Position numbers and translations under genes: made by a program. This document shows positions 1 through 64,000 of a stretch of DNA of 64,000 nt, piece by piece. The notes under the pieces were generated by a model, which saw only the letters and a list, made by a program, of their open reading frames with translations, was not told the origin of the DNA and made no database searches. Numbering within the stretch: the stretch's first letter is position 1; each line of letters starts with the position of its first letter. The stretch lies in the NCBI GenBank assembly GCA_030390025.1, contig CM059431.1, forward strand, positions 146,880,001 through 146,944,000, in the 5' to 3' direction. Source of the DNA: Squalus acanthias (lineage: Eukaryota).

Positions 1-3000
1 ATTGGGAAAGTGAATGGACAGATACCATCATTGGATTGGGAAAGTGAATGGACAGCTACCATCAATGGATTTTGGAAAGTCAATGGACCGATACCATCAA
101 TGGATTGGGTAAGTGAATGGACAGATATCATCAATGGATTGGGAAAGTGAATGGACAGATACCATCAATGGATTGGGAAAGTGAAATGACAGATACCATC
201 ATTGGATTGGGAAAGTGAATGGACAGATACCATCAATGGATTTTGGAAAGTCAATGGACCGATACCATCAATAGATTGGGAAAGAGAATGGACAGTTACC
301 ATCAATGGATTGGGAAAGTGAATGGACAGATACCATCATTGGATTGGGAAAGTGCATGTTCGGATACCATCAATAGATTGGGAAAGAGAATGGACAGATA
401 CCATCAATGGATTGATAAAGTGAATGGACAGATACCATCAATGGATTGGGAAAGTGAATGGACAGATACCATCATTGGATTGGGAAAGTTAATGAACAGA
501 TACCATCAATGGATTGATAAAGTGAATGGACAGATACCATCATTGGATTGGGGAAGTTAATGGACAGATACCATCGATGGATTGAGAAAGTTAATGGACA
601 GATACCATCAATGGATTGGGAAAGTTAATCGACAGATACCATCAATGGATTGGGAAAGTGAATGGACAGATACCATCAATGGATTGGGAAAGTGAATGGA
701 CAGATACCATCAATGGATTGGGAAAGTTAATCGACAGAAACCATCAATGGATTGGGAAAGTGAATGGACAGATACCATCAATGGATTGGGAAAGTTAATG
801 GACAGATACTATCAATGAACTGGGAAACTGAATGGACAGATTCCATCAATGGATTGGGAAAGTGAACGGACAGATACCATCAATGGATTGATAAAGTGAA
901 TGGACAGATACCATCATTGGATTGGGAAAGTGAATGGACGGATACCATCAATAGATTGGGAAAGTGAATGGACAGATACCATCAATGGATTGGGAAAGTG
1001 AATGGACAGATACCATCAATGGATTGGGAAAGACAATGGACCGATAGCATCAATGGATTGGGAAAGTGAATGGACAGAAACCATCATTCGAAGGGGAAAG
1101 TGAATGGACAGATACCATCAATGGATTGGGAAAGTGAATGGACAGATACCATCAATGGATTGGGAAAGTCAATGGACCGATACCATCAATGGATTGGGAA
1201 AGTGAATGGACAGAAACCATCATTCGATGGGGAAAGTGAATGGACAGATACCATCAATTCATTGGGAAAGTGAATGGACAGATACCATCAATAGATTGAG
1301 AAAGTGAATGGACAGATAGCAACAATGGATTGGGAAAGTGAGTGGACAGATACCATCAATAGACTGGGAAAGTGAATGGACAGTTACCACCAATGGATTG
1401 GGAAAGTGAATGGACAGATATAATTAATGGATTAGGGAAATCAATGCACACATACCATCAATGGATTGGGAAAGTGAATGGACAGATACCATCAATGGAT
1501 TGACAAAGTGAATGGACAGATACCATCAATGGATTGGGAAAGTTAATGGACAGATACCATCAATGGATTGATAAAGTGAATGGACAGATACCATCATTGG
1601 ATTGGGAAAGTGAATGTTCGGATACCATCAATAGATTGGGAAAGTGAATAGACAGATACCATCAATGGATTGATAAAGTGAATGGACAGATACCATCAAT
1701 GGATTGGGAAAGTGAATGGACAGTTACCATCAATGGATTGGGAAAGTGAATGGACAGATATCATTAATGGATTTGGGAAATCAATGCACACATACCATCA
1801 ATGGATTGGGAAAGTGAATGGACAGATACCATCAATGGATTGATAAAGTGAATGGACAGATACCATCAATGGATTGGGAAAGTTAATGGACAGATAGCAT
1901 CAATGGATTGATAAAGTGAATGGACAGGTACCATCAAAGGATTGGGAAAGTGAATGGACAGATACCATCAATGGATTTGGAAAGTTAATCGACAGATACC
2001 ATCAATGGATTGGGAGAGTGAATGGACAGATACCATCAATGGATTGGGAAAGTTAATGGAAAGATACCATCAATGAACTGGGAAACTGACTGGACAGATT
2101 CCATCCATCGATTGGGAAAGTGAACGGACAGATACCATCAATGGATTGGGAAGGAGAATGGCGAGATACCATCAATGGATTGGGAAGTGAATGGACAGCT
2201 AACATCAATGGACTGGGAAAGTGAATGGACAGATACCATCAATGGATTGGGAATGTGAATGGAGAGATACCATCAATGGATTGGAAAAGTGAATGGACAG
2301 ATACCATCAATGGATTGGGAAAGTGAATGGACAGATACCATCAATGGATTGGGAAAGTTAATCGACAGAAACCATCAATGGATTGGGAAAGTGAATGGAC
2401 AGATACCATCAATGGATTGGGAAAGTTAATGTATAGATACTATCAATGAACTGGGAAACTGAATGGACAGATTCCATCAATGGATTGGGAAAGTGAACGG
2501 ACAGATACCATCAATGGATTGATAAAGTGAATGGACAGATACCATCATTGGATTGGGAAAGTGAATGGACGGATACCATCAATAGATTGGGAAAGTGAAT
2601 GGACAGATACCATCAATGGATTGGGAAAGTGAATGGACAGATACCATCAATGGATTGGGAAAGACAATGGACCGATAGCATCAATGGATTGGGAAAGTGA
2701 ATGGACAGAAACCATCATTCGAAGGGGAAAGTGAATGGACAGATACCATCAATGGATTGGGAAAGTGAATGGACAGATACCATCAATGGATTGGGAAAGT
2801 CAATGGACCGATACCATCAATGGATTGGGAAAGTGAATGGACAGAAACCATCATTCGATGGGGAAAGTGAATGGACAGATACCATCAATTCATTGGGAAA
2901 GTGAATGGACAGATACCATCAATAGATTGAGAAAGTGAATGGACAGATAGCAACAATGGATTGGGAAAGTGAGTGGACAGATACCATCAATAGACTGGGA

Positions 3001-6000
3001 AAGTGAATGGACAGTTACCACCAATGGATTGGGAAAGTGAATGGACAGATATAATTAATGGATTAGGGAAATCAATGCACACATACCATCAATGGATTGG
3101 GAAAGTGAATGGACAGATACCATCAATGGATTGACAAAGTGAATGGACAGATACCATCAATGGATTGGGAAAGTTAATGGACAGATACCATCAATGGATT
3201 GATAAAGTGAATGGACAGATACCATCATTGGATTGGGAAAGTGAATGTTCGGATACCATCAATAGATTGGGAAAGTGAATAGACAGATACCATCAATGGA
3301 TTGATAAAGTGAATGGACAGATACCATCAATGGATTGGGAAAGTGAATGGACAGTTACCATCAATGGATTGGGAAAGTGAATGGACAGATATCATTAATG
3401 GATTTGGGAAATCAATGCACACATACCATCAATGGATTGGGAAAGTGAATGGACAGATACCATCAATGGATTGATAAAGTGAATGGACAGATACCATCAA
3501 TGGATTGGGAAAGTTAATGGACAGATAGCATCAATGGATTGATAAAGTGAATGGACAGGTACCATCAAAGGATTGGGAAAGTGAATGGACAGATACCATC
3601 AATGGATTGGGAAAGTTAATCGACAGATACCATCAATGGATTGGGAGAGTGAATGGACAGATACCATCAATGGATTGGGAAAGTTAATGGAAAGATACCA
3701 TCAATGAACTGGGAAACTGACTGGACAGATTCCATCAATCGATTGGGAAAGTGAACGGACAGATACCATCAATGGATTGGGAAGGAGAATGGCGAGATAC
3801 CATCAATGGATTGGGAAGTGAATGGACAGCTAACATCAATGGACTGGGAAAGTGAATGGACAGATACCATCAATGGATTGGGAATGTGAATGGAGAGATA
3901 CCATCAATGGATTGGAAAAGTGAATGGACAGATACCATCAATGGATTGGGAAAGTGAATGGACAGATACCATCAATGGATTGGGAAAGTGAATGGACGGA
4001 TACCATCAATATAATGGGAAAGTGAATGTACAGATACCATCAATGGATTGGGAAAATGAATGGACAGATACCACAATTGGATTGGGAAAGTGAATGGACA
4101 GATACCATCAATGGATGGGGAAATTGAATGGACAGATGCCATCATTGGATTGGGAAAGTGAATGGACAGATACCATCATTGGATTGGGAAAGTGAATGGA
4201 CAGCTACCATCAATGGATTTTGGAAAGTCAATGGACCGATACCATCAATGGATTGGGTAAGTGAATGGACAGATATCATCAATGGATTGGGAAAGTGAAT
4301 GGACAGATACCATCAATGGATTGGGAAAGTGAAATGACAGATACCATCATTGGATTGGGAAAGTGAATGGACAGATACCATCAATGGATTTTGGAAAGTC
4401 AATGGACCGATACCATCAATGGATTGGGAAAGTGAATGGACACATACCATCAATGGATTGGGAAAGTGAATGGACAGATACCATCATTGGATTGGGAAAG
4501 TGAATGTTCGGATACCATCAATAGATTGGGAAAGTGAATAGACAGATACCATCAATGGATTGATAAAGTGAATGGACAGATACCATCAATGGATTGGGAA
4601 AGTGAATGGACAGATACCATCATTGGATTGGGAAAGTTAATGAACAGATACCATCAATGGATTGATAAAGTGAATGGACAGATACCATCATTGGATTGGG
4701 GAAGTTAATGGACAGATACCATCGATGGATTGAGAAAGTTAATGGACAGATACCATCAATGGATTGGGAAAGTTAATCGACAGATACCATCAATGGATTG
4801 GGAAAGTGAATGGACAGATACCATCAATGGATTGGGAAAGTGAATGGACAGATACCATCAATGGATTGGGAAAGTTAATCGACAGAAACCATCAATGGAT
4901 TGGGAAAGTGAATGGACAGATACCATCAATGGATTGGGAAAGTTAATGGACAGATACTATCAATGAACTGGGAAACTGAATGGACAGATTCCATCAATGG
5001 ATTGGGAAAGTGAACGGACAGATACCATCAATGGATTGATAAAGTGAATGGACAGATACCATCATTGGATTGGGAAAGTGAATGGACGGATACCATCAAT
5101 AGATTGGGAAAGTGAATGGACAGATACCATCAATGGATTGGGAAAGTGAATGGACAGATAATATCAATGGATTGGGAAAGACAATGGACCGATAGCATCA
5201 ATGGATTGGGAAAGTGAATGGACAGAAACCATCATTCGAAGGGGAAAGTGAATGGACAGATACCATCAATGGATTGGGAAAGTGAATGGACAGATACCAT
5301 CAATGGATTGGGAAAGTCAATGGACCGATACCATCAATGGATTGGGAAAGTGAATGGACAGAAACCATCATTCGATGGGGAAAGTGAATGGACAGATACC
5401 ATCAATTCATTGGGAAAGTGAATGGACAGATACCATCAATAGATTGAGAAAGTGAATGGACAGATAGCAACAATGGATTGGGAAAGTGAATGGACAGATA
5501 TAATTAATGGATTAGGGAAATCAATGCACACATACCATCAATGGATTGGGAAAGTGAATGGACAGATACCATCAATGGATTGACAAAGTGAATGGACAGA
5601 TACCATCAATGGATTGGGAAAGTTAATGGACAGATACCATCAATGGATTGATAAAGTGAATGGACAGATACCATCATTGGATTGGGAAAGTGAATGTTCG
5701 GATACCATCAATAGATTGGGAAAGTGAATAGACAGATACCATCAATGGATTGATAAAGTGAATGGACAGATACCATCAATGGATTGGGAAAGTGAATGGA
5801 CAGTTACCATCAATGGATTGGGAAAGTGAATGGACAGATATCATTAATGGATTTGGGAAATCAATGCACACATACCATCAATGGATTGGGAAAGTGAATG
5901 GACAGATACCATCAATGGATTGATAAGTGAATGGACAGATACCATCAATGGATTGGGAAAGTTAATGGACAGATAGCATCAATGGATTGATAAAGTGAAT

Positions 6001-9000
6001 GGACAGGTACCATCAAAGGATTGGGAAAGTGAATGGACAGATACCATCAATGGATTGGGAAAGTTAATCGACAGATACCATCAATGGATTGGGAGAGTGA
6101 ATGGACAGATACCATCAATGGATTGGGAAAGTTAATGGAAAGATACCATCAATGAACTGGGAAACTGACTGGACAGATTCCATCAATCGATTGGGAAAGT
6201 GAACGGACAGATACCATCAATGGATTGGGAAGGAGAATGGCGAGATACCATCAATGGATTGGGAAGTGAATGGACAGCTAACATCAATGGACTGGGAAAG
6301 TGAATGGACAGATACCATCAATGGATTGGGAATGTGAATGGAGAGATACCATCAATGGATTGGAAAAGTGAATGGACAGTTACCATCAATGGATTGGGAA
6401 AGTGAATGGACGGATACCATCAATGGATTGATAAAGAGAATGGACAGATACCATCAATAGATTGGGAAAGTGAATGGACAGATACCATCAATGGATTGGG
6501 AAAGTGAATGGACGGATAACATCAATAGATTGGGAAAGTGAATGGACAGATACCATCAATGGATTGGGAAAGTGAATGGACAGATACCATCAATGGATTG
6601 GGAAAGTGAATGGACGGATACCATCAATATAATGGGAAAGTGAATGTACAGATACCATCAATGGATTGGGAAAATGAATGGACAGATACCATAATTGGAT
6701 TGGGAAAGTGAATGGACAGATACCATCAATGGATTAGGAAATTGAATGGACAGATGCCATCATTGGATTGGGAAAGTGAATGGACAGATACCATCATTGG
6801 ATTGGGAAAGTGAATGGACAGCTACCATCAATGGATTTTGGAAAGTCAATGGACCGATACCATCAATGGATTGGGAAAGTGAATGGACAGATATCATCAA
6901 TGGATTGGGAAAGTGAATGGACAGCTACCATCAATGGATTGGGAAAGTGAATTGACAGATACCATCATTGGATTGGGAAAGTGAATGGACAGATACCATC
7001 AATGGATTTTGGAAAGTCAATGGACCGATACCATCAATGGATTGGGAAAGTGAATGGACGCATACCATCAATGGATTGGGAAAGTGAATGGACAGATATC
7101 ATCATTGGATTGGGAAAGTGAATGTTCGGATACCATCAATAGATTGGGAAAGTGAATAGACAGATACCATCAATGGATTGATAAAGTGAATGGACAGATA
7201 CCATCAATGGATTGGGAAAGTGAATGGACAGTTACCATCAATGGATTGGGAAAGTGAATGGACAGATATCATTAATGGATTAGGGAAATCAATGCACACA
7301 TACCATCAATGGATTGGGAAAGTGAATGGACAGATACCATCAATGGATTCATAAAGTGAATGGACAGATACCATCAATGGATTGGGAAAGTTAATGGACA
7401 GATAGCATCAATGGATTGATAAAGTGAATGGACAGGTACCATCAAAGGATTGGGAAAGTGAATGGACAGATACCATCAATGGATTGGGAAAGTTAATCGA
7501 CAGATACCATCAATGGATTGGGAAAGTGAATGGACAGATACCATCAATGGATTGGGAAAGTTAATGGACAGATACCATCAATGAACTGGGAAACTGACTG
7601 GACAGATTCCATCAATGGATTGGGAAAGTGAACGGACAGATACCATCAATGGATTGGGAAGGAGAATGGCGAGATACCATCAATGGATTGGGAAGTGAAT
7701 GGACAGCTAACATCAATGGACTGGGAAAGTGAATGGACAGATACCATCAATGGATTGGGAAACTGAATGGACAGATACCTTCAATGGATTGGGAAAGTGA
7801 ATGGACGGATACCATCAATAGATTGGGAAAGTGAATGGACAGATACCATCAATGGATTGGGAAAGTGAATGAACAGATACCATCAATGGATTGGGAAACT
7901 GAATGGACAGATACCTTCAATGGATTGGGAAAGTGAATGGACAGATAACATCAATCAACTGGGAAAGTGAATGGACAGATACCATCAATGGATTGGGAAA
8001 GTGAATTGACAGATAGCATCAATGGATTGGGAAAGTGAGTGGACAGATACCATCAATGGATTGGGAAAGTGAATGGACAGTTACCATCAATGGATTGGGA
8101 AAGTGAATGGACAGATATCATTAATGGATTGGGGAAATCAATGAACAGATACCATCAATAGACTGGGAAAGTGAATGGACAGATACCATCAATGGATTGG
8201 GAAAGGGAATGAACAGATACCATCAATGGATTGATAAAGTGAATGGACAGATACCATCAATGGATTGGGAAAGTGAATGGACAGATATCATCAATGGATT
8301 GATAAAGTGAATGGACAGATACCATCAATGGATTGGGAAAGTAAATGGACAGATAGCATCAATGGATTGATAAAGTGAATGGACAGGTACCATTATTGGA
8401 TTGGGAAATTTAAAGAACAGATACCATCAATGGATTGATAAAGTGAATGGACAGATACCATCAAAGGATTGGGAAAGTGAATGGACAGATACCATCAATG
8501 GATTGGGAAAGTTAATCGACAGATACCATCAATGGATTGGGAAAGTTAATGGACAGATACCATCAATGAACTGGGAAACTGACTGGACAGATTCCATGAA
8601 TGGATTGGGAAAGTGAACGGACAGATACCATCAATGGATTGGGAAGGAGAATGGCGAGATACCATAAATGGATTGGGAAGTGAATGGACAGCTAACATCA
8701 ATGGACTGGGAAAGTGAATGGACAGATACCATCAATGGATTGGGAATGTGAATGGAGAGATACCATCAATGGATTGGAAAAGTGAATGGACAGTTACCAT
8801 CAATGGAGTGGGAAAGTGAATGGACGGATACCATCAATGGATTGATAAAGAGAATGGACAGATACCATCAATAGATTGGGAAAGTGAATGGACAGATACC
8901 ATCATTGGATTATGAAAGTGAATGGACGGATACCATTAATAGATCGGGAAAGTGAATGGACAGATACCATCAATGGATTGGGAAAGTGAATGGACAGATA

Positions 9001-12000
9001 CCATCAATGGATTGGGAAAGTGAATGGACGGATACCATCAATATAATGGGAAAGTGAATGTACAGATACCATCAATGGATTGGGAAAATGAATGGACAGA
9101 TACCATAATTGGATTGGGAAAGTGAATGGACAGATACCATCAATGGATTGGGAAAGTGAATGGACAGATGCCATCATTGGATTGGGAAAGTGAATGGACG
9201 GATACCATCATTGGATTGGGAAAGTGAATGAACAGATACCATCAATGGATTGGGAAAGTGAATGGACGGATACCATAAATATAATGGGAAAGTGAATGTA
9301 CAGATACCATCAATGGATTGGGAAAATGAATGGACAGATACCATAATTGGATTGGGAAAGTGAATGGACAGATACCATCAATGGATTGGGAAATTGAATG
9401 GACAGATGCCATCATTGGATTGGGAAAGTGAATGGACAGATACCATCATTGGATTGGGAAAGTGAATGGACAGCTACCATCAATGGATTTTGGAAAGTCA
9501 ATGGACCGATACCATCAATGGATTGGGAAAGTGAATGGACAGATACCATCAATGGATTGGGAAAGTGAATGGACAGATACCTTCAATGGATTGGGAAAGT
9601 GAATTGACAGATACCATCATTGGATTGGGAAAGTGAATGGACAGATACCATCAATGGATTTTGGAAAGTCAATGGACCGATACCATCAATGGATTGGGAA
9701 AGTGAATGGACACATACCATCAATGGATTGGGAAAGTGAATGGACAGATACCATCAATGGATTGGGAAAGTGAATGGACAGATACCATCATTGGATTGGG
9801 AAAGTGAATGGACAGATACCATCAATGGATTGGGAAAGTCAATGGACCGATACCATCAATGGATTGTGAAAGTGAGTGGACAGCTACCATCAATGAACTG
9901 GGAAAGTGAATGGACAGATACCATCAATGGATTGGGAAAGTGAATGGACAGATACCGTCAATGGATTGGGGAAATCGATGCACAGATACCATCAACAGAT
10001 TGGGAAAGTGAATGGACAGATACCATCAATGGATTGGGAAAGTGAATGGACAGTTACCATCAATGGATTGGAAAATGAATGGAGAGATACCATCAATGGA
10101 CTGAGAAAGTGAATGGACAGATACCATCAATGGCTTGGGAAAGTGAATGGAAGATACCATCACTAGACTGGTAAAGTGACTGGACAGATACCATCAATGG
10201 ATTGGGAAAGTGAATGGACACTTACCATCAATGGATTTGGAATGTGAATGGACAGATATCATCATTGGATTGGGAAAGTTAATGGACAGATACCATCAAT
10301 GGATGGATAAAGTGAATGGACAGCTACCATCATTGGATAGGGAAAGTTAATGGACAGATACCATCATTGGATTGGGGAAGTGAATGGACGGATACCATCA
10401 ATAGATTGGGAAATTGAATGGACAGATACCATCAATAGATTGGGAAAGTGAATGTACAGATACCTTCAATGGGTTGGGAAAGTGAATGGACAGATACCAT
10501 TATTGGATGGGTAAAGTGAATGTACAGATACCTTCAATGGATTGGGAAAGTGAATGGACAGATACCATCAATGGAAAGGAAAATTAATGGACCGATTCCA
10601 TCAATGGATTGTGAAAGTGAATGGACAGATAACTTCATTCTATGGGGAAAGTGAATTGACAGATAACATCAGTGGATTGGAAAAGTGAATGGACAGATAC
10701 CATCATTCGGTGTGGAAAGTGAATGGACAGATACCATCATTGGAGTGGAAAGTGAATGGAAAGATCCCATCAATGGATTGGGAAAGTGAATGGACAGATA
10801 CCATCAATGGACTGGGAAAGTGAATGGACAGATACCATCAATGGATTGGGAAAGTGAATGGACAGATGCTATCAGTGGATTGGGAAAGTGAATGGACAGA
10901 TACCATCAATGGATTGGGAAAGTGAATGGACAGATATCATCATTGGATTGGGGAAGTGAATGGACGGATACCATCAATGGATTGGGAAATTGAATGGACA
11001 GATACCATCAATGGATTGGGAAAGTGAATGAACAGATACCATCAATGGATTGGTAAAGTGAATGGACAGATACAATCAATGGATTGGGAAAGTGAATGGA
11101 CAGATACCATCAATGGATTGGGAAAGTCAATGGACCGATACCATCAATGGATTGGGAAAGTGAATGGACAGAAACCATCATTCGATGGGGAAAGTGAATG
11201 GACAGATACCATCAATGGATTGGGAAAGTGAATGGACGGATACCAACAATAGATTGAGAAAGTGAATGGACAGATACCATCAATGGATTGAGAAAGTGAA
11301 TGGACAGATACCATCAATGGATTGGGAAAGTCAATGGACCGATACCATCAATGGATTGATAAAGTGAATGGACAGATACCATCATTGGATTGGGAAAGTG
11401 AATGGACGGATACCATCAATAGATTGGGAAAGTGAATGGACAGATACCATCAATGGATTGAGAAAGTGAATGGACTGATACATTCAATGGATTGGGAAAG
11501 TGAACGGACAGATACCATCAATGGATTGGGAAAGTGAATGGTCAGATACCATCAATGGACTGGGAAAGTGAATGGACAGATAACATCAATGGATTGGGAA
11601 AGTTAATGGACAGATACCATCAATGAACTGGGAAACTGAATGGACAGATACCTTCAATGGATTGGGAAAGTGAATGGACAGATAACATCAATCAACTGGG
11701 AAAGTGAATGGACAGATACCATCAATGGATTGGGAAAGTGAGTGGACAGATACCATCAATGGATTGGGAAAGTGAATGGACAGTTACCATCAATGGATTG
11801 GGAAAGTGAATGGACAGATATCATTAATGGATTTGGGAAATCAATGAACAGATACCATCAATAGACTGGGAAAGTGAATGGACAGATACCATCAATGGAT
11901 TGGGAAAGGGAATGAACAGATACCATCAATGGATTGATAAAGTGAATGGACAGATACCATCAATGGATTGGGAAAGTGAATGGACAGATATCATCAATGG

Positions 12001-14490
12001 ATTGATAAAGTGAATGGACAGATACCATCAATGGATTGGGAAAGTAAATGGACAGATAGCATCAATGGATTGATAAAGTGAATGGACAGGTACCATTATT
12101 GGATTGGGAAAGTTAAAGAACAGATACCATCAATGGATTGATAAAGTGAATGGACAGATACCATCAAAGGATTGGGAAAGTGAATGGACAGATACCATCA
12201 ATGGATTGGGAAAGTTAATCGACAGATACCATCAATGGATTGGGAAAGTTAATGGACAGATACCATCAATGAAGTGGGAAACTGAATGGACAGATTCCAT
12301 CAATGGATTGGGAAAGTGAACGGACAGATACCATCAATGGATTGGGAAGGAGAATGGCGAGATACCATAAATGGATTGGGAAGTGAATGGACAGCTAACA
12401 TCAATGGACTGGGAAAGTGAATGGACAGATACCATCAATGGATTGGGAATGTGAATGGAGAGATACCATCAATGGATTGGAAAAGTGAATGGACAGTTTC
12501 CATCAATGGAGTGGGAAAGTGAATGGACGGATACCATCAATGGATTGATAAAGAGAATGGACAGATACCATCAATAGATTGGGAAAGTGAATGGACAGAT
12601 ACCATCATTGGATTATGAAAGTGAATGGACGGATACCATTAATAGATCGGGAAAGTGAATTGACAGATACCATCAATGGATTGGGAAAGTGAATGGACAG
12701 ATACCATCAATGGATTGGGAAAGTGAATGGACGGATACCATCAATATAATGGGAAAGTGAATGTACAGATACCATCAATGGATTGGGAAAATGAATGGAC
12801 AGATACCATAATTGGATTGGGAAAGTGAATGGACAGATACCATCAACGGATTGGGAAAGTGAATGGACAGATGCCATCATTGGATTCGGAAAGTGAATGG
12901 ACGGATACCATCATTGGTTTGGGAAAGTGAATGGACAGCTACCATCAATGGATTTTGGAAAGTCAATGGACCGATACCATCAATGGATTGGGAAAGTGAA
13001 TGGACAGATACCATCAATGGATTGGGAAAGTGAATGGACAGATACCATCAATGGATTGGGAAAGTGAATTGACAGATACCATCATTGGATTGGGAAAGTG
13101 AATGGACAGATACCATCAATGGATTTTGGAAAGTCAATGGACCGATACCATCAATGGATTGGGAAAGTGAATGGACACATACCATCAATGGATTGGGAAA
13201 GTGAATGGACAGATACCATCAATGGATTGGGAAAGTGAATGGACAGATACCATCATTGGATTGGGAAAGTGAATGGACAGATACCATCAATGGATTGGGA
13301 AAGTCAATGGACCGATACCATCAATGGATTGGGAAAGTGAGTGGACAGCTACCATCAATGAACTGGGAAAGTGAATGGACAGATACCATCAATGGATTGG
13401 GAAAGTGAATGGACAGATACCGTCAATGGATTGGGGAAATCGATGCACAGATACCATCAACAGATTGGGAACGTGAATGGACAGATACCATCAACGGATT
13501 GGGAAAGTGAATGGACAGATACCATCAATGGATTGGGAAAGTGAATGGAGAGATACCACCAATCGACTGGGAAAGTGAATGGACAGATACCATCAATGGC
13601 TTGGGAAAGTGAATGGAAGATACCTTCACTAGACTGGGAAAGTGACTGGACAGATACCATCAATGGATTGGGAAAGTGAATGGACACTTACCATCAATGG
13701 ATTGGGAAAGTGAATGGACAGATATCATCATTGGATTGGGAAAGTTAATGGACAGATACCATCAATGGATGGATAAAGTGAATGGACGGATACCATCAAT
13801 AGATTGGGAAATTGAATGGACAGATACCATCAATAGATTGGGAAAGTGAATGTACAGATACCTTCAATGGATTGGGAAAGTGAATGGACAGATTCCATCA
13901 TTGGATGGGTAAAGTGAATGTACAGATACCTTCAATGGATTGTGAAAGTGAATGGACAGATACCATCAATGGATTGGGAAAGTGAATGGACCGATTCCAT
14001 CAATGGATTGTGAAAGTGAATGGACAGATAACTTCATTCTATGGGCAAAGTGAATTGACAGATACCATCAGTGGATTGGGAAAGTGAAAGGACAGATACT
14101 CTCATTGGATTGGGAACGTGAATGGGCAGATACCATCATTGGATTGGAAAAGTGAATGGACAGATACCATCATTCGGTGTGGAAAGTGAATGGACAGATA
14201 CCATCATTGGAGTGGAAAAGTGAATGGACAGATCCCATCATTGGATTTGGAAAGTGAATGGACAGATACCATCAATGGACTGGGAAAGTGAATGGACAGA
14301 TACCATCAATGGATTGGGAAAGTGAATGGACAGATGCTATCAGTGGATTGGGAAAGTGAATGAACAGATACCATCAATGGATTGGGAAAATGAATGGACA
14401 GATACCATCAATGGATTGGTGAAGTGAATGGACGGAATCATCAGTGAATTAGGGAATGGGAATGGATTGGGCGGATGAACGGATTGCCAA
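1..14490. repeat. 34-bp tandem satellite, consensus GGGAAAGTGAATGGACAGATACCATCAATGGATT, about 425 copies, open at window start
   Basis: Period read directly (GGGAAAG at 4 and 38); continuous to about 14430, degenerate to about 14490. Confidence 0.98.
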
Positions 14491-14720
14491 CATCAGTGTA
14501 TTGGTGTACATCTGATGAATGTCATTCCCAGACTAGCAGAAATTTCGAGATTCCGATAGACAGGGTCAGTCCACACTGTCCGTAAAATAGCCGTTAAGGA
14601 CTTGAAAAGAGTTAAGTCACAAACTGTGATTGTACCGGGGGCGGCACACTTTGAATTAGCAGTTTGACGACTTACCCCCTGATCACCAACCGTGCTGATG
14701 GTTTCTGTTTCACTCTCCAG

Positions 14721-14759
14721 GATATGTCCATGAATGTGGAAGTAGCTGTGCTGCGAATT
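14721..14759 (+). other. Candidate 39-nt micro-exon of an unidentified host gene
   Basis: gtttctgtttcactctccAG acceptor, then 39 nt, then GTAAGT donor; length divisible by 3. Confidence 0.3.
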
Positions 14760-14801
14760 GTAAGTTTATTTGTCCTTAATGGCCCAGAAATTAAAGACTA
14801 A

Positions 14802-15693
14802 GGGGTAGAAATTAGGTCGCGCCCTATTTGGGGCGCAAATATCGTCCGGACGCAAATATTAGCGCCTGGCGCTAATTATCGGCACTGACACGAAACTTCA
14901 CTTTTACCGCCCCGGGAGGTGAGTGGAGCGCTAAAGCAGGCGCTGCACACCTCTCTTAAGGCGCAAAGGCCGAGCAGTGAGGCGCTAACTCGGAGCGCTG
15001 GCGAAGCTCATGTAATGTCAGTCAGCAATGGAACACACACACAATGGCACGGGCCAGTTCTTAAAGGGGATGGTTAATCTTGCTTTCCATCCACATCCTG
15101 TTCATTGCTGCCTTGAATCTCGGCCTGGAGAGACTTGCACATCAAATGTGCTGGAAAGAACAATGGAGCGTACCAGGCAAAGAGCTCAGAGTGCAGCTCC
15201 CACAGTCTCTGCTAAATCGATACAAGGAATGGCAAATCAAAATGAACCTGCAAAGTGCTGCTCAGTACCCAAAACTCCTTCACACAACGTTGAATCTCTC
15301 CAGAAGTCTCTCCCTCTCTCTCTCAGAATGCGTAGTTCAAAAATGCCACCAACAATAAAAGACAGGAAGAGGCCCCCTTTAAATAGCGGCCCCCCCAGCC
15401 CCACAGCGATTGATAGCGTTCCAGTCTTCTGGTCGTTGGAAGCGCCAGGCGGTAAGGCAGGGGGCGCCACTCAATTTCCGCTACGGGGCACCACAAGGGC
15501 GTTGCACCATGGAATGACGTCACAATCTGCGCGCGCAGGTGGTCGCAGCGGTAAGTTTTAGCGCCGCCGCACAATGTCAAGTTAAGTTCTCGAGCGGCGC
15601 AAACATCGCTGCGAAGGGCGTTAGCGGCTTTGCGCCCCATTAGCGCCCTCTTAAGGCGCTAACGGGAGGCGCAACCAAGTGAATTTTTACCCC
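14802..15693. mobile_element. Nested non-autonomous PIF/Harbinger-like element
   Basis: TIRs GGGGTAGAAATT / AATTTTTACCCC, flanks TAA/CAA, subterminal GGCGCTAA/TTAGCGCC repeats. Confidence 0.7.
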
Positions 15694-15892
15694 CAAGTGT
15701 TGACGTGGGGTAAGCCTTCCCCGCGATATCTCACTCCGCGCCTTCCTTTTTCCTCCGGGGCCACACGAACTTTAGTTTCAAGGCTGCAGCTGTGCAGTGC
15801 TTGCGTGACCCAGAGACGGAGTTAGTTCGTGCGAGCTCTGGGATCACGTGATTCAGTTAGAGCCAATGGCAGCACACCATCTTTCATCCATA

Positions 15893-16101
15893 ATAACAAC
15901 AGAAAACGCGGGAAAAACTCAGCAGGCCAGGCAACATCCGTGGAGAGAGAAAGAGAGTTAACGTTTCAGGTCGAAACCCTTCCACGGCCTGAAACATTAA
16001 CTCTCTTTCTCTCTCCACGGATGTTAACTGGCCTGCTGAGTTTTTCCAGCGTTTTCTGTTGTTATTTCGGATTTCCAGCATCCGCAGTATTTTGCTATCG
16101 T
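15893..16101. mobile_element. Fold-back insertion derived from a Penelope terminal sequence
   Basis: About 80-bp inverted arms; matches 21281-21359 and 40468-40580; TSD-like atctttcatccata/atctttcattcata. Confidence 0.75.
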
Positions 16102-16731
16102 ATCTTTCATTCATAGTTTTGACAGAAGATCGGTCAAAGCTATGAATAATATATCCCCCCAAAAGAACAGCTAAACCTCAATTAAATTTTAAAAAAGCCA
16201 TCACATTAATAAAATAAGTATAGTTAAATCAATAATAACACTTTAAACAAAAAATTAAATTTTTGAAAAAATTTAAAATCTTTTTAAAATTTATAAAAAT
16301 AAACTTACCTTTCTTTAAAGTCTCTAAAAAAGATAAACCTGTTGAAAAAAATTTAAAATAATACTTAATTAACTACTTACCTTGTTAAAAGAGGGTCTTA
16401 CGCCTCCTTTCTTTATGTGTAAAATCTTCCATGCTTAGCTGTGCGTTCAAAGCACTCAGTGCACTGCGTGCGCGCAGCCTGTAGCGCCCACACGGTTCAC
16501 CTAGGAACCGCCCCTTTTGAATTCACAAAGTGCCGGTTTCCCGCGCATGCACAGTGAATGCTGGAAACCGGCAATTGGAGACCTAAAACGAGAGAGTACA
16601 CAGTGCGTACTCTCGTGTATTAGGTCTAATTTTCGGCCCATTGTCACAGGAGCTATGACAGTGAGAAATATAGCAGCTGGGCAAAGCACGAGTCATTCGG
16701 AAAAAATCGCCTGGAAATTCAAAATTTTCAT

Positions 16732-16804
16732 AGGCACGGACGGGGGTCGAACCCGCGATCTTTGGTTTACAAGAACTGACGCCTTCAAGCTGAGCCACCG
16801 CGCC
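16732..16804 (-). pseudogene. Degenerate tRNA-Thr (CGT-type body, anticodon now TGT)
   Basis: Reverse complement GGCGCGGTGGC...AAGATCGCGGGTTCGACCCCCGTCCGTGCCT resembles vertebrate Thr-CGT; D and anticodon arms damaged. Confidence 0.8.
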
Positions 16805-17087
16805 ACCTCCGTAAGTGCACTGGACATGACACTCCAAATGTCACACTCCAGATGTCACGCTCGAGATCTCAAACACTGTTCAAAGTTAATTTCGGAATTG
16901 GCATTCCTTTACTTGGAGCCGGGGTTCTGACCGACATTCCGACATCCAGATGACCTGACATTGGCTTCGGTTTACCACGTCATTCGAAAAAACAGCGCCA
17001 CCGACAGTGCAGCGGAGAGTGCGGCGCCGGGGCTGGGCCACCAGCCGCCTTTCTGCGATAAGTGTCAATTCCACAAAGTTGAATCAG

Positions 17088-17125
17088 GCCCGGCCAGCTC
17101 AGTCGGTGGAGCGTTAGATTCTCAG
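17088..17125 (+). pseudogene. 5' half of a tRNA-Lys(CTT)-like pseudogene
   Basis: GCCCGGCCAGCTCAGTCGGTGGAGCG versus canonical GCCCGGCTAGCTCAGTCGGTAGAGCA. Confidence 0.7.
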
Positions 17126-17169
17126 AAATGAATTCAATGGGCATCGGGTGGGGGTGGGTGGAAAGTCTC

Positions 17170-18185
17170 CATGGGCTGGAGTCATACCTAGCACAAAGGA
17201 AGATGGTTGTGGTGTTTGAAGATCAAACATCACAGCCCAAGACATCGCTGCAGGAGTTCCTCAGGGCAGTGTCCTAGGCCCAATGAGCTTCAGCTGCTTC
17301 ATCAATGAACTTCCCTCCAACATAAGCTCGGAAATGGGGATGTTCCCTGATGATTGCACAGTGTTCAGTGCCATTCACAACTCCTCAGATAATGAAGCAG
17401 TCCATGCCCGCATGCAAGAAGACCTGGACAGCGTTCATGCTTGGGCTGATAATTGGCAGGTAACATTCGCGCCACAGAATTGCCAGGAAATGACTATCTC
17501 CAACAAGCGAAAGTCTAACAACTGCCCCATGAACTTCAACGGTATTACCATCGCCAATCCCCCAACAATCAACATTGGGGGGTCACCATTAACCAGAAAC
17601 TTAACTGGACCAGCCACATAAATACTACGGAAACAAGAGCTGGTCAGAGGCTAAGTATTCTGCGGCGAGTGTCTCACCTCCTGACTCCCCAAATCAATCA
17701 TCTGCAAGGCGGAAGTAAGGGATGTGATGGAATACTCTTCACTTGCCTGGATGAGTACAGCTCCAACAGCACTCAATTAGCTCGACACCATCCAGGACAA
17801 AGCAGCCCGCTTTATTGGCACCACATCCACCATTTTAAGAATTCAATCCCTCCATCTACAAGATGCACTGCAGCAACTCGCCAATGTTTCTTCGGAAGCA
17901 CCTCCCAAACTCGCGACCTCTTCCACCTAGAAGGACAAGGGCAGCAGGCGCATGGGGACACCATCACCTCCAAGTTCCCCTCCAAGTCACACGCGATCCT
18001 AACTTAGAAATATATATCTGATCCTTCGTCATCGCTGGGTCAAAATTCATGAAATTCCTACCTAACTGCACTGTGGGAGTATCTTCACCACACGGGCTGC
18101 AGTGTTTCAAGAAGGTGCCTCACCACCACATTCTCAAGGGCAACTAGGGATGGGCAATAAATGCTGGTCTTGCCAGCGACGCGCA
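17170..18185 (+). mobile_element. CR1/L2-group LINE 3' fragment
   Basis: GVPQGSVLGP motif; ORF 17283 MFPDDCTVF...WADNWQVTFAP; ends in AATAAATGCTGG tail. Confidence 0.85.
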
Positions 18186-18355
18186 GATAAACAAATTTAA
18201 AAAAAATTGTCTCTGGCACTTACAGTGAAGCGGAGGCCATTTTCAATCTTAAACCCGCAATTATATTATTAAGCAAAAGGTGCCAGATAAAGACCCGGTG
18301 ACACTGCCCCGGGAATTCAGAGCTGGGGTTCGGCCGTGAAAACAAAATAAAACTT

Positions 18356-18398
18356 CACACAACGTGGGACCGGAATCCACGACCCTGAGAATCTAACG
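18356..18398 (-). pseudogene. 3' half of a tRNA-Lys(CTT)-like pseudogene
   Basis: Reverse complement TCTCAGGGTCGTGGATTCCGGTCCCACGTTG versus canonical TCTCAGGGTCGTGGGTTCGAGCCCCACGTTG. Confidence 0.65.
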
Positions 18399-18712
18399 AG
18401 AATTTTGAAAACGGGAGAAAGTGTCAGCTGTTCTGGGGAAGACTCCATGCAAAATAAATGTGCAGGGAGATGAAGGCGGCGGAAAAAGAGCTCAGCATCG
18501 TGCTGAGCTCGAAATTTATTGAGATGGTGGCGTAAGGGGATGAAGCTCACGGTTTTGGAAAGGACTGATCTTTTGGGGTCAGAGAGGGGAAGGTCAGAGC
18601 GGGTAGTGAAAACACGGCAGGGGGTGAGATTGGAAGAAGGGTTGGGGTCAGAGGAAAGTGAACGGGAAGAAGGTTCTGGATGGGTGTTGGTGTCAAAGAG
18701 TTGTTGAAGCGT
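18399..18712 (-). mobile_element. Inverted 5' fragment of a Penelope-like element
   Basis: Reverse complement matches 32860-33175; ORF CRVFTTRSDLPLSDPKRSVLSK...FFRRLHL. Confidence 0.85.
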
Positions 18713-19055
18713 CTTCCCCCGCACAGCTTAAGCTTTCTCCCGTTTTTAGAATTGTCGTTCTACCTGGAGCCCTCCCTCTGGCCTCTTAACCTCTCTAGAT
18801 CTTTTCATTGCAAACTGCCGGCGTGACATCGGCCGTCTCAATTTCTCTGCTCCCCTCACTCACTCCAACCTCCTTCCCTCTGAACTTGCAGCACTCCATT
18901 CGCTCAGATCTAACCACAGCCTTGTCATTAAACCTGCTGCGGAGATGCCGGCATTGGACTGGGGTGGACAAAAATGAGAAGTAAGGAAAGATTGTATCTC
19001 TGTAGTATCTGTGTTTATATTCTATGAACTTTTGTAGATTCACTCAGTGTAACTA

Positions 19056-19093
19056 TACCTGAAGAAGGGGCAGGATAGCTCCGAAAGCTTGTA
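19056..19093 (+). ncRNA. Minimal type I hammerhead ribozyme motif (AAGCTT variant) inside a ~200-bp insert
   Basis: TAC-CTGAAGA-stem II-GAAAGCTT-GTA; insert flanked by duplicated TCATTAAACCTGCTG. Confidence 0.6.
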
Positions 19094-19129
19094 ATTTTAA
19101 ATAAATCTGTTAGACTATAACCTGGTGTT

Positions 19130-20893
19130 GTGCGACTTCTCATTAAACCTGCTGACAAGGGTGGTGCTGTTGTTGTTTGGCGAACCGACCTCTACCTAGC
19201 GGAGGCTGAACGCCAACTCTCCGACACCTCCTCCTACCTCCGCCTGGACCATGACCCCACTACCGAACATCAAGCCACCGTTTCCAAGACCGTCATTGAA
19301 CTCATCTCCTCTGGAGATCTTCCCTCCACTGCCGCCAACCTCATAATTCCCCAACCCCGCACAGCCCGCTTCGACCTCCTTCCCAAGTTCCACAAACAGG
19401 ACTGCCCAGATAGACCCATCGTTTCAGTCTGTTCTTGCCCCACCGAACTTATCTCTTCCTATCTCGACTCTATTTGTTCTCCCCTTGTCCAGTTTCTTCC
19501 CACCTACATCCACGACTCTTCCGACGTCCTCCATCACTTTAACAGCTTCCAGTTTCCTGTCTCCAAACGTCTCCTTTTCACAATGGACGTCCAATCCCTC
19601 TACACCTCCATCCCGCACCAGGACGGCCTGAGGGCGCTCCGCTTCTTCCTTGAACAGAGGCCCAACCAGTCCCCATCCAGCACCACCCTCCTCCGCCTGG
19701 CTGAACTTGTTCTCACATTGAACATCTTCTACTTTGACTCCACTCACTTGTTCGAAATTAAAGGTGTTGCTATGGGAACCCGCATGGGTCCCAGCTATGC
19801 CTGCCTTTTCGTGGGATATGTGGAACATTCATTGTTGCAGTCCTACTCGGCTCCCCTCCCTCACCTCTTTTTCCAAGAGATTGTTGACTGTATTGATGCT
19901 GTTTCCTGCTCTCGCCCTGAACTAGAAAATTTCATTCATTTTGCTTCCGATTTCCACCCTTCCCACCCCTTCACATGGTCAATCTTCGACTCTTCCCTTC
20001 CATTCCTCGACTTCTCTGTCTCCATCTCTGGGGATAGGCTATTGACAAACATTCACTACAAGCCCACTGACTCCCAGAGCTACCTCGACTACACTTCCAC
20101 CCACCCCGCTACCTGGAAGGACTCTATTCCATTCTCCCAGTGTCTCCATCTCCACCGCATCTGCTCTGACGATGTCACCTTCCATACTAGTGCTTCCGAC
20201 ATTTCTTCATTTATCCTAAACCGAAGATTCCCCTCTACTGTGGTTGACATGGCCCTTGACCATGTCCGATCTATTTCTCGCACTTCTGCTCTCACCCCTT
20301 CCCCTCCCTCCCAGAATCACGATAGGGTTCCCCTTGTCCTCATCTTTCACCCCACCAGCCTCCGCATTCAACGGATCATCCTCCGCCATTTCCTCCACCT
20401 CCAGCGTGATCCCACCACCAAACACATCTACCCCTCACCTCCACTTTCAGCGTTCCGAAGGGACCACACCCTCCGCGACACCCTGGTCCACTGCTCTATC
20501 ACCCCCAACACGCCTTACCTTTTGCCCGGCACCTTCTCGTGCAAGCACAGGAGATGCAACACATGCCCTTTTACCTCCACCCTTCCCACTGTCCAGGGCC
20601 CCAAATACTCCTTCCAGGTGAAACAGCAATTTACTTGTACTTCTTGCAATTTAGTATACTGTATTTGGTGCTCGCAATATGGTCTCCTCTACATTGGGGA
20701 GAGCAAACGTAGATTGGATGACTGGTTTGCGGAACACCTCCGTTCGATCCAGAAGGGGACCCCGAGCTTCCGGCCGCCTGTCACTTTAATTCTCCTCCCC
20801 ACTCCCACTCAGACCTCACCGTCCTCGGCCTTTTACACTGTTCCAATGAAGCTCAACGTAAGCTCGAGGAACAGCTCCTCATCTTTCGATTAG
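19130..20893 (+). pseudogene. Penelope RT/GIY-YIG ORF (587 aa), catalytically damaged
   Basis: IKPADKGGAVVV, MDVQSLYTSIP, GVAMGTRMGPSYA, LVYCIWC...YIGES; the (Y)xDD motif reads QEIVD; C-terminal frameshift. Confidence 0.9.
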
Positions 20894-21258
20894 GCACTTT
20901 ACAGCCATCTGGACTCAACATAGATTTCAACAATTTCAGACCATAAACTCTGCCCCTATCTTTTCTTTTTTTTTACCCATTTATTTGATTGTTTTTTTAA
21001 TTTTCTCTCTCCCACATGTCAGCTGTTTTACATTCTGCCAGTGCCATTTACACTTCATCTAGAGCCATCTTTTGTTTCTTAACCTCTGCCATTACCATCT
21101 CCTTTTGCTTTCATCATCTCTTTATCTCTCTTAATCTCCCTTATTCTCTCCTGACTTCCATCCTATCACAGACCGTCCCTTTTGTTCCTTCCTCCCCTCC
21201 ACCCTTTCCCTACCCCCACACTTCATAAAAAAAACTGTTCGATCTCCAGCGTTTTTCC

Positions 21259-21295
21259 AGTTCTGACGAATGGTCATTGACCTGAAACGTTAACT
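21259..21295 (+). ncRNA. Minimal type I hammerhead ribozyme motif at Penelope terminus
   Basis: AGTT-CTGACGA-atGGTCattGACCt-GAAACGTT-AACT. Confidence 0.7.
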
Positions 21296-21832
21296 CTGTT
21301 TCTCTCTCCAGAGATGCTGCCTGCCCTGCTGAGTATTTCCAGCATTTTCTGTTTTTATTTATATATTTGAAGAGAACTACTTAGCAGGATTATGGGGAAA
21401 AATCTGGGGTTTGGGACTAATCTGAACAGTTCTTTCAAGGAGCCGGCAGAGGCAGGACGAGCCGAATGGCCTCATTCTGTGCAGTCAGGTTGTATGATCC
21501 TGAGATTCCATGATTCTATGACTCCGGTCTCTTCACACTACAAATATTCTGTCATAACCTGTCCTCACTGCCTGGAATTTCCATCTCAAACCCTTCCGTC
21601 TCCTCCTTTAAGACGCTTCTTAAAACCGTAAGCTTTGAGGAGACTTTTGGTCCAAAGTTTGGATTTCGCTTCCATATTGTTGATCACTCCTCTATGAAGC
21701 GCATTCGGAGATCCCCGAGAAGTGGGGAGGTGGCCAGGGTTTATGAAGCTGTGCGGAAAACTTTACTGAACACGTGTGTTTATGTCTGTTTGTTACATTA
21801 TCCAGACTCCAATCAATGCTAAAAAGAAGCTC

Positions 21833-21892
21833 AGATCCTGACGGGATTTGAACACGCAGCCTTCTGACGCGCTTCCGTTACGCCACGAGGTT
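21833..21892 (-). pseudogene. tRNA-Trp pseudogene lacking the anticodon loop
   Basis: Matches reverse complement of 31576-31647 with TCTGGAGTCAGA deleted; flank shared. Confidence 0.85.
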
Positions 21893-22116
21893 TCCATTAG
21901 GATAAACGTTGGGAATCTTTCTATATATCATTGTTTCTCAAACACCTTTTCATTCTCCCGCTGAATCACCACATCACGGGAAAATAAACCTAGAATCTGC
22001 TCAAAATACACAGCAGGTCGAGCAGCTGCCGAAAAACGATTAAACTTTTGGCGATTAGACATTTGTTAGAATTGCAAACAAGACCGTGTGAACATATAAA
22101 CTATGGGTGTGTAAAT

Positions 22117-22335
22117 ATAGAATCATAGAAACTCAGAGCACAGGAGGAGGACATTCGGCCCGTCGTGCCTGTGCTGGTTTAGAAAGAGCAGCCGTGCTTA
22201 GTCCCCCTTCCTCGCTTTTTGTCCCTAACCCTGTAAGTTCCTCATCCTCAAGTACCTGTGCAACTCCTTTTAAAAATATTTATGAATCAGATACCACCAT
22301 CTTTTCAAGTCGAGCGTTCCAGATCCCGACAACTT
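22117..22335 (-). mobile_element. CR1 LINE 3' end
   Basis: atagaatcatagaa tail and ATTCGGCCC stem. Confidence 0.75.
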
Positions 22336-22491
22336 ACTAAATACATTTGGGATGAAGACAGATGATCCCCCAATAAATGAACAAATACTACAGATACCTG
22401 TAAATACATTTGCAAGCAGCAGAATCATGAAATGCATTTACTTGTAAAAAAAAAGTCAAAAATCAATTTGCATCCAAAACGGTTGCCACGT

Positions 22492-22564
22492 TCCCTGTTG
22501 ATCTAATGTTCAGAATTCGGCCCTTTCGCCGCTATAGGCTCGTGTTCAATTACCGTTGAGGGGA
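22492..22564 (+). pseudogene. Degenerate tRNA-Glu(TTC)
   Basis: TCCCTGTTGATCTAATG..AGAATTCGGCCCTTTCGCCGC..GTTCAATTACC resembles Glu-TTC. Confidence 0.65.
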
Positions 22565-22919
22565 TTGACTCTTACAACAGTTGTTAATTAAAGACCTTAT
22601 CAAATTCACTACATGTATCCAGTGTGAAAATAATGTTGTAATTGCCATTAATTACCCGATAAGTTTCTTTTGCAGAATGAAAGAAATGCTAACATGGTTA
22701 CTGAGGTACAGTCCAAGTTTTAATAATTTATTTTGCTCTTTGACTGTGATGAACATTTATCGCTATCACATTTTACACACTGTATTTTGGAGCCTGGTTT
22801 GAAATATTCAATGCTAATGACTCCAGGAATCTGGTGCAAAATTTTAAAAATTTAACAGGATTTGCTATTTCACAGAAAAATTCATTCTCTAACACAATGT
22901 TTTTAGAAAATACACTGAC

Positions 22920-23335
22920 GTGTCTTTCTTAGGTCCAAAGTGGAATATCAGGTACTTCCCACGTTGAAATCCATTAATCACAGTTTTACCCACTCACATA
23001 ATCTATCAATGTCCCTTGACATTTCACTGCTCCCATCTACACTGCTTACTGTGCTCCCTACTTAGTGTCATCAGCAAATCTGGATATCAGGTTCTCTATT
23101 ACTTCATCTAAGTCATTTATCAATATAATGAAAATCTGAGGCCGCAGTCCAGATCCCAGGGGACACCTTTAGTCACATCCTGCCACTTGGAGTAGATACC
23201 CATTATCCCTACTCTGTGTCTCCGACCTCCTCACCAATTACCTACCCGTGTCAATACGTTGCCTCAAATTCCATGCGCTTTCATTTTTGCTAACAGTCTC
23301 TTGTGAGGAACCTTATCAAATGCCTGCTGGAAGTT
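22920..23335 (-). mobile_element. Old CR1 RT fragment
   Basis: Reverse complement encodes AFDKVPH, GVP.GS and FADDTK motifs. Confidence 0.8.
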
Positions 23336-24294
23336 ATCATGTCAAATCCAGTCAGTCCCTCTGTATGATTGAGTTTTCGTATTCTCCATGTCTCTATTAG
23401 TTTATCCTCTACTCTGAAGACCGATACAATGTGATTGTTTAACATGTCTGCAATTTCCTTATTTTCAACTACAATGTCGCCTGCGTCTGTCTTTAAGGTG
23501 CCCGCATTATCCTGAGCCTCTCTGTGAGACCGTGAATAATTATGTCAATTCCATTAATAAACCCATTATTTCTGCTGCAGACTGAACGAAATGCGAATAT
23601 GTTTGACGACTGACAGTGAAAATGTAATGGCTTTCCTGCTCTGCATGTCCTGAACATTTAACCTTCCCGTTTTGCGCACTGTATTTTAAGAGTTTGTTTA
23701 TAAATGTTCAGTTCATATGACACCAGGAATCTGCTGCGACCGTTTTTCAATTTAAAAAGGATTGTAGCTCCTTTCACACGAGAAGACACGTTCATGAGGA
23801 GCAAGTTCTCACAAATTGTTTCCGCCCGGGGTTTCCCCATTGAGGGCCAAAGAAAGTTTCCCTCATTCCGGAATCTGTAAATGCTGCTAGAAGGCTGAGT
23901 GACCCGGATATAATCTCCCCGCCTTTTTGAAAGTCTGTGCTGGGTGCAGGGGGAAATTTAGACCGGGCCGTGGCCCTTGCATTGCAGGGATGGGCAGTAG
24001 CTTGCTGACTGAGATTGCATTCGCTGCTTTCCGCTGGCAGCGGGTGATTGGAGAGTGCGGGGCCGGTTTGTTACTGCTTGTCCCGGCCTTACTCATTCTG
24101 GAGCTGGGGAAGAGCGAATCATTGATGGACTTGTTCCCGGGTTTGAAATGCGGCTTCGAACTGCTGTTGTTGACCGAGGCAGCGCTGCAGGATCCTTGAA
24201 TCATCTCTCACAAATCAACTGATATCAGCCGGAATGTGCAACTTTGAGAGGGGCTTTCTGCACCGTCAGGGCTGGCGACGGGAGAGAGTGAGAG

Positions 24295-24840
24295 AGCATA
24301 GGAACATAGGAGCAGAAGGAGGCCATTCAACCCCTCGAGCCTGTTCCGCCATTCCAGAGATCAAGGCTGATCTGCGACCTAACTCCATATATCCGCCTTT
24401 CATATCGCTTCCTACCTTAAGATAACAAAAAACTATCAATCTCAGATTTAAACTTGACAATTGATCTAGCATCAATTGACATTTGCAGAAGAGAGTTCCA
24501 AAATTTTTTAATTCATAATATCACTCCTGAAATGTCTGTCTCTAATTTTTAGACTATGCCCCTACACCTAGAATCCTCAAAAAGCAGAAATAGTTTCTCT
24601 TCATCTACCCTACCTGTTCCCGCCATTATTTGAAAACTTCGATCAGATCACCTCTTAAACTTCTTTCTCTAGTGAATACAACCCTAATATGTGTAATCTC
24701 TCCTCGTAACTTAACCCTTGAAGTCCGGGTATCATTCTGGTAAAACTACGCTGCACTCCCTCCAAGGCCAATATATCCTTCCTAAGGTGTGGTGCCCAGA
24801 ACTGCTCACAGTACTCCAGGTGTGGTCTAACCAGGGCTTG
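24295..24840 (-). mobile_element. CR1 LINE 3' fragment
   Basis: [22 protein letters not shown]; cataggaacatagg tail. Confidence 0.85.
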
Positions 24841-25021
24841 CTGGAGTTGAAGCGACACTACATGCAGAGATACAGATAAACTGTAGAGTTTGAATGTGTA
24901 CAGAACCGAACAGAGAAACAGCAAATGTAACACAGCTGTGAGATATTGTATTTAGTTAACATCTAAACACAAATGTGAATTGTTCTATTTTCCTAATATT
25001 TAATTGAAGAAGTTCTCAATA

Positions 25022-25094
25022 TACTTCTGCCCGGTTCCGAATCAGATGCATTTCGTGTTTCAAGCAAATATGATAACCACTGCACTAAGGAAAC
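25022..25094 (-). pseudogene. Degenerate tRNA-Val
   Basis: CTGCCCGGTTCCGAA...TGATAACCACTGCACTAAGGAAAC matches reverse complement of vertebrate tRNA-Val. Confidence 0.75.
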
Positions 25095-26956
25095 ATGGCA
25101 GCAAGAATGATTTTAGGAATATAACCAGCCGTGCTGCACTTCTGGAATTAGTTTTACTGAAATCGAATTTCGGTACTCTATTGAGGAAGGCTGTAGAGAA
25201 TGGCAGATATTGAACTGTTAGTAGAATCATAGAATGACACAGCACAGAAGGAGGCAATTCACTCATCCTGCCTGTGCCGGCTCTTTGAAAGAGCTCTCCA
25301 ATTAATTCCACCCCACCCTACTCTTTCCCCACAGTCCTGCACATTTTTCCCTTTCAAGTAATTAACCAATTCCATTTTGAAAATTGAGAGTTTGCAAATA
25401 CAATATTGTCAGAGGTGTAGGAACCTCTGCATTGTCGATGCACAGTGTGTGGTAACTGACGAAGTTCTCCTGATCCAATGACACTGAAACTTTGAACCCG
25501 GGATTCTTATGCAGTTTCTTAAAAAATATATTAATTTGTGGAATTGATTTCAAATAAATTTTTTTTAGAGTTTATTCTTATCAAAAGAGTCCTTATTTTG
25601 CCGAGTTGGTATATACAATCCAATCACATGAGCTGTATAATCTGTTACAGAGGCAGTTATACAAAGGGGAGAAAGCTTTGCTACAGCTGTGCAAAGTACT
25701 GGTTAAACCACCTCTGGAGGACTCTGTACAGTTATGGGCACGGCACCTCAGAAAGTTTTGACATTGGCCTCGGAAGCAGCGCAGCACAGATCCAGCAGAA
25801 TGTTTCCAGGGTCCAAAGGTTAGATTATGAGGCGAGATTACATAAATTAGGCTTGTATTCCTTGGAATATAGAAGGTTAAGCGCTGATTTCATTGAGGTT
25901 TTTAGAATTATGAAAGAAATTAATAGGGTTAAAATACAGAAACCTTTTTTCACTTGATCATTGTGGACAGGACCCTTACTTAGAAAAATGATCGATAACT
26001 TTCATTGACTGGGAGTAATTTTGTTGTCCTATTCTGCACATTCTGTCATCAATCTACCCGCTGAAAGGGTCTGGTAGCGCAGGTGTTGGACAAACTCCAT
26101 GTGTCATTGTACAAGTCGGTTGCTTTACACGTAGTGCGTTGTGCCCTCATCTTGAAATGCGAGTCTCTTCAATATCCAACACAAACTGAATTGCAAACTT
26201 GAAGGACAAGCAGAGGAATACAAGTCACCAGTGAACAAAAACCACATGGTGCTCATTTTCAAAATCATAGCAGTCAGCTTTTATATAAAGTGAAATAATT
26301 GTGCATTGATAAGATTTATAAATAGATGTTACTTTTATTTGTGTCTTTTGTTCATCAATTTATGAATCTTTCTGCCGTCTGACTCCCGTTGAGTCTCTTC
26401 TTCCTCTATTGAATGTGAAAGGAGGAGTTTGACGTTGACCAGACCCGCACTGCGCCTGATATTTGTGAGCTAATCCTTATATTTAGTGTTTTATGCCCCT
26501 TTGATCGGCGTCAGCTTTAGCTCACTATACTACACAAATATGGAACTGTTAAGAGGGGTGACCTAAACTGTTCAAAGCCTTCGGTTTTAAGGAGGGTCTG
26601 AAAGGAGGTGAGGGAGGGGTAAAGGTGGAGGGGTTTAGGCAGGGAGTTCCAGAGCATGACGCCTACACAAATATTGCATCATGTTCGCATGTGCCTGCTG
26701 TCAGACCGCAGTGTTTTACAACGTTTTACATTGAAAAAATAAAGTTATTAGATGCAGCTAAATTATCACTAAAATGGCCCAGCGTGTTTTAAATTGTTTT
26801 CCCTAATATCAGCTGTACAATAGCATTACATTCAATGTAGCCTCACACGGTGCGATGGCGTGTTCCAGTTCTATTTATGTAGATGCAGAATCAATTTCCA
26901 TCAGTTTATTTAAATCCAATAACTTCATATATTTCCAACGGGTTGGATGGAGGAAC

Positions 26957-27668
26957 ATGCACCAGTCGCTGAAGGTAAGCATGCAGGTACAGCAGGCGGT
27001 TAGAAGACAAATGGTATGTTGGCCTTCATAGCGAGAGGATTCGAGTACAGGAACAAGGATGTCTTGCTGCAGTTGTACAGGGCCTTGGTGAGACCACACC
27101 TTGAGTATTCTGTGCAGTTTTGGACGTCTTATCTGAGGAAGGATGTTCTTGCCATGGAGGGAGTGCAGCGAAGATTCACCAGGCTGATACCTGGGATGGC
27201 AGGAATGACGTATGAGGAGAGATTGGGTCGATCGAGCTTATACTCGCTGGAGTTTGGAAGAATGAGAGGAGATCTCATTGAAACTTATAAAATTCTAACA
27301 GGTCTAAACAGACTGGACGCAGGAAGGATGTTCCCGATGGCGGGGGAGTCCAGAACAAGAGGTCACAGTCTAAAGATAAGGGGTAAAACATTTAGGACTG
27401 AGATGAGGAGGAATTTCTTCACCCAGAGAGTGGTGAACCTGTGGAATTCTCTACCACAGAAGGCAGTTGAGGCCAAGTCAGTAAATATATTCAGGAAGGA
27501 GTTAGATATATTTCTTAAGGCTAAAGATATCAAGTGATATGGGGAGAAAGCAGGGACAGGGTACTGAGTTTTGATGATCAGCCATGATCGCATTGAATGG
27601 CGGAGCAGGCTCGGCGGCAGAATGGCCTACTCCTGCTCCTATCTTCTATGTTTCTATGTTTCTATGTT
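26957..27668 (+). mobile_element. CR1 LINE 3' fragment with (TTCTATGT)n tail
   Basis: ORF 27016 [12 protein letters not shown]...FFTQRVVNLWNSLP. Confidence 0.92.
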
Positions 27669-27853
27669 CCATCTGCATGTTTTTTTTATCATTTTATTTG
27701 AAATGAGTACTCATAAAAGTATTTGGGTGGGAACTGACTGGCTCACATCACAGCTGACAATGTGTGCGGAACATTATCGTGCAGCCAAAGCAGACATTGA
27801 CAACCTGGAACTGTGCAGCAAAGAATCATACAGGGATAAAACGTTAAAATCTT

Positions 27854-27927
27854 CGCCCCTGGCAAGGCTAGATCCAGCAAATTTTTGGTTAACAGCCGAA
27901 CGCGCTAACCGATTGCTCCACTGAGAC
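27854..27927 (-). pseudogene. Degenerate tRNA-Asn(GTT)
   Basis: GGTTAACAGCCGAACGCGCTAACCGATTG...GAGAC; T arm damaged. Confidence 0.85.
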
Positions 27928-28054
27928 GACCAACCATGCAAGATTCCCTACACGTGCAAGACGTGTAAGAGGGAGAAACCGAGTTAACGTTTCAGCTCGA
28001 TGGCAATCTGAATACTATTCGGAACAAACAAGGCACGGAAAGGCTGGTAGGGAG

Positions 28055-29890
28055 AAACATAGAAACAAAGAAGATAGGAGCAGGAGTAGGCCATTCAGCC
28101 GTTCGAGCCTGCTCCGCCATTCAATGAGATCATGGCTGATCACCCAAATTCACTACCCTGTCCCTGCCTTCTCCCCATATCCCTTGATCCCCTTAGCCTT
28201 AAGAAATATATCCAAATCCTTGTTGAATATATTTAATGAATTGGCCTCTACTGCCTTCTGTGGTAGAGAATTCCACAGGTTCACCACTCTCTGGGTGAAG
28301 AAATTCCTTCTCATCTCAGTCCTAAATGCCTTACCCCTTATCCTTAAACTGTGACCCCTGGTTCTGAACTCCCCGGCCATCGGGAACATCCTTCCTGCAT
28401 CTAGTCTGTCTAGTCCTGTTAGAATTTTATAAGTTTCAATGAGATCTCCTCTCATTCTTCTAAACTCCAGCGAGTATAAGCCCAATCGACCCAATCTCTC
28501 CTCATACGTCATTCCTGCCATCCCAGGTATCAGCCTGGTGAATCTTCGCTGCACTCCCTCCATGGCAAGAACATCCTTCCTCAGATAATGCGACAAAAAC
28601 TGCACACAATACTCAAGATGTGGTCTCAACAAGGCCCTGTACAACTGCAGCAAGACATCCTTGTTCCTGCACTCGAACCCTTTCGCTACGAAGGCCAACA
28701 TACCATTTCCCTTCTTAACCGCCTGCTGCACCTGCATGCTTACCTTCAGCGACTGGTGCACAAGGACACCCAGGTCTCGTTGCACTTCCCCTTCTCCCAA
28801 TCTATTGCCATTCAGATAATAACCTGCGTTTCTGTTTTTGGACACCAAAGTGAATAACCTCGCATTTATCCACATTATATTGCATCTCCCATGCTTCTGC
28901 CCAATCACACAACCTGTCCAAATCATACTGGAGTTTCTCGGCATCCTCCTCACGGCACACACTCCCACCCAGCTTTGTGTCGTCTGCAATTTTGGAGATA
29001 TTACATCCAATTCCCTCGTCTAGATCATTAATATATATTGTGACTAGCAGGGGTGCCAGGACCGATCCCTGCGGTACCACACTTGTCACTGCCTGCCACT
29101 CATAAAAAGACCCATTTATTCCAACTCTTTGCTATCTGTCTGCCAACCAGTTCTCTATCCAAGTCAATACCTTGCCCCCAATCCCATGTGCCTTAACTTT
29201 ACACGCTAATCTCTTATGCGGGATCTTATCGAAGGCCTTCTGAAAGTCCAAATACACCACAGCCACTGGTTCTCCCTTATCTATTTTACCAGTTACATAC
29301 TGAAAAAATTCCAGTATATTAGTCAAGCACGATTAACCTTTTGTAAATCCATGTTGACTTTGTCCGATCCTGTCACTGTTTTCCATGTGCTCTGCTATTA
29401 CATCTTTTATAATGGACTCTAGCATTTTCCCCACTACCGATGTCAGGCTTACCGGTCTATAATTCCGCGTTTTCTATCTACCGCCTTTTTTGAATAGTGG
29501 GGTAACATTAGCTATCCTCCAATCCATGGGTACTGTTCCAGAATCTATAGAATTTTGGAAGATGACCAGCAATGCATCTACTATTTCTAGGGCCACTTCC
29601 TTCAGTACCCTAGGATGTAGATTATCAGGCCCTGGGGATTTATCAGCCTTCAATCCCGTCAATTTCCCTCACACTATTTCCCTACAAATACTGATCTCTT
29701 TCAGTTCCTCCCTCTCATTAGACCCTATGTTCCCCGACATCTCTGGGAGGTTATTTGTGTCCTCCTTTTTGAAGACAGAACCAAAGTATGTATTTAATTG
29801 ATCAACCATTTCTTTGTTCCCCATTAGAAATTCCCCTGATTCTGACTGCAAGGGACCTACGCTTGACTTCACCAATCTTTTTCTCTTCAC
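28055..29890 (-). mobile_element. CR1 LINE, 5'-truncated and frameshifted ORF2
   Basis: KSPGPD, DWRIANVTPLFKKG, YLDFQKAFDK, IADDTK; AGAAACAT tail. Confidence 0.95.
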
Positions 29891-30060
29891 AGACCGCACC
29901 ATTTGCAGGAGAGCTGGTTCGCGGTGACATGACTTTATTTAAAAGGGTACTGATGTAAATCTGAAAATCAGCAGCCTGGGATTGTCGGTTCACTCGTGAT
30001 GAATTTGCAGAAAGAGAAATTGAGCATCTCGCTGAACAGTGTGTGTGCGGTGAAGCGCTG

Positions 30061-30127
30061 GTTTCCGGACTGGAGCGGTTTTCACCTTCGCCTCACGCGT
30101 GGAATGTCCTGGGCCCGGGCGGGAACA
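30061..30127 (+). pseudogene. Degenerate tRNA-Val(CAC)
   Basis: GTTTCCG...TCACCTTCGCCTCACGCG...CCGGGCGGGAACA; T loop deleted. Confidence 0.7.
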
Positions 30128-30422
30128 TTGTGTCAGAGAATATTATTGTCTGAGAAATTACCGGTCCTGTTAAGTTTAACAAAAGTTGCACCAGATTCCT
30201 GGTGTCAGAAGCAATGAAGATTTTAAACCAGGCTCCTGTTTGTGAAATGAGATGTGGGTCACAGTTCATCACAGAAAAATATTGAAGTATCGACTCTTGA
30301 TAAGTCAGCATTTCTTTCATTCTGCAAAAGAAGGTCATCATTTTATTAATGGGGAGTAAAACAATAGGCTTTTTTTCTCACAGCAGATGCATGAAAATAA
30401 TTGAATTAAAAGCTGCGCTTTA

Positions 30423-30494
30423 GCCTCTGACTGGGACTCGAACACAGGCTGTGACAATGAAATCACCGAATCCTAACTATTAGAACACCAAGAA
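30423..30494 (-). pseudogene. Degenerate tRNA-Glu(TTC)
   Basis: GGGACTCGAAC...TGAAATCACCGAATCCTAACTATTAGAACACCA matches reverse complement of tRNA-Glu. Confidence 0.65.
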
Positions 30495-30964
30495 AAAGTA
30501 ACTTAACATATTGCGATAATTTTATAAATAATTGGGTCTATCCATTTTGGATGCAAATTTATTTTGACGTGTTTTACATGACGCTGCTGGTTACACATGT
30601 TTCCCACGTACCTGTAATATGTATTCCTTTACTGGGGGGGCATCTTTCTTCATTCCAAATGTATTTTGTATATATTTATTTCTCAATATGGCACATTAAA
30701 TTACACACAAATATATTTATACATAAAACACAAACACACAAATGAAACAATGATAAATAACACAACAATACACACACATATGTTTATAACTATTACACAG
30801 GCACACCCAAGTACATTTAGAATGATCACAGATGCAATTATATATATTTATATTTTTATAATAGGATTTATCATGTTATAAAAATAAACTTTAAACTGAC
30901 CCACATATAACGCGTCGTACTCATCACATAAACACTAACTTTCAATATAAATATCACACACAGA

Positions 30965-31428
30965 GGGGAGGCTTGTTAAGAAGATGGAAGCCCATGGAGG
31001 TAAGGGGAAAGTGATGGTATGGATACAGAATTGGCTCAGTGACAGGAAGTAAAGGGTGGTGATCGATTGGTGTTTTTCACACAGTGAGATGGTTTCCAGT
31101 GGTGTTCCCCAAGGGTCGGTTTTGGGTCCTTTACTCCTTGCAACTTTTATAAACGGACTTGACTCGAGCAGCATTATAAGGTTTGCAAATTTCACGAAAT
31201 TGGCACCTTAATAGATAATGATGAGGATAGTTGTCGACTTCAGGATGACACAGACAGGAGGGTGAAATGGACAGAAGCATGGCAGATGGAGGTCAATGCG
31301 AAGAAGAGTGAAGTGATGCACTTTGGGAGGACTAATATGGAAATACAGCACGGCTGCTCTTTCTAAGCCAGCACAGGCAGGACGGGCCGAATGACCTCCT
31401 GCTGTGCTGTGAGTTTCTATGATTCTAT
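30965..31428 (+). mobile_element. CR1 fragments (RT piece joined to a 3' tail)
   Basis: GGTGTTCCCCAAGGGTCGGTTTTGGGTCC; ttctatgattcta tail. Confidence 0.75.
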
Positions 31429-31575
31429 ATACACACCCACAGTTTATATTTTCACACGGCCTTGTTTGTAGTTCTAACTACTGTCTACACGCCGCAAGTT
31501 TAATTGTTTTTCGGAAACTGCTCTAGCTGTTGTGTATTCTGAGCAGTTTGCTGCTTTATTTCTGCGCGCTGCCAT

Positions 31576-31647
31576 GAACTCGTGGAGCAACGGTAGCGCG
31601 TCTGACTCCAGATCAGAAGGCTGCGTGTTCAAATCACGTCGGGGTCA
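31576..31647 (+). tRNA. TRW-CCA: tRNA-Trp(CCA), near-intact with two stem substitutions
   Basis: 72-nt match to vertebrate Trp-CCA; CTCCAGA loop; B box GTTCAAATC; T run downstream. Confidence 0.85.
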
Positions 31648-32026
31648 GAGCTCTTTTTAGCGTTGATTGGAGTCTGGATAATTCCGTAAACAATATTTTC
31701 TATGCTTTTTCACAATAAACAGAACCTTGCTGTAAAGTGTGTCTCACTAGTTCCCCAGTGGCAGGGAGAGAATGCCAGATGCCCTCGTTTATTTACTGTA
31801 ACAAACTCACACCTCCGTTTTCACATCTGAGGCCGCTGTAAAAGAGCGTGTCCTTTGTGGGAGGGAGACTGTTCTTGAAGTGAAGCCGGTGGGGGGCAGT
31901 CAGTCTGCGTTTGTGAGAGAAATGCGCTGTGCAGGTGGGATTACTGGAGAAGCAAATGCAATTGGTTGAGTGTGTAAAGCAGTACGTGAGCCAATTAAAT
32001 TCGTTGTATGGCCCACCGCCAATCGA

Positions 32027-32099
32027 GAGCGGATAGCTCAGTCGGCAGCGCATCAGACTTTTAAGCTGAGGATCCAGGGTACAAGTTCCTGTTCGAGCG
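32027..32099 (+). pseudogene. Degenerate tRNA-Lys(TTT)
   Basis: GGATAGCTCAGTCGG..CATCAGACTTTTAA..CCTGTTCGAGCG; B box mutated. Confidence 0.85.
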
Positions 32100-32169
32100 T
32101 CTTTTTTAATCGCGATTCTCATCTCCACTTGCGTCCAACACCTTGAAACACGATCATTTCACGCTCATT

Positions 32170-32690
32170 ACAGGAACAGGAGTGAGCCATTTACCCCCTC
32201 GAGCCTGTTCCGCCATTTAATGAGATCATGTGTGATCTGTGACTCAGCTCCGTTTATATCCCTTTTCCCGATATCCCGGAGGTTATCAAAAAACGATCAA
32301 TCTCATGTTTAAAATTAGCAATTGACTCAGCATCAACTGCAGATTGCGGAAGTGAGTTACAAATTTCTACCACCCATTGCATGTAGAAGTGTTTCCTAAC
32401 TTCACTCCTGAAAGGTCTGGCTCTATTTTTTACACTCTGCCCCCTCGTCCTAGACTCGCCAACCATCGGAAATAGTTTCTCTCTATCTACCCTATCAGTT
32501 CGCTTTAATATCTTGAATACTTCAATCAAATCACCCCTTAAGCTTTTAAATTCCATGTAATATAACCCTAGTATGAGTAATCTCTCCTCGTAATTTAACC
32601 GTTGGAGTCTATGTATCATTCTGGTAAATCTAGGCAGCACTCCCTCCAAGGCTAATAATCCCTTCCTAAGGTGTGGTGACCACAACTGAA
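32170..32690 (-). mobile_element. CR1 LINE 3' fragment
   Basis: ORF 32254-32685 WSPHLRKG...[12 protein letters not shown]. Confidence 0.85.
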
Positions 32691-32699
32691 CACATTAAA

Positions 32700-35318
32700 C
32701 CACATCCTTCGCCTCGTCCGGCGCTTTAACAAATCTATTCAGCAGCAGTGACTCACTCTATCTCAAAGCTGTCCTGGTCAGCAGTTCCATTTCATCCTAC
32801 GCCTCATCCGGCGCTTTAACAACAAACTTGTTTTCTTCCTTTCAGGTGTCAAGGATAGCAAGCTTCAATAACTCTTGGACAACAGCACCCCCTCCGGAAC
32901 ATTCTTCCCCTTGACGTTCCTCTGACCCCATCCCTTCTTCCAATCTCACCCCCTGCCGTGTTTTCACTATCCCCTCTGACCTTCCCCTCTCTGACCCCGA
33001 ACGATCAGTTCTTACCAATGGCCTGAGCTTCATCCCCTTACGCATCCATCTCAATAAATTTCGAGCTCGGCACGATGCTGAGCTCTTTTTCCACCGCCTT
33101 CATCTCCATGCCCACTTCTTTGGCCAGGAGTCTTCCCCCCGCACGGCTGACCCTTTCTCCGGCTTTCAGAATTCTCATTCTACCTGGACTCCTCCCTCTG
33201 GCCTCTTACCCTCTCTAGATCTTTTCATTGCAAACTGCCGCCGTGACATCGGCCGTCTCCATTTCTCTGCTCCCCTCACACACTCCAACCTACCTCCCTC
33301 TGAATTTGCAGCACTCCATTCTTTCAGATCCAACCTCAACATTGTCATTAAACCTGCTGAAAAGGGTCATGCTGTTGTTGTTTGGCGAACCGAGCTCTAC
33401 CTAGCGGAGGCTGGACGCCAACTCTCCGAGACCTCCTCCTAATTCCGCCTGGATGACGACCCCACTACCGAACATCAAGTCACCATTTCCAAGACTGTCA
33501 CTGACCTCTTCTCCTCTGGAGATCTTCCCTCCACGGCCGCCAATCTCATAGTGCCCCAACCCCGTACAGCCCGCTTCTACCTCCTTCCCAAGATTCACAA
33601 ACAGGACTGCCCCGGTAGACCCAACTTTTCAGTCTGTTCTTGTCCCAAGGAACTTATCTCTTCCTATCTCGGCTCTACTTTTTCTCCCCTTTTCCAGCCT
33701 CTTCCCACCAACATCCGCGACTCTTCCGACGCTCTCCGCCACTTTAACAGTTTCCAGTTTCCTGGCCCCAACCTTTCCTTTTCACTATGGACGTCCAATC
33801 CCTATACACCTCCGATCCCCACCAGGATGACCTGAGGGCGCTGCGCTACTTCCTTGAAAAGAGGCCCAACCAGTCCCCATCCACCACCACCCTCCTCCGC
33901 CTGGCTGAACTTGTTCTCACATTGAACAACTTCTCCTTTGACTCCACTCACTTCCTCCAGAATAAAGGTGTTGCTACGGGAGCCCGCATGGATCCCAGCT
34001 ATGCCTGCCTTTTCGTGGGATATGTGGAATATTCTTTTTTCCAGTCCTATTCAGGTCCCCCCCTCACCTCTTTTTCCGTTACGTTGATGACTGTATCGGT
34101 GCTGTTACCTGCTCTCGCCCTGAACTAGAAAATTTCATTCACTTTGCTTCCAATTTCCACCCTTCCCTCACCTTCACATGGTCCATCTCCGACTCTTCCC
34201 TTCTCTTCCTCGATTTCTCTGTCTCCATCCCTGTGGATAGGCTATTGACAAACATTTTATACAAGCCCACTGACTCCCACAGCTAACTTGACTACACTTC
34301 CTCACATCCCGCTTCCTGTAAGGACTCTACTCCATTCTTCCAGTTTCCCCGTCTCCGACGTATCTGCTCTGACGATGCCACCTTCCATACTTGTGCTTCC
34401 GACTTGTCTTCATTTTTCCGTAGCCGAGGATTCCCCTCTACTGTGGTTAACATGGCTCTTGACCGTGTCCATTCTATTTCCCGCACTTCTGCTCTCACCC
34501 CTTCCCCTCCCTCCCGGAAACACGATAGGGTTCCCCTTGTCCTCATCTTTCACCCACCAGAATTCACAGTCAACGGATCATGCTCCGCCATTTCCACCAC
34601 CTCCAGCATGATCCAACCACCAAAAACATCTTCCTCTCACCTGCCCTTTCAGCATTCCGAAGGCACCGCTTCCACCGCGACACCCAGATCCACCCCTCAA
34701 TCACCCACAACACCCCTTCCCCTTCGCCCGGTACCTTTGCATGTGAGTGCAGCAGATGCAACACCTGCCCTTTTACCTCCACCCTTCCCACTGTCCAGGG
34801 CCCCAAACACTCCTTCCAGGAGAAACAGCTATTTACTTGTACTTCTTGCAATTTACTATACTGTATTCGCTGCTCACGATGCGGTCTCATCTACGTTGGG
34901 AAAACCAAACGCAATTCGGGTGACTGCTTTGCGGAACACCTCCGTTCAGTCAGTAAGTTTGACCCCGAGCTTCCCGTCGTCTGTCACTTTAATTCTCCGC
35001 TCCAGTCCAACTCAGACTTCACCGTCCTCGGTCTTTAACACTGTTCCAATGAAGCTCGATGAACAGCACCTCATCTTTCGATTAGGCAATTTACAGCCTT
35101 CTTGACTCAACATAGAATTCAACAATTTCAGACCATAAACTCTGCCCGTATCCTTTTCTTTCCATTTTTTTTATTATGTTATTTTTTTTTCTCTCCTACA
35201 TGGCAGCTGTCTTTCATTCTGACAGTACCATTTACACTTCATCCAGAGCCGTCTTTTGTTTCTTATCTTGTCCCATTACCACCTCCTTTTGACTTGCACC
35301 ATCTCTTAATCACTCTTA
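32700..35318 (+). mobile_element. Penelope-like retroelement copy 2, frameshifted
   Basis: Colinear with copy 1; FRYVDD at about 34075-34092; LLYCIRCSRCGLIYVG. Confidence 0.92.
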
Positions 35319-35319
35319 C

Positions 35320-35712
35320 ATAGATACATAAAAGATTGGGGCAGGAGTAAGCCATTTGGCCCCTCGAGCCTGCTCCGCCATTCGATGAGATCATGGCTGA
35401 TCATCCAAACTCAGTACCCTGTACCTGCCTTCTCCCCATATCCCTTGATACCTTTAGCTTTAAGAAATATATCTCACTCCTTCTTGAATATATTTAATGA
35501 CCTGGCCTCAGCTACCTTCTGTGGTAGAGAATTCCACAGGTTCACCACTCTCTGGGTGAAGAAATTCTTCCTCATTTCTGTCCTAAATGGCTTACCCCTT
35601 ATCCTTAGATTATGACCCCTGGTTCTGGACTGTCCGACCATCGGGAACATTCTTCCTGCATCTAGTTCGTCCATACCTGTCAGAATTTTATATGTTTCGA
35701 TGAGATCCCCTC
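35320..35712 (-). mobile_element. CR1 LINE 3' fragment
   Basis: FFTQRVVNLWNSLP. Confidence 0.9.
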
Positions 35713-35714
35713 TT

Positions 35715-36897
35715 GGGATGATGGGACCTAAGTGAAGTGATTTGATGTAAAAACCTCAGTCTTGGCCATTTTAAAGATCAGGGAAGAAAAGCCCTGAGAA
35801 AAATGACTTTTGAATTTTACTGTTGGGAGAGACACCTTTCACAGACACAAGACAGGCTGCGGAGGGGCGTGGCCAGGCAGTGGACAGCTTTGGGTATTGG
35901 GGCACACTCAAGCTGTCTGGGAATTGTTTACTCTGCAATCCTACTAAGGAGGAAGAGACAAACCAAAAGCCTCACACACACATCGAAATATGAATAATCC
36001 AAGACCCCCTTTTGAAATTCCCAGCCCCAAACAGGATACCAGAAGTCTGAAATCAATAAAACATTTAGTACTTCATCAAAAGCCAATCAACCAGGTATCC
36101 ACAGGACAGATTTAAAAGCCCGCCAAAATCCCTAGGACAATAGGGTTGAGATTTGGCGCGTAGATAAGGCTGTGTTTAAATCGGAAAACGATCAAGAATT
36201 GTTTAACACTGAGCTAAAGCCATCGGAACTGGCAAGCCCGCCAAAACTAGACAATGGACATTGCAAGGCTCATTTGTAACCTAAAGGAAACGTTTTAGTA
36301 TGGGGTTTTTGGGAGCGATAAAAAGACAGTAGAATTGAGAGCCTGTCCCAAAAATTCTTTCTCTTTTGGACTCGCTGACTACGCTGACACAACTCTCTCC
36401 CTGCTCCAGCAAAACCACTACAAGCCACGAGGAGGAAGGCCAGCAAACAGACCAGCACACAAGAAGAAACCAGAGCGACTGCCTCAGTGACCATCGGACG
36501 CCTCGCAGCAACAAGGGCCTTACGAAATCTTTTAAACAAAATACTCTAAAATCCTGCCAAGGATTCGTTGGTGAGCATCCCTGATCTACTGAAACCAAAA
36601 ACCTAGCTAGACAGTGGGATCTTTGGGAGGGATAAGGTTTTTGTTTGGTATATTGTCATTCTCCCTCGTCTGTACCGTGTGCTCCCCAATCTGTGTTTAA
36701 GTATTAAGTGTGTTTTAAGTTTGTTACCTTTTTCTTTTAATAAAGTAAAAATTCTTTCATCAGTACCTGTTGTCTACTGCACTTTTGTTCGCAACCCCTA
36801 AATAAGTCCAAAGTCTAGGAACCAGAGGGGTGTGGGAGCGATTCGAACCGATCACTGAGTCAGAAAGTGAAGGCTGACCCCATTACCACCCCCTACA
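35715..36897 (+). mobile_element. Possible solo LTR
   Basis: Non-coding block between repeats; internal AAGCCCGCCAAAA duplication; AATAAA about 36739; ends ...CCCCTACA; no TSD seen. Confidence 0.3.
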
Positions 36898-37460
36898 CAT
36901 CAAACTCTCCCAGGGCAGGTACAGCACGGGTTAGATACAGAGTAAAGCTTAATCTACACTCTCCCCTCAAGCACTCCAATGGCAGGTACAGGACGGGTTA
37001 GATAGAGTAAAGTTCACTCTACACTTTCCCATCAAACACTCCCATGGAAGATACAGCACGTGTTAGATACAGAGTAAAGCTTAATCTACAATCTCCCATC
37101 AAGCACTCCAATGGCAAGTACAGCAATGTTTAGATACAGAGTAAAGTTCACTCTACATTTTCCCATCAAACACTTCCAGAGCAGGTACAGGACGGCTTAG
37201 ATACAGAGTAAAGCTTCATTTCTATTGTCCCGTCACTGACGAACAGGGCAGGTACGGCAGGGGCTCAATAAAGTGTAGATCTCGCTGTATTTTGGTTCAG
37301 CATGCACAGCCAACTCAGTTACAGCATGTGCTCAATGCAGTGTAAACCTCCTCTGACACTTTCCAATGAAGCAAATCAACTCAGGTACAGCACGGTACGG
37401 TTACAGGATAAAATCCCTTGTACATGTAATTTTGAAGCACTCCCACTTGAGGTATAGAAA
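36897..37460. repeat. About 67-bp tandem repeat (CCCATCAAACACTCCCAGGGCAGGTACAGCACGGGTTAGATACAGAGTAAAGCT...)
   Basis: Recurrent TTAGATACAGAGTAAAG; decays rightwards. Confidence 0.9.
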
Positions 37461-38599
37461 AGGTTCACACACGAGTGAATCTCCAGTCAAATTACCGCAT
37501 CAAAGGCCGAGCCTTACTGTAAATGTTGACCAGCTGCTGATGCCGGGTTCGACTCTCACCTCGGCAAAATCCTGGACTGATTCGATTCTCGGGAAAGTTC
37601 TTCATCCTTCCAATCATTGCTGAAGCTTTCTGTTTTATCCTGTCTTTGACACGGAGATCCTGGTACTTCCAGATCTGATCTGTGAACCCAGTGGCATTTC
37701 TCCGGTCCCAGTTAATGTGGTGATGATTAGACTTCGCTCTCTCTCCACCGTCCTCAGTTACAGCAGACTCCAAGAAACTACCAACTTTAAAAATGATTCA
37801 TGTTAATTCTATAAACTATAATCGGCAAACAATCGAACTAATTTTGCAACAATCAATATATTTAATTTGAATATATTTACAATTAATGACAATTGGCTGA
37901 ATTCCTTACTTTAATATTAAATTGTTCTTTTCTCTCCTTGCCCCTATTTATAGGGTCTTTATTCTCTCACAATATCTGCTGCCAAATCCAGCTCCGTCCA
38001 CAGTGACGCACCACTGATGGGGCGTAACCAGGGGCCGTAACTTGTCTCCAGGTGACATCACAAAGGAGGCAGGAGCCAATCATACAGCAGCCAGTAACAA
38101 TGTCACAAAGCAGCCGGAGCTCGGCGCAGTTGAGGTTTCACAGGGTCACATGACCATGCTCTGCTCCTTGTGTGCAGTCTCATTGGGGATGAACACATGT
38201 TGTACATTAAGTCCTGATCCGACCCCTTCCCACGTACTGAGACCCCAGGCATGGAGCAAAACCGCGCAAAATTGCCCCTTATGAATTCTCTGTCCCATCC
38301 TCCAAATATGAGGTCCCACTATTCAATGCCAAAAATTTCCACCTTTTGATTTATACACCCCTAACACTCCCTCACATAATATCAAGCACTGCGTCGCCCT
38401 CCTGTCTCGACAGTGAAATGCAGTTTGAGGTAATGGTGCTTGGATGAAGATGTAACAACCTCCTCTGTGTTCTGCAACTACACTGTTTCCTGTAACAGGA
38501 ATGGGCGCCAGAGGCACATTGTAGGGATCATCAGGGCTATCAATGGGTGGGGTCATCTGAGCAATAATTGGAGGGGAATTCATGGGCAATAATAGTTAA

Positions 38600-39250
38600 A
38601 ACTTCGTCTACACTGTCCTATCAAACACTTGCAGTTCACGTATGAAACGACAGACATGAAGATTGAATCAACCGCTACACCGTCCCATCAAACACTCCCA
38701 GGTCAGGAACAGCATGGCTTACATACAGTGTAAAACATATTTAAAGCGCCCATAAAACACTCCCACTTCAAGTCAAGCACGAGATATATACTGAGTAAAG
38801 ATCCGTCTAAATTGTCCCATCAAACACTCCCAGGTTAGGTACAGTATGGGTTAAATACAGAGTAAAGCTCTTTCTGCATTTTTCCATCAAACACACCCAG
38901 GTTAGATACAGTACGGGCTAGATACAGAGTAAAGCTCCCTCTAGACTATCTCATAAAACTCTCCCAGCTCAGGAACAGCACGGTTCAGATACAGAGCAAA
39001 GCTCCCTCTACACTGTCCCATCTGAAACTCCCAGTGCAGGTGTTAGATACAGTGATAAGCTCACTGTATAGTCGGTCATCAAGCATAGTGAATTCAGCTA
39101 AGGCATGGGGCCGATGCACGTACAAGTTCTCTGAAACTACCCAATCAAGCTCACCATCTCACGTACAGCATGTTATGAATACAGGACATAAATCTATGTA
39201 CATGTAAGCATGACGCACCCCCAGATTAGGTATGGGCGAGCTTTACATCC
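38600..39250. repeat. Second array of the 67-bp repeat
   Basis: Same unit as 36897-37460. Confidence 0.9.
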
Positions 39251-39869
39251 CAGTGAATCCCCAGTCAAATTGCCTCATCAAATGCTGAGTCTTTTGCCAG
39301 AAATTAAACGGCCCCCAATAGCTGGTTAGACTCTCACCTTGAAAAAATCCTGTACTGTTGGGATTCTCAGTGGAGCTCCTGGCCTATCCAATCATGATGA
39401 AACTTCCTGTATCATCCTGTTTTGTTCAATGTGAGTGTTGGTCCCACCAGATCTGCTCTGTGAAATCAGCGACCTTTGTCTAGTCCCAGTTAGTGTAGTG
39501 CTGATTCGATTTTGCTCTCCCCACCTTACTGAGATAAAGCTCACTTCACGAATCTTTTAATATAAAAATGACACATATTAATTCTAGAATCTGTTACTTG
39601 AAGGGAATGGGACTGATTTTGCGAGTATGAATAATTTTAATTTGAACCAATTTACAATTAATTACATTTGCTTGAAGTACTCTTTTTGCAGACTGAACTC
39701 ACTCACAATGTACGTTGCCAGCTCCAGCTCCGCCCAAAATAATATCCCACTGATGCTGTTTAACCAGTGCTGAAAACCTGTCTCCAGGTGACATCACAGA
39801 GGAGCCAGAAGCCAATCACAGAGCAGCCAAGACAAATGTCACACAGCAGCCGGACCCTCCCACACTCGA

Positions 39870-40582
39870 GGTTGTACTTTTGGAATTTAGTAAACTGTAT
39901 TCGCTGCTCAGGATGTGGTGTCCTCTACACTGGGGAAACCAAACGCGGATTGGGTGATCGCTTTGCGGAACACCTCGTTTCAGTCCGTAAGTGTGACCCC
40001 GAGCTTCCGGTTGCCTACCAGTTTAATTCTCCGCTCCACTCCCACTCTGATCTCTCCGTCCTCGGCTTCTTACACTGTCCGAACGAAGCTCAACGTAAGC
40101 TCAAGGAACAGCACCTCATCTTTAGATTAGGCACTTTACAGACTTCTGGACTCAATATCGAGTTCAACAATTTCAGATCATAACCTCGGACCCGATTTTC
40201 TTTCTCTCACAAGGTAGCTGTTTGTGATTCTGCCATTGCCATTGACACCTCATCTAGACTCATCTTTCGTTTCTTAACTTGTCCCATTACCATCTCCTCT
40301 CGCCTTGCACCATCATCCCTTGAGTCATTTAATCTATCCTGTCTTCCATCCTATCACAGACCTCCCCTTTTGTTCTTTCCTCCCCTCCTCCCTTTCCCTG
40401 CCCCTACACTTGCTTAAAAATCTGTTATATCTCCAACATTTTCCAGTTCTGACGAAGGGGCATCGACCTGAAACGTTAACAGTGTTTCTCTCTCTCTACA
40501 GATGCTGCCTGACCTGCTGAGTGTTTCCAGCATTTTCTGTTTATATTTCAGATTTCCAGCATCCGCAGTGTTTTGTTTTTGT
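39870..40582 (+). mobile_element. Penelope-like 3' fragment (GIY-YIG plus terminus)
   Basis: NLVNCIRCSGCGVLYTGETKR...EQHLIFRLGTLQTSGLN. Confidence 0.9.
40445..40481 (+). ncRNA. Minimal hammerhead ribozyme motif
   Basis: AGTT-CTGACGA-aggggcatcgacct-GAAACGTT-AAC. Confidence 0.6.
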
Positions 40583-41364
40583 ATCAGAATAGTGGAAGAA
40601 TCCGCTCCCCATCCGAGGGAGGTCATTGGTGTGAGACCCCGGTAGCAGCCAAGCTTGCACCGCCTAGAGTCCCAAGTACACGGATGACCTGTTGTAGATT
40701 CAGTACCTTTTATAAACTCATTTAGAAACAATTTAACTGGACTTCGAGACGAGATCGCTATTGACTGTAAAATAACGGATGATTCCAGTTCTATCGCTGC
40801 AGACTGCCCCAGTGATTTATTATTCAACTGAAATTGCAGAATTCTGGGATTTGAAATGCTTTCCGAACGTTTACATTGTGTTTATTTTACAAGTGTTTAT
40901 CAAGGCTGAGTTGGAATCAGTTCAGCAGAGATGCAAAGAAAGATCTGAGCTCGCTGCCTGAATCCAGCCCCGGGCTGGCCGTGTTCATCTGGTTCCAGAC
41001 TGAAGGAGCGCTCCAGTGATGCGATTAGCATTGAGCGCACAAACTGCGCGCTTTGTATTGGGAGTTAGTGAGAGTTAGTCAGCGCTTGCACAATAATTTG
41101 ATATAGGAAAGTTGTTAGCTTGAATTTCACTGTAAAGTGACTCAGCAGGACTGCAATACTTGTGTTCACGGTGAGTGGACGTACTATCTACGGCCAAATT
41201 GGTTGAAAATACAGCAGAAGATAGTGAATTTGTTTTTCTAACGAGATGCTTTGCAATTAGTGTTTCACACTATTCTCAATACAATAGAAATGCTGCCTGG
41301 AGGAGTCCATGTTCCATGTTTTAGTGGAGTGTGAGAGGTTGCAGTCCCTCTTCCATTATTTGAA

Positions 41365-41700
41365 GGGGCTGCTCCTCGATTTTTGGTTGCACTTCAGTCC
41401 CACGCTGCTGTTCTTTGGTCACCCGGTGCGGAGGGGAGCGGCCAGGTCGGGGATCTCTCTATAGGACTGCTCCTGAGCCTGGCCAAAGTGACCATCAACA
41501 GGTCCTGGCAGCGGGTGGTCGAGTGTGTCGTTCGGCCCGACTGTCTGCCTCTCTTCCGCGGCCACGTTCGCGCCCGGGTGGCCCTGGAGATGGAGCACGC
41601 GGTGTCCGCCAGCACGCTCGAGGCCTCCCGCGCCCGGTGGACACCGGAGGGACTGGGGTGCATCATCACCCCCGGCAACAGGATTTTAAATTAACTTGTT
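41365..41700 (+). mobile_element. Tx1/L1-clade retrotransposon ORF2 C-terminal fragment
   Basis: LLLSLAKVTINRS...DCLPLFRGHVRARVALEMEH...RW; GC-rich island. Confidence 0.7.
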
Positions 41701-43441
41701 AAGTTTCATTTAATGTTTTTTGATAAGTTACAGTTTATTTGTTTATTGCTTCCACCAAAAGAGCTACAATAGAAATGCTGCCCTTGTATGATTCATTATT
41801 TGCACCAAATAGGCACGGTCTCTATATTGTCACACAGCTTGTCTGACATCCAGTCCTGGATGAATAGAAATTTCCTCCAACTAAATATTGTGAAGACCGA
41901 AGCCGTTTAAAACCTCGTAATTAAACTGCTACTTAGACTTATTTCATAGATCACCATTTTTTTTAAATCAAACTCACAATTTATTAGTCCCTATGTTTAC
42001 AACTTCCTGTTCTGATGCTCACTAAAGGACTAACAATGTTTTATACCTCCTACAAGGAAGGTGGCTGAACTTCAGAAAGAGATTCCCAGCCAGATATTCA
42101 ATGTTAATTTTCAGGATTAAAATATATCATTTATAGTGGTAATAGAAAAAACTATTTTCCTTGTTATGGATGCGTTATACTGTTTGTTCGTTTTTGAGTT
42201 GAAAGGACAGAATTGGTCTCTGAAATCTGACAGATTTTCGCTTTATTTAACTTTCTCATTCAACTTCCCAATTAATTCAAATGTAACTCGGTCGACGAAA
42301 AAAAGTCTCCTTCACCTAAACCTGCACAATGTAGATCTGCTATTAATAAATCAGCCTCAACCCGTCTAATAGTCTGTGTGCTGGGTTATTTGTTCTAAAA
42401 AGCTTTATTCATCACACAGACAACTCACAGGATGAATGAGATTATTGTTCTCTGTATCTGCATCAAATCAATTTAAACAGCTCTGAAGTCAGCTACTTTT
42501 AAGCCAGGAATCTGTTTGACACATTTTCTCCACCAATAATCAGGAAACTTTTTTAATTGCAAGTCTCAGGTATTTTCTCAGTTTATTTTTTCCTAAACTT
42601 GTTTTGTAGCATTGTTAAGAAAACATGTAAGGGCCGACTAATCATTTTCCATTGCATTTCTATTCAAAATTGATTGAGAAGATTGCAAACGATGCTATCC
42701 CATGTTTGTCTTGGTATCGGGGAAATGCAAAGTGGTGATTTTTCCAATGCAGATCACATTCTACGATGTGAAACAGGCTCCTTCGCCTGCTTTCACCAAC
42801 CAGAAGAAACACGTTCGTAATTGCTGGGTAGTTGGTGGTCAAATAGCCCAAATCTGCTCCAACAATTGGATTTCACAATGTCAAGGCAAGATCGCAAGAT
42901 CAGGATTCAGCGAGTGCACGGAAATCCCAAACTTGCGATATGTTTCAAAGGAGTATGATGACGTAGTCTCAGAGTAGACCATCACACCCACCTCACAATC
43001 TGGGCTAATGTGACAGGACTTTCAGCATCAGCAGCCAATGGAATATCCCTCGAATAAAAATCCCTCTGGTTGCTTTGTAACAATTACTGTTCAATTATTG
43101 AGGATGATAATGTCTGTAATTTGTTGTATGGTTAATTTTGATGTGCAATAATTCCTCGTTGCGTCCAAGAGAAATTTATGTTTAAACTCTGACTGCAAAC
43201 AGATTACACAGGATAAAATAAAAATCTAGCACCTGTGTGTTAGGATCTACCTATAAATTGGCTGGTGTGGTTTGTAAGCCCCCCACCCCACCAAACACGC
43301 AGATCTGTGGCCTTGTCCGTCAGTTTGGTGTCCTCCCCGAATTCAACACCCTTTATCTTCTCTAATCATCTACCATGTGGTACCTTGTCAAAGACAGATG
43401 TAAAGTTTATGGGAACACAACATCCGCATCCACCACAAGAG

Positions 43442-44075
43442 CATAAGAAATAGGAGCAGGAGTAGGCCATTTGGCCCTTTGAGCCTGCTCCGCCATTCAA
43501 TAAGATCGTGGCTGACCTTCTGCCTCATCTCCACTTACCTGCACTGTCCCCATATCCCTTGGCTCCCTCAATATTCAAAAATGTATCGATCTCTATCTTG
43601 AATATACTCAACGATTGAGCCTCCACAGCCCTCTGGTGTAGAGCATTCCAAAGATTCACCACTCTCTGAGTGAAGAAATTTCTCCTCATCTCAGTTCTAA
43701 ATGGCCGACCCCTTATTCTGAGACTGTGGACCCTGGTTCTAGACTCCCCAGCCAGGGGAAATATCCACCCTGCATCTATCATGACAAGCCCTGTACGAAT
43801 TTTGTATGTTTCAATTAGATCACCTCACATTCTTCTAAACTCTAGAGAATATAAACCTCGTCTACTCAATCTCTCCCCATAGGACAATCTCCCAATAGGA
43901 CAATCTCCCCATCCCAGGAACCAGTCTGGTGAACCTTCGTTGCACTCCCTCTGTGGCAAGTATATCCTTCCTTAGGTAAGGAGACCTAAACTGTACACAA
44001 TACGCCAGGTGTGGTCTCACCAAGGCCCTATATAATTTTTGTAAGACGTCTTTACTCTTATGCTCAAATCCCCAT
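43442..44075 (-). mobile_element. CR1 LINE 3' fragment
   Basis: FFTQRVVNLWNAL; cataagaaatagg tail. Confidence 0.9.
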
Positions 44076-45249
44076 GTCTGTTAGATGTTCAAAGAATTCA
44101 CTGAGCTTTGCCATGCATGATCATCCCTTTTGAAATTGGCGCTGGTTAATTCTAACTATCTAATTCTTCATCTAGCTACATGTTAATTTCATTCCTAATT
44201 AGAGACTTTCAATGTTATCCTCGCTCAGATTTTAAGCTAACTGGTCTGTAGGTACCTGGATTAGCTGTTTCCCTTTCTTAATCTGGGCACTACATTGGTT
44301 GCACACTAGTCCTCTCGCACACACCCACACTCAGTAGAGCCTAAATATATAACTTCTGTAACCTTTGCAATTTCTTCATTCAAATCCGCCATGATCTCAG
44401 GATATTTCTAGTCGGGCCCTGGCTCTATGTCTGAATTTATTTTAATTATCTACAGTATTTCTTTTACCCAACATAGTATCACTCATCTCGCACTCAAGTA
44501 CAGCAGAATTCGTCTCCTCTCTGATGCCCTTCTGTTTATCGAATCAATTCGAAGTACTTCTTAGACCCCTCCAATTTTGATCATCCTGTACAAATTGACA
44601 ATCTTCTCCTCTGAGGGGTCTCACCTGACATTTAACAATTGCTTGTTAGCTCATATATTTAGTGATATAAACCAGAGTGGAGTGGGAGGAGAGAGCGAGG
44701 GGGTGAAGGGTAAAAGCCCAAGCCCTGGTGAGGCTTGAGGTGAGCACATTTGCTCCCTTCAATGAGGAAACGTTGTGAGGTGCGGTTGCTCTATGTGCAA
44801 GAAAAGGTGAAATTTTACTGAAGTTTTTAAAATATTAACCCTTATCAGAATCTCTACATCAGTTTTGCTGAAAAGGTTGTGGATTCTGTCGGGCACTGGT
44901 TTCTCACACTTACTGCTTCTTTTGTTTTCTTTGATGTCGCATGCATGAGTTGGTTTACCATATTGCTAAAGAAGCCGGCTTGATAGACACGATGAGGGTG
45001 AATTTGGTTTTCATAATGTTACCCCGTGTTACCATTATTGTTGCACCCTATGTTTGTTTCGTGCGATTAATAAACATAAATCACCGTGGCAATGCACTCA
45101 GTGCAGCAGTCTGCCGTGCGCCCCAGTCATGGTTTGGGGTTATAGCCATGTTGTTGCTCCCTGCAATTGTTCACAAGAAGACTGAGTAAAGGCTGTTAAT
45201 CAAAACTGTCACAGGATCAAAACGCGAAACATCAACCTGGCGGACAAGC

Positions 45250-46310
45250 CGTCTAACAGCACAGCCTCAGTGGCGGGGTCGAGAGAGAGATTGTGGAGAT
45301 GGAGCTGAGTATCGTTGGCATACATGTAGAAGGTGAGCCATGTCTGCGGCTGATGTTGCCAATGGGCAGACAAGGGCTTAAGAATAGATCCTTGGGGGAC
45401 TCAGATGGTGCTGGGGCGGTGATAGGATAAAGCATTGCAGGATGCGCTCTGGCAGCAATTGAATAGGTTAGGGTTGTTCCACAGAGGGAAGACCCACTGA
45501 GCTAGACTGAGAGGTTTTGAAGGAGAATGGTTTGGCCGAGTGTGTCGAAAGCTGCGGAGAGATCGAGGAAGACAAGGACGGATATTGCATTGTGGTCAGT
45601 CACAGAGGCTGTCATTTGTGAATTCGAATAGGGACATTTTGGTCTTGTGACAGACATGCAAAGCTGATTGGAGAGAGTCAGACATGGAGTTTCAGGAAAT
45701 ATGAGAATTGATTTGAGAGGCGACAAGATGTTCAAGAACTTTGGAGAGCCAAGGAATGTTGGAGATGGGGCAGTAATGTGCTGGGACAGTGGAATCAAGG
45801 GTGTTTATTTTAAGGAGGGTTGAAAATGGCGGCTTTGAAAGGGGGTGGAAGAAATGCACCTGAGGAGATGGAACCAGTTACAATGACAGCTTACTTGGGA
45901 TGCATGAAAGTAAATTAGATCGTCAGCCGTTTCGTGAGAATGGCGTCGAGGGAGCAGGAGATGGCTCTCATGGACAAGATGCTCTCATAAAGGACTAAGA
46001 GCAAATAGGAGAGAAACAAGAAACACTCGTTTTCCCGGCTGTGACAGAGGGAGACTGGGGAAAGGTTTGGCTTGATGGGTGAGGTAGCAAGTTTTAACGG
46101 GATGGGTGGTAGTGGGGAAAAAGCTGTGTGATATCATTGATCTCCAGGATAATTCTGGACAAGTTGTGGGTGTTGGCAGAGGAGAGTGAGGCCGAATAGC
46201 AGTTGAAGTGGACCAATTTGTTCTGGTGATGGTTGGGTAAGCCAGTTCTGTGCCAGATATGATCAAATCTGCGATCCTTGGACTTGAGGGGCTGAATATG
46301 GGAGCGCTAG
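45250..46310 (-). mobile_element. Old L2 LINE RT fragment
   Basis: VLVFLDLSAAFDTL motif; purine-rich plus strand. Confidence 0.75.
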
Positions 46311-46369
46311 CAGGGGGGATAATGAGATGAATAATGGTCATATGTGGTGACCAGTGGTGTTTACCTTTA

Positions 46370-46810
46370 ATATTCAATGAATGAGACCAATAATGTTCAT
46401 TTGATATGAATAATGTACCTATGATTAGACATAGAGTTCTTATATTAAGAACTATAAGGACTCGATTGTGAGCTGAATAATGTTGCTATCATGTGAATGA
46501 TGATGTTTTATAAGAAGAAGAATGATATGATATGAATAATATACATATGAGGAGACCAATAGTGTTCTTACATTGAAACCAATAATTTCCTATCGTGAGA
46601 TGAATAATATTCATGTAACAACAACAATGTTCATTAAATGACACCAATATCGTGTTTATGATCAGGACAATAATATTGCCATCAATGATTATATAAGAGC
46701 CATCATCTTATATTGAGCCAGAAAATGACGTAAATAAAATGCGTAAGATTGGACCAACAATATCCCTATAATGAGACGAATTATGTTCATATCAGGAGAT
46801 GACAATTTTC
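46370..46810. repeat. AT-rich degenerate minisatellite
   Basis: Recurrent GAGACCAATA / GAATAATGTT / ATAATATT motifs. Confidence 0.5.
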
Positions 46811-46901
46811 TGATGAGGAGACAAGCAATGCTCAACCCGCGAACTGATCATATTTTCACGCTCAGGCCACATCTGGATTCCTGCAGCAGTTGCAGCTGTT
46901 C

Positions 46902-49283
46902 CTTTGCAGAGTGTGTGCAGGAGGGTTTCCTGACACAATATGTGGATAGGCCGACAAGAGGTGGGGCCACGTTGGATTTGGTACTGGGTAATGAACCGGG
47001 CCAAGTGTTTGATTTGTATGTGGGAGAGCACTTTGGAGATAGTGACCACAATTCGGTAACTTTCACTATTGCAATGGAGAGGGATAGGGCCATACGGCAG
47101 GGCAGGGTTATAATTGGGGGAGGGGTAATTATGATGCGATTAGGCAAGAATTAGGGAGTATAAGATGGGAACAGAAACTATCAGGGAAAGGCACAAACGA
47201 AAAGTGGAGCTTTTTCATGGAGCAATTACTGCGTGTCCTTGATAGGTATGTCCCTGTCAGGCAGGGAGGAAATGGCCGAGTGAGAGAACCATGGTTCACA
47301 AAAGAGGTTGAATGTCTAGTCAAGAGGAAAAAGGAAGCGTATGTAAGGATGAGAAAACAAGGTTCAGTTGGGTCGATTGAGGGGTACAAGGTAGCAAGGA
47401 ATGAGCTAAAAAAAAGAGCTTAGGAGAGCTAGGAGGGGGCATGAGAAGTCCTTGGCGGGTCGGATCAAGAAAAACCCCAAGGCTTTTTACTCTTATGTGA
47501 GAAATAAAAGAATGACCAGCGTGAGGGTAGGGCCGGTCAAGGACAGTAGTGGGAACTTGTGCATGGAGTCAGAAGAGATAGGAGAGGTGATGAATGAATA
47601 CTTTTCGTCAGTGTTCACCGAGGAGAGGGGCCATGTTCTTGAGGATGAGAGTGTGATAAAGGTGGATAGGCTGGAGGTGGTAGATGTTCTGAGGGAAGAT
47701 GTTTTAGCAATTTTGAAGAACCTGAGGGTCGATAAGTCCCCTGGGCCAGATGGGATATATCCTAGGATTCTTTGGGAGGCAAGGGAGGAGATTGCAGAGC
47801 CTTTGGCTTTGATCTTTGGGTCCTCACTGTCCACGGGGATGGTGCCAGAGGACTGGAGAGTGGCGAATGTTGTTCCTCTCTTCAAGAAAGGAAATAGGAA
47901 TGACCCTGGTAGTTATAGGCCGGTTAGTCTTACTTCGGTGGTTGGTAAGATAATGGAAAAGGTCCTGATGGATAGGATTTATGACCATTTGGAAAGGGGC
48001 AACTTAATCAGGGATAGTCAACACGGATTCGTGAAGGGTAAGTCTTGCCTAACAAATTTGATTGAATTCTTTGAGGAGGTAACTAAGTGTGTAGATGAAG
48101 GTAGAGCAGTTGATGTCGTATACATGGATTTTAGTAAGGCGTTTGATAAGGTACCCCATGGTCGTCTCATGAAGAAAGTAAGGAGTTGTGGGATAGAGGG
48201 AAATTTGGCCGATTGGATAAGTAACTGGCTATCTTATAGAAGGCAGAGGGTGGTGGTGGATGGAACATTTTCGGACTGGAGACCAGTTACCAGCGGTGTG
48301 CCACAGGGGTCGGTGCTGGGTCCTCTGCTGTTTTTGATTTTTATCAATGACTTGGAGGAGGGGACTGAAGGGTGGATCAGTACATTTGCTGATGACACCA
48401 AGATTGGTGGAGTAGTGGATGAGGTGGAGGGCAGTTGTAGGCTGCAAAGAGACATTGATAGGATGCAGAGCTGGGCCGAAAAATGGCAGATGGAATTTAA
48501 CCCTGATAAGTGCGAGGTGATTCATTTTGGTAGGGCAAATGTGAATAAGGATTACAGGTTCAACGGCAGGGTTCTGAGGAACGTGGAGGAGCAGAGGGAT
48601 CTGGGGGTTCATATCCACAGATCTCTGAAGGTTGCCACTCAAGTGGATAGAGCAGTAAAGAAGGCCTATGGTGTGTTGGCGTTTATTAACAGAGGGTTTG
48701 AGTTTAAGAACCGTGAGGTTATGCTGCAACTGTACAGGACCTTGGTGAGACCATATTTGGAATATTGTGTGCAGTTCTGGTCACCTCACTATAGGAAGGA
48801 CGTGGAAGCATTGGAAAGTGTGCAAAGGAGATTTACCAGGATGCTGCCTGGTTTGGGGGGGAGGTCTTATGAGGAAAGATTGAGGGAGTTGGGGCTTTTC
48901 TCTTTAGAGCGGAGGAGGATGTGAGGCGACTTAATAGAGGTTTATAAGATGATGAGGGGGATAGATGGAGTGGATGTTCAGAGACTATTTCCTCGGGTAG
49001 AGGCAGCTGTTACAAGGGGGCATAGCTATAAGGTGCATGGGGGGAGATACAGAAGGGATGTCCGAGGTAGATTCTTTACTCAGAGAGTGGTTGGGGTGTG
49101 GAATGGACTGCCTGCTGTGATAGTGGAGTCGGACACTTTAGGAACTTTCAAGCGGTTATTGGATAAGCACATGGAGCACACCAGAGTGACAGGGAGTGTG
49201 ATAGCTTGATCTTGGTCTCGGACAATGCTCGGCACAACATCGAGGGCCGAAGGGCCTGTACTGTGCTGTACTGTTCTATGTTT
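46902..49283 (+). mobile_element. Young 5'-truncated CR1 LINE with a 490-aa open RT segment (47452-48924)
   Basis: KSPGPDG, YRPVSLTS, QHGF, YMDFSKAFDKV, GVPQGSVLGPLLF, FADDTK; 3' tail. Confidence 0.95.
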
Positions 49284-49364
49284 TGAACAGGCTGGATTAC
49301 TGGAGAAGAAAATTGAATTTGTAGAGGGTGCAATGATGCATGGCAGCAAATGGAAGACTTGTGA

Positions 49365-49420
49365 GCCCGGATAGCTCAGTCTGGTAGAGCGGGTCCAGGG
49401 TTCAAATCCCTGCTCAGGTG
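49365..49420 (+). pseudogene. tRNA-Lys(TTT) pseudogene lacking the anticodon arm
   Basis: GCCCGGATAGCTCAGTCTGGTAGAGC joined to GGGTCCAGGGTTCAAATCCCTG. Confidence 0.85.
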
Positions 49421-49479
49421 CTGCTTTTAAATCACGATTCTCATCTCCACATTCGTGCTCTGATCCTTTAACAATGAGA

Positions 49480-50930
49480 ATAGTAACAAGAGTAGGCCAT
49501 TTAACCCCTCGAGCCTTTTTGCCATTCAATGAGATCTGTGACCTAACTCTGATTGCTCCAGATCCCTTAATAATCTTTGGTTATCAAAAATCTAACAATC
49601 TCAGTTTTACAATTGACATGTGACCCTGCATTCACTGCTGTTTCTTTAAGTGAGTTACAAATTTCTACCACCCATTCCATGTAGAAGTCTTTCCTAACTT
49701 CACTCCTGAAAGGCTGAGTCCCCTAGTCCTAGACTCGCCAATCATCGGAAATAGTTTCTCTCCATCTACCCTATCGTTCCCTCTTAATATCGTGAATACT
49801 TCAACCAAATCACCCTTTAAGCTTCTAAATTCCAGGGAATACAACGCTAGTTTGTGTAATCTCCCCTTGTAATTTATCCCTTGGACTCTAAGTATCATTC
49901 TGGTAAATCAATGCTTCACTCGTTAAGCCTAATAGAGTCATAGACTAATACTACCTTGCTGAGGTGTGATGCCCAGACATGAACACAGTACTCCAGGTGT
50001 GGTCTAACCAGTGCTTTGTATAGCTGTAGCATTGCTTCTCCCCTTATATTATAATTCTATAGATATAAATCCCACCATTCAATTATTCTTTTTGATTCTT
50101 TTCTGTACCTACCCATTACAATTTAATGATATATGTACATAGAACCTCAAGTCTCAATGGACATCCACTGGTTCCAGCTCTTCGACATATAGAATGTATT
50201 CTGATCTCTCCTTTTTAGATCCTAAGTGGATGACCTCACACTTGTTAATATTTAAATCAACTTGTCACAGTTTTGTCCATTCACTTAATCTATTAATATC
50301 TGTTCTAATTTCTTGGTTCCATCTAAACTGCTTCTAATGTCACCTATCTTTGTGACATCGTCAAAGTTGGATGTGTGACTTTCAATCGCACCAATTAAGT
50401 CGTTAATAAAAACGGTGTATAGTGCAAGCCTCAAAATAATCCCTCAGGGACACCACTAGTCATATCCTGCAAATTAAAGTACATGCCCATTATCCGTACA
50501 GTGTGTCTCCTGTCGCTCAACCAATTTCATAACGAGGACAATAATTTGCCTTCACTTCCACGAGGTTCAACTTTACCTAACAATCACTTATGATGGACTT
50601 TATCAAATGACTTTTGCTCCATGACTACTAGCTGTTAATGATTTGTGAACTGGGACTCACAAACCTCTTTGCTCCTCAGCAGTTAATATTATTTAGAAAA
50701 TACTCCGAACTATCTTACTTGGTTCCAAAGCGGATGATGTCACACTTGCGCACAGTGAACTCGATTTGAAATAATTTTACCAGCTTACTTAGTCTGCCTC
50801 AGTCCCTTTGGTTATGTCCCGTTCTCATTTGCACTACTGCCGTGCCTCCTAACTTAGTGCGATCTTCAAACTTGGATATGCATCGCTCTTTTGCTCCATC
50901 CAAGTCAATAATAAATGTGGTGAAAAGTTT
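49480..50930 (-). mobile_element. Old CR1 LINE fragments
   Basis: LKGDLVEVFTIL; paralogous to 52815-53698 and 32170-32690. Confidence 0.8.
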
Positions 50931-51162
50931 AAGTTCCAATACCGATATCTGGGAAACCGCACCTCTCAGATCTGACGCCCCTGCTAAAGAGCGTGTCGTT
51001 TGTTGGAGGGAGAATATTTCTGAAGTGAAGCCGTTTTGAGGCAGTCAGTCTGGATTTGTGAGAGAAATGCGATATACAGGCTGGATTACTGGACAAAAAA
51101 ATGCAATTGGTAGAGGGTGCAATGATGCACGCCAGCCAAAGAAAGTCCGGTAAGCCTGACAT

Positions 51163-52542
51163 CGGTAGTGGGGAAATTGCTAGAGTCCATTATAAATGAA
51201 GTAATAGCTGAGCATTTGGCAAACAGTGACAGGATCGGACAAAGTCAACATGTATTTACAAAAGGTAAATCATGCTTGACTAATCTACTGGACGTTTTTG
51301 AGGATGCAACTGTTAAAATAGATTATGGAGAATCAGTGGATGTGGTGTATTTGGACTTCCAAAAGGCTTTTGATAAGGTCCCGCATAAGAGATTAGCGTG
51401 TAAAGTTAAGGCACATGGGATTGGGGGCAAGGTATTGACTGGATAGAGAACTGGTTGGCAAACAGAAAGCAAAGAGTTGGAATAAACGGGTCTTTTTCCG
51501 AGTGGCAGGCAGTGACGAGTGGGGTACCGCAGGGATCGGTCCTTGGACCCCAGCTATTCACAATATATATTAATGATCTAGACAAGGGAACTAGATGTAA
51601 TATCTCCAAGTTTGCAGACGACACAAAACTGGGTGGGCGTGTGTGCTGCGAGGAGGATGCTGAGAAACTCCAGGATGATTTGGACAGGTTGGGTGATTGG
51701 GCGGAAGCGTGGCAGATGCAATATAACGTAGATAAATGCGAGGTTATCCACTTTGGTGTCAAAAACAGAAAGGCAGATTATTATCTGAATGGCAATAGAT
51801 TGAGAGAAGGGGTAGTGCAACGAGACCTGGGTGTCCTTGTGCACCAGTCGCTGAAGGTAAGCATACAGGTGCAGCAGGCGCTTAAGAAGGCAAACTATAT
51901 GTTGGCCTTCATAGCGAGAGGGTTTGAGTACAGGAACAAGGATGTCTTGCTGCAGTTGTACAGGGCCTTGGTGAGACCACACCTTTAGGACTGTGTGCAG
52001 TTTTGGTTGCCTTATCTGAGGAAGGATGTTCTTATCATGGAAGGAGTTCAGCGAAGATTCACAAGGCTGATACCTGGGGTGGCAGGAATGACGTATGAAG
52101 AGAGATTGAGTCGATTGGGCTTATACTCGCTGGAGTTTAGAAGAATGAGAGGGGATCTCATTGAAACTTATAACATTCTCACAGGACAGGACAAACTAAA
52201 TGCAGGAAGGATGATCTCGATGGGCGGGGAGTCCAGAACCAGAGTTCACAGTCTAAGGATAAGGGGTAAGCCATTTAGGACAGAAATGAGGAGGATTTTC
52301 TTCACCCAGGGAGTGGTGAACCTGTGGAATTCTCTGCCACAGAAGGCAGTAGAGGCCAATTCATTAAATAGCTTCAAGAAGGAGTTGGATATATTTCTTA
52401 AGGCTAAAGGGATCAAGGAATTTGGGAGAAAGCAGGGACAGGGTACTGAATTTGGATGATCAGCCATGATCGCATTGAATGGCGGAACAGGCTAGAGGGG
52501 CCGAACGGACTACTCCTGCTCCTATCTTCTATGATTCTATGT
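51163..52542 (+). mobile_element. CR1 LINE, 5'-truncated
   Basis: YLDFQKAFDKV, GVPQGSVLGP, FADDTK; ttctatg tail. Confidence 0.95.
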
Positions 52543-52561
52543 TGAGCTTTTGCTCGCACAA

Positions 52562-52634
52562 TCCCGGATAGCTCAGTCGGTAGAGCATCAGACTTTTAAT
52601 CTGAGGGTCGAGGGTTCAAGTCCCTATTCGGGCG
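52562..52634 (+). tRNA. TRK-TTT: tRNA-Lys(TTT), near-intact with three substitutions (may be non-functional)
   Basis: 73-nt match to vertebrate Lys-UUU; A and B boxes intact; T5 terminator follows. Confidence 0.85.
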
Positions 52635-52712
52635 CTGCTTTTTAATCGCGATTTTCATCTACACATTCGTGCTCTGATTCTTTAACAGAGATTACAGTAA
52701 CAGGCGAAGGTC

Positions 52713-52812
52713 ACTTCTGACGAAGGGTCATCGAGCTGAAAAGTTAACTCTGTTTCTCTCTCCACAGATGATGCCTGACCTGCTGATTATTTCCAGCATT
52801 TTATGTTTTTAT
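52713..52812 (+). mobile_element. Short Penelope-terminus insertion with a mutated hammerhead
   Basis: CTGACGAagggtcatcgagctGAAAAGTTAACT, same family as 21259. Confidence 0.7.
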
Positions 52813-52814
52813 TA

Positions 52815-53698
52815 CAGGAGTTGGCCACTTAACCCCTCGAGCCTTTACCTTTGGTTAACAACAATCTATCAAGCTCAGGTTTAAAATTAACAATTGACCC
52901 AGCATCAACTGCTGTTTGCAAACACATTTCTACCACTCATTACATGTAGAAGTGTGTCCTAACTTCACTCCTGAAAGGCTTGGATCTAATATTTATGCTA
53001 GGTCACCTAGTCCTTGACTGGTGAATCATCGGAAATAGCTTCTCTCTATCTACCCTGTCAGTTCCCCTAAATGTCGTGAGTACTTCAATCAAATCACCCC
53101 TTAAGCTTCTAAATTCCAGAGAATACAACCCTAGTTTGTGTTATCTCGCCTCATAATTTAACCCTTGATCTCTATGTATCATTCTGTTAAATCTACACTT
53201 CACTCTTTAAGGCTAATACATCCTTACTAAGTTGTGATGCGCAGACCTGAGCACAGTACTCCAGGTGTGGTCTAATCAGTGTTTTGTGTAGCTGTGGCAT
53301 AACTTCTGCCCCTTATATTGTAGCCCTAAACATATAAATATCACCATTCAATTAGCCTTTTTGATATTTTCTGTACCTGTCCATGACAATTTAAAGATAT
53401 ATGTACATGGACCCTTAAGTCTCGTTGGATATCCACTGGTTCCAGCTATTCACCATTTGGAAAGTATTCCGATCTCTCCATTTTAGATCCAAAATGGTTG
53501 ACCTCACATTTTCTTATATTTAAATCAATTTGCCAAATTTTTGTCCAAAAACTTAATCTATTAATATCTCTTCTAATTTCATGCTTCCATCAAACCTGCT
53601 TATATGCGGCCTATCGTCAAACGTGGATATGTGGCTCTCAATCCCATCTACTTACTCGTTAATAAAAGCGGTGAAAATATGAGGCACAAAAATAGATC
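52815..53698 (-). mobile_element. Old CR1 fragment, interrupted by the ERV LTR
   Basis: Paralogous to 49480-50450; similarity stops at AATAGATC. Confidence 0.8.
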
Positions 53699-53937
53699 TG
53701 TCCTGGTAAACTTTCTGGATCTCCATTTGACAGAATCTATAAGTGACCAAATGCACCGGAAAGCTTTGAGGGCAAGAGACTGTTGGTTAAAAACATTTGC
53801 AAAACTTATAATGAGCTGGTACATTTCCGTCAGAAGATAAGTTGTTGAAAACTCTGTGAGAACCTCAACAGCCCTGCAGATATGAAAAACAGTGACTTCT
53901 CCAGTCCTTGGAGTCTGGCCTTGGAGAGCTGAACGTC

Positions 53938-53975
<38 letters not shown>

Positions 53976-54372
53976 CAACATTCCCCACAGTTTGGGACAT
54001 GAATGCTGGGGGCCAGTTGCCCAGTTTTGGGTTATAATTGTTTTTGGACACTGAGATTCGCGGCTATAGTCGATGGTGCCCTGGTCAAGTGCCAGTTACA
54101 GTTAGTCATACGTCTGTCATCGTTGAATTTTCCTCTCATCTGGTGAACAGTATGTATGTAGTTTTACTTATAATCATCTGAGCTTAAAGTCAATGATTTT
54201 AGATGCTTGCTTGTGATAAGTTGATGAATTCAGTGCAGTTTGTATCCTGGGATGTACTTGTAACCTTTTGTTAATTTTTAAGTAAACGAGGTTTCACAGA
54301 TTCATTGGGTTTTGTGTTGTCTGTTCCCGAGTCTGAACTCTATAAACTCTCAGACAATCAGAACGTCTTACA
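53699..54372 (+). repeat. Putative 5' LTR
   Basis: Starts TGT at the CR1 breakpoint, ends ACA 5 nt before the PBS; contains (GA)n and AGTAAA; 3' LTR not in window. Confidence 0.6.
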
Positions 54373-54377
54373 GATCC

Positions 54378-54395
54378 TGGTGCCGGAACAGGGAC
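54378..54395 (+). promoter_or_regulatory. Primer binding site for tRNA-Lys(UUU)
   Basis: TGGTGCCGGAACAGGGAC versus TGGCGCCCGAACAGGGAC (16/18). Confidence 0.85.
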
Positions 54396-54421
54396 TCGTT
54401 CGGAACAACCTGTCAAAAACA

Positions 54422-56102
54422 ATGGATGAGTTAGTCAGGAAATATGTGAGAGCGAAGTTACCCCTCAGGGTGGGGTGGGTAAGGGTCATTATTGATGGTG
54501 CTGACCCAGTGGCTGAGGCTGAACAGCGGAGCCAAGGGTCCACCTGCCGGCCAAGGATGGTAAAGGCCGTCTGGTTAATGGCAGACCAGAGACAGTTTAA
54601 GAATGATGTGTGTAAAAATGGCTCAGATGCAGAAGGAGATGGAAGAGATGGCAAAGGATGTCCGTGATAAGGAAGCGGTTGCAAAACGGCTTCGATCGCA
54701 ATTAGACGACGAAAGATAAATTAAGAAGAGGCTGAGGGGACAGCTTAAAAATGTAAAGGAGAGGTGGTGTAATAAAGGGCAGTACCGTGAGAGCCGGTGT
54801 GTAAATAATCACAATCAGTGTGGTGTTTGGTCAGAGGAGGCGGCCAATCAGAGAGATCGGGCAGAACGAGCAGAGAAAGCTGATGAGGATCTGAAGGCTG
54901 CATTCAGGGTCACTCAGTGACAGGCTCTGGAGGACCGGAGTGCTGCCGGGATCACACTGAATGGAAGGAATTGATTAGGGAGCTGGGGGAAAAGTTGAAG
55001 GTCCAGAGGTGTATTGTGTGGGCCAGGACTCCTGTGTTTGGAGGAGATCTGCAGGATAGCAAAGGGGTTGATAAAAATCACCCGGATGGGGGCCCACAAC
55101 CTGGAAATAGCCCACCGGAGGGAGTCAGACCCCCACCTGTGGCCCTGATGTGTAACAAGCGGTCCCAGGCACCGGCCGTGGGGGCGGGTGAAAGAGCGTT
55201 GGGGGCGCTAGAGAGGGAGCTTGTGGACCCGCATAATACTGAGGAGTTAAGGAAAATGTCCAGTGATATGAACAAGCTGGCAATGGGAGGGGACCCCCAA
55301 GGACATTATCTGGAGGGAGAACAGAGGTCCGCTTTAAATCACCTGGTTGAGGAGGTAAAGAATCGCTTGCTGCTATTTACCCTGAGCTCCAGTGTCGTTG
55401 CTGGACTTCCACCAGAGATTAAGAGGGGAGAGGGCACTGACGATGCGCTAAATTTGAGGGTTGCCCAGGTTTTGGGACAGGGTACAGGGGATCATTTGAA
55501 GGCCGTGGCGGACGTGGATCAAGGCCCACACGAACACCCAGCTTTTGCTGACAGGTTATGGCCGACCTATAATGCGCCATGGGAGGGGCGGTAAGGAGAG
55601 CAGACCTCGACGGAGAAGCGCGGAACTATTGGTTGTGGACACTGATCTCCCACAGTCTGCCCTATTTACAAGCCGGAATGGCGGACTTTGACCCAGGAGA
55701 TATCACCAATACTGAGGTCAGGGTGCTGCGGAAAATGACCCTGCGTTTCGAGGCGCGCCAGGTCGATAAAAATAACTCCGGGGTAATAAGCAAGTCAAAA
55801 GGCAAGGTCTATGAAATGAAGGGAGGGGGGGGGGGGGCGCACCTCGGAAGTGGCTACAAGAGGGGAGTCAGGGAAAGAAGTGCTCTGCCTGTGGGGTGGT
55901 GGGACATTATGCACTGAACTGTAAAAGATCACCTGGGAAAGAAATGGTTGAGGCTGCCCCACGAGAGGCAGGATCTCAGCCCAGCGCCCCCAGTTATCAG
56001 GATTTCATTAGATATGTAGCTAATCAGATGAAGGAGCTTGAACCATCTCAAGGAAAGGTCCACGCGGCCCATGGGGAGGATCGCGGGGAGACCCGAGCAT
56101 GA
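54422..56102 (+). pseudogene. gag: Gag-like region, disrupted: coiled-coil N-terminus and one CCHC knuckle
   Basis: KEMEEMAKDVRDKEAVAKRLRSQL; CSACGVVGHYALNC at 55881-55922. Confidence 0.75.
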
Positions 56103-59100
56103 CGGGGCCGCGCCCAGCCCGAGTATCTGTGTCCACTCAGGTACGGTGATTGGGGAAGTCCGTGTGTAAACATCCTGATTGAGGGCGAGAGAGGGGACTA
56201 TCTGATAGACACTGGAGCGTGAAGCAGGGTAGATCCACTCTCCCACCCCGATGTGGTCTCCCTGGTCAAGTGGCGCCCCCTATGTTTTAGGAGGTTTCAC
56301 GAGTAACTCAGCAGCTGGGGCGGTCTCAGAACGTTTAATCTTCACACAAAGTGGAGATGTTTACTAATGAAATGGGATCAGCCAGGAATGGGAGTGCTGG
56401 GCTCTGACTGGATGTTGGCTCACAATGTGACAGTGGATATGGATAATAACTGTTACTGGGGCGGAGTGGACTGTGGTGAAGAAGTAATCGTTATACACCC
56501 GAGACATGGAGAAGCGTGTGTGGTAACACCTGCGGGACCCGATGACTTAGAAACACTAACGGCCAGGGTGCCCGAGAGCTATCAAACCGCAGTGCAGAAT
56601 ATCAAGGGTGCTTGTGCTACCCACAGACATGATTGTGGAAGGGTGACAGGACGTGAGGTGGGTGTGGAGGGTGAGCCAATGTCCCGGCCCCAGAAACAGT
56701 GCACGTTCCCCAAGGAAGCAGAGAGAGAGACTGAGAAAAAGCGGTTGCGTCCTTAGTAGAACAAGGGGTCCTGAGACCTATTGTGACGCATGTTAACTCT
56801 CCTGTTTGGCCAGTAAAGAAGCCAGACAATTCCTGGCGGATGACTGTAGATTACACAGTCTTGAATAAAACCATCCCTGCTTGTGCTCCCACAGGAGCAG
56901 CTGTGATTGATTTAATCGGCAACATTCCCAGCTCTGTCCCTGTGTGCCTAGTATTGGACATATCTAATGGATTCTGGTCAATTCCCTCACACCCGCAGGA
57001 CCAGTATAAGTTTGCGTTTACCTTTAAATGTCAGCAGTATGCGTTGACTTGTTTGCCACAGGGATTCCACAATAGCCCGTCTATTGTCCACCAGTGTATG
57101 GCTAACAGCCTATCAGAATTCAGTCAGCCAGGCCAGCTTGTGCAGGATGAGGATGATTCACTGCTGTTCTCAGATAGCGAAGAGGAACATGAGGAACTAC
57201 TGCAGGAAGTGTTAGAATCGCTTGCAGCCGTAGGTTTCAAGGTAAATTCCAAGAAGGCACAGATTGGGCAAAGAGAGGTTCAGTTTCTTAGATTGACAAT
57301 TCTACCAGGGGAGCGCGCGATAGACGAAGCAAAGCGCAAAACTGTCTAGGAATTGCACCGCCGGGTTCATTAGCTGCTCTCAGATCATTCCTGGGTCTGA
57401 TAGGGTTCTGTAGAGAATTTATTGATAATTAGGCAGCGACGGCAGCTCCTTTGCTGAGATTACTCAGAAAGGGAGTGGAATGGGATTTGGATGAGCGCTA
57501 TGAGGAAGCTTTTGTAAATTTGAAAAAGGACCTACACACAGCCCCAGCATTGGGGCCGGAGACCCTAAGATTACTTCTTTTTGGAATTAGCGGCAACAGA
57601 CGTCAATCTGAGTGCAGTTTTAATGCAGGAAGTGAATGGGAGTCTGAGAACAGTTGCTTATGTCACCAAAGTGCTATCTGAGGTGGAGAAGGGATACTCT
57701 ACCTGTGAGCGGCACTTGCTGGCCACATTCTGGGCAGTGAAGCATTTTGCCGTATTCCCGGGGACCCAGCCCATCACTCTCCTCACCCACCACACGCCAA
57801 CTCGCCTCCAGTTAGAAGGCCGAATTAAGCAGGGAACAGTGTCAAGCACTCGGGTAGGTACATGGACCCTACAGTTAGAAGGGATGAATCTGAAAGTGAA
57901 ACTGATAAACGATCTGAAATTAGCACCCAGCCTTATATATATGGGGGAACCCCACACTTGTACAGTCGAGGGGGTGTGGGAAACAGAAGGCAGATTCAAA
58001 CCTGGTATCCACCCTGAAGGGAGAGACATATATGTGGATGGGTCTAGTTTTGTGGAAAAGGGGGAACGTAAAACAGGATGTGGAATTTACGACCCACAGA
58101 AAGGAATGGAAGTGGCGATTAAGCTACCCACCACTCTCAGTGCTCAGCAGGCAGAGATGGCAGCTGGAACTTCTGTGGTAACACATCTCACCGATTTCAC
58201 CCCGCCCTATACGATCTGCTCTGACTCTATGTTTACATGTGATTCTTGCACAGAATATTTGGCGATTTGGGCTGGAAGAGGTTTTAAATCAGCAGATGGC
58301 AAGCCACTGGTTACCGCGCCAATGCTGGCAAACACATCGGAAGTCATAAGAAGGGGAGGCGAGGAATACTATATCCATAAGGTCAAATCCCACTCTAAAG
58401 CAGAACCCAGACGGGAGGGAAATAGGAAAGCAGACGAGCTTGCTAAGGTGGGAGCGGAGATCGGGGTCCCGTGGGACCCGTATCAATCGGGAGTGGGAGC
58501 AGTCATCACTCCGGCTGTTACTATTCCGCTTCCCCCGGATATCAAAACAATAAAGCTGACAAATGTGGTGCTAAAAGCTGCCCTCAAGGAAAGAGAAGCA
58601 GGTCAGATTGTAGAAGGGCTTATGGGGCCAAAGATGTAAACATCAGGTAAGGTATGTTTTTCAAAGGAGAGAAGTGGATTGTGCCCGAGGGATACAGGGA
58701 GGAATACATGCAACTCGCTCACGGAGGACTGGGGGCTGGACACACCGGACCCGAAACAACCTGGAAGCGGGTCGAGGAGGTAGGGTGGTGGCCTCATCTG
58801 AGGAAAGACATAGAAGATTAGTGTAAAACCTGTTCAGTGTGTGCTGCTAACAATCCTGACCCACATAAAAGAAAGGCTCCCCTCGGACACCCCCGTCGAC
58901 GAGAGGGAACGTGGCAGTGTATCCAGATAGATTTTATCGGACCCCTGCCCAACACTAAGAAGGACAATAAATATTGTCTAGTCCAAGTGGAGAATTTTAC
59001 CAAGTGAGTCGAAGCTTTCCCGTGCAAGTGTGCCGCAGCATTGTGGACGGCCAAGACCCTAGTTAAGCACATATTTTCTAGATGGGGGCTCCCTCGATTG

Positions 59101-59720
59101 GTAGAGTCAGACCAAGGGAGTCATTTTACAGGGCAAGTGATGCAAGCCACCCTGAAATTGTTTACAATTGAAGGGAAATTGCACGTAACCCACAACCCGC
59201 AGTAATCAGGGATTGTGGAAAGAATAAACCGCACGTTGAAGTTGGCCCTGCGAAAGGAATTAAACAAACAGCGCACTAAGTGGGATGAGGTACTTCCCCT
59301 AATCCTTATGGGGATACATAGTAACAAATCCAAAGGAGCGGGTCACTCCCCTCAGAATTGGTAACAGGGAGGCCCATGCGATCCCCCACACACCTGTTGG
59401 CTCCCACTCTGATAAACAAATGAAAGAAGTCACTCGGGACAAATTCCTGAGCGACCTGTGGGGAACTTTGAAAGAACTGAACTTGAGAGCCGCCCACAAC
59501 ATTGGGAAGACAAATCAACGCAACAGATTACACCTGACTCCGAGTAAACCCCAGGAGTGGGAACTAGAGAGCCAGGTAATGGTAGGAAACTATGGAGGGT
59601 GGGAGTTTGCGAACGCCTCTGCAAGGGACCGTATAACATTGTTTCAAAGCTTGTCCTATGATATAGGCGATTCAGTTACCTCAGAAAATCAAATGGTTTC
59701 ACATTAATCAGATGAAGCTG
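56103..59720 (+). pseudogene. pol: Pol, disrupted: protease, RT, tether, RNase H, integrase
   Basis: YLIDTGA; NSPVWPVKKPDNSWRMTVDY, LDISNGFW, LPQGFHNSP, QDEDD; YVDGSS/SAQQAE/SDS/GNRKAD; HHCC finger, QIDFIGP, SDQGSHF, GIVERINRTLK. Confidence 0.93.
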
Positions 59721-60040
59721 TTTCAGCCCACAAGCAGGTCAAGAAGACAGCAAGCCGCGATCATGAGCATGGTGAGACTGACTCAGCCGCTCCAATGGGA
59801 TGATGGAGAAGGGGTGCCTAATGCGGCGCCCCCACCTGAGGCACCTCCGTGTGACGAGCTGCCTCCCTAGGTACAGGATGGTGGTTACAATCGGAGGCAA
59901 CGACCTGGGAAACGGCCAAGGCTGTCCAGTGAATAGTCAGTGCAGAGCCTAAAAGACCAATGGTGGGAAGAAGGGAGGCGGGACTGGGAGTAACTCTCCG
60001 CTTTGTTCCCCTCTTCCACAGGCCAGAACAAGATAGAGAA

Positions 60041-63000
60041 ATGGGGAGGATATTTTGGTTGCTGTGTGACATCGCGCTCCATCTCGAAAGGGCAGCTGGA
60101 ACTCATGGGGAAGCATCCAGCGATTCAAGTTACGGCAGTCAGATTACCATTGCCCCGTAACTCCGACCCAAGGTATCGCTCGGGAGGTTACCCTCCGATC
60201 TATCAAGGGCATGTGTGACACAAGTTGTTCAGGAATAGTCCGGGTAACCACATACACGGTCCAAGAATGGAGGGGAACAGGTATAAAGTGTAAGAGTGGG
60301 ACTGTGAATCAGCCGTGTGTATGATTCATTCAGGCAAAGGTGGAGACAATACTGGTTACCGCCAGATAGGAGACCCTTGGGGATATAATGGGAGCCCAAC
60401 TCAATGGGAAGACCATGGGGAAACCATGTTGTGTTGGTCAAGGTGGGGCCAGGAGCCTGAGGGTATATATGGATGTGTAAACCTTCGACCAGGCCCACTG
60501 GAGAATTGGGTTAATTTTGGGTCCCAATTCCCGGTTTGCAGCCTTTCTCCTGCATTTGTGTCCGGTGCAGAAAATGACCCCCGTCATCACTGGATGCTGG
60601 GTGAAAAGGAGGGAGGGCTGGGCCATGAAATGTGTGTTACTGATCATGTATCGGAATGTGGAAACGGAACCACAGTTACCAGAGAATTCAAAGTGAAAGT
60701 CTGTCCTAAAGTCCCTCCCCCCCCCCCCCCCCACCCCCGCAAATAAAACACAATGGCGGGAAGAACAAGAGAAACCCGGGTTGTCTCCCAAACAGACTCC
60801 GGGGCCGACACATGGGTTAGTGGGAGTCCCAACTCGGATATTGTTCCATGATGTGCATCACCAGGTGGTGCCTGTGATATTAAATTTGACCGACGTGGGA
60901 ATACCGGACTGGTGGAAACCAGAAACAGCGCGGTTATATGGGAGAATGGTGTGGGATTTAAGAAAAATGATTTTTGGAATGAGCCAGCACAAATTTGGGG
61001 GAATCGGAATTCGACCCATTGGCCCAGAAATTGCAGTGTGAGGGTTCGTGCGAGGGTAAGCCCTTCCCGCGATGTCTCACTGCGCGTTGGCTTTTTCAGT
61101 CCCAGCTCGCTGGAACTTCATGTTCCAGCCATCAGCTGCGAGTGCATCGTGATCCCACAGTGCGAAGTTAGTTCGAGCGTACTGTGGGATCACGTGACTG
61201 AGTTACAGCCAATGGCAGCACACCAAGCTCTCATTCATAGAATTCACAGCGGCCATTGAACTGCTGTGAAAACTAGGAATACAACAAGCCCCCAAAAGAA
61301 GAGCTAAACCTCCATTAAATTAAAAAAAAAACCCATCACATAATTAAAATAAGTGTAATTAAATAAATTAACCTTTTTAAACAAAAAAAATAAATTTTTG
61401 AAAAAATTTTAAATCTTTTAAAATGTTATAAAAATAAACTTACCTGTCTTTAAAGTCGCTACTAAAGATTTACCTGTAAAAAAAAATTCTAAATACTACT
61501 TAATTATGTACTTACCTGGTTAAAAGAGTCTCCTGCGCTTCCTTTTTTCTTTTCCAGATTCTTCAATACTTACCTGCGTGCGCAAGCGATGAAGTGCACT
61601 GCGTGCGCGCAGCCTGTAGCGCGCACGCGGTGCACTGAGGACCCGCCCCCTTTTCGAAAGATCAATTGCCGGTTTTCAGTGCATGCGCAGTGCATGCTGA
61701 AAACCGGCAATTGAAGTCTGGCTGCGTGAGTGTACACTGTGCGTACTCTCGCGCAGCCGGATCAATTTCTGGGCCATTATCTCGCAGGGGATCAGGAGAT
61801 GGTAATGGATTTAACAATAACGTTGGGGAAATACTGAGATCACTGAAGGAAACAACGTCGGTTAGGGGGTTAAACGGGACCATATCAGAACACGACGGGG
61901 TCTGATAAATGATTCAGCCAATGTTTTTAATACCGGAACCACCCTCGTTAATAGTCTTGATTTGGCTAATTTGGATCAATCCGTAAAGGCAGTTAGAAAA
62001 CGTGTAAAGGAAATTCTGAATAAAATGAATGATCTGGAACAAGAGGAATTGAAGGAGGACCAAATTATGATACATTGATCTGCAGGACATGGTTAACTAT
62101 TTAGAATCTTACGCTAAAAGGTTAAACCAAATTTTAAAGGAGAATCTGAATGCCTCTAGTGAGGCCGCACGAAATGATGTTTGTGTAATGTATGGATCCT
62201 GGTTAGTGGAACAAGCCCGTGATAACCTGCAGAGCATTGCTGAGGGGAACTCCCATTGTGGGTGACTGATCGACACCTGAGGGCAATGTCCACTTATCAA
62301 TTTACCATCAATATGTGTAAAGTCAGGGGGTTGGTACAGGTATACCCGGTGAAACATGAATGCCATTTGCAGGAACAGAACGACATCACCTTATTAGGGA
62401 TGGTGTTGGATTATCCTATCCTGCGCGAAAAGGCGACCCCGAATCCTCTATTCCGTGTGGAGAATAGAGGAGTACGCTAGGGAGACCGCTTAGTAAGGTA
62501 TGACAAACCCCCGCAGTATGTGACCCGGGGGGATGGGACCACAAGGGTGGCCCCACATCTTACCGGGTGCGCTCAAGCTCGGGACACACTCATCTGCCCT
62601 TATGACGTGTTAGAACACGCAGCCCCTTTGTCCGGTTTCGATTGGGATGGGATAGAGTGAAACTGCATCATGAAAGTAGTAGCAGGAAAGCATTTCCCCG
62701 TACAATCTGGGTACCGAGGGAAAGGTGAGTATTGTGTCACCACCATACACCGGGAATACCTGTATGGTAACAACCTGACTTGTCCCATTGTGGCGGGAAC
62801 TTTTTGCTTTACCCCAGTTCAACCTGTAAGACTTGGGGCGCGGGTTTATTAAGCATTTATTCGCATGGGCAAGTAGATATCGCTGTAGAAGATAAATTAA
62901 AAGAGCAATTACACCAGTACGTGACTCGATTCCGCTATGACATTCCACCTCTACCAGAACAACTGGTAGAGTTAATGCAACGAGTTAGTTAGTCTCAAAA

Positions 63001-63163
63001 GTACTTTTATACGCTGTCCCAGATAAACCGGAACCTACGCAAAGAAATATATAAGATTGGGGACGATTCATTCTGGTGGGATATCGGTATGAGTATTGAG
63101 GTTCATCCCTGGATAAGAATTATCTCCCACGATTTGTTCATTGTTCAGTTGGTGATTTTGTTA
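60041..63163 (+). pseudogene. env: Env-like class I fusion glycoprotein, disrupted and split by a MITE
   Basis: RTRR|GLIND at 61887-61913, heptad helix, Cys-rich region, second helix, FWWD and hydrophobic LFIVQLVILL; start approximate. Confidence 0.75.
61021..61775. mobile_element. 755-bp MITE inserted in env
   Basis: Perfect 13-bp TIR GGCCCAGAAATTG/CAATTTCTGGGCC; ATT TSD on both sides. Confidence 0.92.
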
Positions 63164-64000
63164 TAGAAACATAGAAACATAGATGATAGGAGCAGGAGTA
63201 GGCCATTGGGCCCCTCGAGCCTGCTCCGCCATTTAATGACATCATGGCTGATCATCCAAATTCAGTACCCTGTCCCTGCTTTCTCCCCATATCCCTTGAT
63301 CACTTTAGCCTGAAGAAATACATTTATCTCCTTCTTGAATATATTTAATTAATTGGCCTCAACTGCCTTCTTTGGGACAGAATTCCACAGGTTAACCACT
63401 CTTTGGGTGAAGAAATTCCTCCTCATCTCAGTCCTAAATGGTTTACCCCTTATCCTTAGACTGTGACCGCTGGTTCTGCACACCCCAGCCATCTAGTCTG
63501 TCTAGTCCTGTTAGAATTTTATAAGTTGCAATGAGATCTCCTCTCATTCTTCTAAACTGTAGCGAATAAAAGCCTAATCGACCCAATCGCTCTTTATATG
63601 TCATTCCTGCCATCCCAGGTATCAGTCTGGTGAATCTTCGCTGCACTCTCTCCATGGCAAGAACATCCTTCTTCAGATAAGGCGACCAAAACTGCACACA
63701 ATATTCAAGGTGTGGTCTCACCAAGGCCCTGTAAAGCTATAGCAAGACATCCTTGCTCCTGTATTTGAATCCTCTCGCTATGAAGGCAGACATACCATTT
63801 GACTTCTTAACCACCTGCTGCACCTGCGTGCTTACCTTCAGCGACTGGTGCACAAGGACACCCAGGTGTCGTTGCACTTCCCCTTCTTCCAATCTATTGC
63901 CGTTCAGATAATAATCTGCCTTCCTGTTTTTGCTACCAAAGTGGATAACCTCGCATGTATCCACATTATTACATCATCTGCCATGCATCTGCCCAATCAC
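63163..64000 (-). mobile_element. CR1 LINE 3' part, runs off window
   Basis: (ATAGAAAC)n tail; [16 protein letters not shown]. Confidence 0.95.

What the first reader, a model, noticed from the sequence alone, without database searches (positions are those of the whole stretch)
53699..63163. Lokiretrovirus-like endogenous retrovirus in a probable cartilaginous fish
Seen: Lys PBS, coiled-coil Gag with a CCHC knuckle, spuma/loki-style RT (NSPVWPVKKPD), two RNase H folds, gypsy-like integrase and an atypical Env. Known: foamy Gags lack CCHC knuckles; lokiretroviruses are a sister lineage to other retroviruses with Mononegavirales-F-like Env, and as I recall were reported from lampreys, bony fishes, amphibians and reptiles. 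Inference: this is a Loki-like or new basal lineage in a host group where I do not recall it being described.
Basis: partly seen in the sequence, partly recalled or inferred. Interest (0 to 1): 0.85.

Follow-up and report, generated by a model that had tools for sequence, protein, structure and literature searches.

The report
Dead shark provirus, not a lokiretrovirus
This is a broken, old retrovirus copy in a probable shark or ray genome whose reverse transcriptase belongs with true retroviruses (the snakehead-retrovirus-like group) rather than lokiretroviruses, although its integrase and envelope look Loki-like, which bears on what the first retroviruses carried.

Summary
The provirus is real: 5' LTR 53699-54372, Lys PBS, coiled-coil/CCHC Gag, in-frame TGA before pol, PR-RT-tether-RH-IN, F-type Env, 3' LTR just beyond the window. 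It is dead (stops, frameshifts, two insertions in env). It is not a lokiretrovirus: RT motif B' is LPQG (24 of 24 published Loki rows have PFG), RT groups with canonical retroviruses (100/98), and joining Loki is disfavoured (AU 0.016-0.057). It forms a clade (95/92) of elasmobranch, coelacanth and frog ERVs, apart from foamy viruses. Sisterhood with snakehead retrovirus (SnRV) is unresolved, but Gag layout, readthrough and best RT score point there, and SnRV-like ERVs are already published from a cartilaginous fish. What stays interesting: the integrase rejects SnRV (AU 0.007) and fits Loki (0.46), the tether is Loki-like, and Env is F-like by language-model features only (folding failed). 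A sister family has about 60 open pol frames and, in 3 of 3 copies checked, LTRs 99.8-99.9% identical. The scan reached the same non-Loki reading for three other copies in this genome.

The parts
53699..54372 (+). 5' LTR, 674 nt, TGT...TACA
   Evidence: R-U5 part 88% identical to the 3' LTR beyond the window
54378..54395 (+). Primer-binding site for tRNA-Lys(UUU), 5 nt behind the LTR
   Evidence: 18/18 in 3 of 4 sister copies
54422..56102 (+). gag, broken by stops and frameshifts; ends in TGA in frame with pol
54609..54720 (+). Coiled-coil segment within gag
   Evidence: heptad score above 100 of 100 shuffles
55878..55919 (+). Single CCHC zinc knuckle (nucleocapsid)
56100..56105 (+). gag-pol junction TGA CGG, presumed readthrough site
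   Evidence: TGA at this place in 29 of 30 locus rows, 25 distinct places; readthrough itself is inferred
56103..59744 (+). pol: protease, RT (catalytic motif degenerate), tether, RNase H, integrase; broken
   Evidence: 44-65% identical to an intact sister pol
60040..63165 (+). env, F-type by features; variable N-terminal part, cleavage site and fusion peptide near 61898, cut off inside the membrane anchor; start approximate
61102..61780 (.). High-copy repeat inserted into env (a related copy lies near window 15767-16615)
63166..64000 (-). LINE fragment inserted at the end of env; separates env from the 3' LTR, which lies outside the window (L036 1426-2125)

Best explanation
A decayed endogenous retrovirus of an elasmobranch, from a deep branch of canonical retroviruses: the RT-defined class III / clade Huo / 'SnRV-like' assemblage, within which it forms its own subclade with coelacanth and frog ERVs. 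When alive it worked like SnRV. LTR-driven genomic RNA was primed by a host tRNA (Lys here, Arg in the sister family and SnRV). Gag had a coiled coil, capsid and one zinc knuckle. Pol was made by reading through the single stop codon after gag. Integration left a 4-bp target duplication. Entry used an F-type (class Ib-like) fusion Env with a variable N-terminal part. This copy integrated long ago, decayed, took two insertions in env and was then multiplied with its flank by host segmental duplication. Shown: anatomy, decay, RT placement outside Loki, Gypsy and foamy viruses, flank sharing. Inferred: readthrough, Env fold, filing under SnRV-like/Huo, host class.
For: RT motif B' LPQG, as in 27 of 27 canonical retrovirus rows (LPQ) and 0 of 24 Loki rows (PFG) of PMC7947760 supplement. 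RT trees: canonical retroviruses incl. window 100/99 (68 rows) and 100/98 (54 rows); 17-row clade 95/92 = elasmobranch rows (98/96) sister to coelacanth+frog+unlabelled rows (91/88); foamy incl. this genome's own foamy-like family separate at 100/100. phmmer bits of the window RT: SnRV 152.7, prototype foamy 121.3, ERV-L-like 117.4, best Loki-like 116.3, WDSV-like 109.6, MLV 97. SnRV genome L056: 618-aa Gag with coiled coil and one CCHC, TAG in frame with pol, Arg-type PBS; 0 of 4 foamy genomes have a CCHC. Published: CmiERV lineage I of Callorhinchus clusters with SnRV (PMC4422223); SnRV-like is the main ERV class of coelacanth (PMC4977317); clade Huo is in all major vertebrate lineages (PMC6001957). 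Flank 52865-53698 is shared at 84-88% by 7 of 8 close copies checked.
Against: SnRV is never a supported sister: it sits in a basal polytomy in both careful trees, joined only in one quick tree without foamy rows (SH-aLRT 93), and groups with gamma/epsilon in the RT-tether-RH tree. Integrase rejects joining SnRV (AU 0.007) and fits Loki (0.46) (quick tree). Tether scores: Loki 51-73 bits, SnRV 32, foamy 10 or less; IN: Loki 203-214 (full-length rows), SnRV 125. No significant sequence link of Env or Gag to SnRV (Env hhalign score 27.9 against shuffles up to 27.0 and reversed 27.4; Gag probability 11.5%). Joining foamy viruses is not rejected (AU 0.10-0.24). CmiERV-I, ERV-S, Odin, teleost FLERVs and alpha/beta/delta/lenti sequences were not in my trees.
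Confidence: 0.63

Rival explanations
1. An unnamed lineage of its own: the earliest (or one of the earliest) branches of canonical retroviruses, which kept the ancestral Loki-like tether, integrase and F-type Env while SnRV, ERV-L and gamma/epsilon viruses changed theirs; it has been lumped under 'SnRV-like' only by RT. A variant: a recombinant that took its integrase from a Loki-like donor.
For: Earliest-branch position not rejected by RT (AU 0.41, same as foamy-earliest 0.40). IN rejects SnRV, fits Loki. Tether far better kept than in other canonical retroviruses. RH tree puts the group on the Loki+foamy side of SnRV (SH-aLRT 88). The clade splits as elasmobranch versus coelacanth+frog, like the hosts.
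Against: Slowly evolving domains resemble each other by shared ancestry, and long branches can pull the fast ones together. RH does not join Loki (AU 0.045). Only 2 Loki rows were in the IN tree. Gag layout and readthrough are SnRV-like. Hosts of several rows are unknown.
Confidence: 0.23
2. A foamy-related lineage (sister to Spumaretrovirinae and FLERVs) that kept CCHC Gag and gag-pol readthrough.
For: Best PDB hit of RT is foamy (E=2e-34); AU tests do not reject joining foamy (0.095, 0.24, 0.17); Lys PBS, 4-bp target duplication and F-like Env are foamy traits.
Against: The PDB holds no SnRV; SnRV scores higher. The genome's real foamy-like family is 52% identical to foamy RT and groups with it at 100/100, while this family is 36-40%. 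Protease is A2-type (RVP, gag-asp_proteas; no Spuma A9 hit), no foamy Env or Gag Pfam hit; tether and IN scores to foamy are the lowest.
Confidence: 0.08
3. A lokiretrovirus in a cartilaginous fish.
For: Dual RNase H with a well-kept tether, IN close to Loki rows, coiled coil before capsid, F-like Env. None of 6 chondrichthyan genomes in PMC7947760 is marked Loki-positive, so it would be new. One of three AU tests stayed just above 0.05 (0.057).
Against: RT motif mismatch with 24 of 24 Loki rows; Loki clade 97-99 without it; AU 0.016 and 0.027; the one Loki polyprotein excerpt seen runs from coiled coil to protease without a stop or CCHC; a Loki-like Pol query finds nothing above 36% identity in this genome (stricter first look, so absence is not proven).
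Confidence: 0.05
4. An ordinary Ty3/Gypsy element with a captured envelope.
For: Pfam integrase and tether families are shared with Gypsy; some database names say 'Gypsy retrotransposon integrase-like'.
Against: Dual RNase H; RT excluded from Gypsy at 100/100.
Confidence: 0.01

Closest known systems
Snakehead retrovirus (SnRV) and SnRV-like / clade Huo / class III ERVs (PMC12193657, PMC6001957, PMC4977317), incl. CmiERV lineage I of Callorhinchus milii (PMC4422223)
   Same: Highest RT score among named references; coiled-coil Gag with one CCHC; in-frame stop between gag and pol; Arg PBS in the sister family; Env with similar layout and the same top Atlas families (0.89/0.88, lead only).
   Different: TGA not TAG at the junction; Lys PBS in this family; integrase and tether closer to Loki than to SnRV; no SnRV-type 3'ORF seen (env end lies about 150-200 nt before the LTR in copies checked); LTRs 0.7 and 1.6 kb; sisterhood unsupported. 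CmiERV-I could not be compared.
Lokiretroviruses / lokiorterviruses (PMC7947760, PMC9040795)
   Same: Dual RNase H with recognisable tether, CGIN1/NYNRIN-like integrase, coiled coil upstream of capsid, F-like Env.
   Different: RT motif and tree position; CCHC knuckle and stop-separated gag-pol here.
Foamy viruses and FLERVs (PMC5512871, PMC11468914)
   Same: LPQG-type RT, Lys PBS, F-like Env class, 4-bp target duplication.
   Different: CCHC present, A2-type protease, pol in frame with gag; a separate true foamy-like family exists in this genome.
Unnamed database proteins called 'NYNRIN-like' from Heptranchias, Latimeria, Pyxicephalus, Rhinophrynus, Aquarana, Xenopus (P0001, P0005, P0007-P0010)
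   Same: Same RT clade (95/92); 42-45% identity over RT-RH for coelacanth and frogs, 89% over RH for Heptranchias versus the sister family.
   Different: Their Gag, Env and LTRs were not fetched, so the shared architecture is untested.

Membership tests
Lokiretrovirus | RT falls in the Loki clade, outside canonical retroviruses | tested here: not met
   AU 0.016, 0.057, 0.027. Loki rows were natural database proteins labelled by motif match to published rows.
Lokiretrovirus | RT motif B' xPFG (my observation on the published alignment, not a stated criterion) | tested here: not met
   24 of 24 Loki rows PFG; window LPQG
Lokiretrovirus | Dual RNase H (tether + RH) | tested here: met
   shared with all retroviruses
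Lokiretrovirus | Integrase close to Loki/CGIN1 | tested here: met
   (against Loki rows; CGIN1 itself was not available)
Lokiretrovirus | Env with detectable similarity to PF00523 | tested here: inconclusive
   No Pfam or PDB hit; Atlas features Baculo_F 0.93, Fusion_gly 0.91; model failed
Lokiretrovirus | Separate smc gene (some members) | tested here: not met
   Coiled coil lies inside the single 626-aa gag frame of the sister family
Canonical Retroviridae | RT clade membership, LTR-gag-pol-env-LTR, PBS, PPT | tested here: met
SnRV-like / clade Huo | RT groups with SnRV | tested here: inconclusive
   93; unresolved; AU 0.32, 0.34
SnRV-like / clade Huo | Gag with coiled coil and one CCHC; pol by stop readthrough | tested here: met
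   SnRV junction as in PMC13517186; layout only, sequence similarity weak
SnRV-like / clade Huo | Integrase of the SnRV/ERV-L type | tested here: not met
   AU 0.007 (quick tree, 46 rows)
SnRV-like / clade Huo | Grouping with published SnRV-like ERVs (CmiERV-I, Hayward 2015 set) | not testable with these tools
   Those sequences are not held as loci or proteins here
Spumaretrovirinae / FLERV | RT inside the foamy clade | tested here: not met
   Foamy + shark foamy-like 100/100 without the window; a sister position is not rejected
Spumaretrovirinae / FLERV | Gag without CCHC; A9 protease; pol expressed apart from gag | tested here: not met
Ty3/Gypsy (Metaviridae) | RT in Gypsy, single RNase H | tested here: not met

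The most novel reading that the evidence does not exclude
This elasmobranch-coelacanth-amphibian clade is the earliest-branching canonical retrovirus lineage and a living bridge to Loki: retroviral RT on a Loki-type tether and integrase, with an F-type Env. F-type Env would then be present in Loki, foamy viruses, SnRV and this clade, hence ancestral, and gamma/beta-type Env a later replacement inside Orthoretrovirinae, against the independent-acquisition model preferred in PMC9040795. The clade may have co-diverged with jawed vertebrates, is a candidate donor of the RNase H-integrase part of mammalian NYNRIN/CGIN1, and was still spreading very recently in this host.
Probability: 0.2. Interest if true: 0.78.

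Novelty: new variant of a known kind. Interest (0 to 1): 0.42.

Why it matters
The Loki headline falls, and SnRV-like ERVs in cartilaginous fish are known, so the host-range claim is not new. What could matter is the mosaic. Published work says Loki Env is F-like and unlike canonical retroviral Env, and prefers two separate Env acquisitions (PMC9040795); foamy Env has since been shown F-like (PMC11468914). A third and fourth canonical lineage with F-type Env, one of them with Loki-type tether and integrase, would make a single ancestral F-type Env the simpler reading, and that is testable by one structure and one well-sampled tree. The young sister family shows the lineage entered or spread in a shark-type germ line recently.

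Tried and rejected
Env folding failed: sister-family Env core with 25 rows, pLDDT 41.7; SnRV Env alone, pLDDT 36; Foldseek on the first gave 0 matches at E<=0.001. Env profile against PDB: nothing. Profile comparison Env versus SnRV and versus 15 foamy Envs: not above controls (shuffle controls were run for SnRV Env only). tRNA-targeted integration: a tRNA-Lys gene lies 1.06 kb upstream, but 0 of 17 flanking loci of other copies hold a tRNA; rejected as chance. Readthrough-stimulating RNA structure behind the sister family's stop: no support (z=+1.36). My first U3 comparison used a wrong LTR start and was redone. L047/L046 'LTR pair' was a LINE match and was dropped. Expression: no RNA holder listed; the one guessed RNA run covers mainly the inserted repeats; neither is evidence. 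Metagenome scan gave one 1.9-kb fragment. CmiFLERV/XtrFLERV and CGIN1 rows were not found in the readable supplements (the file is cut at 300 of 318 pages). Two AU tests did not finish (17-row earliest; RH+foamy). Trees used 80, 68, 44 and 54 rows chosen by hand from 270 RT-bearing hits plus loci; dropped rows were mostly redundant Gypsy, gamma and epsilon rows, and the long ERV-L-like row in the last tree. PMC12287698 could not be read.
Full report
1. What is there. The window is G000:C7:146880001-146944000 of a 3.71-Gb assembly. The provirus starts at 53699 with the TGT of a 674-nt LTR ending TTACA at 54372; its sequence matches the 3' LTRs of other copies from that point on. Five letters later comes a tRNA-Lys(UUU) PBS (16 of 18; 18 of 18 in 3 of 4 sister copies). 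gag (54422-56102) holds a coiled-coil stretch and one CX2CX4HX4C and ends in TGA in frame with pol. pol has protease, RT, tether, RNase H and integrase. env (about 60040-63165) has a variable N-terminal part, a basic cleavage site with fusion peptide and heptad repeat near 61898, and is cut inside its membrane anchor by a LINE; a high-copy repeat sits at 61102-61780. A PPT and 700-nt 3' LTR lie beyond the window (L036 1426-2125). All three genes carry stops and frame changes and the RT catalytic motif is degenerate. Contigs of three DNA runs cover 30 of 30 bins.

2. Age and copies. The R-U5 halves of the LTRs are 88% identical (K2P 0.13); the U3 halves align only weakly (score 158, 200 shuffles at most 77) and the flanks match at 3 of 4 letters, so the pair may be recombinant. 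With the two rates quoted in PMC4422223 (2.2e-9 and 2.2e-10 per site per year) 0.13 gives 30 to 300 million years: old, not dated. Of 150 scored RT matches, 19 (window included) are 83-100% identical; 7 of 8 checked share the upstream flank at 84-88%, so they are mostly host duplications of one insertion. Most other scored matches are a sister family at about 73%; about 60 of the 150 (hand count) lie in stop-free frames of 1,480 aa or more. In 3 of 3 such copies examined gag (626-627 aa) and pol (1,506-1,507 aa) are in frame across TGA CTAG, env is open over 640-850 aa, LTRs are about 1.6 kb and 99.8-99.9% identical, target duplications match 4/4, 3/4, 3/4, and the PBS is complementary to host tRNA-Arg(TCG). 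These natural copies served as stand-ins for broken domains; they group with the window RT at 100/99-100.

3. Host. Closest database relatives are all elasmobranch: Heptranchias for RH-IN, Rhinoraja and Pristiophorus for Env (3 of 3 hits). Five exons of a host gene match a sawshark protein at 64-87% (no bony-fish control). An elasmobranch host is very likely (about 0.9) but inferred.

4. Not Loki. In the RT alignment of PMC7947760 (supplement parts 74-75) 24 of 24 Loki rows read xPFG in motif B' and 27 of 27 canonical rows LPQ; the window reads LPQG. Database protein P0013 matches the published SnRV row over the first 120 RT residues, and L056 is the 10,688-nt SnRV genome. Natural Loki-like proteins were labelled by motif match; 15 foamy genomes came from IMG/VR. 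Careful IQ-TREE runs (LG+G4) give Loki 99/99 and 97/93, canonical retroviruses with the window 100/99 and 100/98, Gypsy outside at 100/100 (bootstrap not fully settled). Forcing the lineage to Loki costs 33-42 log-likelihood units (AU 0.016, 0.057, 0.027). A Loki-like Pol query finds at best 36% identity in this genome (reduced sensitivity).

5. Where it sits. In the best-sampled tree it lies in a 17-row clade (95/92): 8 rows, 7 of this genome plus one unnamed Logan protein (98/96), sister to coelacanth, frog and unlabelled rows (91/88). Foamy viruses with this genome's own foamy-like family (52% to foamy RT) form another clade (100/100). SnRV is unresolved at the base. Joining SnRV (AU 0.32, 0.34), joining foamy (0.10-0.24) and being the earliest canonical branch (0.41) are all allowed by RT. 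For SnRV speak the RT score (152.7 bits against 121.3 for foamy and 116.3 for Loki), the Gag layout, in-frame stop and Arg PBS, and the literature: CmiERV lineage I with SnRV (PMC4422223), SnRV-like as main coelacanth class (PMC4977317, citing Hayward 2015, which I did not see), clade Huo across vertebrates (PMC6001957).

6. Results against that filing. By domain, the tether scores 51-73 bits to Loki rows, 32 to SnRV, 10 or less to foamy; integrase 203-214 to full-length Loki rows, 125 to SnRV, 101-128 to foamy. On the integrase tree (quick, 46 rows, 2 Loki rows) joining SnRV is rejected (AU 0.007), joining Loki is not (0.46); on RNase H joining Loki is marginally rejected (0.045) and SnRV is not (0.15). 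In the RT-tether-RH tree SnRV goes with gamma/epsilon.

7. Env. No Pfam or PDB match. ESM Atlas features rank Baculo_F (0.93) and Fusion_gly (0.91) first (shuffled proteins reach 0.9 in 4-10 of 100); SnRV Env gives the same families at 0.89 and 0.88 (lead only). By eye the cysteine spacing and layout behind the cleavage site run parallel to SnRV Env, but this is not significant against shuffles, and folding failed. F-type is likely (about 0.8), not shown. The N-terminal part differs between the window's family and the sister family, as expected of a swapped or fast-evolving receptor-binding region (inference).

8. Mechanism. Shown: anatomy, decay, duplication with flank. Inferred: tRNA-primed reverse transcription; Gag-Pol by UGA readthrough (TGA kept in 29 of 30 locus rows, many not independent; UGA junctions are reported for some fish and frog retroviruses and UAG for SnRV, PMC13517186; that CGG and CUAG behind UGA favour readthrough is recalled, not from a call; no downstream structure found); entry by a cleaved F-type fusogen.

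9. Novelty. Loki in cartilaginous fish would be new (0 of 6 genomes marked) but is not what this is. SnRV-like ERVs in cartilaginous fish are published. I found no paper describing F-type Env or a Loki-type integrase in SnRV-like ERVs in searches of the open library; subscription papers and bioRxiv supplements are not covered. Verdict: new variant of a known kind, interest 0.42; the bridge-lineage reading has about 0.2 probability.

10. Papers seen. PMC7947760: main text parts 1-3 of 4, supplement parts 1, 69, 71, 74, 75 and term searches (last 18 pages cut). PMC4422223: part 1 of 2 and a supplement snippet. Passages only: PMC9040795, PMC12440569, PMC10699275, PMC5512871 (plus supplement term search), PMC12193657, PMC13517186, PMC6001957, PMC10435555, PMC11468914, PMC12583693, PMC9447858, PMC4977317, bioRxiv 10.1101/2021.11.23.469661. 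Earlier scan notes were read after my reading was formed; three agree, one led me to add the shark foamy-like rows.

Noticed in passing
window 1-14466: A 34-bp satellite array of more than 400 copies, about 90% alike, with strong strand skew.
   Followed up: no
window 52562-52635 and 31575-31648: tRNA-Lys(TTT) gene 1.06 kb upstream of the LTR, the same isoacceptor as the PBS; a tRNA-Trp gene elsewhere. Not shared by 17 flanking loci of other copies, so probably chance.
   Followed up: yes
L036 616-1124 (just beyond the window): The PPT plus first letters of the 3' LTR have been amplified into a short tandem array (units of about 29 and 58 nt), followed by a LINE tail and then the full LTR.
   Followed up: partly
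L031, L033, L034 (sister family): The PBS lies 5 nt behind the LTR and overlaps an ATG in frame with gag; target duplications mismatch at the last letter in 2 of 3 copies whose LTRs are 99.8-99.9% identical. Unexplained; may reflect unusual end processing.
   Followed up: partly
P0003 residues about 1240-1506: The sister family's Pol carries a roughly 270-aa acidic, proline-rich tail behind the integrase SH3 domain; window 59744-60000 may be its counterpart.
   Followed up: no
P0275 residues about 85-170; P0276 about 33-95: The N-terminal part of sister-family Env and of SnRV Env show an Ig-like cysteine/tryptophan pattern by eye; Pfam gave no Ig hit.
   Followed up: no
L106-L135: A separate, true foamy-like ERV family (about 52% to foamy RT) in the same genome, some copies with open frames over 1,100 aa.
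   Followed up: partly
G000:C26 about 39.0-42.2 Mb (L104, L105): Tandem arrays of tRNA-Arg(TCG) genes at about 1.62-kb spacing; 429 exact matches of the pattern genome-wide.
   Followed up: no
P0279, P0280: Database gene models of a sawshark fuse this Env family to host Niban-like and cadherin-like genes; probably annotation chimeras, co-option untested.
   Followed up: no
window 36898-37216, 38675-39041: 67-bp minisatellite arrays, recalled as typical of shark genomes; not tested.
   Followed up: no
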